Part shown: positions 1 through 64,000 of the stretch, piece by piece
Numbering within the stretch: the first letter of the stretch is position 1
How the letters are laid out: each line of letters begins with the position of its first letter
IMG/VR virus record: IMGVR_UViG_3300020578_000006
Coordinates: 165,718-229,717 of that record
Reading direction: 5' to 3' (one strand)
DNA length: 64,000 bases
Made by a program: the position numbers and the translations under genes
Notes under the pieces: generated by a model
What the model was told of the DNA's origin: nothing
Databases searched by the model: none
The model's input: the letters and a program-made list of their open reading frames with translations, nothing else

Positions 1-446
1 AAAGAGGCCATAATGAGTGTTTTACCGCCTGCAGTCGCTAAAACCACCACGCCTCTACCTGAATCTAAACATTTAGTAACAATAGCCTTTTGATAATTTC
101 TTAGTTGCAGAGACAGATTATCATAAGGCTGATTAGTATAATGAATACTCTTTTGATAAGTGGTTGGACCGGGAATAATACTATCTAAAAAAGTTTTTGA
201 AGCTTTTATCTGATCCTTCGTACAAAAATTATTTTGTAGTAAAAATTTAGCTATTTCAAAAAATAAACATGGATCTACCTTGCCAGCGGGAGTTATAGCA
301 TACGTTCGTGAAGGAATAAACCGCCCTCTCATTCTTGCAAACCTAGCACCTTCATTTTTAACAGAGAAATGCTCTCTTATATCGTTAAAAAAATCACCAG
401 AAAGCACCCCATACTCACCTCCCTTATTCAAGTCAAAATATACCAT
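1..446 (-). CDS. uvsW: UvsW-like SF2 DNA helicase (partial, runs off window)
   Basis: Hand translation from ATG 446: MVYFDLNK...LRNYQKAIV...GRGVVVLATAGGKTLIMAS (Q motif + Walker A); TAATG-coupled to uvsY. Confidence 0.85.
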   Translation of the reverse strand, partial: MVYFDLNKGGEYGVLSGDFFNDIREHFSVKNEGARFARMRGRFIPSRTYAITPAGKVDPCLFFEIAKFLLQNNFCTKDQIKASKTFLDSIIPGPTTYQKSIHYTNQPYDNLSLQLRNYQKAIVTKCLDSGRGVVVLATAGGKTLIMAS

Positions 447-841
447 TACATGGTCTCCATCTTTAATAACTCTATTAGATTCTTTATATCAAAACCAATA
501 CTATGAATAGTCTTCTCAACACGTTCTAGAAATTCAACAACACTCTCTCTTTCCTTAATCTCTAAGTTAAGATCTGCAACAGCTGAGTGTCGTTCCGCAG
601 CCTCTTTAAGAGAGGGGTATGTCATTTTTACAGGAGACTCTGCCTTTACCGCTTCGATTACGGAAGACACTAAAATGTTTTTTTTCTTAGTTAGCTCTAT
701 AAGCTCACTTTTCTCTAACATCAAGCGAGACACCCATTTTGCTTTTTTACCGGGTAGTGTTAATGCTGCCTCTTTGAGGTTAAGCTCATCTAGCTTTACA
801 TCTTCTTCTAGCTCTGCTACATATTTTTGCAGTAAAGTCAT
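446..841 (-). CDS. uvsY: UvsY-like recombination mediator
   Basis: Size, helical EEDVKLDELNL..KKAKW pattern and position directly upstream of uvsW, as in T4-like phages. Confidence 0.7.
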   Translation of the reverse strand: MTLLQKYVAELEEDVKLDELNLKEAALTLPGKKAKWVSRLMLEKSELIELTKKKNILVSSVIEAVKAESPVKMTYPSLKEAAERHSAVADLNLEIKERESVVEFLERVEKTIHSIGFDIKNLIELLKMETM

Positions 842-878
842 AAATATGATTGTAATACCTTATAGTGAAAAATCAATC

Positions 879-1094
879 ATGATAACATTTAAACAATTTG
901 TAATGAATGAAGAAAATGTAGCCGGGGACGGAGGTGTTTTTGGATCAGCTGCTAGTATGGGACATGGAGGTGATGTCGGCAATACTGATTTTTACGCACC
1001 CGGTGCAGCATTTTTGGCCAAACCTCTTTTTAAAGTAAAAGGCAAAAAAAATAAAATACTTGTACAAAGAAGAAATAAGTTTAAATACTTCTGA
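879..1094 (+). CDS. Small protein with capsid-targeting-like N-terminus (MITFKQFVMNE)
   Basis: Internal ATG of the 675..1094 ORF; the upstream part of that ORF is antisense to uvsY. Confidence 0.6.
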   Translation: MITFKQFVMNEENVAGDGGVFGSAASMGHGGDVGNTDFYAPGAAFLAKPLFKVKGKKNKILVQRRNKFKYF

Positions 1095-1510
1095 TGGACC
1101 TAGGTCATTGGATTTTAAAAGAGGGTATATCTTTTAATGAATCGTCATTTGGATTCATTTATGAGATATGCAATACAGTTACAGGTAGAAAATATGTAGG
1201 TAAAAAGCAATGTCAGAGTAAACTAAAGCGTAAACCCTTAAAGGGCAAGAAAAATAAAAGAATAGAAATAAAAGAGTCTGATTGGAAAAGCTATACAGGG
1301 TCGTCAAAAGAGCTTAATGAAGATATTGAAAAGTACGGTAAAGACAAATTTACTTTTACTATATTACATGCATGTGGGTCTAAATGGGAATTAGGATATA
1401 GAGAAATAAAAGAGCAGATAGAAAGAGATGTAATCTTAAGAGATGATTATTATAATGGCATTCTAAATGTCAGGATAGGGACGCCGCCTAAGAATTTTAG
1501 TATTGACTAG
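1094..1510 (+). CDS. GIY-YIG endonuclease (endonuclease II/DenA-like)
   Basis: GFIY..N..TGRKYVGKK, ESDWKSYTGSS and YYN motifs. Confidence 0.8.
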   Translation: MDLGHWILKEGISFNESSFGFIYEICNTVTGRKYVGKKQCQSKLKRKPLKGKKNKRIEIKESDWKSYTGSSKELNEDIEKYGKDKFTFTILHACGSKWELGYREIKEQIERDVILRDDYYNGILNVRIGTPPKNFSID

Positions 1511-1536
1511 TACTAAAATTCTTTTATAATTTAAAG
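1503..1536 (+). promoter_or_regulatory. Sigma70-type promoter, leaderless arrangement
   Basis: TTGACT-16 nt-TATAAT-6 nt-ATG(1537). Confidence 0.7.
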
Positions 1537-2070
1537 ATGAGAGGAGTTTATTTTGAAGATAAAAACCTTGGCATACGATTTGCAAGTTGTCAAGTTATTT
1601 TTGATAGGGAAATAGAGCCACAATTGACAGAGGATGTTATTAAGTATGGGCTTGAAAAGAATAATCGTTTAAAAAGACAGTTTATAGTATACAGGGTGGC
1701 CTCGTTTTTTACAGATTCTCTTGGTAATAGTATCAATGTTAAGACTGTTTTCTTGCTTCCAACAAAAATAATCTCTCAACATTTTAGCGGAGAAGATATT
1801 TTTATATACAACAGTTTTAGAAATATTTTTAATATTTTATCAATTAATTTTCTTAATACAGATTTATCTCAAGCAGACTTTCAGAACATACTTGGCAAGA
1901 ATACGGGAGAAAGTAAAGAACTTAAAGCAAGAATAACTAATAATTTATATAAGCGCGGTACACCTAACCTTACAAAACTCTATTCTTATCTTAAGAAATA
2001 CAAAATACATAAGCTACAAGAGGATATATCTCAAAACATTAAGATCAAATTAGGGTTGTTTGTAGCATAA
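1537..2070 (+). CDS. Hypothetical protein
   Basis: 177-aa ORF with its own promoter. Confidence 0.6.
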   Translation: MRGVYFEDKNLGIRFASCQVIFDREIEPQLTEDVIKYGLEKNNRLKRQFIVYRVASFFTDSLGNSINVKTVFLLPTKIISQHFSGEDIFIYNSFRNIFNILSINFLNTDLSQADFQNILGKNTGESKELKARITNNLYKRGTPNLTKLYSYLKKYKIHKLQEDISQNIKIKLGLFVA

Positions 2071-2080
2071 ATATAATATA

Positions 2081-2437
2081 ATGAAGTTTTTAGCTAAGCT
2101 AGCAGAAGAATATAATAAACTAGAAGTTGAAAAGCCTCAATGGGTGGAAGAATATGTTACACCCACAACACCATCTTCAACAGTTGCAACCACACCCTCT
2201 ACATCAATAACAGGTACTAAGCCAGGTAGTAATCTAGGTAAAGCCATACAAGACACTCTTGATGTTCAAATTGACCCGGAATTGGCTAAGAAAAAAGAAG
2301 AATTAGATAATGTTTATAAGCAAGTAGCGGATGCCCTTAAGAAAAAGGCAATGGACGCAACAAATAAGCTTAAACAAACATCGAGTGAATTAGCCGCTAC
2401 CCCAACGACAGCAGTGCCGTCGGTTCCAGCGGTATGA
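2081..2437 (+). CDS. Hypothetical late protein (probable internal head protein)
   Basis: TAAATA upstream; N-terminus MKFLAKLAEE; Thr/Pro-rich. Confidence 0.55.
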   Translation: MKFLAKLAEEYNKLEVEKPQWVEEYVTPTTPSSTVATTPSTSITGTKPGSNLGKAIQDTLDVQIDPELAKKKEELDNVYKQVADALKKKAMDATNKLKQTSSELAATPTTAVPSVPAV

Positions 2438-2778
2438 AATTTAATAAATTACTAGAAACAAAATATAGAGAGCTTTTCGAGCAAGTACCTCCTCAAGATT
2501 TAAACATACCTGCTCCGGAAGCTCCTGTAGCTGCACCGGCGCCGGCTGCTGCTGTTCCTCCAGCTGAACCGCCTCAGCAGAAGCCATTAACACCTGAAGG
2601 CGAAGTATTTTTAATTAATCTTATCCGTAAAGCCTTGTTTATGAACCCTGATGATCTAGGATTAAAGACAATTAAGGAGTTACCAGAAGTAAATGCAAAA
2701 AACGCGTCTGAGATTTTAGATAAGATTGTCAAGTTAATGCAAGTAGAAGCTATTGATTTGGATGTAAATACGAAATAA
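2434..2778 (+). CDS. Hypothetical late protein (probable internal head protein)
   Basis: ATGA-overlap with previous gene; MKFNKLLE..LFEQ; Pro/Ala linker. Confidence 0.55.
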   Translation: MKFNKLLETKYRELFEQVPPQDLNIPAPEAPVAAPAPAAAVPPAEPPQQKPLTPEGEVFLINLIRKALFMNPDDLGLKTIKELPEVNAKNASEILDKIVKLMQVEAIDLDVNTK

Positions 2779-2845
2779 TTAAAAAGTATTCTAATACTAT
2801 TGACGTTATTACTAATAAGGAAGTTGGTGGTCAATAAATAATATT

Positions 2846-3730
2846 ATGAATAGGGACATTAAGTTATTGTTTGAGGCTTATAATAGTATTAAAGAGGCAG
2901 AAGATACTAACATAGACACCTTTCATAAAGAATTGGCCAAACAATGGGCTAGTTTATTCTTAGATAAATTACATGAGTATCCTATTACCAGTAGATCGGC
3001 ACACTTAGAAAGATTGCTTGATGGTTCATTAGAAGTTTTTAAGAAGTATATTCTAGATGATATTAAATCTAAAAAACTATCTTATTTAAAGGCAGACGCT
3101 TTTTCAAAAAGCGAAGATGCTCAAAGCATTGTAAAAAAATTCACAGTAGTAAGTGGAGGTGTAGATAACACCAGTGATGTAGGTTTTGATTTGAGTGAAG
3201 TGGACCACGAGCAAGCCCAGAGCTTGCAAGATGTAGTAGACAGAACAATTGAAGACATGGAGAATGATGAAGATTTTGCAGATACTTTTCCTCAAGAATA
3301 CAGAGAATTTAAGAACAATATGTTTATTATGTCCACCGATAGTGGTGATTTTGTGGCTGTACTTCCAGGGCATTTAGACGAGAAGCAAGTATTTGCAAAA
3401 TTGGCATCAGCTTTCAGTGAAGATAAAAAAGGCCTATCAGATCAAGAATATCACCAAGCCCGTAAATTTGGGCTTGAAAGCGCAGGAGAAGTGGTCGGTA
3501 AAGGCCCTATAAAGATTCAGCTGACTAAAGACCAGACTTTATTATGCACAAGAGATGGACGGGAGCAAGAAGTAAAGTTCGTTAAAGGTGTTATATTTAA
3601 TTGTGATGAATGGGTAGGGGATTATTATCATTGTGAATCAAAGAAATATGGTGGTGTTGCCGTATTTCCTCCAGACATTAAGCTATTAAGCGCCCCAGAG
3701 GGCACAATTACTCATCTAACTCCAGAGTAA
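2846..3730 (+). CDS. Hypothetical late protein; contains a domain paralogous to 56580..56810
   Basis: AATAAATA-5 nt-ATG; MNRDIKLLFEAY; visible alignment to the early ORF. Confidence 0.6.
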   Translation: MNRDIKLLFEAYNSIKEAEDTNIDTFHKELAKQWASLFLDKLHEYPITSRSAHLERLLDGSLEVFKKYILDDIKSKKLSYLKADAFSKSEDAQSIVKKFTVVSGGVDNTSDVGFDLSEVDHEQAQSLQDVVDRTIEDMENDEDFADTFPQEYREFKNNMFIMSTDSGDFVAVLPGHLDEKQVFAKLASAFSEDKKGLSDQEYHQARKFGLESAGEVVGKGPIKIQLTKDQTLLCTRDGREQEVKFVKGVIFNCDEWVGDYYHCESKKYGGVAVFPPDIKLLSAPEGTITHLTPE

Positions 3731-3778
3731 ATGTAAAGGTTTACCTGTTTACTTAGTTTATTAACATATAAATAACAA

Positions 3779-4948
3779 GTGGCTTACATATCCCTAAAAG
3801 ACCTATATTTTGAAGACGTAGCCGGCATAACTGTGCCTCCGCTGCCTAGACAACAGGTAAATACACCCCCGGTCAAAGTTTTTGTGCCGGGTGATGAATA
3901 TGTACCTCAAACACCGTGGACAGAATACGATATATCTCCAGATTTATTTCAAAAAACAGCAGGTGGGGATAAGGAAGGTACTGGTAGAGGAGAATACAGT
4001 ATAGCATGTATATTGTATGGGTTCAAGACTAAGGAACAAGTGGATAAAGCATCTGGTAGAATTATACAAGGCGGGGGAGCTTCTTTTGACGTGGTAGGAC
4101 CAGATAAACGCAAGTATGAGGTAAAAGAATTAACTAAAGCTGTACGTACAGGAACGGAAGGAACCGGGGTTTTTACAGATATCCTTAATTCGACAATAGA
4201 ATTGTTAGATGCTATACTAAAGGAATTTAATACGCTAGACGCCCAGGGTAAGCAGACCATAAACAATATGATTCTAAATAGCAATACAGTAAAAAGCACT
4301 ATTCTTAACAGAAAAAGTCAAAAGGGACATTTTGACGCTATTAAAGACAGGTGGAGCTTAGATGAATATTTAAATGACATAAAGCGTAAAGCCCCAAGAG
4401 AGCTCTCTAAAGGTATTCTTATTTCTCCTATTTTAAATTTAGGTCAATATAAAGAAGAGCGCCCTTACGTAATTTTTTCCTTAAAACAATTAGTTGATGT
4501 ATTAAACGAGATTGCCTCTACACAAGTCGCAACAGGCAATGAAGAAGGTACACCTAATCCAGCTGTAAGGGATATCGCCGATACTATCAATAAACATTAC
4601 AGCGTACAAGGTGATGAGAAAGAAAAAGAATTTTTCAAAAAAGAGGCAGAGAAAATTGATAGGGCATTAATTCAAAAGAGATGTAAGGAATTTAAAAAAT
4701 GTACTGATGAATTATCTTTTAGAAAGCAAATAATAGCACTTAATTTGTCAGGAATGCTTAAGCTAATTCAAGATAAAACTCAAGATATTGTTGAGAATTT
4801 ATTTCCAAATGATGGGTTATTTGCAGTAAACAGCCAAGGCTTTCAATACATTCCGCATAGTAAGTTAAATACCTATCTTGCTTTTGATACAATAAGTTCA
4901 GGAAGTGTAAAGATCAAGCAAAAAATAGCTAGTAATGAAACCATTTAA
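3779..4948 (+). CDS. Hypothetical late protein, possible PD-(D/E)xK nuclease-like fold
   Basis: TATAAATA-4 nt-GTG; GRGE...FDV...YEVK pattern. Confidence 0.4.
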   Translation: MAYISLKDLYFEDVAGITVPPLPRQQVNTPPVKVFVPGDEYVPQTPWTEYDISPDLFQKTAGGDKEGTGRGEYSIACILYGFKTKEQVDKASGRIIQGGGASFDVVGPDKRKYEVKELTKAVRTGTEGTGVFTDILNSTIELLDAILKEFNTLDAQGKQTINNMILNSNTVKSTILNRKSQKGHFDAIKDRWSLDEYLNDIKRKAPRELSKGILISPILNLGQYKEERPYVIFSLKQLVDVLNEIASTQVATGNEEGTPNPAVRDIADTINKHYSVQGDEKEKEFFKKEAEKIDRALIQKRCKEFKKCTDELSFRKQIIALNLSGMLKLIQDKTQDIVENLFPNDGLFAVNSQGFQYIPHSKLNTYLAFDTISSGSVKIKQKIASNETI

Positions 4949-5561
4949 ACAATTTCTTACAGAACAAAATGGTAGTAGTATAGGTTTTTTTCCTGGAGCA
5001 TTTAAACCGCCTCACAAAGGCCATTTTGATACTGCAAAACAAGCTGCAACAATTAATGATGCAGCAGTAATTTTAGTTTCAAAAATAGATAGAGATAACA
5101 TATCAGCCGACGACTCAATGTTTGTCTGGGAGACTTATAAACAGTATCTACCAAAAAACTTGTATGTGTTTTCAGTTCAAGGGTCCCCTGTTTTAACTAT
5201 ATATCAAATTACAGACATCCTTAACAATGGTGTTTTTACCCCCACACCTAGAGCCCCTACCCCTCTACCTGCGGCAACAGAAATAGCAGATTTGTTAAGA
5301 AAGTTTAACCCACCTTACAGTGTTAACCTTTATGCAAGTCAAGAAGATACAGAAAGATTTAAATCATTCTATGGACCAAGTAAAGAGATTTTCCAAGGAA
5401 AAAACGTACAAAGTATTGCTATGAAAGATATTTCTCGACTAGCGTCTGCGACAGATGCACGTGCAGCATTGTTAAAAAATAATGCAAAGGGGTTTCATTC
5501 TTTATTACCAAATATTGCAGATCAAAGTAAAGAGGCTATCTTTAATCGATTAAAAAAATGA
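4935..5561 (+). CDS. HxGH nucleotidyltransferase (cytidyltransferase-like) with capsid-targeting-like N-terminus
   Basis: FFPGAFKPPHKGHF; C-terminal SATDAR; starts MKPFKQFLTE. Confidence 0.8.
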   Translation: MKPFKQFLTEQNGSSIGFFPGAFKPPHKGHFDTAKQAATINDAAVILVSKIDRDNISADDSMFVWETYKQYLPKNLYVFSVQGSPVLTIYQITDILNNGVFTPTPRAPTPLPAATEIADLLRKFNPPYSVNLYASQEDTERFKSFYGPSKEIFQGKNVQSIAMKDISRLASATDARAALLKNNAKGFHSLLPNIADQSKEAIFNRLKK

Positions 5562-6919
5562 AATCTTTTAAACAATTCTTGCTCAAAGAGCAAATTATAA
5601 AAGAAGAGCGTACTTCTTATTTTTCACCACATCTCTCACATTTAGAAGACTTAGCTGTAGAGAACGGTAAAGCAGGATTTAAAGATTTTCTGACACATGT
5701 AAATTTAATTTCTAAAAAGATTCAAGGCTACGAATCAGAGCAAGAAATTAATGCAAAAATAGATGGAAGCCCTGCTATTTTGTTTGGTATTGATCCAAAA
5801 ACTAAGACTTTTTTTATATCATTAAAATATGTAGTGGATGAATCTACCGATACAATAAAAGAAAATGCAAAACTCTTTCATACATCAGAAGAGATAGATC
5901 AAGCTATGTCGGATAGACCAGATTTTGCATCTAGGCTTAAAAATTTATTAGAGCAGTTAACACCAGCTTATGATAATTCTGGGTTAATATATCAAGGTGA
6001 TGTTTTATACGCTAGTCAAGAAGATAAAAAAAGAGTGAAAATAGGTACAGAAGAGTTTATTACTTTTGAACCAAACACTATAATGTATGCTATTCCTATG
6101 GATGATAAATCAGAACTATTTCATAAAGTATTAAACTCTTCAGTGGGGGTAGTTGTTCATGATAGTTTTAAAGGGGTAGTAGATAAAGAATCGGGGATAA
6201 TAAAACTTGTACCGGCGTCTAAAAACATTGACAGTTTGATTGCTAGTAGTACAAATTCAAAAGCATTCATAAAAGGTAGCAATTATCGTACTTTTGCTTT
6301 TGATATACCCGATAAATTTTTTGATAATCTTAATACACTTATAGTGGACGCTAGTAAGCATATAAACTCTATTTCTGATGAATTTAATAATGAATATGTG
6401 TCGCCTGGTAGGGGGGCGCCTTCTAGCCAAATCCTAGATATGTTAAAGCGCTATTTAAATAAGCAACTTGACCTAGAGGACTCAGGACTGTTTGGGGCAG
6501 CAAAGACTAGCGGTAGATTAAACTTTAATGCATTTTACAAGGGGTTTCAACAATATGTTGAGTCGCAGATAACAAAAGGTATAGAAGGACTTGGACCTAA
6601 GGGTCAAGCCCAACGCCAGCAAAGACTTAGTATTGTTCAAAGCTTTTTACAGAACAACGCAGCTAATTTTGAGCATCTATTAACAGCTACCTTTGAGATG
6701 GTAAAAATTAAGTACCTTATTTTTAATATACTGTCTCAACTAGATACTAAGCTAACACAGCATGCTTTTTACAGACTTCCCGATGGCTCGTATGTTAAAA
6801 CAAAAGATGAAGGCTATGTTTTGTTTGCTGGTAATAATCAAGTAAAGATTGTAGATAGAGTAGATTTTTCTAAGATGAACCGCTTAGTTGGCGGTAGGCG
6901 CAGAACCCTTATTACCTGA
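5558..6919 (+). CDS. Conserved T4-like phage protein with ligase-type nucleotidyltransferase motifs
   Basis: KIDG, YQGD, DEGYV and VKIV motifs; starts MKSFKQFLLKE. Confidence 0.55.
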   Translation: MKSFKQFLLKEQIIKEERTSYFSPHLSHLEDLAVENGKAGFKDFLTHVNLISKKIQGYESEQEINAKIDGSPAILFGIDPKTKTFFISLKYVVDESTDTIKENAKLFHTSEEIDQAMSDRPDFASRLKNLLEQLTPAYDNSGLIYQGDVLYASQEDKKRVKIGTEEFITFEPNTIMYAIPMDDKSELFHKVLNSSVGVVVHDSFKGVVDKESGIIKLVPASKNIDSLIASSTNSKAFIKGSNYRTFAFDIPDKFFDNLNTLIVDASKHINSISDEFNNEYVSPGRGAPSSQILDMLKRYLNKQLDLEDSGLFGAAKTSGRLNFNAFYKGFQQYVESQITKGIEGLGPKGQAQRQQRLSIVQSFLQNNAANFEHLLTATFEMVKIKYLIFNILSQLDTKLTQHAFYRLPDGSYVKTKDEGYVLFAGNNQVKIVDRVDFSKMNRLVGGRRRTLIT

Positions 6920-7498
6920 TTCGTTAATAGCATTTAATGCTTCAAGATTAAAAATTGTTTGGCGTAATACAGATTCTAGAACTTCTTTACCCTCACCGTA
7001 CAGCATATCTCTTATTTTAGATACTATTTTTAATTCATGTGAATTTTCATCTGCATCAAACTCACCGTCTTTTCTAAATTTGTTATATTCAAGATAGTTT
7101 TTAACACTCTCAATATAGCTTGCAGCTAATGTAATTTTACTGAATACCCAAGGTTCTAAATCTTGATTGTCTTTTAGTAGATTGTAAAGAGCTTTTGACC
7201 CGTTATGAATTTTATATAGTTCGTTCTTTGCCATATCAGCTTCAGATTCACCAGAACCGGTAGAGGGTTCAACAGGGGTAATTTTTGAAGAATCTTCACA
7301 ATTTTCACTATTTTTACACTGTAAACAATCTTCACCATCTTCACACCCACAAGATTTTTTATTAAGCTTTATTACTGTTGATGTGTTATTGGAAGGTACC
7401 ATATTCGTGGTTTCGGCCGCGGGGCCCAGGTTTAATTCATTAACTACAATCTGGGTATAAGCTTCGGAAATTTTTTCTAATTCACCTTTTCTGCTCAT
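6884..7498 (-). CDS. Hypothetical late protein
   Basis: AATAAATA-6 nt-ATG; DMAKNELY..LEPWVFSKITLAASY segment resembles a repeat domain common in T4-like phages. Confidence 0.6.
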   Translation of the reverse strand: MSRKGELEKISEAYTQIVVNELNLGPAAETTNMVPSNNTSTVIKLNKKSCGCEDGEDCLQCKNSENCEDSSKITPVEPSTGSGESEADMAKNELYKIHNGSKALYNLLKDNQDLEPWVFSKITLAASYIESVKNYLEYNKFRKDGEFDADENSHELKIVSKIRDMLYGEGKEVLESVLRQTIFNLEALNAINESGNKGSAPTAN

Positions 7499-7530
7499 TT
7501 TATATATTTATTCAAATAAATACATAATAT

Positions 7531-7947
7531 ATGCGTAGTTACAAAGAATTTTTCTATGAACAAATACTAGGGGCTACGGAAGGTATTACTATTCAACATG
7601 TTGGAAACGTTAGAGCCACTGTAGACACTGGTAACAGCGGTTATAATGTACTTCATGCAGAAATAATTGATGGTGCAAAAGAGGGACATGTAAAATTTAA
7701 AACAGTAAACGACAAAGTGTTAGAATTGCCTGTAAAAGAGTTTATAACGGTATCCGGAAATAATAATACCAACGATAGACCAGTAGTAGAGTTAGACTGT
7801 AGCTTGGGCCAAGAACAATTTAATAAAGTTCCTTTCAGCCTTGCGGACAGAAGTCAGCAAGATACCCCTGTTCTCTTAAGTAAAGATTTTATAAAATTAA
7901 ATGGCGGTGTTGTTAATGTTAATATTAACAGCGAAATTAAAAAATAA
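7531..7947 (+). CDS. Retropepsin-like aspartic protease (RimK-associated family) with capsid-targeting-like N-terminus
   Basis: ATVDTGNSG, R.VVEL, FSLADRS and PVLL motifs; starts MRSYKEFFYE. Confidence 0.75.
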   Translation: MRSYKEFFYEQILGATEGITIQHVGNVRATVDTGNSGYNVLHAEIIDGAKEGHVKFKTVNDKVLELPVKEFITVSGNNNTNDRPVVELDCSLGQEQFNKVPFSLADRSQQDTPVLLSKDFIKLNGGVVNVNINSEIKK

Positions 7948-8233
7948 CATTGCTTACCCCTATACAACTTAAGACATATCTTAAATTGTATGCGTTAATT
8001 TTATCTACCACACACACGGTAGGTGAGTAAACAAATTCACTATCAACCCTCATTCCGATCTCTTCCCCAGGTAACAAAATATCATCCACATAGTCCATAG
8101 CCCCTCTTCTTTTTAAAAAAGAATAATATGGGTCTTTCGGCTCACCTTCTACAATTACATTATAATGACAAAACTCGTGTGCATAAAAGGTAAGATCTCT
8201 AAAACAAGAAATACTGGAAGGAGGATTAACCAA
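7937..8233 (-). CDS. Hypothetical protein
   Basis: 98-aa ORF downstream of folE. Confidence 0.5.
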   Translation of the reverse strand: MVNPPSSISCFRDLTFYAHEFCHYNVIVEGEPKDPYYSFLKRRGAMDYVDDILLPGEEIGMRVDSEFVYSPTVCVVDKINAYNLRYVLSCIGVSNVIF

Positions 8234-8274
8234 CTCCCCGCGTATAATTAAATTACACTAATTATTTAGTCAAA

Positions 8275-8931
8275 TTAGATTAATTTTCGGTTTTGTGCGA
8301 ACTCAATAAACTTGTAAAATTCGTTTCTAGAATTATCTTTATCATCTAGAAAAGCACCAGACATTCTTGCGGTACGCATAGTTGAATCATGTCTAATGCC
8401 ACGGTTAGAGCAGCATGTGTGAGCGGCCTCAATCATAACAGCTACTCCTTTATTCTTAATACAAACTTCATCAATATACTTGTGAATTTGCATTGTAAGG
8501 TTTTCTTGTACTTGAGGGCGACGAGAAAACCAATCCACAATACGATTTAATTTACTCAATCCAATCACCTTACCGTCCTTTGCAGGAATATAAGCAACGT
8601 GGGCAAACCCCATAAAAGGTGCGTGGTGGTGTGAGCAGAGCGATGTAACTTTAATATTGGTTTGAGATACAATACCATCATACTTATCTACATTATCAAA
8701 CGCGGTAATCTTAGGCGGCTCACTATAACATCCCCAGGCAAAGTCTTCTACAAATGCCTTAGCAACCCTAAAGGGGGTGTTGGCACTATTTGGATCGTTT
8801 CTCCAATCATAACCCAAAGCGTCCATGTATGCTTCATACGCGGCCGCGGCCTTTAGTATAATTTGATTTCTCTCTTCCTCGGAATGTGGATGGTTATGAT
8901 TGGCAAAAGCTAGCTTTTTCTTATTAAACAT
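8275..8931 (-). CDS. folE: GTP cyclohydrolase I
   Basis: CSHH, IGLSKLNRIV, RRPQVQENLT, HTCCSNRG. Confidence 0.95.
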   Translation of the reverse strand: MFNKKKLAFANHNHPHSEEERNQIILKAAAAYEAYMDALGYDWRNDPNSANTPFRVAKAFVEDFAWGCYSEPPKITAFDNVDKYDGIVSQTNIKVTSLCSHHHAPFMGFAHVAYIPAKDGKVIGLSKLNRIVDWFSRRPQVQENLTMQIHKYIDEVCIKNKGVAVMIEAAHTCCSNRGIRHDSTMRTARMSGAFLDDKDNSRNEFYKFIEFAQNRKLI

Positions 8932-8984
8932 ATTATTATTATATCAATAATGTTAGATAATCAAGATAAATAATCAAACATTCT

Positions 8985-10310
8985 ATGTTAAACAAATTAA
9001 TAGAAAATACCTTTAAGAACACACGTTTAAAGCGAGTTAGGGTAAAGTCTGATCCGTCAATACCGCCTGTGTTTGGATATGAAAATGTAAGCTGTTTTGA
9101 AGGTTATGTACTTGAGGAATGTGGTGAAGGTATGGTGAACGTTTATATTATAAATGCTCCACCAGCAGCAGATCCTATCCAGCAAGTAAGTGTAGCGCAA
9201 TTAGAGCCGGTTGAAACAATATCTGCTACTCCTCAAATTTCAGATATAAAAACAGCACTTTTAAGAGCCTTAATCAAAGCAGGTCATGGAGAAGAGACCC
9301 CTGTCTATAATCAGATTAGAAATACTAGTAGTATAGATTTTATAAAAGCTTTTTTAGCCCAAGCCAATATTAGTATAGAGGATTTAATGGCAATTAATAA
9401 TGAAAGCACTCTTCTGCCTTCTCCTTCAGCTGATGAAGATGTAAAAATTAAAAATAAAGCAGAAGATATATTTGGAACCCGCGAAGGTAAATTTGATAGG
9501 TTATTAAAGGCTACGGGTAAAGGTTTAAATCTTTTAACTAAAACAGTAGGTGCAGGTGCAGAGCTGGTCCTAGGAAAGGATAATATAGTTGCAAGAGTTA
9601 ACAGGTTTTTAAAATCTTTTGAAATAGGTGATCTTGTTGATATTAAAAAAGTAACCGATAGGGCTAGAACAAAGGACTATTCACATTTACCTTACAATAA
9701 TGAACCTGTTGTAATAACAGGCTTACCAAAGTTATCTTATCAGAAATATAATGAGGTTAAATACCAATTAATGGGTAGAATAAAAAATGTAAAGCTTTCC
9801 ACCGACGGTATAATGTATGTTGTTGGGGATATACAACCAGAGTTAAATAAGATAAAAAAAATATTGTTAGATTTTACCTATCTTGATAACCCTTCTAAGG
9901 TAGGCAAAATTATTTTTGAAGATGTTGAGGGGGCAAGATTTTACAATAGGGGTACTATTGTATATTCTAATAGTGTGTGGTTGGTCAAGTTAGGTTCTCT
10001 AAACATTAACGATAAAACATCGGAGAATAAGAAAGATAATGCTTTCATAGCGGCCTCAATAAATCTTCTTAAAGAATCTTTAGGCACTAATTATGACGAT
10101 TTGGCTAGAAGACCAGATTACAGTCTTATAGTAATTGAGGTTGCTATAGAGCTTAAGAAGCATAACCCGGAGACTATGGCGCAAATTGGAAAGTTTTTTA
10201 AGGAATATCTCCCCAAACAAGAAGAATATTTTAAATTATCAACAGATGAAAAGATAAATAGTATTAGAGGTTATTTAAAAAAGTTTAAGGAAACAACAAA
10301 TGCCATCTAA
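8985..10310 (+). CDS. Hypothetical late protein
   Basis: 441-aa ORF; TAAATA upstream; starts MLNKLIE. Confidence 0.55.
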   Translation: MLNKLIENTFKNTRLKRVRVKSDPSIPPVFGYENVSCFEGYVLEECGEGMVNVYIINAPPAADPIQQVSVAQLEPVETISATPQISDIKTALLRALIKAGHGEETPVYNQIRNTSSIDFIKAFLAQANISIEDLMAINNESTLLPSPSADEDVKIKNKAEDIFGTREGKFDRLLKATGKGLNLLTKTVGAGAELVLGKDNIVARVNRFLKSFEIGDLVDIKKVTDRARTKDYSHLPYNNEPVVITGLPKLSYQKYNEVKYQLMGRIKNVKLSTDGIMYVVGDIQPELNKIKKILLDFTYLDNPSKVGKIIFEDVEGARFYNRGTIVYSNSVWLVKLGSLNINDKTSENKKDNAFIAASINLLKESLGTNYDDLARRPDYSLIVIEVAIELKKHNPETMAQIGKFFKEYLPKQEEYFKLSTDEKINSIRGYLKKFKETTNAI

Positions 10311-10527
10311 AACAGAAAAACAGAAGAGATTTTTTGGTGCCGTTATGGGGGCGAAGAAGGGTCAGTCTAAAGTTTCCGGTAAAGCAAGAGAAGTTGCCAA
10401 AGAAATGCCTAAAAAAGAAATTAAAAAGTACTTAAAAAAAGAAAATTTTGATAATGTGGTTAATCATTTACTAGAGAAATTCTTTAAAGAAGGTATGACA
10501 TTAGAAAAGAATTACACCTGTAAATAG
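10300..10527 (+). CDS. Small basic hypothetical protein
   Basis: QKRFFGAV..AKKG motif, recalled as recurrent in T4-like phages. Confidence 0.55.
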   Translation: MPSKTEKQKRFFGAVMGAKKGQSKVSGKAREVAKEMPKKEIKKYLKKENFDNVVNHLLEKFFKEGMTLEKNYTCK

Positions 10528-10589
10528 GCTAAAGAAAAGAATTGTGATTGTGATGGTTGTTCAGATTGTATCGAAAATCAGTCTAGCGC

Positions 10590-10623
10590 TTGATTTATCA
10601 CTATAAGTTAATATACTATATAG
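10590..10623 (+). promoter_or_regulatory. Sigma70-type promoter of queD, leaderless arrangement
   Basis: TTGATT-16-TATACT-6-ATG. Confidence 0.7.
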
Positions 10624-11277
10624 ATGTCATTTCAATTTGAAAGTACAAAAATTATTGATTTAGGTAGTTGTGCGTTTAGACAATGGAGAGCTGATAGTCA
10701 TTGTAAGTTTATTCATGGCTACAGGCTGCAAGCTAAATTCTGGTTTGGTTGTAACAATTTAGACGAAAAGAATTGGGTTGTAGATTTTGGAGGTTTAAAG
10801 CAATTAAAATTAACTTTAGAGAAACAGTTTGATCACACATTATGCATTGCTGGTGATGATCCTTTATTAGAAGATTTTAAAAACCTACATAACAAAGGTG
10901 CTGTTGATTTAAGAATTATGCCAACAGGTGTAGGTATAGAGCGTACAGCACAATGGTGTTTTATAAATGCTGACATTATTATAAGATCCCAGACAAATAA
11001 TAGATGTTGGGTTGAAAGAGTAGAGGTATGGGAGCATGATAAAAATTCTGCTATTGTAACGCGAGACTATGTTACAGTACCACAACATGATCCTTATGTT
11101 TCAGAGAAACATAATGCAGAACAATTTGAACTACCTTTTCAACCACAGGCTACCACGGTTGCTGCTCCTGCTCCAGAGATACAAAACGCAGTTACAAGGA
11201 GTAATGCAGCTGCGGTCGGTAATGAAATGTCTACCGGTTGGGGCAATCCATTTGGTGGTACTAGCTGGGGTTCTTAA
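10624..11277 (+). CDS. queD: 6-carboxytetrahydropterin synthase (QueD/PTPS) with C-terminal extension
   Basis: CAFRQWRADSHCKFIHGY, VVDFG, FDHT, GIE motifs. Confidence 0.9.
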   Translation: MSFQFESTKIIDLGSCAFRQWRADSHCKFIHGYRLQAKFWFGCNNLDEKNWVVDFGGLKQLKLTLEKQFDHTLCIAGDDPLLEDFKNLHNKGAVDLRIMPTGVGIERTAQWCFINADIIIRSQTNNRCWVERVEVWEHDKNSAIVTRDYVTVPQHDPYVSEKHNAEQFELPFQPQATTVAAPAPEIQNAVTRSNAAAVGNEMSTGWGNPFGGTSWGS

Positions 11278-11998
11278 TAGTCTTAACTATAGAAACTATA
11301 AACTTTAGTAGCTTGCTCCTGGTAATATCGTCTTCGGTAAAGTGAAACGTTTCAATACCATGTTCCTTGCTGTTTTCACAACTGAAAGCTTTCATAAAAC
11401 TCTGAAAGCCAGATTTAGGAATATCAGATTGCAAGGAATCACCAATAACAAATAACTTACAACCCTTACCAAATCTAGTTAGAATTGTTGTTAATTCATT
11501 ATGCTCTAGATTTTGTGCCTCATCAACAATTACCACATTGTTGGAAAACGTTGCTCCTCGTAAAAAATTAACAGGTATACATTTTAAATATTCATTCTCA
11601 AAGAGTATATTAGCTATTTGCTTACCCACAAGCTCATCACATTTTTCTACTAATGGTATGCTCCATGGCTTAAACTTATCGTCTACCTCCCCCGGTAAAC
11701 TACCTAGTTTTCTAGAAGCTGATTCAACAATACTCCGTATATACACAATTTCATCTGCCTTTCGCTCTTTAAGTAATGTTAAGGCAACATACACAGCAAG
11801 ATATGTTTTTGAGCTTCCTGCTGGTCCATCTGCAAAAATGATGTTTGTTTTATCATCAAAAGCCTTCTCTGCAAAAGCTTTGTGATGTTCATTTAAATGA
11901 AACTTTTGATCAATTTTAAAATTTAGAAGAATATCAGACTTAATGAGTTTTTCTTCAAATTTAGCAGCCTTTCTGGCTGCTCTAGCCATCTTAGACAT
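11261..11998 (-). CDS. phoH: PhoH-family ATPase
   Basis: GPAGSSKT, FLRGATF, VDEAQN, LTRFG, GDSLQSD. Confidence 0.95.
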   Translation of the reverse strand: MSKMARAARKAAKFEEKLIKSDILLNFKIDQKFHLNEHHKAFAEKAFDDKTNIIFADGPAGSSKTYLAVYVALTLLKERKADEIVYIRSIVESASRKLGSLPGEVDDKFKPWSIPLVEKCDELVGKQIANILFENEYLKCIPVNFLRGATFSNNVVIVDEAQNLEHNELTTILTRFGKGCKLFVIGDSLQSDIPKSGFQSFMKAFSCENSKEHGIETFHFTEDDITRSKLLKFIVSIVKTIKNPS

Positions 11999-12023
11999 CT
12001 GTATTATTTATTCAAAATCTACA

Positions 12024-12057
12024 TTGATTAATGCAAAGTTAACCTTATAATAATACT
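12024..12057 (+). promoter_or_regulatory. Sigma70-type promoter of queE, leaderless arrangement
   Basis: TTGATT-16-TATAAT-6-ATG. Confidence 0.7.
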
Positions 12058-12804
12058 ATGTCTTTAGATACAACAATATTTTTAAGTGATGATAAGGTTT
12101 TTTATACAATAGAAGGGGAAGGCGAATATGTAGGTCACCCATCGGTGTTTATGAGATTATCGATGTGTAATTTAACGTGTAAAGGGTTTGCTTCTGCTGA
12201 TTCACCTCACGGGTGCGATAGCTTTATAAGTTGGTCAGTAAAAAATCATTTTAAAATTAAAGACATTTTAGATTTACTGGATAATGAGGGGTATACAAAG
12301 CATTTACGTGAAGGGGCCATCTGGAAGATTACAGGGGGTGAGCCTCTAATTCAACAGAAAAACCTATTAGAACTGGTTAGAGAGTTTGCTAAGCGTAATG
12401 GGTTTATACCAAAAATAGATTTTGAGACTAATGCAACTATTCAACCTTTAGATGACTGGACAGCATACCGGGTAACATATACAACCTCTCCAAAGCTATC
12501 TAATAACGGTGACCCAGAAGAAAAGCGCTATAAACCTGCCGTACTTAAATGGCACGTTAGTGCCGGTTCCGGATTCAAATTTGTAATTAACGAGCAAAAA
12601 GACTTAGACGAAGTATATGAGAAGTATATCAACCACCCAGATATATTGTTGCCAAGACATAGAGTATGGTTAATGCCGTGTTGTGGTAGTAGGCAAGAGC
12701 ATACAGAAAAAGCTTCTATGGTAGCAGAATTATGTAAAACACATGATATGAAATTTAGTCCAAGGTTGCAGCTAGTAATTTGGGATAAAGCATTAAAAGT
12801 ATAG
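12058..12804 (+). CDS. queE: 7-carboxy-7-deazaguanine synthase (radical SAM)
   Basis: FYTIEGEG, Cx3Cx11C cluster motif, ITGGEPL, ETNAT, SPKL, SPRLQ. Confidence 0.9.
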   Translation: MSLDTTIFLSDDKVFYTIEGEGEYVGHPSVFMRLSMCNLTCKGFASADSPHGCDSFISWSVKNHFKIKDILDLLDNEGYTKHLREGAIWKITGGEPLIQQKNLLELVREFAKRNGFIPKIDFETNATIQPLDDWTAYRVTYTTSPKLSNNGDPEEKRYKPAVLKWHVSAGSGFKFVINEQKDLDEVYEKYINHPDILLPRHRVWLMPCCGSRQEHTEKASMVAELCKTHDMKFSPRLQLVIWDKALKV

Positions 12805-12837
12805 TTGATTTTTTATACTCTTTATTTAAATTAACTT

Positions 12838-13035
12838 ATGAACGTAAACATCGATGTAACTATTTCTGGTGAAAATGGTGGTGATGAATCATTTAGAGTA
12901 CTATTAAATCAGGATGAACTTACCAATATTATTAAAACTGAAGGTCTAGAAGCTGGTAATAAGGCATTAGATACTTTTGTAGATAAGTTTGTATTGCAGT
13001 TTAAGTCTAAGCTTGCTTCTGTTATCAATCGCTAA
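12838..13035 (+). CDS. Hypothetical protein
   Basis: 65-aa ORF. Confidence 0.5.
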   Translation: MNVNIDVTISGENGGDESFRVLLNQDELTNIIKTEGLEAGNKALDTFVDKFVLQFKSKLASVINR

Positions 13036-13048
13036 TTATAATAAATAA

Positions 13049-13921
13049 TTGGTGATTCTTAATAAGTTTGATAAGAAAGCAAACGAAATTTTACAAATTT
13101 TACAAGAGAACCCTGCGGCCGCAGCGGTTGCTATACCCGCATTAACTAAAGTGGCCCCGTGGGTAGCAGGTCTTTTTTCTGTATTAGTAGGAACCCTGGT
13201 CGGTGTGGGGGGTGGTGCTTGGGCGCCTCCATTACCGACTCCAACAGAAACAGATGTAAAACCTGAAATAGATAAAAATAAGCCTAAAACATATCCACCC
13301 TTAGTTCCTCCAATACCTTCAACTAATGCACCAGATGTAGTTGGTGGTAGTACCCCTGGGGTTTCTCCAGCACCAGATGTAGTCGGGGGTACGCCTGAAA
13401 TTTCTGCACCGGCGCCAGCAGGTGTAAAAACACCTGATGCAGCACAACCAGTACCAGTAGATCAAGCAGTGCCAGTAGATCAAGCAGTTCCTGTTGATCG
13501 ATCAATTACTAATACTGCACAAAATGTTGGTGCTAAAGAAAAAGAAATTGCTGTAGCCAAAGATGCTGTACAAGATAAAACGGCTGGTCAAGCACCTATC
13601 GTAGCCCCACCACCACAATTAAAATTTTCTAAAACAGGCAATTTTAAATTAGAACGTCCAGAAGAAGGGTTTCCTAACTACCAATCACTAACACCTTATG
13701 CTATGGGACAATCCTATACTGACAACTCTAATCTATCACCTAATAGTGTGTGGAAGCAAGTTATGAAAGGTAAGCAGCCCATAGAAGAGCTTCCCGCTGA
13801 TATGCAGTCCCCTGAAGAAGTGGCCCAAAGATTTAAGAAGTGGAAAGCAGATCAAAAGAAAAGAAAATACGAGGCCCCTGGTGCTTTTGGTGGTTTAGTC
13901 GGGGAACCCAATCTAGATTAA
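13049..13921 (+). CDS. Pro/Ala-rich late protein with short repeats
   Basis: AATAAATA-GTG; hydrophobic segment; PVDQAV-type and APDVVGG repeats. Confidence 0.55.
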   Translation: MVILNKFDKKANEILQILQENPAAAAVAIPALTKVAPWVAGLFSVLVGTLVGVGGGAWAPPLPTPTETDVKPEIDKNKPKTYPPLVPPIPSTNAPDVVGGSTPGVSPAPDVVGGTPEISAPAPAGVKTPDAAQPVPVDQAVPVDQAVPVDRSITNTAQNVGAKEKEIAVAKDAVQDKTAGQAPIVAPPPQLKFSKTGNFKLERPEEGFPNYQSLTPYAMGQSYTDNSNLSPNSVWKQVMKGKQPIEELPADMQSPEEVAQRFKKWKADQKKRKYEAPGAFGGLVGEPNLD

Positions 13922-13946
13922 TTACAATTATATTATAAAATAAGAT

Positions 13947-14642
13947 ATGCGTATAGCTTTTAGCGGAGCCGCTTGTACAGGTAAAACAACAACAATTAGC
14001 GCCTTTTTAGCCAAATGGCCAAATTACAAGTCTCCAGAAACTTCATACAGAACATTAATATCAAATAATAAGCATAGTAAGAGAACAGATAAAAAGATTC
14101 AACGTAGTATTTTGCAGTTTATGGTAGATCAACAAAAAGGATATACCTTACATGATAATATTGTTTATGATAGGTGTGGGCTTGATAACGTAGTATATTC
14201 GCTATGGTGCCATGATAAGGGTATAAAAGGGTTTAACAAGCAATATATAGATGAATCAATAGAACTTGTAAAAGAGAGTATGAGAACCTTGGATATTATA
14301 TTTCTATCAACCAGAGATTTAATGGGACCTATAGTCAATAATAATATAAGAGAAGTTGACCCAGAGTTTGTTATGGAAACTGATAATATTTTTAGGGCTA
14401 TTTACAGTCAGCTTCTATCAACAGGTGCTTCACCCTTCTTTCCTCCTCACGATAGCCCGGGGCTAATTGAACTTAAAGGGACAACAGAAGAAAGAATAGA
14501 TCTTATTAGTATGTATATTACCCCAGAAGGTAGTATGTATGGTGAAGAACAAAGCCTAGTAAATATGGATGAAATCGCCAAAATGGAAAGCCTTCTAAGA
14601 GAACAAAAAGGGTTAGCTGCTAAAGAAAAAGGTATTTTGTAA
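13947..14642 (+). CDS. P-loop NTPase, nucleotide-kinase-like
   Basis: RIAFSGAACTGKTT; VYDRCGLD. Confidence 0.75.
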   Translation: MRIAFSGAACTGKTTTISAFLAKWPNYKSPETSYRTLISNNKHSKRTDKKIQRSILQFMVDQQKGYTLHDNIVYDRCGLDNVVYSLWCHDKGIKGFNKQYIDESIELVKESMRTLDIIFLSTRDLMGPIVNNNIREVDPEFVMETDNIFRAIYSQLLSTGASPFFPPHDSPGLIELKGTTEERIDLISMYITPEGSMYGEEQSLVNMDEIAKMESLLREQKGLAAKEKGIL

Positions 14643-14653
14643 TAAATATCTTA

Positions 14654-14884
14654 ATGTTATTTGATAAAAATTACAATTTTATAATGGAAAGTTTTAAGTC
14701 AATTAAAACCATTCATAGACTGTTTTATCCAAGAAACTTTAATCTATCTGAAGAATTTATAAATTCTTTTCGAAAAGAATATGCAAGGTTAAAGTCAATG
14801 AATATTGATGATAGAAGAATTTTACAGAAAATGATTAAGGCGCTACCCTTTCATAAGGATAACGTAAATATTAATACTCTATAA
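14654..14884 (+). CDS. Hypothetical late protein
   Basis: AATAAATA-5-ATG. Confidence 0.5.
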   Translation: MLFDKNYNFIMESFKSIKTIHRLFYPRNFNLSEEFINSFRKEYARLKSMNIDDRRILQKMIKALPFHKDNVNINTL

Positions 14885-15698
14885 TAACAACCCCGGCTGC
14901 TCCACTACCACCAGCACCGCTTGCAGAACCTCCACCACCGCCGGCTCCCGTATTATCTGAACCGTTTTGACCGCTCACGTTACTACCATTACCACCGCGA
15001 CCGGCTCCTGAGCCCATAAACCCTGGTCCGCCTCGTCCGCCTGCAGCAAACGCCGCAGTACTCCCCGCAATACCATTTTCACCAGAAGAGCCTGCTAAAG
15101 GTATATCACCACCAGACCCTGCTAATCCCCCTGCCCCACCGGCGACCGCACCTCCAGCAGACCCAACAGTGCCACCAGAACCTCCCGGTGCTATAACCTG
15201 TGTTTCTCCTGTAACCGTAAAGGTGGACTGACCGCCTGCTGCAGCTGCAGCACCACCGGCGCCAACCACATAAGAATATGTTTTACCTCTTACATTTGTA
15301 AAATATTTTATGTTTGTACTGCCCCCGCCACCACCACCTCCAGCTCCTGAGCTGCTGGAGCCGCCTCCACCTCCCCCGCCACCTACTATAGTCACCTTAA
15401 TATTGTTAACACCGGCGGGAAATGTTACACCGGATGCTGACCCCCCACCAGTAGGTGCGTATCTAATAACAGTGGTAAACCCTGGTTGGCGAGACTCTAC
15501 CGTAGCACTCAAGGTATTAACCCGACTACTAATAGTGGCTACAGATGTATAAAAACTAGTATTGTTTGGCCCTATTACAAAATCTTTAAAATCTATAATG
15601 TTTGTGCCTGTACTATTTTCAACAATAAGATAATTGCCGTTGACAATTTCCTCTATTTGGTTTAACTCTTTAATATTAACCTTGTTAAACGTCGACAT
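14871..15698 (-). CDS. Glycine-rich virion fibre-like protein
   Basis: N-terminal I.EL...LIV..GT..I anchor-like segment; TFPAGV..VTIVGGGGGGG...GAAGVVIIEY domain; late promoter. Confidence 0.7.
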   Translation of the reverse strand: MSTFNKVNIKELNQIEEIVNGNYLIVENSTGTNIIDFKDFVIGPNNTSFYTSVATISSRVNTLSATVESRQPGFTTVIRYAPTGGGSASGVTFPAGVNNIKVTIVGGGGGGGGSSSSGAGGGGGGGSTNIKYFTNVRGKTYSYVVGAGGAAAAAGGQSTFTVTGETQVIAPGGSGGTVGSAGGAVAGGAGGLAGSGGDIPLAGSSGENGIAGSTAAFAAGGRGGPGFMGSGAGRGGNGSNVSGQNGSDNTGAGGGGGSASGAGGSGAAGVVIIEY

Positions 15699-15758
15699 AT
15701 CAGTTATTTATTACTTTAGATATAGTTGCAATACAATTATTTTTAATATAATAAACGT

Positions 15759-16568
15759 ATGACGGGTGTAGGAATTGTAACATGTAATCGACCGAAATTT
15801 TTTCTTAAATGCTTTAGAACTATTCCCAAAGATGTTGAGCTTGTTGTAGTTAATGACGGTTCGAAATTTGAAGATTGGGAGAGACTATTAAACGAAAGAC
15901 CTTTTAAATTTATACAAAACGAACAAAATCTAGGCGTAGGCAAATCAAAAAATAAGCTGCTTAAAGCGTTGCTTGAAAAGGGTTGCACAGATCTTTTTTT
16001 AATTGAGGATGATATTATAGTTAAAGATCCAGAGGTATTCAATGAATATATTAGAGCCAAAGACATAACAGGTATACAGCACTTTAATTTTGGATATCAT
16101 GGCCCGGCTAATAAGGGAAATATATCCGGTGGTGCACCAACACCTCGATATATTATAGATTACGGTGATATAAAGATAGCATTTAATGCACACAGTGTTG
16201 GTGCTTTTTGTTATTATTCGAAAGCATGTTTAGATAAAGCAGGCTTAATAGATGAAGACTATACAAATGCTTTTGAACATGTTGATCATGATTATAGAAT
16301 TTTTAAAGTTGGTATGGGGGCACCCTACTGGCATTTTCCGGATATAGCAAATAGTATGGATTATTTAGATGAAATAGAATGTTCAGAAAAAAGTAGTGCA
16401 ATAAGACCGAGAACAGATTGGCGGTCAAATATAGAGCACGGGGTAAAGCTTTTCAAAGAGAAGCATGGTTATTTACCCGCTTGGCAAGGTGCAGTTCCAG
16501 ATATGGATGAAAAGAAAGTTAGAAGAATTTTAAAAGACCTGCAACGCTTTTACGCAAAGAGAGATTAA
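15759..16568 (+). CDS. GT2-like glycosyltransferase
   Basis: VVVNDGS, FLIEDD, FEHVDH. Confidence 0.85.
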   Translation: MTGVGIVTCNRPKFFLKCFRTIPKDVELVVVNDGSKFEDWERLLNERPFKFIQNEQNLGVGKSKNKLLKALLEKGCTDLFLIEDDIIVKDPEVFNEYIRAKDITGIQHFNFGYHGPANKGNISGGAPTPRYIIDYGDIKIAFNAHSVGAFCYYSKACLDKAGLIDEDYTNAFEHVDHDYRIFKVGMGAPYWHFPDIANSMDYLDEIECSEKSSAIRPRTDWRSNIEHGVKLFKEKHGYLPAWQGAVPDMDEKKVRRILKDLQRFYAKRD

Positions 16569-17453
16569 ATGCCAGCTAATAAAAAGATTGCTTTCGGGGT
16601 AAATTTGTTCGGTAAATCAGTTCGAACTGATTTATGTATAGAATCACTTCTTGTAGTAAAAAGCAAATATCCAGATATTATAGACTTATACAATATTCAA
16701 TTTGAAGACAAAGCTATCAAAGGTAGAGAGCATCCGGGTATAAAAACCCTATTTGTATTAAAAGAATCTAATAAAGACTATGTAAAAGAATCAACACGGA
16801 CTATACCTATGTTGAGAGAAGTTTTTGATAAATTAGCTGATTTAAATTATGAATATTTTGCATTTACTAATGATGATATTATAATTTCGGACAGACTAAT
16901 AAAAGTTTTCTTAGAGACAGACTACGATTCATGGCCAGCGAGTAGGCTGGCCATTGAGCCTATTTTTACTTTATCTGAACCAATTTCAGGCGATCATTAT
17001 CAGGTTGCAGGTTTTGATACATTTATTTTTAAGACTTCTTGGTGGAAAAAGAAACGATTAGAGTTTCCGAATTATATCCTAGGCCATCCTTGTTGGGATG
17101 TACATTACGCTACATTATGCTTAAGGCATGGAAAATCTAAATTCTGTAACGACTGGCCACCACCCACCTTTCATATAAAACACGGCGGGGGAGATCAATA
17201 CTCCACACTGGAAGTAGATTATAATAATAGTTTATACTGGGTACCCTGTAGATTTGATGTTGATATGTGGCATCACTACCTCTTTAATGTCTTACTAGTG
17301 AGACCAGGTATAAATTATTGGACGCCGCATAAAAATGAAGCTGAATTAGAGAAGGTCTGTTTCAATGATACTTGGTTTAAAACGAATTATTGGTCTTATT
17401 CGGGTGCGCAAGCAGCTGCACAAGCACAACTTTTAAAAAGTTTCTACCAATAA
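16569..17453 (+). CDS. Putative GT-A glycosyltransferase
   Basis: FAFTNDDII acidic motif; cluster context. Confidence 0.55.
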   Translation: MPANKKIAFGVNLFGKSVRTDLCIESLLVVKSKYPDIIDLYNIQFEDKAIKGREHPGIKTLFVLKESNKDYVKESTRTIPMLREVFDKLADLNYEYFAFTNDDIIISDRLIKVFLETDYDSWPASRLAIEPIFTLSEPISGDHYQVAGFDTFIFKTSWWKKKRLEFPNYILGHPCWDVHYATLCLRHGKSKFCNDWPPPTFHIKHGGGDQYSTLEVDYNNSLYWVPCRFDVDMWHHYLFNVLLVRPGINYWTPHKNEAELEKVCFNDTWFKTNYWSYSGAQAAAQAQLLKSFYQ

Positions 17454-18310
17454 GTTCCACCCTCAATCTTCATATAACCCTCCGGCGTCTCTTCAGCAGA
17501 AGGCCTTACCCAGGCATTATTATAAAAATGATTAAAAATTCTCATTTGTTCCCATCTTTTACCTTTTATACCAAATAACATTTGAAGTGCCCCGCCTAAA
17601 TGTACTGCTTGTTTATTCATATTTTTGGCAAAAGCTGCTAGCGGTAATGATGATGCGCCTGTACCTATCAATGCTACATCGTAATCAGCTTGAAACATTT
17701 GATATTTGATATCATCGATCATTTCTTTCCATGTTAGATATTTGTTCTTATCACCAGTAATAGCCTTACTTGTCGGGTGAAAAATTGTTTTTAAATCAAA
17801 TTGCGGGAGTACTTCCGGATTTCGCCAGATACTCAATCTATTTGAATATTGTTTTTTTATCGTTTCGGTAAAAGGGCTTATAACCAAAACTCGCTTATCC
17901 TTTAGAAGACTAGTCCAAGGCAATCCATGATAAAAAGATTCTAATGATTGAAGATCAACCAATACACTGGAAGGATTTCTGCTTTTTATAAATCTTAGTT
18001 CAAAATCCCCTAATCCATTATTCCAAGGTGAAATAATATCTGTAGCTGTTACCGCGTCGGATAGTTGTTCACAAAAATATATTCTAGCCTCTTCTGTCTG
18101 AGGAAAGACCCCAGCATTAACAAAAATTTCATTTACAACTGTCGGGTTCCAGGAAATTGGGCTTTGATTGTGATGTTTGGCAAAAAAATAATTGTACGCA
18201 CACATTAATTCGGCATTACCTATCTTACCTATACACAACGGTTTACCAGTTTTTAAAGCCTCATATATTTCCACACCGCCTTCCAAAAAGTTTAACACTT
18301 TAAAATCCAT
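17444..18310 (-). CDS. Glycan-biosynthesis-associated protein (GT-D-like)
   Basis: GKIGNAE, KRVLVISPF, DVALIG.GA..LPLA, HLGG..Q.LFGIKGKRW. Confidence 0.55.
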   Translation of the reverse strand: MDFKVLNFLEGGVEIYEALKTGKPLCIGKIGNAELMCAYNYFFAKHHNQSPISWNPTVVNEIFVNAGVFPQTEEARIYFCEQLSDAVTATDIISPWNNGLGDFELRFIKSRNPSSVLVDLQSLESFYHGLPWTSLLKDKRVLVISPFTETIKKQYSNRLSIWRNPEVLPQFDLKTIFHPTSKAITGDKNKYLTWKEMIDDIKYQMFQADYDVALIGTGASSLPLAAFAKNMNKQAVHLGGALQMLFGIKGKRWEQMRIFNHFYNNAWVRPSAEETPEGYMKIEGGTYW

Positions 18311-18367
18311 ACTTTATTTTAATGTATATATCATTGAAATCCATTGATTATGATATAAAATTAATAA

Positions 18368-19099
18368 GTGAAGACTGTACTGGTAAGCTTTGCAAACGAG
18401 CGTTTTTTTCGCAGTCAAGGCATGTTAGTTGAATCTGGTAAAAAGTATTTTTCCGGACATGCCTCTTATACAATAGACTTGCTCAATAATGAATTTAAGG
18501 ACAAAAATAAGCATATCTTACAGCAACCTAGAGGGTGTGGTTATTGGCTATGGAAACCATATATTATACTCAATACATTAAACCTTCTCAAAGACGGTGA
18601 TTTGGTGTTTTATGTAGATAGTGGTAATTTAATAATAAATGATCCAAAGCCTGTAATAGATCTTTGTTTAAAAGAAGAAACCGGTATTTTATTATTTGAG
18701 AATAGAGATGGTGCACCCCCAGGGACAATATGGAAAAATTACATGTGGACAAAATATGATTGTTTTGAACGTATGGGCTGTACAGGTGAAAAATATACAG
18801 AGGGCAATCAAATAGATGGTTCATACATCATAGTGCAGAAGAATAAGTTTTCTGTTAAGTTTTTTAACGAATATTTAAAATGGTGTGAAACTGATGAAAT
18901 TATTACCGATTTGCCAAGCAAAAAGCCAAACCACAAAGATTACAAAGACCACAGGCACGATCAATCCATTCTTTCGCTTTTGGCTATTAAGTATAATATT
19001 ACTTTAGCAAGAGAACCATCTGAGTGGGGTAATTCTTATATAACTGAAAAATATGATTACCCTCAATTATTTCAACATCATAGAGGTTTAATATGTTAG
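18368..19099 (+). CDS. Putative glycosyltransferase
   Basis: GYWLWKP, YVDSG, HRHDQSILS. Confidence 0.65.
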   Translation: MKTVLVSFANERFFRSQGMLVESGKKYFSGHASYTIDLLNNEFKDKNKHILQQPRGCGYWLWKPYIILNTLNLLKDGDLVFYVDSGNLIINDPKPVIDLCLKEETGILLFENRDGAPPGTIWKNYMWTKYDCFERMGCTGEKYTEGNQIDGSYIIVQKNKFSVKFFNEYLKWCETDEIITDLPSKKPNHKDYKDHRHDQSILSLLAIKYNITLAREPSEWGNSYITEKYDYPQLFQHHRGLIC

Positions 19100-19782
19100 A
19101 AGAAAAATTTTATGTAAGGTCACATATGGGTCTAGGTGACATGATATTATGTAACGCTATCGTACGTAATATATGTAAAAAATATAAAAACGTTGTCACT
19201 TTCGTAAAGCCTGAATATGAAAAAAGTATTAAGTTTATGTATAGGGACATACCTAACCTAGAATTGATTGTGATTAATGAGTGTGATATTGATAAACTTT
19301 TAGATACAGTAGATGTAAAAAATAAAATATGGCTTGGTTTTGGTAATATAGAGCATCTATTAGAAAAATATAGGTTTGATGAATGTTTTTATAGGCAGGT
19401 TGGCTTAAAATACGAGCGCAGATGGACAGATTTTTATGTAGAGAGAGATAAAATATCAGAAGAAAATCTTTTTAGTAAAAGCGGCCTAGTGAAAGGAGAA
19501 TATATTTTTATTCATGATGACAAGGAGAGGGGGCTCTTGATACCTGACAAGATGCTACCTCAAGGGATTACACATTACAGGCCAGATAGAGCGGTTGAAA
19601 ATATATTTGATTACTGTACTATAATTGAAAATGCCAAGCAAATCCATGTTATGGATAGTTGTTTTAAGCATATTGCAGATTCTCTTGACTTAACTAATGA
19701 GTTGTACTATCATGTTTATTTACGAAGTAATCGTAATCACAACGTTACCAATAGTAGATTGAGCTGGAATTATATTATATGA
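19093..19782 (+). CDS. Putative GT-B (GT9-like) glycosyltransferase
   Basis: HMGLGD..L, later I..AK..H.MDS pattern. Confidence 0.55.
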   Translation: MLEEKFYVRSHMGLGDMILCNAIVRNICKKYKNVVTFVKPEYEKSIKFMYRDIPNLELIVINECDIDKLLDTVDVKNKIWLGFGNIEHLLEKYRFDECFYRQVGLKYERRWTDFYVERDKISEENLFSKSGLVKGEYIFIHDDKERGLLIPDKMLPQGITHYRPDRAVENIFDYCTIIENAKQIHVMDSCFKHIADSLDLTNELYYHVYLRSNRNHNVTNSRLSWNYII

Positions 19783-20606
19783 AAATTACAGCTGGTATGA
19801 TTGTTTTTAATGCAGAAAAATTTGCTCCAGTTGGTATGCTTCAGGCTCAGTTGGAACAGTTATATTTTCTTGCAGATCAAATAGTTATCGTAGAAGGTGC
19901 AACAAAATCAGATAATAAAACCCATTATTTTGATGGTGATGCAACCTGGTGTACTGAGGATGGTAAGTCTAATGATAGTACTGTTAGTATTATCAAGAAT
20001 TTTCCAGATCCTCAAAATAAGATTATTTTAGTAGAAGCAAAAGGATTCTGGAATGGTAAAACACAAATGTGTAATGAGTGGAGCAAAGTAGCCAATGGTG
20101 ATTACATCTGGCAAATCGATGTAGATGAATTTTATCACAAAAAAGATATATTGAAAATAAAAAATATATTGCAAAAGTATGAGCCTAATGCAGTACATTT
20201 TTTTGCAAATCATTTTTGGGGAGATTATTTTAATTGTATAGATGAATCCTGCCCCTACACATGGGGAAACAATTTACCTTGGAGACGTATTTTTAGACAC
20301 AAACCAGGAAGCAAGTGGCAGAGCCACGAACCACCTGTATATTTGTTACCAGATGGAACAGATTGCAATACCTTGCAATTGATACCAAGAGAGGAAACAC
20401 TAAAGGTTGGATTGAAAATGTTTCACTATTCTTATGTAACACCAGAGCAAATTAGTTTTAAAGCCCGTTTCTATAAGCAATCTTGGACGGAGCAAACATA
20501 TAAAGATTGGTTAGTAGATAAAGCTACACCTGTTAATGGTTCTTCTACAAAACCTTTTACAGGTCAGCACCCTGAGTGGCTTACCAAAATTATACCTATA
20601 AAATAA
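19779..20606 (+). CDS. GT2-like glycosyltransferase
   Basis: IVIVEG, S.DST, WQIDVDE. Confidence 0.75.
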   Translation: MKITAGMIVFNAEKFAPVGMLQAQLEQLYFLADQIVIVEGATKSDNKTHYFDGDATWCTEDGKSNDSTVSIIKNFPDPQNKIILVEAKGFWNGKTQMCNEWSKVANGDYIWQIDVDEFYHKKDILKIKNILQKYEPNAVHFFANHFWGDYFNCIDESCPYTWGNNLPWRRIFRHKPGSKWQSHEPPVYLLPDGTDCNTLQLIPREETLKVGLKMFHYSYVTPEQISFKARFYKQSWTEQTYKDWLVDKATPVNGSSTKPFTGQHPEWLTKIIPIK

Positions 20607-20609
20607 TTT

Positions 20610-21218
20610 ATGACCGATTTAACAACTTTTGTAATGCATCATTCTCCTTTAGGTTATAGAAAAGAAGCTCTTCTAAATGATCTAAAAGCTGTTTCTTTTC
20701 CATACAAAACTGTATGGGTAGAAAGCTTTCCACCATCTCTTTTTCAAGGTACTAATAAAATTACGGCTGGGGAAATGTCTCTTTCGTTTAAACATTATCA
20801 TTCATTTTGTACCCAATTAGAAAATAATATAGATGTCGCGCTTTATATTGAAGATGATGTTGCGTTACTAAGTGTGCCTAACGCTATAGAATTTATAGAG
20901 ACATGTATTAAGGAAATGAAAGAAACTGATGGAGATATTTGTTGGGTAGGTGGTGTGCATTACCTAGGCATTAGAGAGCCTGAGATAAGCGGTAAACACC
21001 TATATTATAGAGAGGATTATACTACAAGATGTACTCATGCGTTTCTAGTAAATAAAAAATGTATCCCAACTATACTTTCAAATTATCATTTTCAAAACCA
21101 GGTTGATATAATGTTAAATACAATAATATCTACACAAAAACTAAAAAATAGTTGGACTAGTCCGTTTTTTGATCAAAAAAGTCATTATGATTCGAATTGG
21201 AAATGCTCAGTTAAATGA
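20610..21218 (+). CDS. GT25-like glycosyltransferase
   Basis: SLSFKHY, IEDDV, CTHAFLV. Confidence 0.7.
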   Translation: MTDLTTFVMHHSPLGYRKEALLNDLKAVSFPYKTVWVESFPPSLFQGTNKITAGEMSLSFKHYHSFCTQLENNIDVALYIEDDVALLSVPNAIEFIETCIKEMKETDGDICWVGGVHYLGIREPEISGKHLYYREDYTTRCTHAFLVNKKCIPTILSNYHFQNQVDIMLNTIISTQKLKNSWTSPFFDQKSHYDSNWKCSVK

Positions 21219-21832
21219 CCCCATCCTTTCGAGCTGTCTCTTATACATACGGTAATATTCCTTCAGAAGTTGTTGAATATCAAAAAAAAGTTTTTGATTT
21301 TCTAAATTTGCCTATCGATCAATATATAGGTGGGTACGATCATGGTCAGTTTTTAGAAAAAATCTTAACAGAGGCGAAAACAGATTATACTATATTTTTT
21401 GACATAGACTGTATTCCATTAGTACCTAATTTTGATTCTATTATACAAGAGGAATTATTAAAAGAAGAATGTTTAATTGGTATTGAGCAGACGGGCCATC
21501 CGAGATATCATATATATGCCGGGCCAGGGTGTATGGGATTATCTTCTAATTTGTATAAAAAATTAGAATCCCCTCAGTTAAATCAAAACTTTAGAAGTGA
21601 TGTTGCTGAAGAGTTGACTTGGCGATGTGAAGAGAGGGCAATTAAAGTAAAGTTTTTTAAGGTGTCAAGTATTGAGCAACCTAAATGGCGATTAGGTTAT
21701 GATAGAGAGTTTGGAATAGGGACTACTTACAAATATAGTAATATAGACGTATTATATCATCAGTTTGAAATTAGATACAATTACGGCAATTTTATAGAAA
21801 AATGTAAGTCAATACTAGGGACAAGTACTTAA
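21215..21832 (+). CDS. Putative GT-A glycosyltransferase
   Basis: IFFDIDCIPL DxD motif. Confidence 0.6.
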   Translation: MTPSFRAVSYTYGNIPSEVVEYQKKVFDFLNLPIDQYIGGYDHGQFLEKILTEAKTDYTIFFDIDCIPLVPNFDSIIQEELLKEECLIGIEQTGHPRYHIYAGPGCMGLSSNLYKKLESPQLNQNFRSDVAEELTWRCEERAIKVKFFKVSSIEQPKWRLGYDREFGIGTTYKYSNIDVLYHQFEIRYNYGNFIEKCKSILGTST

Positions 21833-21836
21833 TATT

Positions 21837-24278
21837 TTAAATTACTTGAAATTCTATTGTGTAATTTGTATTTGCCCCTAATTGCTGCACTCGCATAGTA
21901 TAAGAGCCTTGATTATAGGGAGCAGAAGCGGTAAGAATTTCTTGATTTATGTTACCGGGTCCAAAGTGTTGTTGTGCTAGCATTTGATCTGGATTATCTC
22001 CTGCTGTCCATTGAGACCCTGATTGAATTCCCAACCATGCTACATTATCTACTGAATTGTAATTCCTAAGTATAATTTTATTTAATATCTTATTATTCCC
22101 TACATTAAAGGTAAAATAATCACTATTTCCAGCTACAGAAGCAACAACTAAGCCATTACCAGTGTTTAAAGTTACAGGTGTAGGAACAAGTGCTATGTTT
22201 GAAAAAGGACCATTAATATTTTCTGCCCATATTGTATAACTAGGAGGCTCGGGGGAAGGTGATGGAGGGCAAGCACTTAAGAATCTTAAGTCTGTTGAGC
22301 TATTTAAATAAAATTGTGTTGAATCTCTATATGGCACCCTACTGAAAAATATATTATTTGTACTTAGTGGTATTGTTGATGTATTTACATAGCAATGTGA
22401 TAGATACTGTGCAAATAATTCAGTTGCTGTTGTTGTTGCTATAGATGTAGCTGGAAATTTGCTAACAGTTAGATTTGTTGTAGGTGGTCGAGAAGGGTTA
22501 TTAATACTAGGGTCTCCAAGACCATAATTGCCTGCTAGACCGGAGCTGGAGAGAGTGTTGACACTAGCACACTGCATTAGAAAATTTTTAGCTTGTTGCG
22601 GTGTAAAATGAGGAAATCTTTCTAATATTGTGCATAAAATACCTGCAATATTGGGTCCTGACATTGAGGTCCCGCTTAGCTTGCTCAAGAAATAACCTGA
22701 ATAACCTGGGTATGTTACACCGCTTATGAAAGCACTTTGAATATATGAGCCTGGAGCATATATACTTACACCACTACCATACTGAGAGTATTCAGCTCTT
22801 GCAGCTACAGCGTCTATTAAAGAAGAAATAGTTCTACCTCCGATAGCCCCTACTGTTATAACTGGATTATCTTCATGTGATGTCCAATTAGAGATAGGAT
22901 AAGCGGGGGAATCTTCTCTACTGTTACACGTACCCGAATTCATTCTATCGTCAATCGGGGTTACAATTAATATGTTTCCATTGCCCGCAGAATGAACAAA
23001 ATGAATGCCATTATCGGTTAATTGTTTTACTTTTTGATCTATAACATCAACAGTACCACATGAATATCCGTAACTATTATTCATTACAGAAGGTCGTGAA
23101 GATAACCCTGGAACAGTCCTTTTATATTTGTGATACCGTTCAATTAAATCAAGCATTAAGTATAAACCTTCAGTAGAATTACCATACCCGTTAGATGTTG
23201 AAAAATTTATTCTCATTGAAAAAATTTGTGCATCTATTGCCCAGCCGCAACTAGAGCCTGCAACGGTTCCTGTGCAGTGTGTCCCGTGGCCGTTGGTATC
23301 TTGATAAAATAAGCTTCTATCTGATTGACAATTATAATCTGTTCTTGCAATTACCCCACCCCCGACCCCGGATCCGGGGAGGCCACCCCAATAATACATA
23401 GTATCTTGCTGTCCAGAAGATGCTAGTGGGTTGTTGTTTGGCCAAACCGTTAATGAAACTGTACCAGTAGAAGCACCATTATTAGAAACATAATCACTAT
23501 TAAAAGGAACATAACTAGTAGATCCTATAAAAAATGGATGCGCGCTAGTTGTATTTACTAAATTAAAATCATAAACACCGGTTCTAAAACTAACAGGAAA
23601 CCCACCGGCTGGGTGTCTAGCTGTAGGAACACCTACTCTATCTTTCACAACATAAACTGTATCTTTTTCAACACCATTAATAAAATATGAATTTTGTCCA
23701 GGATTACCTGGTGAAGCGCTAACAGTCACAGTAATATTTCTATCTGCTGTAACAGGGGCAAATAGTGACCAATTAAGAAACTGTAGTCTTGTTTGACCGT
23801 TTTGATCTAACCATTCAGGATGACCTGGTACTATTCCGGAATCAAGAATTATCGCATCAACACCACTACCTGTATAATGATAGGTAAACTCCATATCAAA
23901 TGGGGGTAGCGCAGATAGAGAATTACACCTTCCAAACCCCCATTGTTCAGGGGTAGTATTACTACTAGAATTAAACGCCTGCCCAACAGTAGTTAATTGT
24001 CTTTTTTTACCAGCTTGACTATTAGGTTCAAATTGAACGTCTAACCTCTCTTCAACAATTACTACCCCAGGGCATTTTTTTAAAGCATTTGCTTCTTCCT
24101 CTGTTAAAAAGGCTTTAATAGTTGTAGATGAAGAAGACATGTAATCACTCACTTCAACACACCGAGAAAGGGAAGGGGTTTCAGTTCCTTCAGGAATAAC
24201 TCCAGGTGTATATAATTGTTCAACAATACTGTCTATTTGGTCTTCTGTTGAAGCGGTTATAAAAAATTCTTTTTTCAT
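21837..24278 (-). CDS. S8 subtilisin-like serine peptidase with inserted domain
   Basis: Triad motifs IILDSG, GHGTHCTG, SGTSMSGP; N-terminal propeptide-like region. Confidence 0.9.
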   Translation of the reverse strand: MKKEFFITASTEDQIDSIVEQLYTPGVIPEGTETPSLSRCVEVSDYMSSSSTTIKAFLTEEEANALKKCPGVVIVEERLDVQFEPNSQAGKKRQLTTVGQAFNSSSNTTPEQWGFGRCNSLSALPPFDMEFTYHYTGSGVDAIILDSGIVPGHPEWLDQNGQTRLQFLNWSLFAPVTADRNITVTVSASPGNPGQNSYFINGVEKDTVYVVKDRVGVPTARHPAGGFPVSFRTGVYDFNLVNTTSAHPFFIGSTSYVPFNSDYVSNNGASTGTVSLTVWPNNNPLASSGQQDTMYYWGGLPGSGVGGGVIARTDYNCQSDRSLFYQDTNGHGTHCTGTVAGSSCGWAIDAQIFSMRINFSTSNGYGNSTEGLYLMLDLIERYHKYKRTVPGLSSRPSVMNNSYGYSCGTVDVIDQKVKQLTDNGIHFVHSAGNGNILIVTPIDDRMNSGTCNSREDSPAYPISNWTSHEDNPVITVGAIGGRTISSLIDAVAARAEYSQYGSGVSIYAPGSYIQSAFISGVTYPGYSGYFLSKLSGTSMSGPNIAGILCTILERFPHFTPQQAKNFLMQCASVNTLSSSGLAGNYGLGDPSINNPSRPPTTNLTVSKFPATSIATTTATELFAQYLSHCYVNTSTIPLSTNNIFFSRVPYRDSTQFYLNSSTDLRFLSACPPSPSPEPPSYTIWAENINGPFSNIALVPTPVTLNTGNGLVVASVAGNSDYFTFNVGNNKILNKIILRNYNSVDNVAWLGIQSGSQWTAGDNPDQMLAQQHFGPGNINQEILTASAPYNQGSYTMRVQQLGANTNYTIEFQVI

Positions 24279-25528
24279 ATGTTTAGTCTAAATATTGTTA
24301 CTACCGCGTTACCGCTTAATGGCGCAAGCGGTGGTGGCGGAGGTGTTGGTGGTAGGTTGCCTAAAATATTTAGTTCAGCACCCCACAGAGCAACGTGCGA
24401 ACCAAAAGTTATATTGTCTAGTAAAAATACTGTAGGGTAATTATAAGAACCGGCAGCAGGTGATACAGTCCATCTAACTTCAAAACGCTTCCATTCATTA
24501 GTCAAATTACCATTTACCGGTATGGACACTCTATCAGAAAGACCGTCTTTTGTAACGCTTATTATTTCACCGCTATTAACATTAGTACCACTCAATAATC
24601 TAGCCCAAACAGACATCCTAAATTGTCTTCCTGGGTTATATTCATCTCTAAATTGCCATGATACATATCTAGGGGTAAAATTAGAAAATTCTGTATATAT
24701 TGATCTGGCATCTTGTGAACCGTCAGGAGCTGTTCCGTAGCCAAGAGGAGAATTTTTTGTATTCCAACCATAATCCCATCCACCGCCCCCTGGTTCAAAG
24801 AAGCCATCTGGAGGGCATTCTACTCTATCAATACGAGCTGAACATGAAATATAATTTGTAGATAAGTTTGGAACATACGCACATAACATAGCCACATTAG
24901 AATAAACCGGGTTAGAGCCTCTTGCAGATATTTTTGCTCTTAGTCTTTTAACACTATTTCTAGAAATGCTTAAGGTGGAAAGTATAGGAGAGTCTGTGGC
25001 AACTGTAATATAGTTTCCTGAATATGGGAAATCTAAAGTTTCCCAATCAATAGTAACAGGGGTACTATTACTAGCAGAAGCTGTACAAGACACAGTAAAG
25101 GGCCTATCTGCAATAACTTCCACTAATTGTTGTATATTTTTTATTACAGATATATTAACATCGAGTGGCTTTACACTTAATGATGCAGAACTTGTAAAGT
25201 TTGGATGCCTTATATTGGAAGCGCTAAGCCTACACCTTATTAAAGAATTGTTTAAACTAGTTGTTGTTGACAGAAAAATAACTCTAGTTGTGGCAAAGTT
25301 AATATCATTGAAGGTAGAAGATTGATTTAGAGCTATTTGCCATTGATAGGTTATATTAAAGGTAGGTACTGTGACTCCTGATACTCCAAACGCTATAGTA
25401 TCCCCATCATATACCGTGACGCTACTTGGTTGTTGGGTGATTGTTAAATTAGTAAATGGTATTATTGTTAAGGGTGTACCTAATTTTATTATAGGTATTT
25501 TAGTGCCTTTTAATAAGCTGAATCTCAC
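24275..25528 (-). CDS. Ig-like plus carbohydrate-binding-like virion protein
   Basis: ITQQPSSVTV, TYQWQ, IRCRLS Ig pattern; SVWAR...NEWKRFEV jelly-roll-like segment. Confidence 0.65.
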   Translation of the reverse strand: MRFSLLKGTKIPIIKLGTPLTIIPFTNLTITQQPSSVTVYDGDTIAFGVSGVTVPTFNITYQWQIALNQSSTFNDINFATTRVIFLSTTTSLNNSLIRCRLSASNIRHPNFTSSASLSVKPLDVNISVIKNIQQLVEVIADRPFTVSCTASASNSTPVTIDWETLDFPYSGNYITVATDSPILSTLSISRNSVKRLRAKISARGSNPVYSNVAMLCAYVPNLSTNYISCSARIDRVECPPDGFFEPGGGGWDYGWNTKNSPLGYGTAPDGSQDARSIYTEFSNFTPRYVSWQFRDEYNPGRQFRMSVWARLLSGTNVNSGEIISVTKDGLSDRVSIPVNGNLTNEWKRFEVRWTVSPAAGSYNYPTVFLLDNITFGSHVALWGAELNILGNLPPTPPPPPLAPLSGNAVVTIFRLNI

Positions 25529-25532
25529 TACC

Positions 25533-28500
25533 TTATTCTACTCTTATAAACCCACCGCTTAATGCGATGTAAGACAGTAGAACCTCCGTGCTTAATGCAT
25601 CTAATCCGATTCTTAAATGAATTGGATTTGCGGGATTATAATCCATAGAAACTAAAGGCAGATTTGAAGTACCGTCGTTTTCCAAAGCATCAGACGCTTG
25701 GAATATAACTTTAGTACTTCCACCAACATCTATTGCTGCCCCGACAAACTGCTTTACCAAAGAGCGAACATTTTTGAGAGTATTTGTTCCGCTCAATTTA
25801 ATAATATCTGTTGAGGTTTCATCAGACCAATTAGGTGGGGTAGTCTGGGTGGCTTGAACTCTGAGATGTTTAGCTACATTACTGTTTGTCATATCAAGAT
25901 ACAGCATACCTCTTAATGATCCGCCTTCTAACAATCTATTTCCTAGATCATTTGCACTTAGTGTAATATAATTACTATATTCCATTTGCACCGCGGGGGT
26001 CATAGAAGCCATGTAAGGTGTGAGTGTATATCTTAAATTACTTAAACTATTAACAGTTGTGTGAGTGCTGTCCCAATCAGCTGAAGTCTCATTTACAGAA
26101 GTATAAGTACTATCCCAATCAGCTGAAGTCTCATTTACAGAAGTATAAGTACTATCCCAGTCGGCTGAAGTCTCTGAAACCGATGTATAAGTTGAATTCC
26201 AGTCGGCTGAAGTCTCTGAAACCGATGTATAAGTTGAATTCCAGTCGGCTGAAGTCTCATTTACAGAAGTATAAGTACTATCCCAGTCGGCTGAAGTCTC
26301 ATTTACAGAAGTATAGGTACTATCCCAATCAGCTGAAGTCTCATTTACAGAAGTATAAGTACTATCCCAATCAGCTGACGTCTCTGAAACCGATGTATAA
26401 GTACTAACCCAATCAGCTGAAGTCTCACTTACAGATGTGTATGTAGCATCCCAATTAGCTGATGTTTCACTAACGGAAGTGTATGTGGCATCCCAGTTAG
26501 CAGAGGTTTCACTGACGTCTGTATATGTAGCATCCCAATTAGCTGATGTATTGCTAACGTCTGTATAGACATTGTTCCAATCAGCTGATGTTTCACTAAC
26601 GTCGGTGTATGTGGCATCCCAGTTAGCAGATACCGTGGCTATATCATTGGTTACAGAACTATATGCTTGATCCCAATCAGCTGATGTTTCACTAACGTCG
26701 GTGTATGTGGCGTCCCAGGTAGCAGAAGTGTTACTAACGTCGGTATAGACGTTGTTCCAATCTCCGCTTAACACATTTACCGTATCTCTAGAAGATTGAA
26801 GAGGTATTAATATTTCATCCACATCAGTTTTTGTGTAATATAATGAAGATACAAAATTACCGCTAACGGAGGCAAACTCTAAAACCAGTGAATCGACATA
26901 TCGTTTAGATACAAACTCATCTGCATTTGTAAAATTAGTAGACAAGGTTTGAGAAGTTGTTAACTTCCCGATCATATTGTCACCTATATCTCTTATGTAG
27001 CTATTGCTAAGCGTGTTGTAGGTTGTATAGGTACCGTTCCATTTTAAGGAGTTGTTATTAACATAATCATATGTGGCATCCCAGTTAGCAGTTACCGGGG
27101 CTATATCATTGGTTACAGAACTATAAGCTTGATCCCAGTTAGCAGTTACCGGGGCTATATCATTGGTTACAGAGCTATAAGCTTGATCCCAGTTAGCAGT
27201 TACCGGGGCTATATCATTGGTTACAGAGCTATAAGCTTGATCCCAGTTAGCACTGGTTTCGCTTACCGAGGTGTAAGTGCTGTCCCAGTCAGCCGAAGTT
27301 TCGCTTACCGATGTATAAGCTTGATCCCAGTTAGCACTGGTTTCGCTTACCGAGGTGTAAGTGCTGTCCCAGTCAGCCGAAGTTTCGCTTACCGATGTAT
27401 AAGTTGAATCCCAATTGGCGCTAGCTTCACTTACAGAAGTATAAGTACTATCCCAGTCGGCTGAAGTCTCTGAAACCGATGTATAAGTTGAATTCCAGTC
27501 GGCTGAAGTCTCACTTACAGAAGTATAAGTACTATCCCAATCAGCTGACGTCTCTGAAACCGATGTATAAGTACTATCCCAATCAGCTGAAGTCTCATTT
27601 ACAGAAGTATAAGTACTATCCCAATCAGCTGACGTCTCTGAAACCGATGTATAAGTTGAATTCCAGTCGGCTGAAGTCTCATTTACAGAAGTATAAGTAC
27701 TATCCCAATCAGCTGACGTCTCACTTACAGAAGTATAGGTACTATCCCAATCAGCTGACGTCTCACTTACAGAAGTATAGGTACTATCCCAATCAGCTGA
27801 CGTCTCACTTACAGCTGTATATGTAGCATCCCAATTAGCTGACGTCTCACTTACAGCTGTATATGTAGCATCCCAATTAGCTGACGTCTCACTTACAGCT
27901 GTATATGTAGCATCCCAATTAGCTGACGTCTCACTGACGTCTGTATATGTAGCATCCCAATTAGCTGAAGTCTCACTGACGTCTGTATATGTAGCATCCC
28001 AATTAGCTGAAGTCTCACTTACAGAAGTATAAGTACTATCCCAATCAGCTGACGTCTCACTTACAGAAGTATAGGTACTATCCCAATCAGCTGATGTTTC
28101 ACTTACCGAGGTGTAAGTACTATCCCAATTGGCGCTAGCTTCACTTACTGATGTGTAAGTGCTATCCCAACTAGCAGACGCAGTTTGTAACGGTGTTATA
28201 AAAGCTGATTCTTCCCAACTATCCGACAATGATCTTACTAGAGTTTCGACACTCCCCCAACCAGCTGAATTAGTTCTGGTTGTACTGTAAACCGAATCCC
28301 AACTAGCAGACGCGGTTTGTAACGGTGTTATAAAAGCTGATTCTTCCCAACTATCCGACAATGATCTTACTAGAGTTTCAACACTCTCCCAACCAGCTGA
28401 ATTAGTTCTGGTTGTACTGTAAACCGAATTCCAATCATTACTATTTCCGTTAAAAGCATAAACTATATTCCTGGCGCTTAAATTAGAACTAACATTTACG

Positions 28501-31500
28501 CCATTTAAAAATGATATATGTAAAGTGTTTGCCCCGGTACCAGGTGTATCGTCACTATCAGAAATTACAGCTGAATTCCCTGCAGTAGCACTATAAAGAT
28601 CTGTTACTGATAAACTTGCTAGATGGGTAAGGGCTCCTATGGTAACTTCATTGCTAGAGAGGTATTGCAAAACGGTACTTAATGCAAAATCTGGTTGCCA
28701 GTATCCGGAATTGGTTGTTGTTGTATTATAATTACTTACCCAGTTATTACTGTTTCTGCCATTTCCTGTTCCTGCTAAATCTATGCTGTTAGAAATATTT
28801 AAACCTGCACTAATAGTTACCGTTGTCGAATTAATCTCAAATAAATTTCTTCTAACTGTATCCGAAGTGCCGTTACCAACAATAAAGAGACTTGATGACG
28901 GTTGATTGTATAAACCTATAACAACCTGATTAGATCCGTTGCTAATTAATGATTCACCACCTACGGTGACAGAATTATTACCATAAACATAATTGTTTCT
29001 TCCTGCAAAATTACCAGAAAAATTACCTACTACTACACCTTGATATCCTAAGCCGTAAGAAAAATTACCGTAAGACTCTGATACACTACCTAGTACACTG
29101 TTTTTAATTGTACCTCCGCTAAGATAAGAAAAATTATCTGCACTGGTAAACCTATAGTTCTCTCTCTCAAAATAAAACCCTGCTGTACCGAATGTTGGTC
29201 TATGTACTGTGTCTTGTGAACCACCGTACAATACCCAGCCAGCATTTCCAGCTGCAGAACAAGATATTGTTATGTTTTCAAATGCATATGAATCCATTAA
29301 ATTACCTATAGTAATTTCTAGATCGTTTCCATTTTTTGCTCTTACATAAGCATCAAAATAGCCGTATCTGTAAGTATTACTGTTGGTTAAGGTGTTGTTG
29401 GGTCTATCTGGTAAAATAAATCCTGTTCCCGCAGGGGATGTGGAGGGCATTTCCCTTGGTACCCATAATGTAAGAGGGGAGCCACTCTTAAGTCCAGTTA
29501 AAACACTAGAATTAGTAAATCTAACTAAAACATGTTTAGGAATATTTTTATAATTACCTGTAAGACCTACGTAATCAGTACCTGGTGTTCCAATTTGACT
29601 TGTAATAATAGAGACACCAGGGTTCCCTCCATTTGCTCTAGACTGTAAATTGACATTTTGTCTTGTTTTTTGTGCTGGTACCCAGTTGGATTGATTACCT
29701 ATAAATAAATCAAATCTAAACGTGGAGAGCGTTGGGTTAGCAGAAACCTGAGTACACTGTGCATTATATGATGCTGCTACTATACCGGCGACCCCTGGGT
29801 TAACAGCCAGAGTGACAACCTCACCAACATTGATTAGAGAATAGTTTGTATTGGTGGTTGAGTTAACTCCAATTAATACCCCTGTCAATCTATCAGTATT
29901 TGTTAAAAGTAAAGCGTTGTTAGTGTCAACAAATCCACCCTGATTGGCAGTAATAGTTGTAGAAATTTGAAATTGAGGTAGGGTGTGTACAAAAAATCTA
30001 TTTGTATACCCGCTAGGTAGGTTATAACCATAAACATCGCTAACATTACCACCCATGGTCATTTGCCATTCTCGGGTAGCGTTAAATGGCGCGCCTACCC
30101 ACATTACGTGGGTGTGATCTGAACCCCCGGTAAAGTTATTAATACCTGCTCTAAAAGTCATTCCGTGTGTAATGGCGGCTCTTCCATCACTTACAAATGT
30201 TGTGCCTGGGTCCATGTTATCTACGTTTTGAATATGAAGTCCGTAGACACCTAGGTTAGGTAAATTCCTTACGGAAGTATCGTAAGTAGGTGATTGGCCT
30301 TTAAGTATCAAGCCGCCAGGTAATGCAAAAGTTGATTCGGAATTAAAGAAATCGTAATTTTGCCGAAGCGTTGCACTTAAGGCAGGGTAATCTGAGTTTT
30401 TAACTAGCGTTCCAATCTTAGGTGAAATTACTATTCCACCGGCGCTAATTCTATCTGTTACAGTATTGCTTAGTGTTCTTACGTCGTTTGTAGAAAGATA
30501 GTTTGTTACTGTAGGTAGTATTTCAGCACTTTCTTCCCAAGTCGTGGATAGTGCTTGTACAGTGTTCTTAACACTATCCCAACCAGCTGATATTTCTGAA
30601 ACCGATGTATATGTCGAATTCCAGTTAGCAGTTACCGGGGCTATATCATTGGTTACAGAGCTATAAGCTTGATCCCAGTTAGCAGTTACCGGGGCTATAT
30701 CATTGGTTACAGAGCTATAAGCTTGATCCCAATTAGCAGATGTATCCCTTACAGATGTGTAATTATTATCCCACTTAGCACTATTCTGACTTACTGAGGT
30801 GTATGTTCCTCCACCATCGTTCCAGCTTGCACTAACAGCAGCTACACTACCATAAACACTATCCCAGTTAGCAGAGTTGTTTCTACTAGATGTATAATTG
30901 CTGTTCCAATTAGCTGATACAGCAGCAACATCTGATATAAAACTAGATTCTTCCCAAGCATCTGAGAGTGACCTTACTGTTGTTTCGACTGATTCCCAGC
31001 CAGCTGAATTACCTTGGGTAGTACTATAAACTGAATTCCAGTTAGCAGAAGTATCTCTTACAGATGTTTCAACTGATTCCCAACCCCCACTATTACTTTG
31101 TGTGGTGCTATATACACTATTCCAGTTAGCAGATGTATCCCTTACAGATGTGTAATTATTATCCCACTTAGCACTATTCTGACTTACTGAGGTGTATGTT
31201 CCTCCACCATCGTTCCAGCTTGCACTAACAGCAGCTACACTACCATAAACACTATCCCAGTTAGCAGAGTTGTTTCTACTAGATGTATAAACTGAATCCC
31301 AATTAGCAGAATTATTTCTACTAGATGTATAATTGCTGTTCCAATTAGCTGATACAGCAGCAACATCTGATATAAAACTAGATTCTTCCCAAGCATCTGA
31401 GAGTGACCTTACTGTTGTTTCGACTGATTCCCACCCTCCACTATTATTTTGGGTAGTACTATATACACTATTCCAGTTAGCGGATGTATCCCTTACAGAT

Positions 31501-32072
31501 GTTTCTACACTCTCCCACCCTGCAGAATTACTTTGTGTAGTACTGTAGGCGGAATTCCAATTAGCAGAATTATTTCTACTAGATGTATAGGTACTATCCC
31601 AGTTAGCAGAAGTGGTTCTTGAAGATGTATAATTGCTATTCCAATTAGCTGATGCATCTCTTACAGATGTTTCAACTGATTCCCAGCCCCCACTATTGCT
31701 TTGTGTAGTGCTATATACACTATCCCATTCAGCTGAATTTGCTGAAGTTGCTGTATATGCCTGATCCCATTTTCCACTATTTTGTAAGACACTTGTATGT
31801 ACTGATTCACCTAACGTTTTTAAGAAAAATATTTCTGCTAAATCTCTGTTACCTGATAATATTTTATATAAGCTAGTAAAGGTGTCGACCGCACTTAAAC
31901 TACCAGAGACTATTAAGTCACCAGGCAAAACTATTTCAGAATTTACCGGGTAAGCTGAAGCAGGTAAAAAATAGTTGTAGCTAGAATCAATTAGATTCTT
32001 AAAATCTGCTTCTGACGGAAATTTGCCAGTCTTAAATGCAGTGTATAATTCAGCTATATTGACAATTGCCAC
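25533..32072 (-). CDS. Giant 2179-aa fibre/adhesin with Trp-containing 14-aa repeats and a YadA-head-like segment
   Basis: N-terminal FKTGKFPSEADFKNLIDS; A(N/D)WDSTYTSVSETS repeats; GN.S..G repeats ending LFIVGNGTS; AATAAATA-4-GTG. Confidence 0.8.
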   Translation of the reverse strand: MAIVNIAELYTAFKTGKFPSEADFKNLIDSSYNYFLPASAYPVNSEIVLPGDLIVSGSLSAVDTFTSLYKILSGNRDLAEIFFLKTLGESVHTSVLQNSGKWDQAYTATSANSAEWDSVYSTTQSNSGGWESVETSVRDASANWNSNYTSSRTTSANWDSTYTSSRNNSANWNSAYSTTQSNSAGWESVETSVRDTSANWNSVYSTTQNNSGGWESVETTVRSLSDAWEESSFISDVAAVSANWNSNYTSSRNNSANWDSVYTSSRNNSANWDSVYGSVAAVSASWNDGGGTYTSVSQNSAKWDNNYTSVRDTSANWNSVYSTTQSNSGGWESVETSVRDTSANWNSVYSTTQGNSAGWESVETTVRSLSDAWEESSFISDVAAVSANWNSNYTSSRNNSANWDSVYGSVAAVSASWNDGGGTYTSVSQNSAKWDNNYTSVRDTSANWDQAYSSVTNDIAPVTANWDQAYSSVTNDIAPVTANWNSTYTSVSEISAGWDSVKNTVQALSTTWEESAEILPTVTNYLSTNDVRTLSNTVTDRISAGGIVISPKIGTLVKNSDYPALSATLRQNYDFFNSESTFALPGGLILKGQSPTYDTSVRNLPNLGVYGLHIQNVDNMDPGTTFVSDGRAAITHGMTFRAGINNFTGGSDHTHVMWVGAPFNATREWQMTMGGNVSDVYGYNLPSGYTNRFFVHTLPQFQISTTITANQGGFVDTNNALLLTNTDRLTGVLIGVNSTTNTNYSLINVGEVVTLAVNPGVAGIVAASYNAQCTQVSANPTLSTFRFDLFIGNQSNWVPAQKTRQNVNLQSRANGGNPGVSIITSQIGTPGTDYVGLTGNYKNIPKHVLVRFTNSSVLTGLKSGSPLTLWVPREMPSTSPAGTGFILPDRPNNTLTNSNTYRYGYFDAYVRAKNGNDLEITIGNLMDSYAFENITISCSAAGNAGWVLYGGSQDTVHRPTFGTAGFYFERENYRFTSADNFSYLSGGTIKNSVLGSVSESYGNFSYGLGYQGVVVGNFSGNFAGRNNYVYGNNSVTVGGESLISNGSNQVVIGLYNQPSSSLFIVGNGTSDTVRRNLFEINSTTVTISAGLNISNSIDLAGTGNGRNSNNWVSNYNTTTTNSGYWQPDFALSTVLQYLSSNEVTIGALTHLASLSVTDLYSATAGNSAVISDSDDTPGTGANTLHISFLNGVNVSSNLSARNIVYAFNGNSNDWNSVYSTTRTNSAGWESVETLVRSLSDSWEESAFITPLQTASASWDSVYSTTRTNSAGWGSVETLVRSLSDSWEESAFITPLQTASASWDSTYTSVSEASANWDSTYTSVSETSADWDSTYTSVSETSADWDSTYTSVSETSANWDATYTDVSETSANWDATYTDVSETSANWDATYTAVSETSANWDATYTAVSETSANWDATYTAVSETSADWDSTYTSVSETSADWDSTYTSVSETSADWDSTYTSVNETSADWNSTYTSVSETSADWDSTYTSVNETSADWDSTYTSVSETSADWDSTYTSVSETSADWNSTYTSVSETSADWDSTYTSVSEASANWDSTYTSVSETSADWDSTYTSVSETSANWDQAYTSVSETSADWDSTYTSVSETSANWDQAYSSVTNDIAPVTANWDQAYSSVTNDIAPVTANWDQAYSSVTNDIAPVTANWDATYDYVNNNSLKWNGTYTTYNTLSNSYIRDIGDNMIGKLTTSQTLSTNFTNADEFVSKRYVDSLVLEFASVSGNFVSSLYYTKTDVDEILIPLQSSRDTVNVLSGDWNNVYTDVSNTSATWDATYTDVSETSADWDQAYSSVTNDIATVSANWDATYTDVSETSADWNNVYTDVSNTSANWDATYTDVSETSANWDATYTSVSETSANWDATYTSVSETSADWVSTYTSVSETSADWDSTYTSVNETSADWDSTYTSVNETSADWDSTYTSVNETSADWNSTYTSVSETSADWNSTYTSVSETSADWDSTYTSVNETSADWDSTYTSVNETSADWDSTHTTVNSLSNLRYTLTPYMASMTPAVQMEYSNYITLSANDLGNRLLEGGSLRGMLYLDMTNSNVAKHLRVQATQTTPPNWSDETSTDIIKLSGTNTLKNVRSLVKQFVGAAIDVGGSTKVIFQASDALENDGTSNLPLVSMDYNPANPIHLRIGLDALSTEVLLSYIALSGGFIRVE
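26060..26760 (-). repeat. 42-bp coding tandem repeats, distal block of the fibre gene
   Basis: Repeated TCCCA(A/G)TC(A/G)GCTGAAGTCTC units. Confidence 0.85.
27075..28170 (-). repeat. About 22 x 42-bp plus 3 x 54-bp coding tandem repeats
   Basis: Counted from the translation (14-mers, then ANWDQAYSSVTNDIAPVT x3). Confidence 0.9.
30600..31760 (-). repeat. Proximal repeat block of the fibre gene (14/18-aa units, nested duplications)
   Basis: SANWNSVYSTTQ and DAWEESSFISDVAAVS units repeated. Confidence 0.85.
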
Positions 32073-32086
32073 GAATTATTTATTCC

Positions 32087-32487
32087 TGGAGCTGCTGGGA
32101 TTTGAACCCAGGTCTTGAAAAGATTCACTATAAGCCACTACAAGTGTATTCTGGTTGAGATTCATAATATATTAAACCAGACAAAACATATTAAATATAA
32201 TGATTTTATACGCTTGATAGATAACCATTAAAACACATCAAGTCGAAAGCTAGTAACACGCCTTGCTCTACAAGCTTTTATCTACAGCAAGACGATCGAA
32301 CTAAACTAGTTCGAGTTCGGCTTCTGCGTCTTCGAAGCCATACTGTGCAAGAACTGCATCAGCTTCTTCTAGACTCATGGCCATGTCGAAGTTATCTTCG
32401 GCAATTGATTTGTTTGCTATTTTTAATTGGAATGCCCCAATACTTGCAACCTATACCTACACCATTCAATCGATTCCATTCAGCCCC
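32087..32487 (-). ncRNA. ssrA: tmRNA (one-piece, about 401 nt, CCA not encoded)
   Basis: 5' GGGGCTG pairs with 3' CAGCTCC-A with G3.U70; T-arm CTGGG-TTCAAAT-CCCAG; internal tag frame 32402..32301 ending in hairpin CGAACTA/TAGTTCG. Confidence 0.95.
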
Positions 32488-32518
32488 AGTTATCAAAGAA
32501 CGATTTATTATAATCTAT

Positions 32519-32743
32519 TTATTCTAAAATTCCAATACTTCTGAAAGGAAGCGGTTTTCCATTTTTATCATTAACAGTTATACCGTCAATATGGCCAGCC
32601 ATATACGAGCCATGGCCTTCCCATTTACCACAATACCAAATAGGCTTTACTTCTTTACCTTCTAGAAGTCTTCTTCTGTTAAAGGAAGTCTTATGACCAG
32701 GTGTTCTGCTTCCTGCTTGGGGATTTGTTTTTGAGGCTGCCAT
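32519..32743 (-). CDS. Hypothetical protein
   Basis: 74-aa ORF. Confidence 0.5.
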   Translation of the reverse strand: MAASKTNPQAGSRTPGHKTSFNRRRLLEGKEVKPIWYCGKWEGHGSYMAGHIDGITVNDKNGKPLPFRSIGILE

Positions 32744-32776
32744 ATATTATATATGACTATATTTCTTAAATACTAC

Positions 32777-32806
32777 AAAAAAAATACCGAGATTACTCTC
32801 GGTATT
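32777..32806 (-). terminator. Rho-independent terminator
   Basis: 10-bp stem AATACCGAGA/TCTCGGTATT, GTAA loop, T8 tract on minus strand. Confidence 0.85.
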
Positions 32807-32837
32807 AATTTTCTACGAAACTCTCGTAGAGGAGGAA

Positions 32838-33053
32838 TTAAGCAACCTGAAGACCGCTCCTACGAATGGCGCGGGTCAGATCACGAGCATCAACGCGACG
32901 AATGCGCGTAGTATACTGATTCTTCGGCTCAAGAACACGAGCGCGCTTAACGGTAAATTGACCGCCACGGGAACGCTCGATCTTAACGTAAAACGTCTTC
33001 GGCCGAAGATCCTTATTTGTATAATCGATTGACATATTCATTCCTCCTTTCAT
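32838..33053 (-). CDS. Small Arg-rich protein
   Basis: TTGATT-16-TATTAT-6-ATG; internal AGGAGG before a third ATG; CGT/CGC-rich codons. Confidence 0.6.
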   Translation of the reverse strand: MKGGMNMSIDYTNKDLRPKTFYVKIERSRGGQFTVKRARVLEPKNQYTTRIRRVDARDLTRAIRRSGLQVA

Positions 33054-33093
33054 ACATTGATAATAACATATGTGTAGAATAAATCAACATACT

Positions 33094-33354
33094 ATGAGCG
33101 AAAAGATAAATAATTTTATGAGAGATTGCGTTTGGATAAGAGCTGCTTTATATTTTTTTATTGCCGCAATCCCGGCATTAATGGTTGATCTCGGTCAGTA
33201 TAAATCTTTTAGCGAAATAAGTGATATTACTGTGGCTATTATCGTTGCTAATTTTCTTCTTCAAGGGTTAATTGCAGTCCGGGCATTTATTGATCAATCT
33301 ATTAGTCGTACTAAAGAAAGAAAAGAAAAAAAGGTTGAACTGATAAATGGCTAA
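33094..33354 (+). CDS. Putative holin (2 TM)
   Basis: Two hydrophobic helices, charged C-terminus, first gene of lysis cluster; start taken as MSEK. Confidence 0.55.
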   Translation: MSEKINNFMRDCVWIRAALYFFIAAIPALMVDLGQYKSFSEISDITVAIIVANFLLQGLIAVRAFIDQSISRTKERKEKKVELING

Positions 33355-33826
33355 CCTAAGTACTTACATGAATATATTTCTACCTTTAGCTCTAATAACA
33401 ATTTTAGCCGGTTGCTCTACCACAAATAACGGTGGTGGTTCCGATGTTGGCGGTACTACACCCAGTCAGGCTGTAGAGAATGCTTTACCTTATATTGCCC
33501 CGGCTGTAACTCTTGCCTGTACGGTTGTCTTGGAGCAAGCCGTTTCCCCAGAAGATAGAGTAGAGAAGGCAAAGATGATTAATCATGTTGCAACTATTGT
33601 TGAAAGTCTAACCCGTGGTGCAACCCCAACACCGGATCAACTTCAAAAAGCTTTAGTTGATTATCTACCTCAAGACAAGACACACTGGGTAAAATATATA
33701 ACAGTGGTTAAGGACATTTATGCAGCACAATTTGCAAAGCTTGATGGTGATGCAAAGCTTGGTATAGATTTACTCAATGCTATTGCCAAGGGCTGTAAGA
33801 CAGCAACCGACGAATACGTAGAGTAA
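33347..33826 (+). CDS. Lipoprotein
   Basis: Lipobox LAGC after a hydrophobic signal. Confidence 0.7.
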   Translation: MANLSTYMNIFLPLALITILAGCSTTNNGGGSDVGGTTPSQAVENALPYIAPAVTLACTVVLEQAVSPEDRVEKAKMINHVATIVESLTRGATPTPDQLQKALVDYLPQDKTHWVKYITVVKDIYAAQFAKLDGDAKLGIDLLNAIAKGCKTATDEYVE

Positions 33827-33827
33827 A

Positions 33828-34019
33828 ATGGACTTTACCGCCATCTTTAAAGCAATTGGCGAGGTATTCGGATTAATAAACAACTGGATGGGTCATAAGA
33901 ATACCCCGGAAATGAAAAAAGCTGAACAACAGCAAAAAGAAGTTGACCGTCAAAATGAAATTGAAAAAGCTTTAAAGGAGAAAGATATTGAAAAGCTTCG
34001 CCGTTTGCTATCTCAGTAG
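33828..34019 (+). CDS. Small membrane/coiled-coil protein (i-spanin-like)
   Basis: Amphipathic N-terminus plus charged coiled coil; overlaps next lipoprotein gene. Confidence 0.4.
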   Translation: MDFTAIFKAIGEVFGLINNWMGHKNTPEMKKAEQQQKEVDRQNEIEKALKEKDIEKLRRLLSQ

Positions 34020-34404
34020 CTTAATTCTTGTAGGGTGTGCAACAGTAACACCTGATAAAGTTAAAGATAATACTGCTTCGTTTGATTCAACTACCCCACA
34101 GCAATATGACTCACACAACTCAGGTGTAATCGGGTTTAGTCCCGAAGGCAAAGGTATACTAACAAGTAACGGGGTAGAGCGCTACAATAATCTCATAAAG
34201 GATTACAAACTACAATTTAGAGCGTCAAAAGGTGTAGAATTAAAAGAAAATGATGGTATTACAGAGTTTCTGGACAAACACGGTAATGTTCTGTTTTATA
34301 TCGACCATCAACACTTAGTTTATTTTGGCATTTTGAATAGCTGGAGACGAGATGGTAAAGATGTGGATGGGCTTTGGGATAAAGCAAAGGCATGGGTAAA
34401 GTGA
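33988..34404 (+). CDS. Lipoprotein (o-spanin candidate)
   Basis: Lipobox LVGC. Confidence 0.6.
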   Translation: MKSFAVCYLSSLILVGCATVTPDKVKDNTASFDSTTPQQYDSHNSGVIGFSPEGKGILTSNGVERYNNLIKDYKLQFRASKGVELKENDGITEFLDKHGNVLFYIDHQHLVYFGILNSWRRDGKDVDGLWDKAKAWVK

Positions 34405-34547
34405 AGCTACTTCTTATTGCAGTTGCAGTGATGTTGTCTTCTTGTGCGCCGGTTTCAGTAGAGGAAGAATATAAGACAAAATACCCGGAAGTCCCAACTA
34501 TGCAATCTGCAGAAGACGCTAATACTGGTCAGTTATTCAAGGAGTAG
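34401..34547 (+). CDS. Small lipoprotein (48 aa, not in ORF track)
   Basis: GTG start; MKLLLIAVAVMLSSC lipobox. Confidence 0.6.
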   Translation: MKLLLIAVAVMLSSCAPVSVEEEYKTKYPEVPTMQSAEDANTGQLFKE

Positions 34548-34549
34548 TT

Positions 34550-35152
34550 ATGGGCTGGTCATCTAGAGATAATAACTTACGTAGAAGATCTAATCAACCT
34601 TCTTCTAGTAAGCCTATAGAACCAAAGAAAAAGGATAAACCGATTGTAATACAACCTCTTGTATCTGAAAAAACAGATTTAAGTGTTTTGGATGAAAGAA
34701 GTGCAAAGAATGTTGCAACTCTACACACAAAAGTTCAACAGCTATTTAAAAATTGGATTGCTGAATGTCAAATATTGGCCAAAGCACACGGCTATGAGTA
34801 CAAGGCAATTTCAGGAAATAGAACATGGGAAGAACAAGCAAAAATTTATGCACAAGGAAGAACGGCACCAGGTAAGATTGTTACTAACGCAAAACCTGGA
34901 TTCAGTAATCACAATTACGGAATTGCCGTAGATATGGGAGTTTTTAAGGATGGAAAATATCTAGATAGTTCTAAGCCTTCAGAAGCAGAAGCATTTCATA
35001 GAAAAGCTGCTACTGTTGCAGAAAAATATGGTATTGAATGGGGCGGTAGTTGGAAATCGTTCAAAGACTATCCCCATTTTGAATATAAAACCGGTAAAAC
35101 AATTTCACAATTAAGACAGATAGTTCTAGAAGGTAAAGATATTTTGGCCTAA
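34550..35152 (+). CDS. Endolysin, M15 peptidase (L-Ala-D-Glu peptidase-like)
   Basis: RTWEEQ..YAQGRT, SNHNYGIAVD, WGGSW..D.PHFE. Confidence 0.9.
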   Translation: MGWSSRDNNLRRRSNQPSSSKPIEPKKKDKPIVIQPLVSEKTDLSVLDERSAKNVATLHTKVQQLFKNWIAECQILAKAHGYEYKAISGNRTWEEQAKIYAQGRTAPGKIVTNAKPGFSNHNYGIAVDMGVFKDGKYLDSSKPSEAEAFHRKAATVAEKYGIEWGGSWKSFKDYPHFEYKTGKTISQLRQIVLEGKDILA

Positions 35153-35160
35153 ATAATTAT

Positions 35161-35661
35161 ACGAAATTTAAGCGTACTCTTAAGTGGTTTATTATAATAG
35201 GCCTGTTTTTAGGATCAGCCTACATAAGCTTGGAATCTGGCTATTATCTAGGTAAAAACAGTACTTTTAAAACTTATAATTATACTAAACTACCAAATTC
35301 TTGTTTCTTAGAAGCATTAATTCACGCTTCAAGAGCAAACCTAGTTTTAAAATCTGAAACCAGTCCTGACATTTATTCTTCTATTTTTGGATATACCTAT
35401 AAACACGAAGATGACATTATTTTAAATGGTAAAAAGGCTGCACTTGTTTTTGGCCATGCCGTTTGTATATTCGAATATAAAAATAAATTGTGGGTGTATG
35501 ATACCAATCACGGAACTATGTATGTGGGTATTACAAGAGATAAATTAGAATATAACAACATAATGAAAAAATGGACGGAAGATACTTACAAAATTAAAAT
35601 AGAGAAAAGTTTTGTACTTGATGACTGGGCACTTCCAGCTAATATTACTGATCACCAATAG
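35161..35661 (+). CDS. Secreted or anchored protein with putative Cys-His-Asp triad; predicted ACG start
   Basis: NSCF, GHAV, VYD; frame open upstream of the TTG call through a signal-like segment. Confidence 0.5.
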   Translation, partial: TKFKRTLKWFIIIGLFLGSAYISLESGYYLGKNSTFKTYNYTKLPNSCFLEALIHASRANLVLKSETSPDIYSSIFGYTYKHEDDIILNGKKAALVFGHAVCIFEYKNKLWVYDTNHGTMYVGITRDKLEYNNIMKKWTEDTYKIKIEKSFVLDDWALPANITDHQ

Positions 35662-36388
35662 TAGCAAGCTGTTGTAAATAACAATCACGCTCCTCTGGAT
35701 GCTCAATTAAACCTTGATTTAAATTCATTAATCGCATATTATTGAGTTGTTGGTGCTGTAGGTCTACAGAGAGTTTATTAAAATCTACTTCATAATTCTC
35801 TGACAATCTTTTTGCTTTAACTTTACCATACCCAGCCAGTCCTTCAATGTTATCAGATGCATCACCCATGATGCTCTTATATAATAAATATTTGTCTATT
35901 GATACAGGAAAGTGTTGATCAAAATTTTGTAAATTAATCACAATTTTTTTAATGGGTGAATATAGCTCCACACATGAGTTAATTAGTTGAGCCATATCAT
36001 TATCAGTAGAAACAACTGTCTTTGTACCTTCTAAATGATTGCAAAGGAATGCTATCACATCATCTGCTTCCAAAATACCTGGAAACATGAGATGAATGCC
36101 TTGTTGTTGCATAGTTTCATGAATTTTATCTTCTGCTGCATGCACAGTTTGCCACATGGAACTATCCCTGTTTTGTTTGTAATTATGTTCTTGGCGGCGA
36201 TAATTTTTCTTACCATGTATTAATCGTTTGTCTGATACAGCATAAATTGATGTAGGTTCAAACATGCGTATGTACTTGTTAATGCTACGCATGTATGCAC
36301 TAATCATGTCATTAGTGTTTGGGCCTTTTAAAACATGATAAACACGATACAACAAATTTGTTGCATCAACGATTAAAATACGTTTCAT
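35645..36388 (-). CDS. 5'-3' exonuclease / T4 RNase H-like flap nuclease
   Basis: IVDATN, EADDVIA, STDND, GDASDNIEG. Confidence 0.9.
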   Translation of the reverse strand: MKRILIVDATNLLYRVYHVLKGPNTNDMISAYMRSINKYIRMFEPTSIYAVSDKRLIHGKKNYRRQEHNYKQNRDSSMWQTVHAAEDKIHETMQQQGIHLMFPGILEADDVIAFLCNHLEGTKTVVSTDNDMAQLINSCVELYSPIKKIVINLQNFDQHFPVSIDKYLLYKSIMGDASDNIEGLAGYGKVKAKRLSENYEVDFNKLSVDLQHQQLNNMRLMNLNQGLIEHPEERDCYLQQLATIGDQ

Positions 36389-37299
36389 TGCTTGCTTTCA
36401 AGCAACAGCTGCTTTTGCATGCGTTTAATAGCTCTGTCCTTAGCCTTGAGTTCCACTTCCCAAACTACTGGCAAGTCATAATCCGAAGGCAAGCTAGTAG
36501 CATAATCTGCATGCTTGCGACTACCATTAATGCCTTCTGAATAATGAAAGATGGGTATATAGCCCGGCCACGTGGCATATGCAGCCTCAAATGCTTGACG
36601 GTGACTCAAACCATCTGGTAACATTTCATGATGCAAATTGTCATATGTAATAGGAATACCCTGTCTAGCATGAAAATAAGTAACAAGATTCTTAATACTC
36701 CACACGCCTTTTTTGTTGTCGTTGTTCTCAAATACTAATCGCTTGGTAACACAAGCAGGGCACTGCTTCAAACTTTGTATCACATTGTTATAAATTACTT
36801 CTGCATTACCATCTTTGCGAATATGAATGTTCAGAGGTGCTTCATATGATTCAGGTAGATCAAGCAATTCAAATACAAGTGCATGAGCAATCAAATCACG
36901 AATACTGTTGGCAATTACTTTGGGGTTTTCAGAAGTTAAACTTATGAATTCAGAAGGATGAGCTGAAAAACGCAGACCTGAATTTTTCATAGTTATTTTT
37001 GCTTCATTAATTGCATGTAACATCTCATCTTGCATGGGTAAAGAATGGAAATCCAAATTCAAGTCTGGGTGATTAATTACTGGAATGAGATCGCTGCCAA
37101 TACGCAGTCCTGCTAGTTTCATGCTTTGACACAACTCTACAGTAGTTTTGAGAGTTTGAAAATTGGTAACTATGCGTTCACACAGTGTTTTTAGTGCTTC
37201 GGCTCTAGGCTTCTTCATGAACTGTGTCACAGTCATCATTCTAAACTTGATGCCTTTGTCATTGAGCACATTGCTCTGACAGCATAATGACAAGTTCAT
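36385..37299 (-). CDS. uvsE: UV-damage endonuclease
   Basis: R..SD..P, SAHP.EF, FEND-like motif, DNLHH, HYSE, HADY, ELKAKD. Confidence 0.9.
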   Translation of the reverse strand: MNLSLCCQSNVLNDKGIKFRMMTVTQFMKKPRAEALKTLCERIVTNFQTLKTTVELCQSMKLAGLRIGSDLIPVINHPDLNLDFHSLPMQDEMLHAINEAKITMKNSGLRFSAHPSEFISLTSENPKVIANSIRDLIAHALVFELLDLPESYEAPLNIHIRKDGNAEVIYNNVIQSLKQCPACVTKRLVFENNDNKKGVWSIKNLVTYFHARQGIPITYDNLHHEMLPDGLSHRQAFEAAYATWPGYIPIFHYSEGINGSRKHADYATSLPSDYDLPVVWEVELKAKDRAIKRMQKQLLLESKQ

Positions 37300-37333
37300 T
37301 AGTAAAATATAGAGGAAATTCTAAAACAATCAA

Positions 37334-37693
37334 CTAAAACGGTGTTGTAAGAGAGGGATTTGGACTAATGAGAGGATTAACAGGGGGTATAGGGGCTGCT
37401 GTGGCTTGTGTGTCAACAGAAGCTTCTGTTCCAGCTGCCGTATCAACTTCTTCCACAGAAATGTCAGTCAATTCATTAATACCCAGAGCGGCAAGATTTA
37501 CTTTATTTTCTTCAACATAAAGGGTGACTGAATTATCTCCAATTCTAACAATAACAGGTGCAGTATGGCCTTCTACAGTTAAAATTAGTTCTCCAAACGA
37601 ATTTTTTGAGAAAGTTAGCTTAATACCATCTTCACTAAAAACATAAACTGAAGAAACTATTAACAAAATTAACGCTAAGATAGTAGTTTTCAT
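37334..37693 (-). CDS. Secreted protein
   Basis: Signal peptide MKTTILALILLIVSS; Pro-rich C-terminus. Confidence 0.6.
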   Translation of the reverse strand: MKTTILALILLIVSSVYVFSEDGIKLTFSKNSFGELILTVEGHTAPVIVRIGDNSVTLYVEENKVNLAALGINELTDISVEEVDTAAGTEASVDTQATAAPIPPVNPLISPNPSLTTPF

Positions 37694-37738
37694 ATGTTAT
37701 ATTAGACAGTTAAAACTGAAAATCATTAGAAATATTTC

Positions 37739-37960
37739 TCATTCATTTACAACAAATACTGTATAATGTCCGTTGCCAACACATTCATAATAGTATCTAA
37801 ACTTCTCATCTCCTTCCAAATAGACCCCGTAAACATCTTGTCCATTAAAATATTCTTTCAAACAAAGAACCTCATGTTTGCCAATTTTATCCTTGATCCA
37901 TCTTACAGCTTCATACACATCTCCTTCGTGAACTATTACTTTAAGATCATTTAGATTCAC
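37739..37960 (-). CDS. Hypothetical protein
   Basis: 73-aa ORF, coupled overlap. Confidence 0.5.
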   Translation of the reverse strand: MNLNDLKVIVHEGDVYEAVRWIKDKIGKHEVLCLKEYFNGQDVYGVYLEGDEKFRYYYECVGNGHYTVFVVNE

Positions 37961-38222
37961 TATCTTCTCCTGCTGCTGTCTGTATATCTAATTTGTTACT
38001 GTAAACCTTTTCTAAGACGGCTATAGACATAATACCTATAATTATAAACGCTGCAATAATTGAAACAGCTTTGCAAATTGTTCTTCTGACATTTTGCCTC
38101 TTATGGTATGCTTTATAAGAAGAAAGAAAATTATTAAAATAGTCAGAGGAAGGCGAATTAAGATCAGAAGCCCTCTTAATAAGTCTCGAAAGCTCATTCA
38201 TTGGGGCCCTCTTGTTGCACAA
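37947..38222 (-). CDS. Single-TM membrane protein
   Basis: Hydrophobic AVSIIAAFIIIGIMSIAVL segment. Confidence 0.5.
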   Translation of the reverse strand: MCNKRAPMNELSRLIKRASDLNSPSSDYFNNFLSSYKAYHKRQNVRRTICKAVSIIAAFIIIGIMSIAVLEKVYSNKLDIQTAAGEDSESK

Positions 38223-41200
38223 CTAAAATTAATAGTCGCAGTATTTTTAACTGCTGCAGCGTTTAATGAGGCTACATCTGACTCCATAGAATCTTCTACC
38301 ATAATTATTTTTATTGCAGCAGTTCCAAATGCTGGTATGTTCTTATACATAAATCTCCATTCTTTTTCATATCTAGAATTTACATCTACTTTAGGAACTT
38401 GTGCCCATGCTAAATTACCTTTAGACCCATCAGGGTTAACAAGAACACCATTTCCATTGTCCTCTCCGGTTGCCGCATCATCGTTAAGAGCGTTAGCATC
38501 TCTTATATTATAGAATACTTCCTTTACAGTGCTATCTGTTTTTATAACAAATTCGTAGTTTTGACTAGTTAATGTTTCTCCCGGTCTAGGATAAAGAATT
38601 TGACCTGAAGGGGGTTTAGAATCATAATAAAAAACTTGAGTAAAAGTATTATAGTAAGGTGTAAAGCCTGGCGCCTTAAGGAATGCTCGAGCTCTTAATA
38701 CATGATAGCCTTCTTCCAAGCCCACTCTTTTACTTGCAAAATCATTATGTACATAGTTTTCAACTGTTGTTGCATTAAAATTAGTTACAGAAAATTGTGA
38801 TGCCATTTTGCTTTTTATACTGACCATATTACCGTTAGAAGGAAAAACACTTAATGTATCTAAATAAGTGCCGCCAATTTTATAACGCAATTGACCCGTT
38901 GGCCAAGGTATTTGTACAGACCACCAATACGTAGGTCTTCCATTACCATCATTCGGACCAGTTCCGTCTCTTATAGCTTCTAGTACTCTTGTTGAAGCTA
39001 TTGCAGCTACGCCTCCATAGCCCTCAGGAAAAGAAATACCATCAGTTGTGTAATATACAAAAAGTTTAGCATTATTATAATACTCACCAGTTTTGATTCT
39101 AATAGTGGCACTTGAAGCATTAGCTACAAACTGACGTCTACCATCTGCAATTACGTTTGGATCATGATAGATGTAATCGGAAGGTGTAAAGAATGCGTTA
39201 GGACCATTTCCTAAATTAAAATTAACTCTTCTAAGCCCCTTTATAGCTATATAGGTTTCAGCTCCTTGCGAACCTACTATATTACGATTAACGTTAGCTG
39301 CAGCAAACTTATCTCTTACTCGGTAATCAAATTTCATTTGTTCATAACCTAAAAACATATCATCAGTGCCTGGGGGATAGTCCCTCTTGATGTCCGTCAT
39401 CGAACCCAGGCCCATTTGAGAGTTAACGTCAACCCCTCCATCTAGTTTTAATAATACATTTTCCGCTGAGCCATCGAGTTGTACAATAAAGCTTAAATTT
39501 TGACCAGATCTTACAATAGGAATAAATGTTTCATATGTATAATCAGAAGTGTTTGTATCATATAAGCCATAAGGGTTAAACGCTGCATCTCCATTCGTTC
39601 CATCTTTTCTTTTAACTTTTATGTAAGGAACATTAGTACCGTTTTCTCTTATGTTTATAGCATTTAAACCTGTGTTTAAAGTAGGTCTTTCAGGAGTACG
39701 ATAAGAGAACATATAATAACTACTAGGCGGGACTATGACATTTCTTAATTCGTTTGCATACTTATAAAACCCTACTTGACCAGATCCGTTGGGCCCGGTA
39801 GCATATTGAAACAGATAAGCATCAGAAGGAAATGAAGAAGTAATAGGTGCAGACTTTCCATTCCATCTATTTCCGTTTATCATTGCGATCATAGTAACTC
39901 CGGTTGCATCAGAAGATGCACCATATCTTCTATCTATTCTTTCATAAGCAACATAATCGTTATTGGACCATATTCCCTTTTGACTGCCTCTTGCAAAATT
40001 ATTATGTATTTTAACTAAATTAGGAATCCTAGGGTCACTCCATTGTCCAAGAAAAGCTGAATTTGCTATACGGGGAAATTCACCTCCTGAATTTGTTAGT
40101 ACCCCTGCATGGTAATTGCCATCTGTATATATAAGAGGAAGGCCTGCTCTAGTAAAATAGAATGCGTGTTGAATATGGCGGTCGGTAGACCAACCATTAT
40201 CGTGAGATTGTGAATGCATAACAGCTACATCTGAACCAAAGCCTCCTGAGCCTTGACCATCAAAGCCAGATAAATTATTCCCTATTCTGTTATCTAGATT
40301 ACTTTTAAGAATATTATCTACTAGTCTCATTCCTGCATTAATATAATCACCATAAGGAGGTGGTTCACCGAGGTGCTCACCAAACATCATAGCATCATCT
40401 CTACCTAGATCAGTATTAAAAACACTATCTCGGTGATTGATATCTGCAAAGCCTCTAGATATATTAAACTGTCTTTGTGCTTGACCTACATAACCATAAT
40501 CAGAAAAATCTTTATCAGTTCCATAAGAAGCACCAAAGAAATCATATGGCACGTGCTTTACAGCGTCTAATCTTAATCCATCACATTTAGTTCTATCCAT
40601 AAACCAACGTACCGCTCTATTAAGATATTCTTCTACGTACTCTGAATAATATGCTTCATTAGCAGCAAGATACTCAACTGTTAATCCATTCTCATAACCA
40701 AACCCTACATAATTACCGTTTGCGTCATAACAATAAAATTCTGGGTTATTAGGATGTCTTAAGAACTTTACCTTTTGTGTCCACCATCCCTCGTTTGGTC
40801 CATGATTCTTATTCCAGATACCCGTCTCTGTAGCAATATCTATTAAATCAGATAATCCTCTGTTTTGTACTTCCCATACATTACCCCAATCACTTGTGTT
40901 ATACCATTTGCGGTAAGTACCATCAGGCATTAACTTAAGATGAAAGTCTTCAGGTCTCATTCCTGGATACAAATCAAGAGGTGTATCAGCTGTATACCCA
41001 GGTGTATCAAACCCGCGGTGATTCATTATATTATCAAAATAAACTCTGATACCAAAACGGTGTGCGGTTTCAATTAACATCATGAGTTCAGCTTCAGTAC
41101 CATACCTTGTATAAGTAGAACCTCTTTGGTCTTTAGAACCTAAATCAAATGGATCAAATAAATCATATCCTACTGAAAATGAACTACCAGCTTTTGCAGG

Positions 41201-41356
41201 GGGAGGAAGCCATAGAGAATCATAACCTACTTCTGCAAGTTCAGGAAGCTTGGCAGTAATTTCTGCCCAACTAGTATTAAAATACTGAAGCATAGCCTCA
41301 GCTTGAACGTTAACTGAAATGAAAAGAGAAGCGAAAAATGCAATTGCCCTTTTCAT
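38198..41356 (-). CDS. Secreted multidomain GH13 alpha-amylase-family enzyme
   Basis: Signal peptide; LWLPP, GYDLFD, DNIMNH, GLRLDAVKH (nucleophile), FGEH (acid/base), SHDN. Confidence 0.9.
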   Translation of the reverse strand: MKRAIAFFASLFISVNVQAEAMLQYFNTSWAEITAKLPELAEVGYDSLWLPPPAKAGSSFSVGYDLFDPFDLGSKDQRGSTYTRYGTEAELMMLIETAHRFGIRVYFDNIMNHRGFDTPGYTADTPLDLYPGMRPEDFHLKLMPDGTYRKWYNTSDWGNVWEVQNRGLSDLIDIATETGIWNKNHGPNEGWWTQKVKFLRHPNNPEFYCYDANGNYVGFGYENGLTVEYLAANEAYYSEYVEEYLNRAVRWFMDRTKCDGLRLDAVKHVPYDFFGASYGTDKDFSDYGYVGQAQRQFNISRGFADINHRDSVFNTDLGRDDAMMFGEHLGEPPPYGDYINAGMRLVDNILKSNLDNRIGNNLSGFDGQGSGGFGSDVAVMHSQSHDNGWSTDRHIQHAFYFTRAGLPLIYTDGNYHAGVLTNSGGEFPRIANSAFLGQWSDPRIPNLVKIHNNFARGSQKGIWSNNDYVAYERIDRRYGASSDATGVTMIAMINGNRWNGKSAPITSSFPSDAYLFQYATGPNGSGQVGFYKYANELRNVIVPPSSYYMFSYRTPERPTLNTGLNAINIRENGTNVPYIKVKRKDGTNGDAAFNPYGLYDTNTSDYTYETFIPIVRSGQNLSFIVQLDGSAENVLLKLDGGVDVNSQMGLGSMTDIKRDYPPGTDDMFLGYEQMKFDYRVRDKFAAANVNRNIVGSQGAETYIAIKGLRRVNFNLGNGPNAFFTPSDYIYHDPNVIADGRRQFVANASSATIRIKTGEYYNNAKLFVYYTTDGISFPEGYGGVAAIASTRVLEAIRDGTGPNDGNGRPTYWWSVQIPWPTGQLRYKIGGTYLDTLSVFPSNGNMVSIKSKMASQFSVTNFNATTVENYVHNDFASKRVGLEEGYHVLRARAFLKAPGFTPYYNTFTQVFYYDSKPPSGQILYPRPGETLTSQNYEFVIKTDSTVKEVFYNIRDANALNDDAATGEDNGNGVLVNPDGSKGNLAWAQVPKVDVNSRYEKEWRFMYKNIPAFGTAAIKIIMVEDSMESDVASLNAAAVKNTATINFSCATRGPQ

Positions 41357-41364
41357 ATTAATAT

Positions 41365-41925
41365 TTATTTGGCAAACAATTTCTTATCTTTATATGGACA
41401 AAAACTATATACATCATCAAAAGGTGTCTTGTTAGGATCGTCCTGCTTTTGATTTTTACCTAAGCTTACTACTATGAAATCTTTAGGTACATTTTCTTGA
41501 AAGTTTTTACCATAATATTCTACTTTACCAGAACCGTCTATATCCCATTTTAATGCATATTGATTCTTCCACGGGTCAAGTAAGGTACCATCTTCTTTTA
41601 TACCTTCACCATAATAAGGTCTTAAGATTTTACATACATCTTTACTATCATCTATTCTAGTAGGAGGACCATACCATGCGTAATATTCATGGTCAAAAGG
41701 ATACCCCTTTCTAGGCGCAGGCCATGCAATCAAGCCATTTTCAGATTTATAAAGCTGTACAGCATGATACAACCCTCTCATTTCTACATTCTGTACTTTA
41801 GATATTTTTGTTTTTTCTTGTATATGCTGGTAAGCAGGAAATGACAAGCTAACTAGTAAAAGAATGATGCTGACGGCTACAAGCATCTCTATAATAGTAA
41901 ATGCTGTAGCCGTCAGCTTCTTCAT
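41365..41925 (-). CDS. Type IV pilin/pseudopilin-like protein
   Basis: AFTIIEMLVAVSIILLLVSLSFPAY N-methylation segment; LDPWKNQY and S.GKN. Confidence 0.85.
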   Translation of the reverse strand: MKKLTATAFTIIEMLVAVSIILLLVSLSFPAYQHIQEKTKISKVQNVEMRGLYHAVQLYKSENGLIAWPAPRKGYPFDHEYYAWYGPPTRIDDSKDVCKILRPYYGEGIKEDGTLLDPWKNQYALKWDIDGSGKVEYYGKNFQENVPKDFIVVSLGKNQKQDDPNKTPFDDVYSFCPYKDKKLFAK

Positions 41926-41927
41926 TC

Positions 41928-42581
41928 TTACTTTCTCTTTTTAAGAAGTAGTAGTGCGCTAACACCTAACAATGATAGGATTGAAGGTTCGGGTACAGCA
42001 GTAAATTGTGTTAAGTAATTTACTCCCCCGTTGCTTGCATAGTTTTCAAAACTACCACTGCTTCCACCGTTAGACCATGTAAAGTCAGCCTTTGCATACA
42101 TTTCTATTGTGTATGTTTTAGGTGCTTGAATGGTACCAGCGGTTACGTTCTGTAATAAGTTAACAGAAGAATTGGCTGCCCAATATTTGTTAACGTTACC
42201 ATCAGTCCATGAGTTACTAAACGGAACGTTATATGAACTGAATGCACCTTTATCAGCTGCACCAGTTTCATACACCCTCCAGTATAAAGTAACTGCATTA
42301 GCAGAATCTGTAGAACTTTGCCAGGTTTTAGCAGTTGCACTAGCTAATTGTAGTAACCCACCTTGATTCATGTTAATAGTACCAAGGCTAGCAGGTAAAG
42401 AATTAGCAGGGTTTGGACCATGGGTATCACCAAGCAAATTATAGAACGTAGTTGCTTGATTAATCACATCCAAACTAGAAGCATCTACACTAAACCCAAC
42501 ACCTACTGCATACATAGTATTGGCATAAGATGCTGATGCTAACCCTAAACTTATTACAATAGCTAGAATTAATTTATTCAT
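41928..42581 (-). CDS. PEP-CTERM sorting-domain protein
   Basis: Signal peptide plus VPEPS-ILSLLGVSALLLL-KKRK. Confidence 0.9.
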   Translation of the reverse strand: MNKLILAIVISLGLASASYANTMYAVGVGFSVDASSLDVINQATTFYNLLGDTHGPNPANSLPASLGTINMNQGGLLQLASATAKTWQSSTDSANAVTLYWRVYETGAADKGAFSSYNVPFSNSWTDGNVNKYWAANSSVNLLQNVTAGTIQAPKTYTIEMYAKADFTWSNGGSSGSFENYASNGGVNYLTQFTAVPEPSILSLLGVSALLLLKKRK

Positions 42582-44146
42582 ACATTACCCTCCTTTCTTT
42601 TGAGCGTTCTTATTGCAAGTACCCCTAGTCCTCCAAGCAGCATTAAGCTACCAGCAGAGGGTTCAGGAATACCTGAAACTTCAATGTTATTAACAAACAG
42701 ACCATAGTTTGGTTGATCTGCTGTAGTGGTCTGTATGTCACCTGCATAGAAGTGAATAGTAGTAATATAATCCGGCACATTTACATTAGTCACAAATAAC
42801 ACCTCTGGATTTCCGTATAAATAAGCACTTACTTCAACAAGTGTAGGGGTTAATTGCTCTACCATGTAAGTTAATGCTTGTTGATAGCCATTGGCTAACA
42901 CCTGAGTATTAGTTAATCCAGTACCTGCAAAGGTAATAGGATCTGACCATACATTCTGGAATCTAAACACTGCAGTGTTTCCAGACATGAATTCAACACC
43001 TCGGTTACCTCCATTCCAAAGATAGTTTGCATCTACTGATAGAGTTTGACCTGCTATAAGGCCACCACCATTGAGTACAAACCAACCGTTTGAGTATTGA
43101 TTATAAGCCGTATTACCAGGTACAAAATTAAATGCACTTGCTCCAATACTAGTTCTTCCTCCTTGAGAGGAATTACTAATCTGGGTTATAGCAGATGTGT
43201 CATTTTGGAAGTACCAAGTACCTACACTTGTACCAGCACCTTCTATCCATGTTGCAGTGGTATAGCTGCTGGCATCCTCTATACCTAATACAGCTGCATG
43301 TGTTGTATTTAGACTAAAGATAGCGAGCAATGCAGCAAGCAAGCTAACTTTAGTTTTGTTTTTTGTTCTCATAAAACCTAATAATGTTGCGCCTATTACA
43401 AGCAATAACCAAGTATCTGGTTCAGGAATAATACCTACATCAGAGAGCGAATCACCCACAGATAGATAATCAATATGCACAACAGGTGCTGCAGTTGCAG
43501 AACCTTGTCTTAAGTTAATAGCAGATATAAAAGAAGCTGGCTCTGAACCTGTAGTAGATAGCCAATTAACTGTTCCTAGTTCTGCTACAAGTAATGATCT
43601 GTTTGTATCATTAGGGTTTATGTACAAGCTAAATGTATCATTAAGAGTGCCAGCTACAAAATCCCATGCCATAACTATAGTGTATTCAGTGTTAAAATCT
43701 AATAATGTAGTTCCCCAGGTCATTGCAGATCCTGTGCCTGATGCAGATTGTAATCCCAGTTGAAATCCAGCACCTGAGCTTCTAGCAGCCAATCTTTGAT
43801 AAAAATTGGAAGAAGTACCTGCAGGGTCAGATAGGTTTAAGAAGTAATCACCATTAACAAAGGCAGATGCAATTTTAAGATCTACTCTTGTATATAAAGT
43901 ATTACCAGACGTCTTTACTACTTGTGAAGTTAGTGCTTTCCAAACATCTTGACCTGTTGTATTAATAATTGCTTTACCATCTTGGTACTGAATAGGATTA
44001 TTAGAAGCAGTGGATGTTTGAGTCCATCCATTCTGCCCTACTAGATTTCCATTTACATATCCTGTTGAAAAGTCATCAATTAGATATGTTGCTGCATTGA
44101 GATTTATAGCTACCAATGCAAGTAGTGTTGTTATTAGTTTTTTCAT
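42578..44146 (-). CDS. Tandem double PEP-CTERM protein
   Basis: Signal; internal IPEPDTWLLLVIGATLLGFMRTK; second signal; terminal IPEPSAGSLMLLGGLGVLAIRTLKRK. Confidence 0.85.
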   Translation of the reverse strand: MKKLITTLLALVAINLNAATYLIDDFSTGYVNGNLVGQNGWTQTSTASNNPIQYQDGKAIINTTGQDVWKALTSQVVKTSGNTLYTRVDLKIASAFVNGDYFLNLSDPAGTSSNFYQRLAARSSGAGFQLGLQSASGTGSAMTWGTTLLDFNTEYTIVMAWDFVAGTLNDTFSLYINPNDTNRSLLVAELGTVNWLSTTGSEPASFISAINLRQGSATAAPVVHIDYLSVGDSLSDVGIIPEPDTWLLLVIGATLLGFMRTKNKTKVSLLAALLAIFSLNTTHAAVLGIEDASSYTTATWIEGAGTSVGTWYFQNDTSAITQISNSSQGGRTSIGASAFNFVPGNTAYNQYSNGWFVLNGGGLIAGQTLSVDANYLWNGGNRGVEFMSGNTAVFRFQNVWSDPITFAGTGLTNTQVLANGYQQALTYMVEQLTPTLVEVSAYLYGNPEVLFVTNVNVPDYITTIHFYAGDIQTTTADQPNYGLFVNNIEVSGIPEPSAGSLMLLGGLGVLAIRTLKRKEGNV

Positions 44147-44793
44147 AATCTTTTTCTTAATGCTAGTAATCCTAGTAATGTTAAATGTAAGGTTGAAGGT
44201 TCAGGAACTACTTCAATTATTTCATTACCTCCGTTATAAGAAAATGTACCTACCAATGCTGTAGTATTAGAAGAGAAGACAAACGATTCCATATTAGGTG
44301 TGCTATCAAACAGAGGGGCGCGCCATAAAGTATCAGTTAAAATAGCTTTATCGTAAGAACTGTTATAAGGTGCAGCTGTAAAATTAACTAGGTCTGCATC
44401 ATATATAGCTAATGCAAGTTGTGTATTTACCGCAACATCAGTATTATCTATTTTGCTATAATTGATTTGCATCTCAAGAAAATCTACTCCCGTATCAACA
44501 AAACCTGTACCGTTAGGAAGAGGGGAGAAAATACCATTACTATAAGTACCCCATAACGCTGACATGTAACGGGTATTAACTGTATTATTATCTACAAGAA
44601 CAGAAAATAAATCGTCATACAAAACTATAGAAGAAACAGCTTTGGATTCGGACACCATAAACCAACCAATAAAAAAGCCGCACATTGTGCGGCTTAGCAT
44701 CTTTAAAGCGTTATAAGCGCTCTTGTATCCTAGCATGTGAGGTTCTCCCTCATATAATGTACTTATACCTGCTGTTGTATTGTTTGCAAGCAT
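44143..44793 (-). CDS. PEP-CTERM sorting-domain protein
   Basis: VVPEPSTLHLTLLGLLALRKRL; true start may be a later Met. Confidence 0.85.
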   Translation of the reverse strand: MLANNTTAGISTLYEGEPHMLGYKSAYNALKMLSRTMCGFFIGWFMVSESKAVSSIVLYDDLFSVLVDNNTVNTRYMSALWGTYSNGIFSPLPNGTGFVDTGVDFLEMQINYSKIDNTDVAVNTQLALAIYDADLVNFTAAPYNSSYDKAILTDTLWRAPLFDSTPNMESFVFSSNTTALVGTFSYNGGNEIIEVVPEPSTLHLTLLGLLALRKRL

Positions 44794-44882
44794 ATTAAGT
44801 TAGACAGATCAACTTTAAAAACATTAAATTTATTTTTGTGACAAAAAAAATTATTAGGGTTTCTTATTGACTAAATATTATT

Positions 44883-45044
44883 ATGGCAGAGCTTGATGAG
44901 CTCATCGCCTTTACCATAGAAAAATACGTGGCAAAAGGCGGCAAAAAAAAGAGCGTTTTGAAGAAAATAGCAGAGTGTAAGACTATGAAAGGGCTTTTAA
45001 AGCTAAGAAGTAAGTTGGGTATGATTAAGTGGGAGAATAAATAA
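44883..45044 (+). CDS. Small basic late protein (53 aa, not in ORF track)
   Basis: TAAATA-5-ATG; MAELDELIAF...KWENK. Confidence 0.45.
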   Translation: MAELDELIAFTIEKYVAKGGKKKSVLKKIAECKTMKGLLKLRSKLGMIKWENK

Positions 45045-45048
45045 CTAT

Positions 45049-45270
45049 ATGAAGCTATTCGACAAAATACTTGATGTGTATTATGATGTTGTCTTTAAAG
45101 TAGAAGACCTTGCAACAACTGTTAAGTATAAAGTTGTTGATTTGATCGACGGTATTAAGGGCCACAAAAGTAGTCTTGATGCCTATGTAGGTCAAGAAAT
45201 TGATCTAGTTCAGAAAGAACCGGTCAAAAAGACAAAGAAAAAGAAAACGTCTAAAAAGAAAAAGAAGTAA
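45049..45270 (+). CDS. Small late protein with Lys-rich tail
   Basis: AATAAATA-5-ATG. Confidence 0.5.
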   Translation: MKLFDKILDVYYDVVFKVEDLATTVKYKVVDLIDGIKGHKSSLDAYVGQEIDLVQKEPVKKTKKKKTSKKKKK

Positions 45271-45364
45271 TTGATTTAAAATAATTACCGTCTACAATAA
45301 TACTGTGGACATACTGCACCTTTTAAATGATAGAAACGGCTATGGGTGGTGGGGTTTATAAAAT

Positions 45365-46042
45365 ATGGGCAACATATGGAATACACTCATTGATGTGCAG
45401 CATATGCTGCAAAAGCAGTTTGAGATCAGTGGCAAGGAAATACAAGAACCAGGCATGGATCGGTTCAATCAACCGGGGTGGATAAACCGGGTATGGACAT
45501 CTGATAATTATCGCAGAGCTCATATTGATGTAGTTGACACCCGTGACATCAAGGGACTATGGATGATGCATTGCTGCATCTTTCCGCATGTACACAATGA
45601 TGCACCCATATTTGGGTTTGATGTGATTGCCGGTAAGAATATTATTACAGGTTGTTTTCATGATTACAGTGTGACTGTGAACAAGGACCATGACATGTGC
45701 ACTTGGTTTGCTCAATATGTGAAACAATTTTCATGGCGCAAAATCAGAGAATTACCCGCATGGGCCAATCGTATATTTTCTCCAAGCATGGTGGCTGCCA
45801 GCCAAGTCACATGTGAAACAGAATTGCAGCAAATCTCTCAAATGGTAACAGACACTTCTGCATATTATTTGCAACATATAGGAGCATCCAATCACAAGGA
45901 TGTAAACACTACTGCAGCTCAAAATTATTATGCTGCCAATCAGAAGGAAAATCCTCACACTCCCCGGGTTATGGCTAAACTGGGTCTTAAGGAAGATGAC
46001 ATTAAAGTCTTTATTCAAAATTGCTTGTTTCCTGAGATATGA
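45365..46042 (+). CDS. pcyX: Ferredoxin-dependent bilin reductase, PcyX/PcyA type
   Basis: YRRAHID55, WMMH69CCIFP, PIFGFD86, QNYY..NQKENPHT. Confidence 0.85.
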   Translation: MGNIWNTLIDVQHMLQKQFEISGKEIQEPGMDRFNQPGWINRVWTSDNYRRAHIDVVDTRDIKGLWMMHCCIFPHVHNDAPIFGFDVIAGKNIITGCFHDYSVTVNKDHDMCTWFAQYVKQFSWRKIRELPAWANRIFSPSMVAASQVTCETELQQISQMVTDTSAYYLQHIGASNHKDVNTTAAQNYYAANQKENPHTPRVMAKLGLKEDDIKVFIQNCLFPEI

Positions 46043-46088
46043 AAAGAAGATACGTTGATTTTTGTATAAACATAGTTAAATTACGTAT

Positions 46089-46277
46089 ATGGCAACACAA
46101 ACACACGAATCAATTAAAAATTTAGTCGAAACTCTTTCTACAGAAGAAACAAAATTCTGGGAAGGTAATAATGCAGCTGGTACTCGCGCCCGTAAAGCGT
46201 TGCAGGAAATTATTAAGGCTGCACGCGAAGGCCGTAAGGCAATTCAAGAAGAAAAAAATTCCCGTAAGGGTAAATAA
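46089..46277 (+). CDS. Histone H1-like Hc1-family protein
   Basis: KF..GNNAAGTRARKALQE motif. Confidence 0.75.
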   Translation: MATQTHESIKNLVETLSTEETKFWEGNNAAGTRARKALQEIIKAAREGRKAIQEEKNSRKGK

Positions 46278-46646
46278 TTAGCCATTCAGATTCCAAAGAC
46301 GGCGGGTCTCTGGGCTGGAATAATCTCTTCCATGTACTGTTAATGTACGTGAAGCTGTTGCACTCGAAGCCGTAAACGTACTAACTGTATTATCCTCTAG
46401 TACAACGGCAAATGTTGTGCCATGGTAAACATTATCGATGTTAACTCTAGTCCCGTTTACAGCCAAAATGTTTGTTGTATATGCAGCTTGTAAGCCTGTC
46501 CCTGCAACCGGGTCATTAAAAAGTATGCCCTTAGAGCCGGCAGTTAGATTTGTAATACCTACACCTTGTGCTGTAAGAGAATAAGCTAAATTAGAAGGTG
46601 TTGTTAAACCGGGATCTGTAACGTAGTATTTAAACTCGAGTGCCAT
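46278..46646 (-). CDS. Hypothetical late (structural-like) protein
   Basis: TATAAATA-6-ATG; Thr/Ala-rich beta composition. Confidence 0.5.
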   Translation of the reverse strand: MALEFKYYVTDPGLTTPSNLAYSLTAQGVGITNLTAGSKGILFNDPVAGTGLQAAYTTNILAVNGTRVNIDNVYHGTTFAVVLEDNTVSTFTASSATASRTLTVHGRDYSSPETRRLWNLNG

Positions 46647-46676
46647 ATAATATATTTATATGGCTCAGGCAACAAA

Positions 46677-47810
46677 TTATTTAAATCCGATAATTTTTTT
46701 AGGCTGGTCTTTTTCGGCTAAGTCTTCCTTATCATAATTGTAAATCTCTGTAAGAGTTAAAGGTTTATCTACTTTTTTGTCGACACCTAAGAATTTAAAT
46801 ACTTTAGTAGCCTCTTCTTCTGTTAACTCTTTAAACTCGTGTTCGGCAATTAATCTTCCCTTACGTAGTAGTGCTGAGTCAAGCTTTTCTCTTGATGTGT
46901 TTAAGGTAGCAATTATTTGTATATTCAAACAATCTCCTAATACTCCATCGGTCATATTAAGAATATTTGATACCCCATTGTTTGTGTCGTTTGATTCTCT
47001 CGACCCAATCACCTTTTCTGCGTCTTCAATAACCAATATTGAGTTTTTATTTTCCATTAAAAATGGTAAAAAGTTGGGCGCAGTAATACCTTCTGTCATA
47101 TTTGGAGGAACAAAAATGACTTTCTTCTTTAAGAGGGTTGTTAGATATTTAATATAAGTTGTTTTACCGGTGCCTGGCTTTCCGTTTAAAATAACCAACC
47201 CAGTATCACCGAGTGTATTAAGTCTTTTAACTATTGTTTTGTGTTTTTTAATAAATCCCTCACCATAATTTAACTCAAGATCCATTTCTTTACATGGAAG
47301 CTTTGTTGTAAACTCTTTTAATGTGTAGCCTTCCCCCGGGGTCCCAATAATCAAATATATATTATTTGTTGCTATTTCTTCGTGAACAGTAAAATATTTT
47401 AACAAAGAGTCTAGTTTTTCTTTTTTATCAACTAAGGCAATTAGGGTGAGAGAGTGAGCATTAATGTCTTTGGTTGTGGCACTATCATAATCATACTCCA
47501 AATCAATTTCGTTTCCAGCAAGTGTGTCCAGTTTTGCTCTTTCTAGTAAGACTAATACTCCATCACCTTCAAAAGCATATGACGTAGAAACAGTCTCTAC
47601 CTTCTTACCTTTTTTGTAGGGTACAACTACTTCGTAGGCTAGAGTAAAATCTTTTTTAAGTTTTTCTATACAGTCCTCCTTGTATAGTAATCTTACCGGT
47701 CGATATACAAAAGGCTGGCTATTAAATTTATGACAAAAATAATAGCCTAAATTAAAAAGGTTATAGGTGCCTGATGTTTGACTATAAGGCTGAAACATGG
47801 TATCACCCAT
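46677..47810 (-). CDS. AAA+ ATPase
   Basis: GKPGTGKTT, LVIEDAE, LNMTDG, ATLN, ALLRKGRL. Confidence 0.9.
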   Translation of the reverse strand: MGDTMFQPYSQTSGTYNLFNLGYYFCHKFNSQPFVYRPVRLLYKEDCIEKLKKDFTLAYEVVVPYKKGKKVETVSTSYAFEGDGVLVLLERAKLDTLAGNEIDLEYDYDSATTKDINAHSLTLIALVDKKEKLDSLLKYFTVHEEIATNNIYLIIGTPGEGYTLKEFTTKLPCKEMDLELNYGEGFIKKHKTIVKRLNTLGDTGLVILNGKPGTGKTTYIKYLTTLLKKKVIFVPPNMTEGITAPNFLPFLMENKNSILVIEDAEKVIGSRESNDTNNGVSNILNMTDGVLGDCLNIQIIATLNTSREKLDSALLRKGRLIAEHEFKELTEEEATKVFKFLGVDKKVDKPLTLTEIYNYDKEDLAEKDQPKKIIGFK

Positions 47811-47838
47811 ATCTTATTATAGCCAAATATATTATTAA

Positions 47839-48003
47839 TCAACCTCTTTTTGAACCAAAATCAGAACGCCTGGCCCTGTAAGCCGGTTTTTGTCGAGTAC
47901 CTTTGGGTATAATAGGTTTAATCGTTCTATCGCGAAATTGCTTCGCAAGAGCTTTGTTTGACGAGTTACTGTTGTTTCTGTTATAACCAATTATTTTTGC
48001 CAT
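47839..48003 (-). CDS. Small basic protein (54 aa, not in ORF track)
   Basis: MAKIIGYNRNNS...RARRSDFGSKRG, open ATG to TGA. Confidence 0.5.
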   Translation of the reverse strand: MAKIIGYNRNNSNSSNKALAKQFRDRTIKPIIPKGTRQKPAYRARRSDFGSKRG

Positions 48004-48031
48004 ACATTTATTATGAAGGAAAATATTTTAT

Positions 48032-48772
48032 ATGCAACTTGTTATTGTTTTTTTTATAAATCTATGTAATTATAATATGTTCAAACCCCAAGTAACATTT
48101 ACTACGCAGTGTTACCAGAAAGATTATTTAAATGTTCTAGCCAAAGACAGACTATTGCACATTAACAACATTTTAAACTCTAGAATGGATATTATTATTA
48201 ATAAGTGTGAAGAATACGAAATTATAAAATTATTTTGCTCTAATCTTCAAAAAGAAAATTTAATAAATAATTACTTCTGTGTTAATGAAGAAGAAAAAAA
48301 TATTTTAAGCACTTTTAATTTAACACAAAAAAACTTTTCAAATAATCTACATTATAATATTTGTTTGTACGGGATGGCAGCGCTTTATTTTTGTAAGACA
48401 GATTATATTTGCTTCTTTACTGGGGATAGTACACCGTTGTATGTGGGAAATTTTGTAAAAGATAGTATAGAGCATGACAAAAATTCCAGTATTCCTCATA
48501 CATACATGTTAAGATGGTGCAATACAGATGGGGTAAAGCGTGAGTCATTTAAAGAAGATGAAAAGTTTTTTTACACAAAGCTATTCTCTGATCAAAATTT
48601 TTTAATTAACACAAAGCATTTTAACTATAAAGAACTTTTACAAAATTATAAACAACCATCACTATTTCCTCACATAGATGCATTTGAAGCAAGATTTTTT
48701 GATTACATGAGATTACACAATATTGATAGATGTGTTTATAAAAACGGGAAATACTTACACAGAAACTATTAA
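48032..48772 (+). CDS. Hypothetical, possibly degenerate GT-A protein
   Basis: CKTDYICFFTGD; probable start MFKPQ. Confidence 0.4.
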   Translation: MQLVIVFFINLCNYNMFKPQVTFTTQCYQKDYLNVLAKDRLLHINNILNSRMDIIINKCEEYEIIKLFCSNLQKENLINNYFCVNEEEKNILSTFNLTQKNFSNNLHYNICLYGMAALYFCKTDYICFFTGDSTPLYVGNFVKDSIEHDKNSSIPHTYMLRWCNTDGVKRESFKEDEKFFYTKLFSDQNFLINTKHFNYKELLQNYKQPSLFPHIDAFEARFFDYMRLHNIDRCVYKNGKYLHRNY

Positions 48773-48954
48773 CAGTGATAGTTTAAATAGCGTTGTGCGG
48801 CTTTTGCAGTATGACTACCCTTATTCTTTTGTCTGGATTTGATTCCTCTGGCCTTAGAACATGTAAGCTTGCCTTTGGTTTGACGCTTTAATATACCAGG
48901 TCTAACGGGATCGTGTATACTCTTTTCCAAGATAAACTCTTTAAATGATTTCAC
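48769..48954 (-). CDS. Small basic protein with capsid-targeting-like N-terminus
   Basis: TATAAATA-5-GTG; MKSFKEFILE. Confidence 0.65.
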   Translation of the reverse strand: MKSFKEFILEKSIHDPVRPGILKRQTKGKLTCSKARGIKSRQKNKGSHTAKAAQRYLNYHC

Positions 48955-49164
48955 ATAAATATTTATATGTTGAGCAGTAAACCAGGCATAATAGCTTATT
49001 ATATTATAATAACTACATTGGCTGGTTTAATATATCTGACTACAAAGAGTTGGTTGTGATTGATTATATAATTGGGTTTACGCTGGGAATGATCATAAAT
49101 GGCATTATTATACTATTGTGTATTAAGATGTTCAGAGATATAGATAAACATTCATAAATACATT

Positions 49165-49380
49165 GTGGCCAAGAAAAAGAAAAAATTAAAGAAAGTAAAT
49201 AGACTCACAATTAAAGAATGTGAGGCAATACTTTCTCGGTTAGATAGAGATAAAGAATCTCAGTATTATAACCATGTTTTAAACCATTATAGAGGGTTAT
49301 TGCCAGATATGAGAAGTGCAGTTGCATTAGGCAAAATAAGTGTTGAGCAAGGCAAAACAGCTCCACACATAACTAAATAA
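49165..49380 (+). CDS. Small late protein
   Basis: TAAATA-4-GTG. Confidence 0.5.
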   Translation: MAKKKKKLKKVNRLTIKECEAILSRLDRDKESQYYNHVLNHYRGLLPDMRSAVALGKISVEQGKTAPHITK

Positions 49381-49384
49381 TATA

Positions 49385-49765
49385 GTGAACAACGATTCTC
49401 GTCTATTATCAGAGGCCTATAAGACAATAGTTGAGCAAAACCCTCAATTGGGTCAGTTTAGACAGGATGTACCGACTTATAATATACAACAAATGTCACA
49501 GGCTTTTGGTTTAAATCCGGATCAAGAAAAAGCTGTTAAAAATTTGTTACAAGCTTTTAATATTAATCCTGACAACCCTCAGGCTAGTCAGCGTGCTATT
49601 ATTGGAATGATAATAAATGGTTTAGCTAGACTCGCACAAACCGCTGTAAATCAGCCTGTGCAGCAAGCCCAGCCACAACAGACTTCTGCACAAATAGCCC
49701 CGGTGGGTGGTCAACCACAAAGCGCCCCAGTTAGCGCAGGGTTTAGGACCATCACCCCGGAATAA
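49385..49765 (+). CDS. Late protein, MNxDxxL family, Gln-rich
   Basis: TAAATA-5-GTG; MNNDSRLLSEAY. Confidence 0.6.
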   Translation: MNNDSRLLSEAYKTIVEQNPQLGQFRQDVPTYNIQQMSQAFGLNPDQEKAVKNLLQAFNINPDNPQASQRAIIGMIINGLARLAQTAVNQPVQQAQPQQTSAQIAPVGGQPQSAPVSAGFRTITPE

Positions 49766-49965
49766 TAGATCTTAATAACCAGCAGCTAATAAACCCCGTT
49801 ATATAACCAATTATAACAAGAGCAGTTCCTACTGCACAATCATTCATAAACCACTTGGTTAACCAGTATAACCGTGACTTCATTTAGTATATAGTCGGGC
49901 CCCCATACCCTTTAAACCGAAGGTTTCGGTTCCGTAAAAAAATTTTTAATTATATAAATAATACA

Positions 49966-50724
49966 GTGAATGCGGATAGTCATTTGATATTTGAAGCCTT
50001 TAAGAACAGGGTTGTTAAGAAGAATGATGATGAAGAGGGTGATCTAATGACCCATATGAAAGAAAAGGGTATGATACCAAAGGATGCACGTGTAACTCTA
50101 CCAGCACACAAGACTGAGGAAGAAGAAAAAGATTCATTTGATATGCACGTTGATCAATTAAAGAATACTTCCACAGAAGAATTAATTGAAGATTTGAAGG
50201 ATTTGTACCGCATTGTTGCTGATGAAAAAAATGTGGGTGATTATTCTTATGATAGTGCAAATTTGGATATTGAAATAATTCATGATATCTTGAAAAGCAG
50301 AGGAATGGATTATCAAAAAGACTTGGCTCCTATTTGGAATAAGATTGATAGTGAAGTGAATGGAAGTGAAGAAAATGCAGAACAAAGACTTGACCCCAAG
50401 TGTTGGAAAGGCTATCATAAACAAGGCACCAAAATGAAAGGTGGTGTAAGAGTAAACAATTGTGTTAAGAGTGAGAATGCAGAAGACATGTCCAAAAGTC
50501 CTTTTCATTATGATCCCAGTCATGGTTTAATGCAGGCGGCCAATCAAATCAATGATATATTGAAGAGCTCCTATAATGATGAAGCTACGCCTGAACACAT
50601 TGAAAAAATGGCATTAAGAATAGTGGGGCCTCAGTCTGAATATGGAGATTATCATGAATTTAATTTAGCATTGCGCGGGGTAAAGGCGTTGTTGTATAGG
50701 TATGTTGCAGTACAGATGAATTAA
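49966..50724 (+). CDS. Late protein, MNxDxxL family
   Basis: TATAAATA-5-GTG; MNADSHLIFEAF; CWKGY...GG..VNNCVK motif. Confidence 0.65.
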   Translation: MNADSHLIFEAFKNRVVKKNDDEEGDLMTHMKEKGMIPKDARVTLPAHKTEEEEKDSFDMHVDQLKNTSTEELIEDLKDLYRIVADEKNVGDYSYDSANLDIEIIHDILKSRGMDYQKDLAPIWNKIDSEVNGSEENAEQRLDPKCWKGYHKQGTKMKGGVRVNNCVKSENAEDMSKSPFHYDPSHGLMQAANQINDILKSSYNDEATPEHIEKMALRIVGPQSEYGDYHEFNLALRGVKALLYRYVAVQMN

Positions 50725-50732
50725 ATAACAGT

Positions 50733-51116
50733 ATGAATAGAGACAGTCATCTTATTATGGAGGCCTATTTAACTGTAAGAGAACAAGCAACCACACCTCC
50801 AACTACAACAGTTCAAACACCGGCTGCGGCCCCTCAAAGCACAAATTTACAGGCCGAAACATTGTTGCAAAAGATTACCGAATTAGCTAGAATTCCTTAT
50901 AAAAATAGCATGAAGCTTGTTCAGATATTAAATGGTATGAGAAATCAGCCGGCTCAACCGGGGGCTTCCACCACACCAGTTCGAGTAACTAATAATGTAG
51001 AATTGGATAAAGCAATTGACGATATAATGAAAGTGCTCGGTATTAATTATGGCAATAAAGAGGCTGTGTATAGTGCCATAAGGTCGTTGGTTGATACCTA
51101 CGTTACTACCCCTTAA
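50733..51116 (+). CDS. Late protein, MNxDxxL family
   Basis: TAAATA-5-ATG; MNRDSHLIMEAY. Confidence 0.6.
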   Translation: MNRDSHLIMEAYLTVREQATTPPTTTVQTPAAAPQSTNLQAETLLQKITELARIPYKNSMKLVQILNGMRNQPAQPGASTTPVRVTNNVELDKAIDDIMKVLGINYGNKEAVYSAIRSLVDTYVTTP

Positions 51117-51259
51117 AAAGCCGTTGGCTAAATTCTACAAAAAAATTGCGCAAAAATTTTTGGAGCATGGGGTGTTAGAACACACTTTTGTTTCCATGGT
51201 ATATAGGATTTTCGTACTGTGTTTCTATAGGGGGGTGGCTCTATTAGACTGTTGTGTCT

Positions 51260-51490
51260 CTAGAACTGGCCCTGTTTTAGCTTACCCACCAAGCTCTCTC
51301 TAAGGGGGTGGTATTCTTCTTTGAGGTTGGTTATATTATTGAGCAAGTGTATGAGCATATCCACTCGCAACATCTTTAACCACTCCACCTTGAGTGACAA
51401 GCCCATGCGGGCAAAGATAGTACCACCCACCGCACACAGCAAGGTGTACTCTTCTTCAGTTAACTCTTGGAGTGTCTGGTAGTGTATCAT
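51260..51490 (-). CDS. Early hypothetical protein
   Basis: ORF in minus-strand early array. Confidence 0.45.
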   Translation of the reverse strand: MIHYQTLQELTEEEYTLLCAVGGTIFARMGLSLKVEWLKMLRVDMLIHLLNNITNLKEEYHPLRESLVGKLKQGQF

Positions 51491-51671
51491 TTAGGTACCA
51501 AGGCAGCTTACCCTCATACATACTTACCGAGGGCGTGGTGGTACTCAAGTCACCATACCACTTGTGCTCACCTTGCACATACCTGTCTATCTGCTTGCGC
51601 CTGCCTTCCATGTACTCAGCCAGACTGAGCACTACTACTGAGCAAGTGTCTGCCTCTGCAACCATTACCAA
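51456..51671 (-). CDS. Early hypothetical protein
   Basis: ORF in minus-strand early array. Confidence 0.4.
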   Translation of the reverse strand: MVMVAEADTCSVVVLSLAEYMEGRRKQIDRYVQGEHKWYGDLSTTTPSVSMYEGKLPWYLNDTLPDTPRVN

Positions 51672-51754
51672 TATTGTATGGGGTCAGGCTTTGTAGGTCA
51701 AGCAGATGAACATCAATGCCATGATACCAAGCACAGCCAATACCACACTGGTAC

Positions 51755-52435
51755 TCACTCACTCACTCCTGCAGGCAATATGCCACGTGTCATGACATCA
51801 TACTTGCCCTCAGACACATAAGACTGCAACAAATGCTCCACAATGTTCTTGATGGTATCACCACCTTGGGCTTCGGCCTCACTTGCCAATGACCTGTCAA
51901 TGGCCACAAAGCGTTTGCCACTCTTGTGAATGATGGTGCGTTCACTGGACACTCGGTAGGCATGGAACGGATTCTTGTCATCTTTGAGATGTGTATTCTT
52001 GTACTTCTTAACCAAGTTTTTGCCCTTCTCATCCAGAGAAGTAAGAGCATACCCTTTGTTCTTCAAACGTTCTACCTTGAGTCCAAATGCCTCGGCCCGC
52101 TTCTTGAAGTGCTTGTTGTGGTATTGGTTACTGTTACAGTCTTCAATGCCTTCCACATTATTCTTGTAATGGGCCATCTCATGAATCAGAGTCTCACACA
52201 CATCATCCACATCACGCTTCAAAGTATCAGCAGTGATGTTGATCTCTGGCAATGTCTTCTTGCCATCCTTCCACCGCCCTTGCCAATACCAACCATAGTA
52301 GGACTGCCTACCACGATTGGGGATGAGCGTGAATACAGGAGTGTCTAACTCAGTACCCAACTCTTTATTGAAGAAGTTAAAAGCTTCTACGAGGCGATCG
52401 GTCACCTCACCTGTGATGTTATTACTAGTACTCAT
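51755..52435 (-). CDS. SprT-like zinc metalloprotease
   Basis: TLIHEMAHY, YHNKHFK..AE.FGL. Confidence 0.8.
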   Translation of the reverse strand: MSTSNNITGEVTDRLVEAFNFFNKELGTELDTPVFTLIPNRGRQSYYGWYWQGRWKDGKKTLPEINITADTLKRDVDDVCETLIHEMAHYKNNVEGIEDCNSNQYHNKHFKKRAEAFGLKVERLKNKGYALTSLDEKGKNLVKKYKNTHLKDDKNPFHAYRVSSERTIIHKSGKRFVAIDRSLASEAEAQGGDTIKNIVEHLLQSYVSEGKYDVMTRGILPAGVSE

Positions 52436-52607
52436 TTCTTATTCTCCTTATTATCGGGGACGCTATTACGTTCGTCAAGCATGGCGTCGGCATACTTGTA
52501 CGCTTGGTGCACCACCCACTTGTTAGTGACTCCACTACCATAGGCCTCTTTGATGAGAGCCTGCATGGCTAGGGCGGCGAAGATGTCTCGAAGTTCTGAA
52601 TCATTAC

Positions 52608-52838
52608 TCATGAGACAGGCTCCTTCTTTTTAAAGACCGGGACAGGTCCCAGGCTGAGGTGATTGTAGCCTTCCACCTCTTCGTCCGAGGGGTAGTCAGG
52701 TACTTGTTCCAAGTACTGTTCCAGGCTAACGTTCTCTGTATCCCAGTCTGGGCTGTTCTTAACCATCCAAGCCACCTTTTTACAATCCATCTCACTGGGG
52801 CTAAGTCCTGCATTTGTTCCATCATACGGGTGCTTCAT
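52608..52838 (-). CDS. Early hypothetical protein
   Basis: ORF coupled to 52839..53066. Confidence 0.45.
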   Translation of the reverse strand: MKHPYDGTNAGLSPSEMDCKKVAWMVKNSPDWDTENVSLEQYLEQVPDYPSDEEVEGYNHLSLGPVPVFKKKEPVS

Positions 52839-53066
52839 TTAGATTTTGTAAGGGTAGGTAATCGTATTGAGCTTTTCAACAGTCGAATCAATCACATCAA
52901 TCATCTCATCTTTAGTAAAGATCGGACTGTGAGTTTGATCTTGGTGCAAGTCCACCAACTCAATCATTCGTTTCAGGTTAAGCAAACGGCCAATACAAGT
53001 ACCCACGCTATAAGCGGTGGTCTCTTCATTGGCAGCTGCCACGCTATGTAATGTTGCATTCATCAT
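52839..53066 (-). CDS. Early hypothetical protein
   Basis: Promoter module followed by ATGATG. Confidence 0.55.
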   Translation of the reverse strand: MMNATLHSVAAANEETTAYSVGTCIGRLLNLKRMIELVDLHQDQTHSPIFTKDEMIDVIDSTVEKLNTITYPYKI

Positions 53067-53347
53067 ACTCGTATTATACTGGAAGTTGGGTTAACTGCAA
53101 CTACCAAATGGCCCGCCATATGACATAAGTGACACTGACATATATGGCCAGTGCCACCAAGTTGGCTAACACCATGATGCAGAACTGAATAAGCTTATCC
53201 ATCATGAACCTCCTGTGAAGTATTCATCTTCATATTCTTCCCAGAACTTCTTTAACTCATTCTCTCTCTCTTTGTTATCCAAATACTCTTGTATAACTTG
53301 TTGTTGATCTTCGTTATCCAGACGAGCTATTTTACGAGCAATCCAAC

Positions 53348-53566
53348 TCATATGACTCCCATGCCTTCATACTTGAGCAAAGCATTGTAGAATAACCTCT
53401 GCAAGTCGTTGATAGTATTACACTGATTGATGTGCATGTGCAACCGACGTTTATCTTCGACTCGTATATCAGTCTGATTGATAGCATCCCTAAGCGATCC
53501 CTTAAGCTCGCTTGTTTCTGGTATGTTTAATATGATGTGTTCGAATGCTCGTAGCTTACTAGTCAT
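53348..53566 (-). CDS. Early hypothetical protein
   Basis: ORF in array. Confidence 0.5.
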   Translation of the reverse strand: MTSKLRAFEHIILNIPETSELKGSLRDAINQTDIRVEDKRRLHMHINQCNTINDLQRLFYNALLKYEGMGVI

Positions 53567-53567
53567 G

Positions 53568-53888
53568 TTAGTCTCCTATGTGGTAGCACAATTCTACCTT
53601 AATGTGTTGATCATCAAGCTTTTCCACACCACTCACAGTGGTATAACCACCAAACTTGTTGAAGCGAGCAGGATATAACCTGTTGAGGGCGTTCCACATA
53701 CGGCCCTGATCATATGGCCCATAGAAGGGCACTTTGTAAGCAGAGTGATCATAGTAAGCAGACTGCTGCTCACCACCCAGAGACTCACGCTTGCCCCACT
53801 TGATGCCACCAATGGCAGGCTTGGTCTCAGTACGCCACTCACCAATCATCTGATCGTAAAACTCGTTGGTTACTTCTTTATTCATCAT
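53568..53888 (-). CDS. Early hypothetical protein
   Basis: Promoter module followed by ATGATG. Confidence 0.55.
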   Translation of the reverse strand: MMNKEVTNEFYDQMIGEWRTETKPAIGGIKWGKRESLGGEQQSAYYDHSAYKVPFYGPYDQGRMWNALNRLYPARFNKFGGYTTVSGVEKLDDQHIKVELCYHIGD

Positions 53889-53923
53889 ACCCATAGTATA
53901 TGTGACAGTTGGTTAAACGTCAA

Positions 53924-54127
53924 CTAAAAAGGTCGTTGGTTCAAGTAAGGATGCCACCCATCCAACCGATCTTCAGTCCTCACATCAGCAAAGTCAATGT
54001 ACAATCCCCCATAATACTCATCATCATGTTTGTAGGCCACGTTACAGTCTTTCTGGTAATCGTTTAACTGATTGATACGCTCTGCTAGCTCTCTGTATGT
54101 CATTTGACAGCTCCTTGTGCCAAGCAC
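53924..54127 (-). CDS. Early hypothetical protein
   Basis: MTYRELAERI..L segment; probable later start. Confidence 0.5.
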   Translation of the reverse strand: MLGTRSCQMTYRELAERINQLNDYQKDCNVAYKHDDEYYGGLYIDFADVRTEDRLDGWHPYLNQRPF

Positions 54128-54387
54128 TCTTCAATAGTGGGCTCTTGCCAGTACAAGGTGTTGAAGCCCATGATCCAGACATTCACACCTGGCTTCTTGA
54201 TGCCTCTCATCACCACATCCCCTGCAGGGTGTTGTGCACATGCATCAGTCACAACTTCGATGAATCCTTCTCTGACAGATCCCTGCACATCATATCCCAC
54301 CTTCTTGGCTTCTGTCAAGTAGGGCTTGAGCACTTGGGTGGTCATCAGTTTGGGGAAGAATTTGTGTTTCTGTTGTGTATTCATCAT
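54100..54387 (-). CDS. Early hypothetical protein
   Basis: Promoter module followed by ATGATG. Confidence 0.55.
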   Translation of the reverse strand: MMNTQQKHKFFPKLMTTQVLKPYLTEAKKVGYDVQGSVREGFIEVVTDACAQHPAGDVVMRGIKKPGVNVWIMGFNTLYWQEPTIEECLAQGAVK

Positions 54388-54428
54388 GTCTATATTATGG
54401 CTGAACTGGGGTTTGAGTCAACTACAAT

Positions 54429-54689
54429 TTACTCCGCCCTCACCCACCTAATACCCTTAACTTCATCATCATATCGGGTTTGCACCTCATCCATCATGTT
54501 CTCGGTTTTCACCAACACCACCAACCGCTCCAACTTTGCATCAATATCTTCAATCGTTTTCTTAATAAACTTCCATTTACGGGAATCGATTTTAGCTTCA
54601 TTGCTCACATATTTGAGACCATTCTCCAAGTTCTCAATCATGTAATGGAGATACATACTACGATTATCGCGCTCGGTTTCATTTATCAT
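54429..54689 (-). CDS. Early hypothetical protein
   Basis: Promoter module. Confidence 0.55.
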   Translation of the reverse strand: MINETERDNRSMYLHYMIENLENGLKYVSNEAKIDSRKWKFIKKTIEDIDAKLERLVVLVKTENMMDEVQTRYDDEVKGIRWVRAE

Positions 54690-54724
54690 ACCCATATTAT
54701 GAATGAAATTGAGTTTAGTTCAAC

Positions 54725-55033
54725 TCAAAAATCATCACTATCAACATCATTATTCAACAAATCGTTGATCTTGATAGACTTGATATCGAAGGGTTTAGCG
54801 TTTTTCAGGGCTTCTTTCATTTCCTTTAACCCCTTCTCACTCAATATAACGGTAGAGCTAAAATCTCCCTCTCCATCATTATACAATGTAACTCCTTGAC
54901 TATCAGTATTATAGGAATTGTAATAACCAATCTCCTCTAATACCTTTTCCTCGGTCAAGGAATCCAGCCAGGCCTCTCCACCACACTCCACATCAATCTT
55001 CAACACCGCATATTTTTGTTCTTTTTTCATCAT
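54725..55033 (-). CDS. Early hypothetical protein
   Basis: Promoter module followed by ATGATG. Confidence 0.55.
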   Translation of the reverse strand: MMKKEQKYAVLKIDVECGGEAWLDSLTEEKVLEEIGYYNSYNTDSQGVTLYNDGEGDFSSTVILSEKGLKEMKEALKNAKPFDIKSIKINDLLNNDVDSDDF

Positions 55034-55052
55034 ACTCCTATTATACGGGAAT

Positions 55053-55373
55053 TTACTTTTTCTTCAACTCCAAATTTCTATACTCTTTACTCATTCCCCA
55101 CACATTACCATCTCCATACCAACTCGCACTATCCACCAACTCCCATCCACTATCAATCTTATTAACTTCTTTCAATATATTCCTCCACACCTTCTCAAAC
55201 TTATAACTCCCAAAACTCTTCCACACAATCTTATATCCATTACACAACTCATTATTATATCTATTACAATTATACCGCACCATCTCCTTACCCCTATTAT
55301 CACTAATCTTATTAACCTCTTCAATAAACAACTCTCTAACTTTTTTATTAAACTCTCTATTACTAATTTTCAT
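55053..55373 (-). CDS. Early hypothetical protein, almost C-free coding strand
   Basis: Promoter module; only 2 G on plus strand in 321 nt. Confidence 0.6.
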   Translation of the reverse strand: MKISNREFNKKVRELFIEEVNKISDNRGKEMVRYNCNRYNNELCNGYKIVWKSFGSYKFEKVWRNILKEVNKIDSGWELVDSASWYGDGNVWGMSKEYRNLELKKK

Positions 55374-55408
55374 TTTATTATTATACGGGAAATTTGGATT
55401 TGGTCAAG

Positions 55409-55609
55409 TTAGATTTGGATTGATCCATCCTTTTCAATTTTGTAACAATTACCTGCATCTTCTAGAACTCTTGTATACACCTCTCCTTCAAATATTGAGC
55501 AGATAATTTCTTGACCATCCACTCCTTCAATTATATTACCAACTACTAGTTCGTCTTGTTCTATTTTATTCATACAAATCCACCCAATATATCCATTTAA
55601 CAATTTCAA
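55409..55609 (-). CDS. Early hypothetical protein
   Basis: ORF in array; start uncertain. Confidence 0.4.
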   Translation of the reverse strand: MKLLNGYIGWICMNKIEQDELVVGNIIEGVDGQEIICSIFEGEVYTRVLEDAGNCYKIEKDGSIQI

Positions 55610-55645
55610 TTACTTTATTTAACATACAACTATTCTATTTGAAAT

Positions 55646-55834
55646 TTACTTCTTCTTCAATACAATTACATCATTCTCACAAATACAAATTGTAGGACCA
55701 TTTTTAATTTCTACATTATACAAACTACCATCAAAAACAGCATTAAAAATTGTATCTTTTTTATACAATTCTGTTTTGATATATCCTTTATAGTAACAAT
55801 CCAATTTTGTATCTTTCTTTAATTTAATTAACAT
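55646..55834 (-). CDS. Early hypothetical protein
   Basis: Promoter module. Confidence 0.5.
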   Translation of the reverse strand: MLIKLKKDTKLDCYYKGYIKTELYKKDTIFNAVFDGSLYNVEIKNGPTICICENDVIVLKKK

Positions 55835-55891
55835 ACAACTATTATATCTGAATTTGCATTTTGTTCAATTCAAAAACAATCTATTTTGTTA

Positions 55892-55952
55892 TTGACAGAA
55901 TCTGCATTTCACATATACTATATGTACCACCTTGAATTACGGCAGGAGGGGG
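55892..55952 (+). promoter_or_regulatory. Antisense-oriented promoter element, copy 1
   Basis: TTGACA-16-TATACT then ATATGTACCACCTT..ATTACGGCAGGAGGGGG. Confidence 0.7.
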
Positions 55953-56039
55953 GAGAACTGTACTGCATGTTTTTCTATAAAAACAAGCACTATACATTAC
56001 TTTACTGCTTGTTATTCTGATAATTATTCAAATATACTC

Positions 56040-56276
56040 TTATAATATCCCACTATCAAAAAGGTATTGTCCTCTATTATAATAGGTAGTTAAGTACTCA
56101 CTTCCACTTTTCAGATAGATTTTAGTAGTGATGGAATCATCATCTGTACACCATCCATAATTCATATGGAAGTTCTTGTCCAGAAAGATGCCCTTACCAT
56201 ACACCTTTTTAAGATGTGATGAATGTTTGTCAGCCAATTTGGAGTAGTTCAATTTTATTTGTTCTCCTTCAACCAA
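56040..56276 (-). CDS. Early hypothetical protein
   Basis: ORF in array. Confidence 0.45.
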   Translation of the reverse strand: MVEGEQIKLNYSKLADKHSSHLKKVYGKGIFLDKNFHMNYGWCTDDDSITTKIYLKSGSEYLTTYYNRGQYLFDSGIL

Positions 56277-56548
56277 CTAACTTTATCCAACTTCTTGTTA
56301 GTAAAGTCAATCAACATACTCTCTTCACCCTTATAGATGGTGTGAGTGGGAGTTCTCTGAATGCTATCAAAATTGTCTTTCCAATTGTAGTATTCTCTCT
56401 CTCCATTTGTATATTCATAATAATAACCCTTACTATCTTTACCATCATATTCATCTCCAACTGTAAAGAGAAGAAATTCCTTCTCACTAATCCATTTGGA
56501 TTTTCCATTATACAAGTCAATTGTTAGATACTGTTTGTTTTTCATCAT
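56255..56548 (-). CDS. Early hypothetical protein
   Basis: Promoter module followed by ATGATG. Confidence 0.55.
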   Translation of the reverse strand: MMKNKQYLTIDLYNGKSKWISEKEFLLFTVGDEYDGKDSKGYYYEYTNGEREYYNWKDNFDSIQRTPTHTIYKGEESMLIDFTNKKLDKVSWLKENK

Positions 56549-56579
56549 ACAACTATAATAGCTGAATTTGGATATTGAG

Positions 56580-56810
56580 TCAACTCAAATAAGAGATGTT
56601 TCTAGATTTGATATCATCTAGAATGTCTTGTTTAAAAACTTCTAGAGAAGAATCAATAAGCTCTCTTAATGCTTGCTTCCTTCTGGTAATGGGGTAGTCA
56701 TGCAATAGATCCAACTGATCATCTGCCCACCTCTTTACAAGTTCAGTATAGAAGGAGAGTACATCAGTTTGGTTGTATGGTTTGAATTTATTAATCAGGT
56801 GTGGCATCAT
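56580..56810 (-). CDS. Early protein paralogous to the N-terminal domain of 2846..3730
   Basis: Visible alignment; promoter module. Confidence 0.6.
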   Translation of the reverse strand: MMPHLINKFKPYNQTDVLSFYTELVKRWADDQLDLLHDYPITRRKQALRELIDSSLEVFKQDILDDIKSRNISYLS

Positions 56811-56852
56811 ACTCTTATTGTAGGGGAATGTTGGGTTGAAGTCAACTATAAT

Positions 56853-56904
56853 GTATCAGATATATCAGATGTTTGCATGCAGAGTATCAGATATATCAGA
56901 TGTT
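56853..56904. repeat. Two 21-bp direct repeats GTATCAGATATATCAGATGTT, 31-bp period
   Basis: Exact copies at 56853 and 56884. Confidence 0.85.
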
Positions 56905-57055
56905 AGGTATTAAGAATCTTAACAATCTTATTGAGGGTAATTGTGGGTGAGGGGTCATCTTCCTCTTTTTCTACACCATCCAATTGACCAAACTGTAACA
57001 GATCCTCTAACTCCTCAATAATCTTCTTTCTCTTTTTAGGTGTAAGCTTAATCAT
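56903..57055 (-). CDS. Early hypothetical protein (50 aa, not in ORF track)
   Basis: MIKLTPKKRKKIIEELEDLL...KILNT; overlaps previous stop. Confidence 0.45.
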   Translation of the reverse strand: MIKLTPKKRKKIIEELEDLLQFGQLDGVEKEEDDPSPTITLNKIVKILNT

Positions 57056-57251
57056 CTTCTGCCTCTTCAGTTCCAGTCACTTCAATCTCTACATCACCAT
57101 CATCATAAGCCTTTTGAACAGTATCAAAATCGATACTGTCTTCAGCTTTCTTGTTGGCCTCTTCTTCATTTTTTGCAGTTACAGTTTTTCTGATGAAGAG
57201 GGCTACCAACACATCCACATCAAACTTCTTCTTTTTAGTAGTCTTACTCAT
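57048..57251 (-). CDS. Early hypothetical protein
   Basis: TVTAKNEEEA..KA motif. Confidence 0.5.
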   Translation of the reverse strand: MSKTTKKKKFDVDVLVALFIRKTVTAKNEEEANKKAEDSIDFDTVQKAYDDGDVEIEVTGTEEAEDD

Positions 57252-57499
57252 TAGTCATTGCCCTCATTACTGAACATCTTGCCTGTATCAATAAGGTTCT
57301 CTGCAAATCCTGTAATGCCATAAGCAGTCTCTTCTAGATCCCCATTATCTTCACAATTCTCACTATCTAGATACCTTTCTGCCCATTTAATATCTGACTT
57401 CTTGAGGGTCTCTTGAAATTCCTCAATTGCATCAAACACATTTGCCATCAGTTTGTCAAGCTTTTCAGCTCTTTCAGTTGTCATTTTGTTTTTCATCAT
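57251..57499 (-). CDS. Early hypothetical protein
   Basis: Promoter module followed by ATGATG. Confidence 0.55.
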   Translation of the reverse strand: MMKNKMTTERAEKLDKLMANVFDAIEEFQETLKKSDIKWAERYLDSENCEDNGDLEETAYGITGFAENLIDTGKMFSNEGND

Positions 57500-57529
57500 C
57501 CTCCTATTATATTAGAAATTTGGATTTAG

Positions 57530-57781
57530 TCAATTTTTAATTTTAACAAAACTCAAATCATACCCTCTCCCCCATTCCCCATACCACTCTCTAAAATACT
57601 TTTCATCCTTATCAATACTGCTCTTTATCCATCTGTTAGCAATCTTCTTGTTCTGCTTGTCAACCTCTTTTTTAACCTTCTTCATTTCATATCTGCTAAC
57701 AATATCTACAAGCCCACCATCCCAATCAATCTTAAGGTAAAGGGGTCCCTTCTTTCTTTTTGTTTTTGTATTATTCATCAT
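57530..57781 (-). CDS. Early hypothetical protein
   Basis: Promoter module followed by ATGATG. Confidence 0.55.
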   Translation of the reverse strand: MMNNTKTKRKKGPLYLKIDWDGGLVDIVSRYEMKKVKKEVDKQNKKIANRWIKSSIDKDEKYFREWYGEWGRGYDLSFVKIKN

Positions 57782-57807
57782 GCCTATATTATATGGGAAG
57801 TTAGAAT

Positions 57808-57990
57808 TTAGACAATATAAATCTGTTTTTCAACCACATACTTGCTAAACTCTTCTAATATTTGATCCACCCCCCACTCACTAACTCCATAACTCTCTTT
57901 CAAGTTATCATAATATAACTCCAAATCACCACACCCCACCTCTTCAATGAAGCTTTCAATTTGTTCTAAACTATCAAACTCATGTTTCAT
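57808..57990 (-). CDS. Early hypothetical protein (start MKHEF)
   Basis: Start reassigned from the promoter module. Confidence 0.5.
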   Translation of the reverse strand: MKHEFDSLEQIESFIEEVGCGDLELYYDNLKESYGVSEWGVDQILEEFSKYVVEKQIYIV

Positions 57991-57997
57991 TTTTATA

Positions 57998-58243
57998 TTA
58001 TACAGGCAAATTGGATTTAGACAATTTATTTTCTTTATTATATTTGCTCCAATCCACATACTTCAACAAATCAATACATCCTTCCACCTCTACACCCCAC
58101 CTATCTATACTCTCTATTAAATGTACACTACCCTCTATCCCTTCTATATCATATATATTATGTTCTGCAAAATTAGCCATTTTATAAAATGCCTTTTCAA
58201 ATTGCTTATATAGTTGTTTGTACTGTTTTTGTTTATTTACCAT
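57998..58243 (-). CDS. Early hypothetical protein (start MVNKQ)
   Basis: Start reassigned from the promoter module. Confidence 0.5.
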   Translation of the reverse strand: MVNKQKQYKQLYKQFEKAFYKMANFAEHNIYDIEGIEGSVHLIESIDRWGVEVEGCIDLLKYVDWSKYNKENKLSKSNLPV

Positions 58244-58291
58244 ACCATTATTATATGGGAAGTTAGGGTTGAAACAAGCCAAATTTTATTA

Positions 58292-58353
58292 TTGACAGAA
58301 ATGTAGATTCCCATATACTATATGTACCACCTTAAGATTACGGCAGGAGGGGG
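58292..58353 (+). promoter_or_regulatory. Antisense-oriented promoter element, copy 2
   Basis: TTGACA-16-TATACT then ATATGTACCACCTT...ATTACGGCAGGAGGGGG. Confidence 0.7.
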
Positions 58354-58624
58354 CAGGACTGGACTTTTTCCTTTACGGTAAAGTTACAGAAAAACTATTA
58401 AAGAAAAACTCCTTCATTCAATTATCAAGGAGTTACAATATGGTTGATGGAGTTGATGTATCTACTTCTTAATTTGTTGGTAGATACAATAACAAATTGC
58501 TATACTAAAAATAGAAAAAGTAATAATTCCCCACCAACAAATAGGGAGTGGGTTATGGTTGTCCTTTATACTATAAAAAACATGTTCACAGAAGGTGGGA
58601 TCGTTTACAGTGGATAGGAATGTC

Positions 58625-58936
58625 TTAAGCATAACGTTTAGCCGATTCCAGTTCGGCTTGTTGTATTAACCAGCTATTCACCTTGGAGATAAGGTTCTTA
58701 CCCTCCATGTTCTCTATGCTAGCATGATAGGCCTCGTACATATCAAGTACTTGACCCACTTGAATGGAGCGCAATACCTTGGGCGTGATGGCCCGTATCC
58801 AATTCAACACCTCTTTATGGCCATAAAACTTGCCAGAGACATCCAATTCTTTACCATATTCTTCCACCTGATTACAAATGATACGTATAGTGTCTTGGGC
58901 GATGGCCATACCAGGTAACTTTCTACGTATATGCAT
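58625..58936 (-). CDS. Early hypothetical protein
   Basis: 103-aa ORF. Confidence 0.5.
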   Translation of the reverse strand: MHIRRKLPGMAIAQDTIRIICNQVEEYGKELDVSGKFYGHKEVLNWIRAITPKVLRSIQVGQVLDMYEAYHASIENMEGKNLISKVNSWLIQQAELESAKRYA

Positions 58937-58998
58937 GTGTGTGTATTATATATCAGAGGGGCTATTATTTCCACGCACCTATTATCCCCACGAAACAA

Positions 58999-59262
58999 TT
59001 AATAAGGTTTTGAGTAGTATTCCCAAGGTGGCGCCGGCATACCATTCCATGTAATTGCTGGGTCACTATTGAAGTATTCAATTAAGATATCACGATCACC
59101 ACCTTTGAGTTTGTCAATCTTGTTACGGAATTTGTGCAGTGTTTGGTATTGGGGATCTGAGCTATACATGCAATAGTCAAACAACATGTTATACAGTGTC
59201 TTGCCGTCCAAGGTAAGAGAGTCATACTTATCATAGGAAAGGCCAATGGTAGGATTGTTCAT
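58999..59262 (-). CDS. Early hypothetical protein
   Basis: 87-aa ORF. Confidence 0.5.
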   Translation of the reverse strand: MNNPTIGLSYDKYDSLTLDGKTLYNMLFDYCMYSSDPQYQTLHKFRNKIDKLKGGDRDILIEYFNSDPAITWNGMPAPPWEYYSKPY

Positions 59263-59264
59263 GT

Positions 59265-59588
59265 TTAAACCTCTAGTGTATTGTACCGGACATGGGCACT
59301 ATCTAAATCGGTACATGTCCACCCCATAATACCCCACAGAGAGGAGCCTGGATAGGTTTCAGAAGGTTCAATGTAAGAGCCGCCCATGGTATAACCATTG
59401 TGTTTGCCAATCTTCACCACTTCATAGGCAGTAAACTCACCCTTGGTTTGCTCATAGATGGCTCTATTGCCTTCTCGTTTAATCTGACGGTAGGTATAGC
59501 CCTTCTTATTGAAGAGTTGGGGGATGGGTTTGTGGGTAATAGCGGTTTTTGAGACTGTGTTCTCTGCAGTAGTTTCTGTATTCATCAT
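59265..59588 (-). CDS. Conserved-looking phage early protein
   Basis: Y.QI.R....AIY...YEV......E.YP.SS.WG..GWT pattern; promoter module. Confidence 0.6.
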   Translation of the reverse strand: MMNTETTAENTVSKTAITHKPIPQLFNKKGYTYRQIKREGNRAIYEQTKGEFTAYEVVKIGKHNGYTMGGSYIEPSETYPGSSLWGIMGWTCTDLDSAHVRYNTLEV

Positions 59589-59747
59589 GCCCTTATTATA
59601 CTGGAACTATTGGCCAAGTCAACTGTAAAAGTAATACCGGTTTCTTTAACGTAGACACCGGCAAACTACGATGATGAAGTGGTTGTTTTCAATAGGTAAA
59701 CCACCTTAACCTCTTAGTTTCTACTAAGACTGTCGGCCTCCGAATAT

Positions 59748-60017
59748 TCAGAACAAGTCACTATAATCCTTGAAGTCTTCAACTGCCTGATTAAGCTCAT
59801 ACTTTGCTATAGCCAATTCAAATTCATTGATCTTATTCTCCACCATGGTACGAAGCTCATTATGGGTAAGCTGAAATCCGCAAGCCACTGGATACTTGTG
59901 GATTGGAACCCCTGGAAACAACAGATTATAGACCTCTTTAGTACTCCTATTATAGAGCAACTCAACTTTCTCTCCTGCTATGTTCAATAATACTCTGTCT
60001 AAAACGCCATTCATCAT
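59748..60017 (-). CDS. Early hypothetical protein
   Basis: Promoter followed by ATGATG. Confidence 0.5.
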   Translation of the reverse strand: MMNGVLDRVLLNIAGEKVELLYNRSTKEVYNLLFPGVPIHKYPVACGFQLTHNELRTMVENKINEFELAIAKYELNQAVEDFKDYSDLF

Positions 60018-60180
60018 TTCAATATTCTATAAGCCTTTAAAAAAAATAACAAGCTTATTCCCAGTATTCCTCAGTATTTCCATATTCCTTTTGTAACCTA
60101 CTTATATATGAACACCACTATTATATCTACGTACTGATTATCCGTGCGTTTTTATTAAAAATTCGTGCGTTTTTGGTGTT

Positions 60181-60483
60181 TTATGCTGCATAATCACCAT
60201 CTTCTTCATATTCTTCCAAAGCCTCTTCATCCAGATCAGAAACAATAATACGATAAACCCCTTGATCTGATTCATATTCTGTGTTATCCAGGTCGGCTAA
60301 TTCTTCTGCAGTGATTGCATTTTCTACAGCAATACAAGGCAGATCCTCCACTTCCAAATCTTCTAAAGATTGTACTTCTTTGCCATTAACCTCAATGTTA
60401 TTAATAAAATAGTCATCATCCTCCACAATCTCTTGATGTTGTCTGTTAACGGTAACCTCAATTAAAATCTTCTTATTTTTCAT
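60181..60483 (-). CDS. Acidic hypothetical protein
   Basis: 100-aa ORF. Confidence 0.5.
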   Translation of the reverse strand: MKNKKILIEVTVNRQHQEIVEDDDYFINNIEVNGKEVQSLEDLEVEDLPCIAVENAITAEELADLDNTEYESDQGVYRIIVSDLDEEALEEYEEDGDYAA

Positions 60484-60790
60484 TCTTTTTCCTTTGATGG
60501 TTGTGGGCTTGTTCTATTTCTGGGTATTCTTTTACTGGTGTTTTCCATAACAAATCATCGGTGTCCAAATCTGAACTCCACAACATTAACCTACTATACA
60601 CTTTATATCCTACACCAAATCTCATTGTTGTTCGACTTATTAGATCACCCAGAAAATAGGTAACATAAACCAACCCTCTCCTTCCAATCTCTCTTACTAT
60701 GAAGTAACAAGCCGACAGTATAATAAACCCAATACCAAATAAAAAAGTAACAATCTCAGAAAACCTATTCAATCTTGCATTAGTTTCCAT
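60473..60790 (-). CDS. Membrane hypothetical protein
   Basis: N-terminal hydrophobic helix. Confidence 0.5.
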   Translation of the reverse strand: METNARLNRFSEIVTFLFGIGFIILSACYFIVREIGRRGLVYVTYFLGDLISRTTMRFGVGYKVYSRLMLWSSDLDTDDLLWKTPVKEYPEIEQAHNHQRKKNEK

Positions 60791-61050
60791 TCTTCACCTA
60801 CTAGTTTGTATAGTTTACCATGGCCTTGAAACTCTACCTTTTCTATCTCCTGCAATAGATTATATACTGAGTGTTGGGATTTTCTATTATCTTCTGCAGT
60901 CTCAGAAGGTTGTTTCAATTCCTCATTATAATACTTCTGAAGAGCTTTCACAATGAATTCATACTGCTCTTCAGTAACTCTTAGGTCTTTGTATCTCACT
61001 ATGTTATTTAGTGGTAAGAAGGAGTGCAAATGCATCAAACCCATCTTCAT
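60769..61050 (-). CDS. Hypothetical protein
   Basis: ORF in array; start uncertain. Confidence 0.4.
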   Translation of the reverse strand: MKMGLMHLHSFLPLNNIVRYKDLRVTEEQYEFIVKALQKYYNEELKQPSETAEDNRKSQHSVYNLLQEIEKVEFQGHGKLYKLVGEEWKLMQD

Positions 61051-61222
61051 TGTCTTGGGTAATATTATGCTTACCGCAATACCATTCCTTGTTCTGGTCT
61101 AACTTAATCTTAACAATCTTAAGCTTATCTATATCGTCAACCCCATCTTCATATCCCCTTATTACTACTCTCACATCACCTTCAAATTTATTAAGCTCAT
61201 GTATTAAATCAGATACAGTCAT
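61004..61222 (-). CDS. Hypothetical protein
   Basis: MTVSDLIHEL...VVIRGYEDG pattern. Confidence 0.55.
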   Translation of the reverse strand: MTVSDLIHELNKFEGDVRVVIRGYEDGVDDIDKLKIVKIKLDQNKEWYCGKHNITQDNEDGFDAFALLLTTK

Positions 61223-61256
61223 AAAAACCTTCGGAACCGGACCGACCTTCGGTCGA

Positions 61257-61565
61257 TTAAGATAATGGGCCCTCCTCGTAGTCGTCTAAAATTTCCTTAA
61301 CTTGCTTTCCTTTTGTTTTTGTAAAGATCTCTTTGATCTTCTTCTTTAACATCTTGGTTGGTTTATGTTGGTAATAGGGCAATACACTTGCTTTATACTC
61401 TTTATCAATTTCTTGAATACGAAGTACATGGATTTGTTCAGCTTCTTTGACAATCTGTTCTAATTTTAAACGATTAACCACTTCTGGCATACTGTAAGAA
61501 TCCTGGTACCAGGCAAGGAATTTAGCAATGAAACGAAGGGCTTGGTCTTTGGCAGTATTCTTCAT
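61257..61565 (-). CDS. Hypothetical protein
   Basis: 102-aa ORF. Confidence 0.5.
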   Translation of the reverse strand: MKNTAKDQALRFIAKFLAWYQDSYSMPEVVNRLKLEQIVKEAEQIHVLRIQEIDKEYKASVLPYYQHKPTKMLKKKIKEIFTKTKGKQVKEILDDYEEGPLS

Positions 61566-61698
61566 TTCTTTTTCTTTGTCTTGCTCTTCTCTACAAGCAA
61601 ATACTCATCTAAAGACTTCTCCAGCTTATTGGTAATATCATCCAGATAACTGATAATCTTATTAAGATGTCTCTTAAACTCTTTAATATCGACAGTAT

Positions 61699-62058
61699 TC
61701 ATGGCTTTCTCTTCAGTAATTTGTTGATTTCTTTTGTTTCGTAAACAGGTATTTTAGAAGGATCTTTTGAATACTTCAAGTGAAAATGAATATTTTGATC
61801 GGCCTTTTTTCTTAATAAATCAATTTTAATATCTTTTCTATCTTCTAGGATAAAGTCAATCACCTCATACCAGACCTTTTTCTTTACATTCTCTACTGTT
61901 TTAATGTAGAACATAGCTTCCAGAAAATCGGTATTAGCATTACAATAATCAATTACAATATCATCAACTGTATATTTAAAATCCATCATCTCAAATACAT
62001 CATATGTATGAGAAAAAATTGCATGCCGAACACCTTCGGCGATAGAATAGTTACTCAT
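61699..62058 (-). CDS. Hypothetical protein
   Basis: 119-aa ORF. Confidence 0.5.
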   Translation of the reverse strand: MSNYSIAEGVRHAIFSHTYDVFEMMDFKYTVDDIVIDYCNANTDFLEAMFYIKTVENVKKKVWYEVIDFILEDRKDIKIDLLRKKADQNIHFHLKYSKDPSKIPVYETKEINKLLKRKP

Positions 62059-62281
62059 CTTCTCTATCTAAAGCAATAAATTCTAACTCTTCAATCTCTT
62101 CTTCTGTATATTGATCAGCAATTGCCGGGTCTTCTAGAATTCGGTTTAATATCTTCTTGGCTTGCTCTCTATGTTTTTTACTAATCATTTTACCCATATT
62201 AAATGATGACTAATAGCTCCAACTGCAATTATAATACCCCAGCTCAAAAGTCCAAGGATAATAGTAAAAATAAAAGGTACT

Positions 62282-62656
62282 TTATTCACTCTCAGCCAAT
62301 TCTAATCTCTTTTCAAGCTCTGCTTGAACACTAATATCTAGCTCATCATTTATCCAGCCATAATCTTTCTTATAACTTTTATGGAGCTTTTTATAGTCTT
62401 CTCCAACCTCTTTGCCTGCTTTGAAAGCCACTTTTTCCAGCTTATCTTCCAGAGTACTATCCAATTCATAACGATACGCCTTGGAAGTATAAACATTGAA
62501 AGCTTGATCCATGGATAAGCCGGACTTAACCAAGCCATTTAAGAATGCATTGGAGACAATGGATGCTGTTCTGTCATAAGAAATAGATTGTTTAAGCAGA
62601 TGCATATCATTAATCTCAACTCCTGAGCCGGTGAAATCGATATATTTACTGTTCAT
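62282..62656 (-). CDS. Early hypothetical protein
   Basis: Promoter module. Confidence 0.55.
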   Translation of the reverse strand: MNSKYIDFTGSGVEINDMHLLKQSISYDRTASIVSNAFLNGLVKSGLSMDQAFNVYTSKAYRYELDSTLEDKLEKVAFKAGKEVGEDYKKLHKSYKKDYGWINDELDISVQAELEKRLELAESE

Positions 62657-62672
62657 TCTATTATTATATGGG

Positions 62673-63032
62673 TTATTTGGACTTAGTCAATACTAATTTT
62701 TCAGGCACCAACTTAACATCTACCACTTTAATACCTGTAATTTTAAAGTATTTACTGTAATCCTTTAACAGCTCAACAATATCCCTTAATTCATTACCTT
62801 CAGTAGCCCACCATTTTGGTTTAAAACTAACTCTTTCCTCTTTACCATATCCATAAAACCACTCTCTACTCTCATAAAAAAACCTACCACTTTTAGGAAT
62901 CTTTTCTAACCTATCTGTAATCCTAAAACCATTAATCCAACATCCACATTTTGTCTTTACCTGGCTGGTAGATTGCAAGCCTGTATAGTAACCTTTCCTA
63001 CCATTCACAGTCATTTCAATTACTTTCATCAT
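62673..63032 (-). CDS. Early protein, paralog A1
   Basis: NGRKGYYTG...SGRFFYESREW, shared with 63203..63508. Confidence 0.65.
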   Translation of the reverse strand: MMKVIEMTVNGRKGYYTGLQSTSQVKTKCGCWINGFRITDRLEKIPKSGRFFYESREWFYGYGKEERVSFKPKWWATEGNELRDIVELLKDYSKYFKITGIKVVDVKLVPEKLVLTKSK

Positions 63033-63057
63033 ACTAATATTATGGCTGAATTTAAGA

Positions 63058-63210
63058 TTAGGTCAAGCTCTTTAAATACTCTTCTGCTTGTTCAATTTCA
63101 TCAAATGATTTGAGAACTATTTCGTGGGTTTGATCAAATGAATCAACTTCAACAACATTGTAGATAGGAAGCCTACCATCATACTCTTCTTTAATGAGAT
63201 ACTCAATCAT
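63058..63210 (-). CDS. Small early protein, paralog B1 (50 aa)
   Basis: MIEYLIKEEYDGRLPIYNVVEV...EEYL. Confidence 0.55.
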   Translation of the reverse strand: MIEYLIKEEYDGRLPIYNVVEVDSFDQTHEIVLKSFDEIEQAEEYLKSLT

Positions 63211-63508
63211 GGCTAAGGCTTGATCTCTTCAAATGATAATGAGAAGGCACAAAATTAACATCTACCACTTTAACACCTGTAATTGTAACTTTATACTCTT
63301 TTCCATACTCTTTTATCCATTTAATAGTAGCTTTCAGTTCGGGTCCTTCGTTTTTAATACACCACTCTCTACTTTCATAAAAAAACCTGCCACTATTAGG
63401 AATGTTTTCTAGCTTATTTGTAGTCCTGAAACCATTATTATATCTAGACCAACGACCTGTATAGTATCCTTTCCTACCATTTTGAACCATTTCAACTACT
63501 TTCATCAT
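63203..63508 (-). CDS. Early protein, paralog A2
   Basis: NGRKGYYTG...SGRFFYESREW. Confidence 0.65.
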   Translation of the reverse strand: MMKVVEMVQNGRKGYYTGRWSRYNNGFRTTNKLENIPNSGRFFYESREWCIKNEGPELKATIKWIKEYGKEYKVTITGVKVVDVNFVPSHYHLKRSSLSHD

Positions 63509-63510
63509 AC

Positions 63511-63669
63511 TCATATTATGTCTGAATTTAAGATTGTGTCAAGATACTTTTCTGCATCTGTTTTATTATCAAACGTTTTTATTACTTTTGTTATTTTTGT
63601 CTCAACTTCTACTACTTCATACATAGGCAGCCTGCCATCATAAACTTCTGCTACGTAATAATCTTTCAT
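63511..63669 (-). CDS. Small early protein, paralog B2 (52 aa)
   Basis: MKDYYVAEVYDGRLPMYEVVEV...EKYL. Confidence 0.55.
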   Translation of the reverse strand: MKDYYVAEVYDGRLPMYEVVEVETKITKVIKTFDNKTDAEKYLDTILNSDII

Positions 63670-64000
63670 GGCTGGGGTTTAATTTCTTCAAACGATAATG
63701 AGAAGGCATTGTTCTTAACATGAACACCTTTCATCTTGAATCCTGGAGAACATTTGCACATACTACATCCTGCATACACATTGAACTTACGATTATCAAG
63801 ACCGGCGTCTAGAATATAATAGTATAGATCTTGATAAGGATACCCCATACCCCTTAGGTAATCCATGAACCGATTGATATACATATTGAAAATCTTAACC
63901 TCTAATCGGTTATACTTCTTCCATTTCTTGTCTTGTTCGAGATCTAATCCCTTGGGACCGGCATCCAGCTCTTCATGATAAAGTTTATGAAAAGAAGAAA
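63666..64000 (-). CDS. Hypothetical protein with GCSMCKCSPGF motif (5' end outside window)
   Basis: Frame stays open upstream of the 63884 ATG to the window edge. Confidence 0.55.
   Translation of the reverse strand, partial: SSFHKLYHEELDAGPKGLDLEQDKKWKKYNRLEVKIFNMYINRFMDYLRGMGYPYQDLYYYILDAGLDNRKFNVYAGCSMCKCSPGFKMKGVHVKNNAFSLSFEEIKPQP

What the first reader, a model, noticed from the sequence alone, without database searches (positions are those of the whole stretch)
38198..44793. Phage-borne host-surface remodelling cassette: PEP-CTERM x3 (four sorting signals), pilin and secreted GH13
Seen: five co-oriented, overlap-coupled or closely spaced genes, most with clear export signals, four complete PEP-TM-basic motifs, an N-methylation pilin and an intact alpha-amylase. 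They are continuous with phage genes (uvsE, exonuclease) and similarly AT-rich; no exosortase gene is in the window. Known: PEP-CTERM proteins are exosortase-anchored, often glycosylated surface proteins abundant in Verrucomicrobiota. Inference: a lytic phage uses host exosortase and prepilin peptidase to display its own proteins on the infected cell, for glucan foraging, superinfection exclusion, pilus jamming or adhesion. I am not aware of this being described as a phage system. It is the strongest novelty candidate here.
Basis: partly seen in the sequence, partly recalled or inferred. Interest (0 to 1): 0.88.

Follow-up and report, generated by a model that had tools for sequence, protein, structure and literature searches.

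The report
Phage cassette of exosortase-sorted proteins plus amylase
A group of large freshwater phages carries a conserved five-gene block, copied long ago from Verrucomicrobia, that should coat the infected cell with sugar-binding-like surface proteins and secrete a starch/glycogen-cutting enzyme using the host's own protein-sorting machinery, a kind of phage cargo not described before.

Summary
Five co-oriented, overlapping or near-abutting minus-strand genes (44793..38198) encode three PEP-CTERM proteins carrying four sorting signals, a prepilin-type protein and a 1052-aa GH13 with intact catalytic residues. All have export signals.

It is not an assembly artefact. A second assembly is 99.97-100% identical across both junctions. 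The block recurs at 71-93% amino-acid identity in at least three other phage backgrounds with different flanks. dN/dS is 0.03-0.18. Its GC (37%) matches the phage (36%).

The genes derive from Verrucomicrobiota:
- The phage GH13s form one clade nested among verrucomicrobial enzymes.
- The pilin family was found only in Chthoniobacterales- and Methylacidiphilaceae-type genomes.
- There it sits beside PEP-CTERM proteins, "domain B" proteins fused to starch-binding CBM20/48 modules, and in some loci this same GH13.

Most likely reading: a phage-domesticated alpha-glucan capture-and-hydrolysis surface module that depends on host Sec, exosortase and prepilin peptidase. No candidate exosortase or peptidase gene is in the window. 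Exclusion/release and aggregation roles remain open.

The 522-aa "double" protein is an in-frame fusion at a PEP-CTERM/signal-peptide junction; some relatives have it unfused.

No phage PEP-CTERM cassette turned up in PHROGs, GenBank phages or the literature. I rate it a new variant of a known kind, interest about 0.65.

The parts
44143..44736 (-). PEP1: small PEP-CTERM protein of about 197 aa. The mechanical ORF extends to 44793. Signal peptide, beta-rich ectodomain, PEP-CTERM tail encoded at 44146-44211.
   Evidence: PF07589 20.8 bits; TIGR02595 16.9. Start at Met20 is supported by an upstream GAGGGAG and by 195-203-aa homologues. Distant paralogue of PEP4: the PEP4-family HMM hits the L025 PEP1 homologue at E 1.7e-6. 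82% identical to the L009 copy, dN/dS 0.10.
42578..44146 (-). PEP2/3: 522-aa tandem protein. Order: signal peptide, domain A (ConA-like lectin fold), internal PEP-CTERM, second signal peptide, domain B, terminal PEP-CTERM.
   Evidence: AlphaFold model: domain A pLDDT 70-89. Foldseek matches L-type lectins, galectins, calreticulin and LamG. 71% identical to the L009 copy, dN/dS 0.18.
43349..43432 (-). Internal PEP-CTERM signal (about aa 239-266: IIPEPD, helix, then the basic stretch MRTKNKTK).
   Evidence: It is the best-scoring PEP-CTERM stretch of the protein (aa 240-262). It is conserved in P0001-P0008.
43295..43372 (-). Second, internal signal peptide (aa 259-284), starting at a conserved Met that overlaps the basic tail of the preceding PEP-CTERM. 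This Met is the native start codon of the domain-B gene.
   Evidence: In variants L035 and L033 domain B is a separate ORF; in L035 it was read to start at this Met (MKTTNKTKAG...THA|AVLG). In the window, L009 and L025 it is fused in frame to three different upstream partners. No conserved Shine-Dalgarno lies upstream of it.
42581..42673 (-). Terminal PEP-CTERM signal of domain B (aa 492-522).
41928..42581 (-). PEP4: 217-aa PEP-CTERM protein. Signal peptide, beta-sandwich, PEP-CTERM tail encoded at 41931-41999.
   Evidence: TIGR02595 18.2 bits. Model pLDDT 87, with no convincing PDB fold match. 118 distant relatives, mostly about 200-aa PEP-CTERM proteins; 21 of 48 match floc_PepA and 31 of 48 match NF038129. 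P197-E198-P199 are invariant. dN/dS 0.065.
41365..41925 (-). Prepilin-type (class III signal) protein of 186 aa with a conserved globular domain (WYGPP...DPW.NQY..KWDID.SG.VEY). The leader and N-terminal helix are encoded at 41839-41925.
   Evidence: Cellular homologues are 53-55% identical in Chthoniobacterales MAGs and 41% in a Methylacidiphilaceae chromosome. 92% identical to the L009 copy, dN/dS 0.025.
38198..41356 (-). Secreted GH13 alpha-amylase-family enzyme, 1052 aa. Signal peptide at 41300-41356, catalytic domain about aa 20-480, then about 570 aa of uncharacterised C-terminal domains.
   Evidence: PF00128 E 1e-12. The N-terminal region aligns to Bacillus-type alpha-amylases in the PDB. 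The catalytic residues are invariant. Phage-contig GH13s form a monophyletic clade nested in Verrucomicrobia. 93% identical to the L009 copy, dN/dS 0.036.

Best explanation
The cassette is an auxiliary ('moron'/AMG-type) operon kept by a clade of freshwater jumbo phages that most likely infect Verrucomicrobiota. It is a phage-domesticated version of a verrucomicrobial cell-envelope gene neighbourhood: PEP-CTERM or domain-B surface proteins, then a prepilin-type protein, then a large GH13. In cellular genomes that neighbourhood is tied to alpha-glucan (starch/glycogen) binding and breakdown.

Proposed mechanism:
1. All products cross the inner membrane through host Sec (inferred from the signal peptides).
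2. The four PEP-CTERM-tagged beta-sandwich ectodomains are handed to the host exosortase and end up on or around the cell surface. These are PEP1, domain A (lectin-like fold), domain B and PEP4. This step is inferred from the sorting signals; no candidate exosortase gene is in the window.
3. The pilin-like protein is cleaved by the host prepilin peptidase and enters a host type II secretion or type IV filament apparatus (inferred).
4. The GH13 endo-amylase is exported (signal peptide shown; catalytic residues intact).

Net effect I consider most likely: the infected cell gains a surface apparatus that captures alpha-glucan and hydrolyses it, supplying sugar to fuel replication of a roughly 230-kb genome.

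The 522-aa ORF is an in-frame fusion of two PEP-CTERM genes. Its predicted topology is a helical hairpin (PEP-CTERM helix, 8 basic residues, signal-peptide helix). Exosortase plus signal peptidase would therefore release two separate surface proteins, or domain B may be made from its own internal Met.
For: Real and phage-borne:
- The window lies in the 229,717-bp contig IMGVR_UViG_3300020578_000006.
- An independent 70,646-bp assembly matches across both junctions at 99.975-100%.
- The surrounding genes are phage-typical: UvdE, 5'-3' exonuclease, PhoH, FolE/QueD/QueE, a tail-fibre-like protein and DUF6267.

Conserved module:
- The same gene order recurs in L009/L010, L025-27 and eight further low-GC metagenome loci (L031-L037; L038/L039 show only domain B next to the pilin), with unrelated flanks (RNR/glycosyltransferases, or PhoH).
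- Between the window and the 21-kb L009 locus, only the cassette and one other ORF are shared.
- dN/dS is 0.025-0.175 with dS above 1.

Verrucomicrobial origin:
- The nine phage-contig GH13s form one clade (support 100) inside a verrucomicrobial clade.
- Full-length cellular homologues at 47-52% identity occur in Luteolibacter, Haloferula, Prosthecobacter and Chthoniobacterales.
- In one genome per GTDB species, the pilin family was found only in Chthoniobacterales and Methylacidiphilaceae, plus one unclassified MAG.

Link to alpha-glucan:
- In the Methylacidiphilaceae chromosome (L020) the pilin homologue lies between a domain-B-like protein and a CBM20/CBM48 surface protein. Next to them are two GH13s and a 59%-identical copy of the phage-type GH13. 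L070 repeats this layout.
- In L047 and L056 the gene right after the pilin homologue encodes a domain-B module together with CBM48. The L056 match is above the Pfam cut-off; the L047 match is below it. In L080 the neighbouring gene encodes CBM20.
- Six of 45 cellular-type metagenome loci have a domain-B-family ORF adjacent to the pilin homologue. L021 does too.
- Chthoniobacterales loci L016/L017 have PEP-CTERM proteins next to it.

Protein properties:
- Domain A has a ConA-like lectin fold.
- The GH13 catalytic residues are intact.

Background from papers:
- GH13 is over-represented in eutrophic-lake Verrucomicrobia MAGs (PMC5615132).
- A PepA-type PEP-CTERM protein binds exopolysaccharide to cells (PMC9850573).
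Against: - No expression, processing or activity data exist.
- The GH13 has no anchor, so its products could be a public good of little private benefit to the infected cell.
- No recognised carbohydrate-binding module was detected in any phage PEP protein. The CBM20/48 modules are only in cellular neighbours.
- PEP4 has no informative fold match, and the domain B model is of low confidence.
- In Chthoniobacterales, which hold the closest pilin homologues, the fetched flanks (up to about 8-10 kb) contain no GH13.
- In the second phage GH13 clade (L003/L004) the gene lies beside portal, adaptor and tail-fibre genes and without the cassette. That is compatible with another role.
- Phage GC (36%) is 14-30 points below all candidate host relatives, so the actual host lineage is unknown.
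- The other 165 kb of the contig could not be checked for an exosortase.
Confidence: 0.5

Rival explanations
1. Envelope remodelling for the phage's own traffic. The PEP-CTERM proteins mask a surface receptor, and the GH13 destroys a glucan-type receptor or matrix polymer. This blocks superinfection, stops progeny from re-adsorbing to infected cells and debris, and frees virions from capsule or floc material. The pilin-like protein would interfere with or re-purpose the host's type IV filaments.
For: - All products are exported to the compartment where receptors lie.
- The PEP ectodomains evolve faster than the enzyme and the pilin (71-85% vs 92-93% identity).
- Gene 2 swaps its N-terminal domain between phage variants: domain A, a PEP1-like domain, or a beta-strand-repeat domain. 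That is the pattern expected of surface-interaction proteins in an arms race.
- The domain-B family also occurs in giant proteins with Pro/Thr-rich linkers on a related phage contig. One of these has a tail-fibre-connector-like end. This hints that domain B can bind something on the host surface.
- GH13 lies beside structural genes in L003/L004.
Against: - The cellular counterparts of the pilin, domain B and GH13 sit with starch-binding modules in what looks like a nutrient-acquisition locus.
- No known superinfection-exclusion or defence family matched.
- There is no evidence that the host carries an alpha-glucan surface polymer.
- A signal peptide on the GH13 argues against a virion-borne depolymerase.
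Confidence: 0.25
2. Induced aggregation or adhesion. PepA-like PEP-CTERM proteins tether exopolysaccharide to the infected cell, so that it flocculates or sticks to particles and neighbours. This raises the local density of new hosts at lysis.
For: - PEP4 relatives match the flocculation-associated PepA family (21 of 48, best E 8e-13). PEP1 hits it weakly.
- Over-expressing a single PepA converts soluble exopolysaccharide to cell-bound polymer and restores flocculation in Aquincola (PMC9850573).
- Domain A has a lectin-like fold.
Against: - The window proteins score far below the PepA cut-off (18.5 vs 80 bits).
- A glucan-cutting enzyme in the same operon would work against matrix building, unless it acts on a different polymer.
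- This reading gives no role to the pilin-GH13 pair, which is the most conserved part of the cassette.
Confidence: 0.1
3. Artefact or passenger. Either this is a chimeric assembly or recently captured host DNA with no function for the phage, or the contig is cellular rather than viral.
For: - The genes are clearly of cellular origin.
- The 64-kb window contains no capsid, portal or terminase gene.
- One cassette variant (L035) lies next to an ABC-transporter permease gene.
Against: - Two independent assemblies agree across both junctions.
- The cassette GC equals the phage GC and is 14-30 points below its cellular relatives.
- The cassette is conserved in several phage backgrounds under strong purifying selection.
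- The phage GH13s are a distinct old clade that also includes contigs with a portal (E 1e-99) and a head-tail adaptor.
- Phage-typical genes surround the cassette.
Confidence: 0.03

Closest known systems
PEP-CTERM / exosortase (EpsH, XrtA) protein-sorting system (Haft et al. 2006, cited in PMC3048395; TIGR02595 / PF07589)
   Same: [quoted passage not shown] Such systems are typical of Verrucomicrobia; Akkermansia has 21 such proteins and one EpsH.
   Different: The substrates are encoded by a phage, with no candidate exosortase in the 64 kb examined. One signal is internal, followed in frame by a second signal peptide and a second PEP-CTERM protein.
Flocculation-associated PEP-CTERM protein PepA of Zoogloea and Aquincola (NF033554; PMC9850573)
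   Same: PEP4 and PEP1 belong to the same broad class of roughly 200-aa beta-sandwich PEP-CTERM proteins. Many PEP4 relatives match the PepA model.
   Different: The window proteins are far below the family cut-off. They have no RpoN/PrsT/PrsK context, and no flocculation phenotype is known for them.
Verrucomicrobial alpha-glucan locus, for example Ca. Methylacidiphilaceae MiH-22 (L020) and metagenome loci L047, L056, L070
   Same: It contains the same pilin family, the same domain-B family and the same large GH13 family as neighbours.
   Different: The cellular loci add CBM20/CBM48 surface proteins and further GH13s, and their domain-B proteins are not PEP-CTERM-tagged. The cellular GH13s are 1300-1670 aa; many of the complete ones end in an extra C-terminal module (...RFYRV...) that the phage enzyme lacks. 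The phage version is compact and low in GC.
Klebsiella Pul secreton: the GH13 pullulanase PulA exported by a type II system with the pseudopilin PulG (my own knowledge)
   Same: A pseudopilin-type gene is adjacent to a secreted GH13. One source names a homologue 'pseudopilin PulG'.
   Different: The pilin is not a GspG equivalog (TIGR01710 29 bits vs cut-off 88.85). No other type II secretion genes are present, and the GH13 is amylase-like rather than a pullulanase lipoprotein.
Phage-encoded glycoside-hydrolase auxiliary metabolic genes, for example the validated soil-virus chitosanase (PMC9485262) and GH13 listed in virome surveys
   Same: A host-derived carbohydrate-active enzyme is kept on a phage genome.
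   Different: Here the enzyme is one part of a five-gene exported module with sorting-signal proteins and a pilin, conserved as a unit across phages.
Phage or prophage 'moron' surface proteins that use host sorting: lipoprotein exclusion factors such as Cor and Llp, and prophage LPXTG/sortase substrates (my own knowledge)
   Same: A phage gene product relies on a host envelope-sorting enzyme to reach the cell surface.
   Different: The sorting pathway is different (exosortase). There are several cargo proteins plus an enzyme, and no evidence yet of an exclusion phenotype.

Membership tests
PEP-CTERM sorting-domain proteins (TIGR02595 / PF07589) | The C-terminal tripartite signal (PEP motif, hydrophobic helix, basic cluster) scores above the curated cut-off | tested here: met
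   TIGR02595: PEP1 16.9, PEP2/3 24.6 (two stretches), PEP4 18.2, all against a cut-off of 16. Pfam: 20.8, 32.9 and 17.1 against a cut-off of 20.7, so PEP4 is below the Pfam cut-off. P-E-P is invariant in 48 PEP4 relatives.
PEP-CTERM sorting-domain proteins (TIGR02595 / PF07589) | The signal lies at the extreme C-terminus of a protein that has an N-terminal signal peptide | tested here: met
   This holds for three of the four signals. The fourth (aa 239-266 of the 522-aa ORF) is internal because of an in-frame gene fusion.
PEP-CTERM sorting-domain proteins (TIGR02595 / PF07589) | An exosortase is encoded in the same genome | tested here: not met
   No ORF of 80 aa or more in the window has more than two predicted membrane helices. 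The remaining 165 kb of the contig and the host genome could not be examined, so the dependence is presumed to be on a host enzyme.
PEP-CTERM sorting-domain proteins (TIGR02595 / PF07589) | Cleavage or sorting at the PEP motif by exosortase | not testable with these tools
   This needs expression in an exosortase-positive and an exosortase-negative host, followed by mass spectrometry.
Type IV pilin-like proteins (prepilin N-terminal cleavage/methylation domain, TIGR02532 / PF07963) | A short basic leader, a small residue at -1, Phe+1, Glu+5 and a hydrophobic N-terminal helix | tested here: met
   The sequence reads MKKLTATA|FTIIEMLVAVSIILLLVSL. Position -1 is Ala, as it is in many cellular homologues. 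Glu+5 is nearly invariant. A family profile hits the N-terminal helices of solved pilins at E 8e-9.
Type IV pilin-like proteins (prepilin N-terminal cleavage/methylation domain, TIGR02532 / PF07963) | HMM score above the curated cut-off for this protein | tested here: inconclusive
   PF07963 scores 14.1 against 21.2, and TIGR02532 scores 14.8 against 16.3. Homologues P0017, P0019 and P0022-24 carry PF07963 in the precomputed annotation.
Type II secretion major pseudopilin GspG (TIGR01710) | Equivalog-level match over the whole protein | tested here: not met
   The score is 29 bits against a cut-off of 88.85, and only the N-terminal 60 residues align. The globular domain is specific to this verrucomicrobial family.
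Glycoside hydrolase family 13 (alpha-amylase family) | Catalytic (beta/alpha)8 domain with conserved regions I-IV: Asp nucleophile, Glu acid/base, Asp stabiliser and the associated His and Arg residues | tested here: met
   PF00128 scores 48.5 bits against a cut-off of 22. D264, E327 and D386, together with H113, R262, H268 and H385, are present. All except H385 (114/121) are invariant across 121 homologues.
Glycoside hydrolase family 13 (alpha-amylase family) | Hydrolytic or transferase activity on alpha-glucosidic bonds | not testable with these tools
   This needs an enzyme assay. All NCBIfam equivalog scores are far below their cut-offs, so no substrate specificity can be assigned.
Flocculation-associated PepA (NF033554) | Equivalog-level HMM match | tested here: not met
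   PEP1 scores 18.5 bits against a cut-off of 80, and PEP4 has no hit. Only distant relatives of PEP4 match the model.
Phage auxiliary / moron gene module | Located on a bona fide phage genome, of host origin, and conserved among related phages under purifying selection | tested here: met

The most novel reading that the evidence does not exclude
A phage uses two host envelope-sorting systems together, exosortase and the prepilin peptidase / type II-IV filament machinery, to install a complete, self-contained glycan-capture and hydrolysis apparatus on the infected cell. Part of it is delivered as a natural tandem 'polyprotein', in which an internal PEP-CTERM signal and an adjoining signal peptide are cut by exosortase and signal peptidase to release two surface proteins. 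This would be the first phage-encoded exosortase substrates and the first functional internal PEP-CTERM signal. It would also give a handle on the still unknown fate of exosortase cargo.
Probability: 0.3. Interest if true: 0.8.

Novelty: new variant of a known kind. Interest (0 to 1): 0.65.

Why it matters
- **Wider range of phage cargo.** Exosortase/PEP-CTERM sorting is widespread in environmental bacteria, but how it works and where its cargo ends up are poorly understood. A compact, conserved phage cassette holds only the substrates, a pilin-like partner and an enzyme. If phages do feed proteins into this pathway, the list of host systems that viruses exploit grows, and so does the concept of auxiliary metabolic genes: from single cytoplasmic enzymes to multi-protein cell-surface modules.
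- **A handle on uncharacterised bacterial families.** The cassette flags a recurrent verrucomicrobial gene neighbourhood (pilin-like protein, domain-B protein, CBM20/48 protein, large GH13). This is probably a polysaccharide-utilisation device in a phylum that lacks Sus-type systems. The phage association therefore gives functional leads for those families.
- **Ecology.** Infected Verrucomicrobia may process algal or bacterial alpha-glucans differently from uninfected cells.

Tried and rejected
- **Chimeric assembly or recent host capture:** rejected. Two assemblies agree across both junctions, GC is ameliorated to the phage value, and the block is conserved in several phages.
- **Promoter and terminator scans:** hit counts equal the shuffled expectation, so they are uninformative.
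- **Megablast and tblastn against 50,697 GenBank phage records:** nothing relevant.
- **PHROGs:** no family for PEP1-4 or the GH13; only weak N-terminal pilin hits.
- **PADLOC:** no defence or exclusion family; the only hit was generic GH13 similarity to a GlgB-labelled model.
- **IMG/VR scans with the pilin, PEP2/3 and PEP4 families:** they return only this phage's two contigs. The 48-sequence PEP4 alignment was too diverse to scan with.
- **Domain B versus the L020 684-aa protein:** direct BLASTP was not significant. The link needed profiles and remains partial for L020 (E 3e-6 over 90 residues).
- **My visual impression that domain B resembles L003 fibre domains:** the domain-B HMM alone did not confirm it. 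The bridge through L021 did: hhalign probability 96.9%, E 2e-10.
- **PEP4 fold search:** only poor matches, TM about 0.3, mostly TEAD domains. No function can be drawn from it.
- **Apparent 'GH13' hits in L074 and L080:** these turned out to be shared accessory domains (TSP3, CBM20, Ig-like), not catalytic domains, and were not counted.
- **Shine-Dalgarno before the internal Met of domain B:** not conserved, so internal initiation versus polyprotein processing is unresolved.
- **tRNA scan for host clues:** no tRNAs.
- **Cluster look-up of PEP relatives:** gave no organism names.

Full report
**1. What is there.**
The minus strand between 44793 and 38198 carries five consecutive ORFs. They are 216 aa (probably 197 aa), 522 aa, 217 aa, 186 aa and 1052 aa long. 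The junctions are a 4-nt overlap, a 4-nt overlap, a 2-nt gap and an 8-nt gap.

Pfam and NCBIfam recognise PEP-CTERM sorting domains in the first three. The 522-aa protein has two, at aa 240-262 and aa 492-522. These are the only ORFs in the 64-kb window with such tails.

The fourth protein has a prepilin-type leader: MKKLTATA|FTIIEM followed by a hydrophobic helix. Its own HMM scores are just below the cut-offs. Its family carries PF07963, and a family profile matches the N-terminal helices of solved type IV pilins and of GspG.

The fifth is a GH13 with a classical signal peptide. GH13 regions I-IV are present, and the catalytic Asp264, Glu327 and Asp386 are invariant among 121 homologues.

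PEP1 probably starts at Met20 (44736). A strong Shine-Dalgarno lies upstream, and its homologues are 195-203 aa.

**2. It is a phage and the assembly is sound.**
The window is part of a 229,717-bp IMG/VR contig. A 70,646-bp contig assembled from another sample is 99.975-100% identical over window positions 27808-51356. That span includes both cassette junctions.

The surrounding genes are phage-typical:
- UvdE endonuclease and a 5'-3' exonuclease
- PhoH, GTP cyclohydrolase, QueD, QueE and thymidylate kinase
- a tail-fibre-like protein, a glycosyltransferase, DUF6267 and a bilin reductase

Cassette GC (36.9%) equals window GC (36.4%). No ORF in the window has more than two predicted membrane helices, so it encodes no candidate exosortase or prepilin peptidase.

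**3. The cassette is a conserved, mobile unit among related phages.**
The same order (small PEP protein, tandem or alternative PEP protein ending in domain B, PEP4, pilin, 1052-aa GH13) occurs in several other backgrounds:
- two contigs of 97 kb and 75 kb (L009/L010), between ribonucleotide reductase and glycosyltransferase genes
- L025-27, downstream of a PhoH gene
- partly on a 169-kb contig
- eight further low-GC metagenome loci

Within the 21-kb L009 locus, only the cassette and one 143-aa ORF have counterparts in the window.

Window versus L009 identities are 82% (PEP1), 71% (PEP2/3), 85% (PEP4), 92% (pilin) and 93% (GH13). dS exceeds 1 and dN/dS is 0.10, 0.18, 0.065, 0.025 and 0.036 respectively. 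All five genes are therefore under purifying selection. The pilin and the enzyme are the most constrained, and the PEP ectodomains the least.

IMG/VR holds the PEP and pilin families only in this phage's two contigs. GenBank phages and PHROGs have no counterparts.

**4. The 'double' PEP-CTERM protein.**
Alignment of 13 relatives and the extra loci shows that domain B is always preceded by another protein's PEP-CTERM signal. The upstream partner varies:
- domain A in the window, L009 and P0002-6
- a PEP1-like domain in P0007 and L031/32
- a 430-aa beta-strand-repeat domain in L025

In L035 and L033 the two are separate, overlapping ORFs. In L035, domain B was read to start at the conserved Met, with its own signal peptide. 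Stand-alone A and stand-alone B proteins also exist (P0009-13).

The window's 522-aa ORF is therefore an in-frame fusion. The basic tail of PEP-CTERM number 2 doubles as the n-region of the next signal peptide. The predicted topology is consistent with the positive-inside rule: helix out-to-in, eight basic residues, helix in-to-out.

Exosortase plus signal peptidase could resolve this into two proteins, or the internal Met could be used as a start. No conserved Shine-Dalgarno decides between the two. The recurrent breakpoints suggest recombination between PEP-CTERM/signal-peptide junctions as a way to shuffle ectodomains.

**5. Origin.**
*GH13.* It has 579 homologues. Full-length relatives at 47-52% identity occur in Luteolibacter, Haloferula, Prosthecobacter, Roseibacillus and Chthoniobacterales. 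Most are 1300-1670 aa.

A tree of 122 sequences puts all nine GH13s from phage-like contigs in one clade (support 100), on a long stem inside a verrucomicrobial clade. There are two subclades:
- the 1052-aa cassette type
- a type of about 1175 aa, found without the cassette on contigs that carry a portal (E 1e-99), a head-tail adaptor and tail-fibre genes (L003, L004)

A 227-kb contig of the second type has a PEP-CTERM gene and a prepilin-type gene 6 kb away from its GH13.

Of the cellular enzymes whose true C-terminus is on record, many end in a module with a ...RFYRV... motif. The phage enzymes lack it, and none has a PEP-CTERM tail.

*Pilin.* A scan of one genome per GTDB species found the family in seven loci:
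- five Chthoniobacterales MAGs, 53-55% identity
- a Candidatus Methylacidiphilaceae chromosome, 41% identity
- one unclassified MAG, 36% identity

*Composition.* These cellular relatives have 50-66% GC against 36% for the phage. The transfer is therefore old and fully ameliorated. The true host is best stated only as Verrucomicrobiota.

**6. What the cellular neighbourhoods say.**
In the Methylacidiphilaceae chromosome (L020), the genes in order are:
- a 59%-identical copy of the phage-type GH13
- two further secreted GH13s
- a 684-aa protein whose C-terminal part matches the domain-B family (E 3e-6)
- the pilin homologue
- an 848-aa surface protein with CBM20 and CBM48 starch-binding modules

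L070 repeats this arrangement.

Other loci add to the picture:
- In L047 and L056 the gene directly after the pilin homologue encodes a secreted protein with an N-terminal domain-B module and CBM48. The L056 match is above the Pfam cut-off; the L047 match is below it. In L080 the neighbouring gene encodes CBM20.
- Domain-B-family ORFs abut the pilin homologue in 6 of 45 cellular-type metagenome loci, and in L021.
- In Chthoniobacterales loci L016/L017 the neighbours are PEP-CTERM proteins.
- L013 has a fragmented large GH13 1.5 kb from the pilin homologue.

The phage cassette is therefore a condensed version of a recurrent verrucomicrobial neighbourhood, and that neighbourhood is associated with alpha-glucan binding and hydrolysis.

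Profile-profile comparison links domain B to the L021 and L003 domains (probability 96.9%, E 2e-10). In L003 the domain is repeated in two giant proteins with Pro/Thr-rich linkers. One of them has a tail-fibre-connector-like end.

**7. Protein folds.**
- Domain A is modelled with pLDDT 70-89. It is a ConA-like jelly roll that matches L-type lectins, galectins, calreticulin, Emp46/47, the lectin domain of a bacterial sialidase and PL7 lyases.
- Domain B is modelled with low confidence.
- PEP4 is a confident beta-sandwich (pLDDT 87) with no informative structural neighbour.
- PEP4's 118 distant relatives are mostly PEP-CTERM proteins of about 200 aa. Many of them match the NF038129, FxDxF and flocculation-PepA families.
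- PEP1 is a distant paralogue of PEP4.

**8. Mechanism.**
*Shown:*
- export signals on all five products
- four PEP-CTERM signals
- a class-III signal on the pilin-like protein
- intact GH13 catalytic residues
- conservation as a unit under purifying selection
- verrucomicrobial ancestry
- association of the cellular counterparts with starch-binding modules and GH13s

*Inferred:*
- Sec export
- cleavage and sorting by host exosortase and host prepilin peptidase
- incorporation of the pilin-like protein into a type II secretion or type IV filament apparatus
- secretion of the enzyme
- binding of glycans by the ectodomains

My preferred reading (about 0.5) is a portable alpha-glucan capture-and-hydrolysis module that boosts carbon and energy supply to the infected cell. 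Two papers fit this:
- GH13 is enriched in Verrucomicrobia from a eutrophic lake (PMC5615132).
- A single PepA-type protein can tether polysaccharide to cells (PMC9850573).

The main rival (about 0.25) is envelope remodelling for exclusion or release. It is favoured by the faster evolution and domain swapping of the PEP ectodomains, by the use of domain B in putative fibre proteins, and by the structural-gene neighbourhood of the other GH13 clade. Induced aggregation (about 0.1) and an artefact (about 0.03) are less likely.

**9. Novelty.**
Phage-borne glycoside hydrolases, including GH13 in virome surveys, and phage-encoded exported 'moron' proteins are known kinds.

Searches of the paper library found no description of phage-encoded PEP-CTERM/exosortase substrates or of this cassette. 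The nearest item is a 2026 preprint that notes a PEP-CTERM domain protein in a virus-like integrative element of Dehalococcoides.

I classify the finding as a new variant of a known kind. It has two unusual features: phage cargo addressed to the exosortase pathway, and a natural internal PEP-CTERM/signal-peptide fusion junction. Interest is 0.65.

Noticed in passing
window 45365-46042 (+); also L004 20267-20923 (-): A ferredoxin-dependent bilin reductase (PF05996, phrog_7278) lies next to the cassette, in a phage whose gene affinities point to non-photosynthetic Verrucomicrobia. A homologue is in the related phage contig L004.
   Followed up: partly
window 25533-32072 (-): A giant 2179-aa ORF is full of 42/84/126-nt tandem repeats. 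The second assembly (L002) is 393 nt (131 codons) shorter within these repeats, an in-frame length polymorphism between samples. Only a sub-threshold DUF948 match (31.9 bits against a cut-off of 37.2) and no PHROG.
   Followed up: partly
window 8275-8931 (-), 10624-11277 (+), 11261-11998 (-), 12058-12804 (+): GTP cyclohydrolase, QueD-like, PhoH and QueE-like genes are clustered. This is the usual phage 7-deazaguanine (DNA modification) gene set.
   Followed up: no
window 21837-24278 (-) and 24275-25528 (-): An 813-aa subtilase (Peptidase_S8, E 1e-29) lies directly downstream of the giant repeat protein, together with a 417-aa protein of unknown function.
   Followed up: no
window 37334-37693 (-) and 37947-38222 (-): Two more small envelope-directed proteins lie just downstream of the GH13. 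One is a 119-aa protein with a signal peptide. The other is a 91-aa protein with one membrane helix whose start overlaps the GH13 stop by 25 nt. Neither is conserved in L009.
   Followed up: partly
L035 102-767 (-): An ABC-transporter inner-membrane permease gene (BPD_transp_1, E 5e-20) lies next to a low-GC cassette variant. This is an unusual gene for a phage contig.
   Followed up: no
L003 10000-13224 (-) and 13627-16764 (-): Two giant phage proteins with long Pro/Thr/Ser linkers carry one and two copies of the domain-B family. One ends in a baseplate/tail-fibre-connector-like segment.
   Followed up: partly
cellular GH13 homologues P0039-P0151: Many verrucomicrobial members of this GH13 family end in a conserved C-terminal motif (...RFYRV/L.V..P). 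No PEP-CTERM tail is present, and the phage enzymes lack the module. It may be a distinct sorting or anchoring domain.
   Followed up: no
window 54000-64000: This stretch has strongly negative GC skew (-0.25 to -0.39) and is packed with ORFs of about 100 aa on the minus strand, unlike the rest of the window.
   Followed up: no
window 46677-47810 (-): A 377-aa AAA/STAND-like ATPase with weak similarity to defence-associated NTPases (nSTAND3, mad8, TRIP13) lies two genes beyond the bilin reductase.
   Followed up: no

What the first reader, a model, noticed from the sequence alone, without database searches (positions are those of the whole stretch)
42578..44146. Two PEP-CTERM proteins fused, one basic patch serving as both sorting tail and next signal peptide
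Seen: ...IPEPDTWLLLVIGATLLGF-MRTKNKTKVSLLAALLAIFSLNTTHA-AVLG... The internal Met begins a complete second signal peptide whose n-region is also the positive tail of the first PEP-CTERM. Inference: a polyprotein that exosortase and signal peptidase resolve into two anchored proteins, or a lost stop codon with internal re-initiation. Either is an unusual genome-compaction device.
Basis: partly seen in the sequence, partly recalled or inferred. Interest (0 to 1): 0.6.

Follow-up and report, generated by a model that had tools for sequence, protein, structure and literature searches.

The report
Two phage PEP-CTERM proteins fused
A large freshwater phage carries one conserved gene that joins two secreted, lectin-like surface proteins, so that the membrane-sorting tail of the first runs straight into the export signal of the second; host enzymes probably cut it into two proteins, but this is untested.

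Summary
Window 42578..44146 (-) is one open 522-codon frame. It reads: signal peptide, lectin-like domain, PEP motif, 15-residue hydrophobic segment, MRTKNKTK, a second cleavable-type signal peptide (…NTTHA|AVLG), a second lectin-like domain, and a complete PEP-CTERM tail.

It is not an assembly error. Twenty contigs encode the identical protein. Five relatives at 70-84% identity keep the frame open, and both ectodomains are under strong purifying selection (dN/dS 0.05-0.21, dS up to about 1.9).

The same junction also links other N-terminal and C-terminal domains. Sibling phages have the split form: the upstream PEP-CTERM gene ends in the -1 frame (…YENKKQN*), 14-23 nt past the same ATG. Bacterial homologues, found in exosortase-rich Chthoniobacterales, are stand-alone genes. 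The fusion is therefore derived and confined to a phage clade.

The record is a 229.7-kb phage with a terminase but no exosortase and no signal peptidase. Most likely the precursor inserts as a hairpin with the basic loop in the cytoplasm, host signal peptidase I cuts after A284, and host exosortase processes both PEP signals. Extra initiation at Met259 cannot be excluded, because synonymous change is suppressed there. "Genome compaction" is not supported. Reads could not be checked.

The parts
42578..44146 (-). Fused ORF, 522 codons plus TGA stop (P0001)
   Evidence: identical protein on 20 contigs and full-length homologues at 70-84% identity
44093..44146 (-). First signal peptide, residues 1-18 (MKKLITTLLALVAINLNA); cleavage site inferred
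   Evidence: helix 2-13 in the AF2 model; aligned with the signal peptides of stand-alone N-half homologues
43433..44092 (-). N ectodomain, residues 19-238, concanavalin-A-like lectin/glucanase beta-sandwich
   Evidence: AF2 pLDDT 89; Foldseek hits to calreticulin, legume lectins and polysaccharide lyases; dN/dS 0.05-0.21
43418..43426 (-). First (internal) PEP motif, P241-E242-P243
   Evidence: invariant in all fused homologues; HMM stretch 240-262
43373..43417 (-). Hydrophobic segment of the first PEP-CTERM, residues 244-258 (DTWLLLVIGATLLGF)
   Evidence: always 15 residues between PEP and Met in the fused relatives
43349..43372 (-). Shared basic patch M259-K266 (MRTKNKTK). Met259 is the obligatory start codon of the C-half gene in split relatives. 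The TAA that ends the upstream gene in split relatives lies in the -1 frame inside AAA ACT AAA
   Evidence: M259, K264, T265 and K266 invariant
43295..43348 (-). Second signal peptide h- and c-regions, residues 267-284 (VSLLAALLAIFSLNTTHA); predicted signal peptidase I site after A284
   Evidence: synonymous divergence 5-10 times lower than in the flanks for codons 259-284
42677..43294 (-). C ectodomain, residues 285-490, second concanavalin-A-like beta-sandwich
   Evidence: AF2 pLDDT 81; Foldseek; dN/dS 0.05-0.18
42581..42670 (-). Second, terminal PEP-CTERM, residues 493-522 (IPEPSAGSLMLLGGLGVLAIRTLKRKEGNV). Its last codons contain AAGGAGG (42588-42594), the Shine-Dalgarno sequence of the next gene
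44143..44793 (-). Upstream PEP-CTERM gene (216 codons as listed), joined to the fused ORF by an ATGA overlap
   Evidence: its homologue is the upstream partner in split loci L011, L017 and L022 and the N-domain of fusion P0009
41928..42581 (-). Downstream PEP-CTERM gene (217 aa), ATGA overlap
   Evidence: syntenic in all relatives
41365..41925 (-). Prepilin/pseudopilin-like protein (186 aa) with an N-terminal methylation motif, same operon-like array
   Evidence: syntenic
38198..41356 (-). 1052-aa secreted alpha-amylase-like protein at the end of the array
   Evidence: weak Pfam Alpha-amylase hit on syntenic orthologues

Best explanation
This is a genuine, evolutionarily retained in-frame fusion of two neighbouring phage genes. 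Each gene encodes a Sec-exported, lectin-like PEP-CTERM surface protein. The fusion arose in a phage lineage from a pair of overlapping genes: the upstream tail was read in the -1 frame across the start of the downstream gene, and an indel removed the upstream basic tail and joined the frames.

The steps below are inferred, not shown. The 522-aa product is exported by the host Sec system. The first signal peptide starts translocation of the N domain. The 15-residue hydrophobic segment after PEP241-243 stops transfer. The MRTKNKTK loop (net +4) stays in the cytoplasm. The following 13-residue h-region re-enters the membrane N-in/C-out and starts translocation of the C domain. Host signal peptidase I cuts after THA284. 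This frees a C-half protein identical to the product of the split gene in sibling phages. It leaves the N half anchored by a PEP-TM-loop-h-region hairpin. Host exosortase then processes both PEP signals.

Some initiation at Met259 may persist in parallel, and it would give the same mature C half. The phage supplies neither enzyme.
For: - **The frame is real and retained.** It is open in 20 contigs and in five 520-524-aa relatives at 70-84% identity.
- **Both domains are under selection.** dS is 0.5-1.9 and dN/dS is 0.05-0.21 in both ectodomains.
- **Junction residues are conserved.** PEP241-243, G252, L256, G257, M259 and KTK264-266 are invariant.
- **The (-3,-1) cleavage rule holds in every fused variant:** THA, SNA, INA.
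- **The second hydrophobic segment is only about 13 residues**, which is signal-peptide-like and not a stable anchor.
- **It aligns with signal peptides of stand-alone homologues**, whose mature proteins start at the same residue.
- **Split relatives exist.** In L011, L017, L022, L018, L012 and L028 an in-frame stop lies 1-4 codons upstream of the same ATG. The upstream PEP-CTERM gene ends 14-23 nt downstream in the -1 frame or 3 nt upstream.
- **The homologues examined outside this phage clade are stand-alone.** N-half homologues end in normal basic tails. C-half homologues in 201 Chthoniobacterales-order genomes lie in 237-350-aa open frames.
- **The same hairpin joins other domains:** P0009, P0010 and the 794-aa ORF of L014.
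- **The start region is less open in fused forms.** Around the ATG, fused forms fold at -6.7 to -9.1 kcal/mol and split forms at -1.3 to -4.5.
- **The processing enzymes must be the host's.** The phage has a terminase but no exosortase and no S26 peptidase. The two Chthoniobacter(ales) MAGs that carry stand-alone homologues each have five exosortase genes.
Against: - No processing step has been observed. No signal-peptide predictor, proteome or reads were available.
- It is not known whether exosortase accepts a sorting signal that is not at the C-terminus.
- Synonymous change is strongly suppressed in codons 259-284 (dS 0.06-0.27 against 0.5-1.9 in the flanks). This fits a still-used translation start at Met259, or frequent recombination there, at least as well as it fits pure polyprotein expression.
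- Most genes of this phage lack a Shine-Dalgarno sequence, so its weakness at Met259 says nothing.
- The folding energy at the internal ATG (-6.9 kcal/mol) is typical of real starts in this genome (mean -6.8).
Confidence: 0.5

Rival explanations
1. Gene within a gene. The C half is made mainly by independent initiation at Met259, as in the split relatives. The read-through fusion is a tolerated by-product whose downstream part adds little. The N half is then effectively a PEP-CTERM protein with a long, perhaps degraded, extension.
For: Met259 is invariant and is the only possible start in six split loci. Synonymous divergence is suppressed 5-10-fold in codons 259-284, as expected for a translation-initiation region. 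The downstream A-rich context is unchanged. The local folding energy is like that of real starts. Fused and split states alternate among close relatives, which suggests the C half does not depend on the fusion.
Against: Ribosomes translating the N half still run through the whole frame, so the full-length chain is made in any case and must be handled by the membrane. Termination-reinitiation coupling, which is available in the split forms, is lost in the fusion. The start region is more structured in fused than in split forms. Low dS can also come from recombination at the junction, for which there is direct evidence in the discordant relatedness of the two halves.
Confidence: 0.27
2. An uncleaved two-domain membrane protein. 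The two hydrophobic segments form a permanent hairpin that displays two lectin-like domains on the periplasmic side, and neither signal peptidase nor exosortase cuts at the junction.
For: The four-segment topology is self-consistent. Nothing shows cleavage. It is unknown whether exosortase can process an internal PEP-CTERM.
Against: The second segment has only about 13 hydrophobic residues followed by a canonical small-x-small site, and this site is conserved in all variants. The same sequence is an N-terminal signal peptide in split relatives. The PEP motif is invariant, as expected if it is still recognised.
Confidence: 0.12
3. Programmed -1 ribosomal frameshifting at A_AAA_AAC (codons 262-263) ends a fraction of chains at the conserved -1-frame TAA. 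This would give a normal stand-alone N half ending …GFMRTKNQN.
For: A canonical slippery heptamer lies in the right frame in the window, and the -1-frame TAA inside AAA ACT AAA is present in every variant. That frame is the real reading frame of the upstream gene in split relatives.
Against: The heptamer is absent from fused relatives L003, L005, L009, L010 and L014. No stable downstream RNA structure is present (z = -0.07). The TAA follows from the invariant K-T-K codons.
Confidence: 0.04
4. Artefact or dying gene: an assembly or sequencing error at the A-rich junction, or a recent stop-loss in a pseudogene.
For: The junction is A-rich and the reads could not be examined.
Against: The identical ORF occurs in an independent IMG/VR assembly and on 20 contigs. 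Relatives whose flanks have diverged to dS above 1 keep the frame, and both halves show dN/dS of 0.05-0.21. The junction differs in sequence among relatives yet always stays in frame.
Confidence: 0.02

Closest known systems
PEP-CTERM / exosortase (EpsH, XrtA) protein sorting (Haft et al. 2006, PMC1569441; models TIGR02595, PF07589)
   Same: Both halves have an N-terminal signal peptide, a PEP motif, a short hydrophobic segment and a basic cluster. The terminal copy is a textbook PEP-CTERM. The genes lie in tandem arrays. The likely host lineage is rich in exosortases.
   Different: The first sorting signal is internal, not C-terminal, and its basic cluster is the n-region of the next signal peptide. 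The genes are carried by a phage that has no exosortase of its own. A term search of the 2006 founding paper ('internal', 'fused', 'fusion', 'tandem', 'two copies', 'frameshift') turned up no passage about an internal PEP-CTERM, and neither did the full-text searches.
Bradyrhizobium japonicum FbcH cytochrome b/c1 precursor ('from one gene to two proteins', Thony-Meyer et al. 1991). Cited from my own knowledge; not retrievable in the library
   Same: A bacterial membrane polyprotein in which an internal signal peptide, preceded by a transmembrane segment, is cut by host signal peptidase to give two separate mature proteins.
   Different: The upstream part there is a polytopic cytochrome, not an exported domain with its own sorting signal. 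No exosortase step is involved. Cleavage there is shown experimentally; here it is only inferred.
Envelope polyproteins of Flaviviridae and bunyaviruses (PMC7601889, PMC5402940, PMC5113920)
   Same: A viral gene strings exported proteins together. The C-terminal membrane segment of one protein is followed by the signal peptide of the next, and host signal peptidase resolves them.
   Different: Those are eukaryotic RNA viruses using ER signal peptidase, and their proteins are virion components. Here a DNA phage of bacteria is involved. The products are probably host-surface proteins and carry a second, exosortase-type sorting signal.
Overlapping, translationally coupled phage genes (ATGA and longer out-of-frame overlaps; general knowledge)
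   Same: The neighbours in this array overlap by ATGA. The split relatives overlap by 14-23 nt, with the upstream stop inside the downstream signal-peptide n-region.
   Different: In the window the two frames have been joined, so there is no termination at the junction and therefore no termination-reinitiation.

Membership tests
PEP-CTERM sorting domain (TIGR02595 / PF07589), internal copy at residues 240-266 | PEP motif followed by a hydrophobic membrane segment and a cluster of basic residues | tested here: met
   IPEP, a 15-residue hydrophobic segment, and MRTKNKTK with net charge +4. HMM stretch 240-262. PEP is invariant in relatives.
PEP-CTERM sorting domain (TIGR02595 / PF07589), internal copy at residues 240-266 | Located at the extreme C-terminus of the protein | tested here: not met
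   A further 256 residues follow in frame. The feature is met in stand-alone N-half homologues, for example P0039 and P0040.
PEP-CTERM sorting domain, terminal copy at residues 493-522 | PEP, hydrophobic segment and basic cluster at the C-terminus, on a protein with a signal peptide | tested here: met
   IPEPSAGSLMLLGGLGVLAIRTLKRKEGNV followed by the stop.
PEP-CTERM / exosortase system | An exosortase (EpsH/Xrt) is encoded in the same genome | tested here: not met
   PF09721 finds nothing in the 229.7-kb phage record. Five exosortase genes occur in each of two Chthoniobacter(ales) MAGs that carry stand-alone homologues. The phage host itself is not identified.
PEP-CTERM / exosortase system | Cleavage or attachment by exosortase | not testable with these tools
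   This needs expression in an exosortase-bearing host and protein analysis.
Sec-type cleavable signal peptide (signal peptidase I substrate), internal copy at residues 259-284 | Positive n-region, h-region of 7-15 hydrophobic residues, c-region with small residues at -3 and -1 | tested here: met
   MRTKNKTK, then VSLLAALLAIFSL, then NTTHA|A. The -3/-1 positions are kept as T/A, S/A or I/A in all variants. The segment aligns with the signal peptides of stand-alone homologues. No dedicated predictor was available.
Sec-type cleavable signal peptide, internal copy | Positioned at the N-terminus of the translated chain | tested here: not met
   It is internal in the window ORF. It is N-terminal in split relatives P0016, P0018 and P0024 and in loci L011, L012, L017, L018, L022 and L028.
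Membrane polyprotein resolved at an internal signal peptide (FbcH-like, viral envelope-like) | Two mature proteins demonstrably released from one translation product by signal peptidase | not testable with these tools
   Only the topology and the cleavage-site features are consistent. No protein data are available.
Programmed -1 ribosomal frameshift site | Conserved in-frame slippery heptamer with a downstream stimulatory structure | tested here: not met
   A_AAA_AAC occurs in the window and the P0009-type loci only. It is absent from L003, L005, L009, L010 and L014. The fold z-score is -0.07.

The most novel reading that the evidence does not exclude
The 45-residue 'PEP, hydrophobic segment, KTK loop, signal peptide' hairpin is a selected, portable linker cassette. 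It lets these phages string exosortase-sorted surface lectins into polyproteins. It also lets them shuffle N-terminal and C-terminal ectodomains by recombination at its unusually conserved DNA. This reading implies that exosortase can recognise a sorting signal that is not at a free C-terminus, and that a bacteriophage uses host signal peptidase to resolve a polyprotein in the way enveloped eukaryotic viruses do.
Probability: 0.3. Interest if true: 0.65.

Novelty: new variant of a known kind. Interest (0 to 1): 0.5.

Why it matters
If the precursor is resolved as proposed, it gives a natural substrate for two open questions. The first is whether exosortase needs a free C-terminal tail. The second is whether a bacterial signal peptidase will resolve a natural secreted polyprotein; I know of very few bacterial cases and no phage case. 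The existence of close fused and split relatives with the same mature parts makes this a ready-made comparison for experiment.

The finding also shows that large freshwater phages, probably of Verrucomicrobiota, carry arrays of PEP-CTERM lectin-like proteins that depend on host sorting enzymes. This points to phage remodelling of the host surface or exopolysaccharide layer. If only internal initiation matters, the finding is a modest curiosity of overlapping-gene evolution.

Tried and rejected
- **Reads.** The assembly-error question was answered from independent contigs and homologues instead.
- **Shine-Dalgarno analysis.** It was uninformative: 117 of 185 long ORFs in this genome have no SD-like motif, and such motifs are no more frequent at starts than at internal ATGs.
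- **RNA structure at the junction.** There is none beyond chance (z = -0.07), so it does not explain the low synonymous divergence.
- **-1 frameshifting.** The heptamer is not conserved.
- **Tandem-duplication origin of the two halves.** Profile-profile comparison aligns only the signal peptide and the first ~50 residues after it. The two halves share a fold class but are not demonstrable paralogues.
- **Full-length alignment A3.** It misaligned the single-domain homologues and was dropped. The two halves were modelled separately.
- **Literature.** Searches for phage-encoded or internal/tandem PEP-CTERM signals found nothing relevant. The FbcH precedent could not be retrieved and is cited from memory.
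- **Annotated phages.** The GenBank phage collection has no close homologue.
- **Unpublished genome.** One unpublished genome (G175) appeared among the weak hits.
Full report
**1. The observation**

On the minus strand, window 42578..44146 is a single open frame of 522 codons. Its parts, with coordinates checked by translation, are:
- signal peptide MKKLITTLLALVAINLNA (44093-44146);
- an ectodomain of about 220 residues;
- PEP (43418-43426);
- DTWLLLVIGATLLGF (43373-43417);
- MRTKNKTK (43349-43372);
- VSLLAALLAIFSLNTTHA (43295-43348);
- a second ectodomain of about 206 residues;
- IPEPSAGSLMLLGGLGVLAIRTLKRKEGNV (42581-42670), followed by TGA.

Pfam PF07589 and TIGR02595 both pass their cut-offs and each reports two stretches. 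Hydropathy shows four hydrophobic segments and a +4 loop.

**2. Setting**

The window is the last 64 kb of a 229,717-bp IMG/VR virus record with 35% G+C. The record encodes a large terminase and proteins with PHROG matches. It has no exosortase and no S26 signal peptidase.

The ORF sits in a tight minus-strand array:
- a PEP-CTERM gene at 44143-44793;
- the fused ORF;
- a PEP-CTERM gene at 41928-42581;
- a prepilin-like gene at 41365-41925;
- a 1052-aa amylase-like gene at 38198-41356.

The first three are joined by ATGA overlaps. A fifth PEP-CTERM gene lies elsewhere in the genome. The array is syntenic in related contigs, which also carry ribonucleotide reductase and PhoH genes.

**3. The frame is not an artefact**

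An independent IMG/VR contig differs at 2 of 9566 bases and has the same ORF. The identical protein is recorded on 20 contigs.

Five relatives of 520-524 aa at 70-84% identity keep the frame. In codon alignments of the window gene with L003, L009 and L010:
- synonymous divergence in the ectodomains is 0.5-1.9;
- dN/dS is 0.05-0.21 in the N ectodomain and 0.05-0.18 in the C ectodomain.

The fusion has therefore persisted through long divergence with both halves under purifying selection. Reads could not be consulted.

**4. Where the fusion came from**

Stand-alone homologues of the N half, of 265-280 aa and 55-79% identity, end in ordinary tails such as …IPEPSSPALIAIGIAGLISMRLYKKKK.

Stand-alone homologues of the C half have their own N-terminal signal peptide, and their mature start aligns with A285. 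They occur in Chthoniobacter/Chthoniobacterales MAGs. In 201 genomes of that order, the full-length matches lie in open frames of 237-350 aa and none is fused. Two such MAGs each carry five exosortase genes.

Among phage relatives the C-half gene is often split from its upstream neighbour.
- In L011, L017, L022 and L018 an in-frame stop lies four codons before the same ATG. The upstream PEP-CTERM gene reads the next 20 nt in the -1 frame and ends …LR[NK]KIYEN[KN]KQN* at a TAA inside AAA ACT AAA, a 23-nt overlap.
- In L028, a clade with only 56% identity, the overlap is 14 nt and the tail is …KLKRFYENT*.
- In L012 a stop lies 3 nt upstream of the ATG.

The split, overlapping state is thus widespread and probably ancestral. 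The fused state needs only a small indel that removes the upstream basic tail and joins the frames. The exact event could not be reconstructed.

**5. The junction is a portable module**

The same hairpin has 15 residues between PEP and Met, ending LG[FL]M or LALM, then K/R-T-x-x-KTK and SLLAALLAIFS. It links the C half to other partners:
- the homologue of the upstream 216-aa gene (P0009; L008, L016, L020);
- a 430-residue beta-helix-like domain (P0010; L005-L007);
- in L014/L021, a different N domain joined to a different C domain in a 794-codon ORF.

Nucleotide identity among fused genes jumps from 0.63-0.75 to 0.89 exactly at the internal ATG.

The two halves also have discordant relatedness. 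In the N half, the window, L009 and L010 are close and L003 is distant. In the C half, L003 and L010 are nearly identical and the window is the outlier. Recombination has therefore occurred at or near the junction.

Codons 259-284 show dS of only 0.06-0.27. This is not explained by RNA structure.

**6. What the domains are**

AlphaFold2 models of the two halves reach pLDDT 89 and 81. Both match concanavalin-A-like lectin/glucanase beta-sandwiches, namely calreticulin, legume lectins, PL7-type lyases and a phage Dit carbohydrate-binding module, at TM-scores of about 0.45-0.55. They are probably carbohydrate-binding or carbohydrate-active surface proteins. At the sequence level the two halves align only over the signal peptide and the first ~50 residues after it.

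**7. Mechanism**

*Shown:*
- one open, conserved frame;
- two sorting signals and two signal peptides;
- the internal ATG is a real start codon in sibling phages;
- neither processing enzyme is phage-encoded.

*Inferred:* the chain inserts with the N domain outside and the first PEP-CTERM segment spanning outward-to-inward. The +4 loop stays in the cytoplasm (positive-inside rule). The short h-region spans inward-to-outward and the C domain is outside. Signal peptidase I cuts after A284, and exosortase acts on both PEP motifs.

Features that favour cleavage over a permanent hairpin:
- the h-region is only about 13 residues;
- the small-x-small site is conserved;
- the same sequence is an N-terminal signal peptide in split relatives.

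Known precedents are the FbcH cytochrome b/c1 precursor of Bradyrhizobium (own knowledge) and the envelope polyproteins of flaviviruses, hepaciviruses and bunyaviruses (PMC7601889, PMC5402940, PMC5113920).

**8. What remains open**

Initiation at Met259 may continue.
- For it: synonymous suppression right at the start of the C half, and a local folding energy typical of real starts.
- Against it as the main route: the start region is clearly less open than in split relatives (-6.7 to -9.1 against -1.3 to -4.5 kcal/mol), and termination-reinitiation coupling is lost.

Shine-Dalgarno content is uninformative in this genome. A -1 frameshift at A_AAA_AAC is possible in the window, but the heptamer is not conserved.

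**9. Verdict**

This is a new variant of known kinds, namely PEP-CTERM sorting and internal-signal-peptide polyproteins, found in an unexpected carrier, a large phage. Literature and database searches found no prior description.

One unpublished genome (G175) was among the weak matches. Nothing here rests on it.

Noticed in passing
whole record G000 (window = G000:C1:165718-229717); window 38198-44793; genome 13611-14327: A 229.7-kb phage with a terminase at genome 139482-140075 carries five PEP-CTERM sorting signals, a prepilin-like protein and a 1052-aa secreted amylase-like protein. It has no exosortase and no signal peptidase. I found no description of phage-borne arrays of exosortase substrates in the papers searched.
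   Followed up: partly
L024, L025 (Chthoniobacter / Chthoniobacterales MAGs); G002, G003: Stand-alone homologues of the C half occur in Chthoniobacterales-type Verrucomicrobiota, and these MAGs carry five exosortase genes each. This makes that lineage the best host guess. The prepilin-like neighbour also gives weak hits to 'Verru_Chthon cassette' models. L023, a 1.3-kb contig binned as Methylococcaceae, may be mis-binned.
   Followed up: partly
window 43295-43372 and the same segment in L003, L009, L010, L028: The 78 nt encoding the basic patch and the second signal peptide have 5-10 times lower synonymous divergence than the flanking ectodomains. They remain recognisable in a clade whose mature domain is only 56% identical. 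There is no RNA structure above chance. The cause is unresolved: a translation-start constraint, the legacy of the overlapping frame, or a recombination hotspot.
   Followed up: partly
window 42588-42594 (-): The last codons of the fused ORF (K-R-K-E-G, with R517 K518 E519 invariant) spell AAGGAGG five bases before the ATG of the next gene. Most genes of this phage have no Shine-Dalgarno motif at all. The conserved protein tail may therefore be constrained by the neighbour's ribosome-binding site.
   Followed up: no
L012:243-359: In one relative the ORF upstream of the C-half gene keeps SVIPEP, but the membrane segment is replaced by a hydrophilic 37-residue sequence ending in a stop 3 nt before the ATG. 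This looks like a degraded or recombined sorting signal.
   Followed up: no
L014 (IMGVR_UViG_3300023179_009191) and L018: The same signal-peptide DNA precedes a different mature domain (…NTINA-E[IV]IF…). It is fused in a 794-codon ORF in L014 and split with a 23-nt overlap in L018. Fused and split states therefore both occur for a second cargo.
   Followed up: partly
window 25533-32072 (-), 21837-24278 (-): There is a 2179-codon ORF followed by an 813-aa protein with PHROG protease-type matches. Neither was examined further.
   Followed up: no
G141:C24:29942-30652 and G157:C27:17440-18132: Two bacterial homologues of the C half contain a single in-frame TGA within an otherwise full-length match. 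These could be pseudogenes, sequencing errors or recoding. This was not examined.
   Followed up: no
window 44143-44793 (-): The listed start of the upstream 216-codon ORF is probably too far upstream. A signal-peptide-like segment (MLSRTMCGFFIGWFMVSESKA) begins at an internal Met about 31 codons in.
   Followed up: no

What the first reader, a model, noticed from the sequence alone, without database searches (positions are those of the whole stretch)
45271..46042. PcyX-type bilin reductase in a phage with non-cyanobacterial host signals, behind an 18-aa leader ORF
Seen: FDBR motifs with Asp55, His69 and Asp86, and no heme oxygenase in the window. The promoter TTGATT-16-TACAAT-6-GTG starts an 18-codon ORF (45305..45361) that ends 3 nt before the ATG. 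Known (recalled): phage PcyX uses Asp55/His69/Asp86 to reduce biliverdin to phycoerythrobilin and usually sits beside hemO. Inference: bilin synthesis of unknown purpose in a non-phototroph, translationally coupled to a leaderless mini-ORF.
Basis: partly seen in the sequence, partly recalled or inferred. Interest (0 to 1): 0.6.

Follow-up and report, generated by a model that had tools for sequence, protein, structure and literature searches.

The report
Phage PcyX gene beside a deleted hemO
A large lake-water T4-like phage carries an intact PcyX-type bilin reductase, and the small "leader ORF" in front of it is the stump of a heme oxygenase gene that relatives still have at that spot; this is a tidy case of a known phage pigment cassette losing one half, not a new system.

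Summary
The sequence observation is correct. ORF 45365-46042 is a 225-aa ferredoxin-dependent bilin reductase of the PcyX type. It scores 214 bits to PcyX 5OWG and 45 bits to PcyA. Asp55, His69 and Asp86 are present, and the predicted fold matches 5OWG at 1.3 A.

No heme oxygenase was found in the whole 229.7-kb T4-like phage record. Ferredoxin, AlaS, psbA, phycobiliprotein, GAF, CpeT, IsdG-type and HemS-type families were also not found.

The interpretation needs one correction. In two syntenic relatives, the slot between the 73-aa gene and the Hc1 gene holds hemO. The window's 18-codon ORF keeps the hemO promoter geometry, the hemO start position and the first 8 hemO codons. It is therefore a hemO deletion stump, not a dedicated leader peptide.

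The "leaderless" reading is supported. The layout of -35, 16-17 nt, -10, 6 nt and ATG/GTG occurs 52 times in the genome, against 10-22 at other spacings. Forty-one of those sites open real ORFs.

In 76 of 83 related cassettes hemO overlaps the pcyX start, so the stump's stop 3 nt before the ATG preserves that coupling geometry.

The enzyme would need biliverdin and ferredoxin from the host. The host is unknown, with weak hints towards Verrucomicrobiota. PcyX-like genes in phages of non-phototrophs are already published.

The parts
44883..45044 (+). 53-aa ORF, conserved left flank of the slot
   Evidence: Homologs stand in the same order in G002 (23484-23687) and G005 (L105 3335-3496). No Pfam family.
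45049..45270 (+). 73-aa lysine-rich ORF, conserved left flank. Its stop codon abuts the -35 element.
   Evidence: Homologs lie directly upstream of hemO in G002 and G005. No Pfam family.
45271..45276 (+). -35 element TTGATT of the former hemO promoter
   Evidence: TAATTG(A/C)T is conserved, at the same 16-nt spacing, in the window, G002 and G005, while the spacer itself has diverged.
45293..45298 (+). -10 element TACAAT, 6 nt before the GTG
   Evidence: TA(C/T)AAT is conserved in three phages. It belongs to a genome-wide class of 52 sites with exactly 6 nt to ATG/GTG.
45305..45361 (+). 18-codon ORF: the 5' stump of a deleted hemO (GTG start, TAA stop 3 nt before the pcyX ATG)
   Evidence: Codons 1-8 (V D I L H L L N) align without gaps with HemO of G002 (M D F L H L I N), G005 (V N L I H L I K) and L002 (M F L H L I K) at the syntenic position. 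No hemO body is left.
45365..46042 (+). pcyX: PcyX-type ferredoxin-dependent bilin reductase, 225 aa, predicted phycoerythrobilin synthase
   Evidence: PF05996 at 54 bits. 5OWG E 2.4e-62 against PcyA 9e-11. D55/H69/D86 conserved. AlphaFold pLDDT 92.7; best fold match 5OWG with target-normalised TM-score (TMt) 0.92 and rmsd 1.3 A. dN/dS 0.05 against relatives.
46055..46082 (+). Hc1 promoter of the same leaderless type (-35 at 46055-46060, -10 at 46077-46082, 6 nt to the ATG)
   Evidence: Listed among the gap-6 sites. Conserved in G002 and G005.
46089..46277 (+). Histone H1-like Hc1 gene, conserved right neighbour of the slot
   Evidence: PF07432 E 4.3e-16. Homologs lie directly after hemO in G002 and G005.
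46278..47810 (-). 122-aa ORF and AAA ATPase, conserved right flank
   Evidence: Homologs stand in the same order in G002 and G005. AAA family PF00004.

Best explanation
ORF 45365-46042 is an intact member of the phage PcyX family. These are ferredoxin-dependent enzymes that take biliverdin IX-alpha through 15,16-dihydrobiliverdin to phycoerythrobilin in a four-electron reduction.

The gene sits in a conserved slot of a 230-kb T4-like lake phage, between a 73-aa gene and an Hc1 gene. Two relatives carry hemO in that slot, and a fourth relative has hemO directly followed by pcyX. The most economical history is an ancestral hemO-pcyX cassette at this slot, from which this phage lost the body of hemO.

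What remains is the hemO promoter, the hemO start codon 6 nt after the -10 (a leaderless start, as at some 40 other genes of this phage), and the first 8 (perhaps 13) hemO codons. The frame then runs on to a stop 3 nt before the pcyX ATG.

Inferred, not shown:
- pcyX is now transcribed from the former hemO promoter.
- Ribosomes that start on the 5'-terminal GTG terminate at the stump's stop and re-initiate at the pcyX ATG, as they would have after full-length hemO.
- The enzyme depends on host heme oxygenase for biliverdin and on host ferredoxin for electrons, because the phage encodes neither.
For: Family membership: 5OWG PcyX scores 213.8 bits against 45 bits for PcyA. The fold matches 5OWG at 1.3 A. 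Asp at the PcyA-Glu76 position is the PcyX signature (PMC11480375, PMC13446030), and it is present here and in 89 of 89 PcyX-like sequences. The window groups with three relatives in a 100%-supported clade inside the PcyX radiation, with cyanophage PcyA on a very long branch.

hemO stump:
- G002 and G005 have the order 53aa - 73aa - hemO - Hc1 - (122aa) - (AAA). The window has pcyX in place of hemO.
- A gap-free three-way alignment runs from the 73-aa stop, through -35, -10 and the 6-nt gap, into hemO codons 1-8.
- L002, whose PcyX is 89% identical, has hemO directly followed by pcyX. It shares the last 8 nt before the ATG with the window.

Leaderless class:
- 52 sites at a 6-nt gap against 10-22 at other gaps.
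- 79% of them open ORFs of at least 45 codons, against a 17% background.
- At longest-ORF starts there are 26 genes at gap 6 against 0-4 at other gaps.
- GTG is used by five long ORFs of this class and by the intact hemO of G005.

Coupling: in 76 of 83 cassettes hemO overlaps the pcyX start by 4-29 nt. SD-like motifs are rare in this genome, at 42 of 269 genes.

The arrangement is real: contigs from independent lake samples bridge the junction with no differences.

Constraint on pcyX: dN/dS is 0.05 against relatives.

No phage source of biliverdin or electrons was found.
Against: - No RNA run holds this sequence, so the transcription start and expression are unmeasured.
- The promoter is only a 9-of-12 consensus match. 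Such matches are not enriched locally.
- An ORF of this length ending next to the ATG arises in 8.5% of shuffles, so its being kept open may be chance.
- All hemO-less contigs are nearly clonal and give no test of selection on the stump.
- The one variant strain differs from the window by 4 non-synonymous and 1 synonymous change in pcyX. That ratio is unlikely if dN/dS were still 0.05, so constraint may have relaxed after hemO loss.
- If the host is a verrucomicrobium, only 8 of 251 sampled genomes of that phylum carry a canonical heme oxygenase. A host supply of biliverdin is therefore not assured.
- The record's two ends do not join into a closed circle, so a small unassembled piece cannot be excluded.
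Confidence: 0.72

Rival explanations
1. pcyX is a relic on its way out. Once hemO was deleted the phage could no longer make biliverdin, the reductase lost its substrate, and it is now drifting. The ORF is still intact only because the deletion is recent.
For: - Between the two hemO-less strains there are 4 non-synonymous changes and 1 synonymous change. Three of the window's residues are derived relative to the clade.
- No phage HO, ferredoxin or bilin-binding protein was found.
- Canonical HO is rare in the one phylum hinted at as host.
- hemO stands beside pcyX in 83 of 88 loci, which suggests the pair is the functional unit.
Against: - The ORF is intact and identical in at least 25 contigs from several samples.
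- All catalytic and nearly invariant residues are kept.
- The four changes lie at positions that vary across the family.
- The promoter and the stop-start geometry are preserved.
- Relatives tolerate hemO and pcyX 4-20 kb apart, so tight linkage is not essential.
Confidence: 0.22
2. One reading: the 18-codon ORF is a dedicated leader peptide that evolved to regulate or drive pcyX translation.
For: The leaderless promoter geometry is real in this genome. The stop lies 3 nt before the ATG. In the variant strain the stop changes from TAA to TAG and remains a stop.
Against: - Its start, promoter and first 8 codons are those of hemO in relatives.
- No relative has a mini-ORF. They have full-length hemO or unrelated upstream sequence.
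- The local RNA fold is unremarkable, z = -0.48.
- ORFs of this kind are common by chance.
Confidence: 0.04
3. hemO is not really missing. It lies in sequence absent from the record, or the junction is an assembly artefact.
For: The record is linear and its ends do not close. The last ORF lacks its N-terminus.
Against: - Contigs of four other runs and five other assemblies carry the same 94-nt junction.
- The hemO stump marks where hemO was.
- The record is longer than the roughly 212-215 kb implied by CheckV completeness values for four fragmentary relatives.
Confidence: 0.04
4. The phage infects a cyanobacterium, and PcyX feeds phycoerythrobilin to host phycobiliproteins using host HO, as proposed for marine cassettes.
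For: The nearest cultured relatives by UvsX include Synechococcus myophages at about 36% identity. PEP-CTERM sorting also exists in cyanobacteria (general knowledge). A cyanobacterial host would supply HO and ferredoxin.
Against: - No psbA in 230 kb. All cultured T4-like cyanophages carry it (general knowledge).
- No phycobiliprotein or lyase genes.
- The nearest Atlas clusters for the PEP-CTERM protein are from Verrucomicrobiota and Planctomycetota. It has full-length relatives in 9 of 251 Verrucomicrobiota genomes.
- The best UvsX E-value is to a Methylophilales phage.
- The only cultured phage with PcyX infects SAR11.
Confidence: 0.1

Closest known systems
PcyX_EBK42635 (PDB 5OWG), phycoerythrobilin synthase from marine viral metagenomes
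   Same: Best sequence match (E 2.4e-62) and best fold match (TMt 0.92, rmsd 1.3 A). It has Asp at the PcyA-Glu76 position and the His and Asp equivalents. It is phage-borne.
   Different: The window's protein comes from a freshwater T4-like phage. It belongs to a distinct, well-supported sub-clade of four sequences. Its activity is untested. It has no hemO next to it.
hemO-pcyX mini-cassette, for example in Pelagibacter phage Mosig EXVC030M
   Same: The reductase is of the same family (47% identity) and is carried by a T4-like myophage of a heterotroph. The cassette layout is the evident ancestor of this locus.
   Different: In Mosig, hemO overlaps pcyX. Here hemO is reduced to an 18-codon stump.
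vPcyA/X of freshwater phage CB_2 (PMC11480375)
   Same: An FDBR of the AX clade in a large freshwater phage of a non-phototroph. It is part of a broken cassette.
   Different: The CB_2 enzyme lacks Asp55 and makes phycocyanobilin. The window's enzyme has Asp55, and CB_2 retains hemO.
Cyanobacterial and cyanophage PcyA
   Same: Same fold and the same His/Asp pair.
   Different: PcyA has Glu76 instead of Asp and makes phycocyanobilin. It scores only 45 bits, and P-SSM4 PcyA sits on a very long branch in the tree.
Leaderless mRNAs (lambda cI from PRM; many actinobacterial and mycobacteriophage genes), from general knowledge
   Same: The -10 hexamer lies 6-7 nt before the start codon, so transcription would begin at the start codon. 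GTG starts are also used.
   Different: Here the layout is inferred from spacing statistics only. No 5' ends were mapped. I know of no such report for a T4-like phage and did not search for one.

Membership tests
PcyX (phage phycoerythrobilin synthase, AX clade of FDBRs) | FDBR domain and fold | tested here: met
   PF05996 at 54.3 bits against a cut-off of 31. The model has pLDDT 92.7 and all top fold hits are FDBRs.
PcyX (phage phycoerythrobilin synthase, AX clade of FDBRs) | Closer to PcyX than to PcyA or other FDBRs | tested here: met
   5OWG at 213.8 bits against PcyA at no more than 45 bits. NCBIfam PcyA equivalog at 82.7 bits, far below its 206-bit cut-off. The tree places it inside the PcyX-like radiation.
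PcyX (phage phycoerythrobilin synthase, AX clade of FDBRs) | Asp in place of PcyA Glu76, with the His88 and Asp105 equivalents kept | tested here: met
   D55, H69 and D86. The rule is stated in PMC11480375 and PMC13446030.
PcyX (phage phycoerythrobilin synthase, AX clade of FDBRs) | Encoded by a phage | tested here: met
   The record is a T4-like myovirus with Gp23, the Gp20 portal, gp32, terminase and sheath. Only 6 PcyX-like hits were found in 185,579 species genomes, all on MAG contigs.
PcyX (phage phycoerythrobilin synthase, AX clade of FDBRs) | Converts biliverdin IX-alpha to phycoerythrobilin via 15,16-dihydrobiliverdin | not testable with these tools
   This needs a recombinant enzyme assay with HPLC of the products.
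hemO-pcyX two-gene cassette | Intact hemO directly upstream of pcyX | tested here: not met
   No hemO anywhere in the record. Only an 18-codon stump remains. 83 of 88 related loci do have hemO there.
Leaderless transcription unit | -10 hexamer about 6-7 nt before the start codon, with a -35 at 16-17 nt | tested here: met
   The geometry is present, conserved in three phages, and strongly over-represented genome-wide at exactly 6 nt.
Leaderless transcription unit | Mapped 5' end at the start codon | not testable with these tools
   No RNA run holds the sequence.
Translational coupling by termination and re-initiation | Upstream ORF stops within a few nt of the downstream start | tested here: met
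   The stop ends 3 nt before the ATG. hemO overlaps the pcyX start in 76 of 83 cassettes.
Translational coupling by termination and re-initiation | Downstream translation depends on upstream translation | not testable with these tools
   This needs reporter constructs.

The most novel reading that the evidence does not exclude
PcyX is kept under selection and expressed without any phage heme oxygenase, in a phage whose host lineage mostly lacks one. The enzyme would then have a role independent of the HO-FDBR pair. For example, it might act on a host-derived bilin or a related tetrapyrrole catabolite, or scavenge host biliverdin for a non-photosynthetic purpose. In this reading the hemO stump is retained specifically as a leaderless ribosome-delivery ORF.
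Probability: 0.12. Interest if true: 0.6.

Novelty: new member of a known kind. Interest (0 to 1): 0.4.

Why it matters
What hemO-pcyX cassettes do in phages of non-phototrophs is an acknowledged open question (PMC11480375). This phage is a natural hemO knockout that keeps pcyX, its promoter and its coupling geometry. It offers a simple comparison with hemO-bearing sister phages from similar waters: is the reductase useful on its own, or only as a partner that removes the HO product? Separately, the sharp genome-wide peak of promoters placed 6 nt before start codons suggests that this T4-like phage, and presumably its host, use leaderless mRNAs widely. That is a useful clue to the host, and I know of no such report for T4-like phages, though I did not search for one.

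Tried and rejected
- RNA evidence: no RNA run holds the stretch, so transcription could not be examined.
- Local RNA structure around the stump and pcyX start: not different from shuffles, z = -0.48.
- Generic promoter scan: not enriched. Only the start-codon-anchored spacing test was informative.
- Chance tests for the mini-ORF show that on its own it is not significant.
- Search for bacterial carriers: the genome-contig scan used PcyX-specific patterns. It found 6 MAG contigs, mostly short and phage-like, so there was no host lead.
- Atlas search with Hc1 returned only viral clusters.
- The PEP-CTERM half-protein had no match in the five MAGs that carry PcyX-like contigs.
- A scan for relatives of G002 HemO in IMG/VR returned only G002 itself.
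- The careful tree search did not finish in time, so the quick IQ-TREE result was used.
- The primary PcyX mechanism paper (doi 10.1111/febs.14341) is not held. Residue roles are cited from PMC11480375 and PMC13446030 instead.
- The large representative-protein search was not run, because word search and family scans already settled the family.
- Not searched: HugZ/HutZ-type heme-degrading enzymes.
- The whole-genome Pfam overview shows only the 25 commonest families per batch, so the absence of other tetrapyrrole genes rests on the targeted searches.

Full report
**What is at the coordinates.**
- TTGATT at 45271-45276, 16 nt, TACAAT at 45293-45298, 6 nt, then GTG at 45305.
- The GTG opens an 18-codon frame that stops at TAA 45359-45361.
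- The ATG at 45365 opens a 225-codon ORF ending at 46042.

The window is the last 64 kb of a 229,717-bp IMG/VR virus record that CheckV rates as complete. Pfam scans of 233 predicted proteins show a T4-like myovirus. It has the Gp23 capsid, Gp20 portal, gp32, T4-type terminase, sheath, baseplate gp25 and clamp loader. It also carries 7-deazaguanine genes, PhoH and several glycosyltransferases. The same sequence occurs in many lake-water metagenomes.

**The enzyme.** The ORF matches Pfam Fe_bilin_red (54 bits). In the PDB it matches PcyX_EBK42635 (5OWG) at E 2.4e-62, while every PcyA scores 1e-10 or worse. The NCBIfam PcyA equivalog scores far below its cut-off.

D55, H69 and D86 align with PcyA E76, H88 and D105. 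An Asp at the first position is the published PcyX signature, linked to phycoerythrobilin rather than phycocyanobilin (PMC11480375; PMC13446030). All 89 PcyX-like sequences I collected have D/H/D, and cyanophage P-SSM4 PcyA has E.

An AlphaFold model (pLDDT 92.7) superposes best on 5OWG, with target-normalised TM-score (TMt) 0.92 and rmsd 1.3 A. In a quick maximum-likelihood tree the window groups with three sequences (L004, L002, L005) at 100% support inside a large radiation of phage PcyX-like proteins. That radiation also contains Pelagibacter phage Mosig, and P-SSM4 PcyA lies on a very long branch.

**How common the family is.** The word search found more than 5,000 relatives and IMG/VR holds at least 256. 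In 185,579 species genomes only six MAG contigs carry one. Among cultured phages only Mosig does. PcyX-like genes in large freshwater phages of non-phototrophs have been reported (bioRxiv 10.1101/2020.02.13.942896; PMC11480375). Their purpose is called enigmatic there.

**hemO is missing, and where it went.** No heme oxygenase is found in the whole record. This holds for the Pfam model, for tblastn, and for an HMM built from 78 phage hemO genes with all filters off. IsdG-type and HemS-type families are absent as well. In contrast, 83 of 88 related loci have a long ORF (hemO) ending at the pcyX start.

Three fragmentary relatives of this phage are syntenic with it at about 60-80% protein identity. 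Two of them, G002 and G005, share this gene order: 53-aa gene, 73-aa gene, hemO, Hc1, then a 122-137-aa gene and an AAA ATPase on the other strand. The window has exactly this order with pcyX where hemO should be.

A gap-free alignment of the three phages runs from the stop of the 73-aa gene, through a conserved -35 and a diverged 16-nt spacer, through a conserved -10 and a 6-nt gap, into the start codon. It continues through the first eight codons:
- window: V D I L H L L N
- G002: M D F L H L I N
- G005: V N L I H L I K
- L002: M F L H L I K

After codon 8 (possibly 13) the similarity ends. The last 8 nt before the pcyX ATG match the hemO-pcyX spacer of L002. L002 is the fourth relative; its PcyX is 89% identical and it has hemO directly upstream.

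The 18-codon ORF is therefore the stump of hemO. The simplest history is an ancestral hemO-pcyX cassette in this slot. This phage lost the hemO body. In G002 and G005 pcyX now lies 20 kb and 4 kb away. A 12-of-13 match to the pcyX start inside the hemO-Hc1 spacer of G002 may be the reciprocal scar, but it is not significant on its own.

The junction is not an assembly artefact. Contigs from four other runs and five other assemblies carry it unchanged.

**The promoter and the leaderless reading.** As a generic sigma-70 match the promoter is unremarkable. Two other lines support it.

First, both hexamers, their spacing and the 6-nt distance to the start are conserved in three phages while the spacer has diverged.

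Second, the pattern TTGNNN, 16-17 nt, TANNNT, 6 nt, ATG/GTG occurs 52 times in the genome, against 10-22 at any other distance from 3 to 25 nt. Forty-one of the 52 open ORFs of at least 45 codons, against 17% for all ATG/GTG. At predicted gene starts the count is 26 at 6 nt and 0-4 elsewhere.

The neighbouring Hc1 gene is one of these sites, and its promoter is also conserved. Five long ORFs of the class, and the intact hemO of G005, start with GTG. With the -10 ending 6 nt before the start codon, transcription would begin at the start codon, giving leaderless mRNAs. This is an inference from spacing, because no RNA data exist. SD-like motifs are scarce, at 42 of 269 genes.

**Coupling.** In 76 of 83 cassettes hemO overlaps the pcyX start by 4-29 nt, the usual layout for coupled translation. 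The stump's stop 3 nt before the ATG keeps that layout. A variant strain changes the stop from TAA to TAG, which is still a stop.

Whether the open frame is maintained by selection cannot be decided. Such ORFs arise in 8.5% of shuffles, and all hemO-less contigs are nearly identical. The RNA fold of the region is ordinary.

**Is pcyX still useful?** Against its three relatives dN/dS is about 0.05, and every conserved residue is kept. Against the one variant hemO-less strain there are four non-synonymous changes (G2S, K17Q, K178Q, A191T) and one synonymous change. If dN/dS were still 0.05, about 13% of changes would be non-synonymous, so four or more of five has a probability of about 0.001 (my calculation). 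However, the sites are variable ones and the numbers are tiny.

The phage encodes no 2Fe-2S or 4Fe-4S ferredoxin, AlaS, phycobiliprotein or BBAG-like globin, GAF domain or CpeT lyase. It does encode an FMN_red protein. Substrate and electrons must therefore come from the host.

**Host.** No psbA was found. The PEP-CTERM protein next door has its nearest Atlas clusters in Verrucomicrobiota and Planctomycetota. Its N-terminal half finds full-length relatives in 9 of 251 Verrucomicrobiota genomes and 0 of 251 Pseudomonadota genomes.

Those verrucomicrobial loci have 58-66% G+C against the phage's 36%, so they are not the host themselves. UvsX is about 36% identical to both cyanomyophages and a Methylophilales phage. 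Only 8 of 251 Verrucomicrobiota genomes have a canonical heme oxygenase. The host is unresolved; a non-cyanobacterial host is likelier than not.

**Caveat on completeness.** The record's ends do not join. The last ORF lacks its N-terminus, and the G002 homolog has 85 more residues. The record is longer than the 212-215 kb implied by the CheckV completeness values of four relatives, so little can be missing. A short gap remains possible.

**Verdict.** This is a genuine PcyX-family gene of a known kind, in a known kind of setting. Two findings are added: the "leader ORF" is a hemO deletion stump, and this phage uses a leaderless-type promoter layout at dozens of genes.

Noticed in passing
whole genome; in the window for example 1537, 10624, 12058, 18368, 46089 (+) and 33053, 37299, 53066-62656 (-): A leaderless-type promoter class: TTGNNN, 16-17 nt, TANNNT, exactly 6 nt, ATG/GTG. 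There are 52 sites against 10-22 at other spacings, and 41 open real ORFs. About 14 small ORFs on the minus strand of 53066-62656 each have their own copy with a conserved spacer (AAATCCAAATTTCCC-like), which looks like an early-gene array.
   Followed up: partly
window 42578-44146 (-) and 44143-44793 (-): Two PEP-CTERM sorting-signal proteins in a phage. The 522-aa ORF contains two PEP-CTERM modules in one frame: an internal motif at aa 240-260 followed by a second signal-peptide-like stretch, and a second motif at the C-terminus. This may be a tandem pair read as one ORF, or a gene with an internal start. The nearest relatives are in Verrucomicrobiota.
   Followed up: partly
window 38198-41356 (-): A 1052-aa protein with an alpha-amylase catalytic domain, at the head of the same-strand gene run that ends in the PEP-CTERM genes.
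   Followed up: no
window 46089-46277 (+): A histone H1-like Hc1 gene, conserved next to hemO in relatives. Its nearest Atlas clusters are all viral.
   Followed up: partly
genome 44893-45492 (-), outside the window (locus L120): An NADPH-dependent FMN reductase family ORF (200 aa) with a leaderless-type promoter. It is the only redox-carrier-like gene found, so it is a conceivable but untested electron source.
   Followed up: no
genome outside the window and window 1-35000: A 7-deazaguanine pathway set (QueC, QueF, GTP cyclohydrolase I, PTPS, radical SAM/SPASM x3), suggesting modified DNA. Also PhoH, UvdE, a subtilase and many glycosyltransferases.
   Followed up: no
window 63666-63998 (-) and genome position 1: The record's ends do not close. 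The terminal ORF lacks its start, and joining end to start gives no start codon. No terminal repeat was found in the first and last 10 kb.
   Followed up: partly
relatives G002 (L085-L088), G003 (L089-L093), G005 (L105, L106), L002: pcyX occupies four different genomic positions in four related phages, while hemO stays in the 73aa-Hc1 slot. pcyX therefore behaves as a mobile moron within this group.
   Followed up: partly
L107 about 2880-2920 (+), a Verrucomicrobiota genome of 66% G+C: A single AT-rich TTGAAA...TATATT element 7 nt before the ATG of a 285-codon ORF. This is an anecdotal hint that leaderless genes occur in that phylum.
   Followed up: no
window 45209-45309: Contig depth spikes about tenfold over the lysine-codon-rich end of the 73-aa gene, and a 3-nt deletion variant at 45250 is common. 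This is a low-complexity stretch shared with other DNA in the samples, not a copy-number signal.
   Followed up: no
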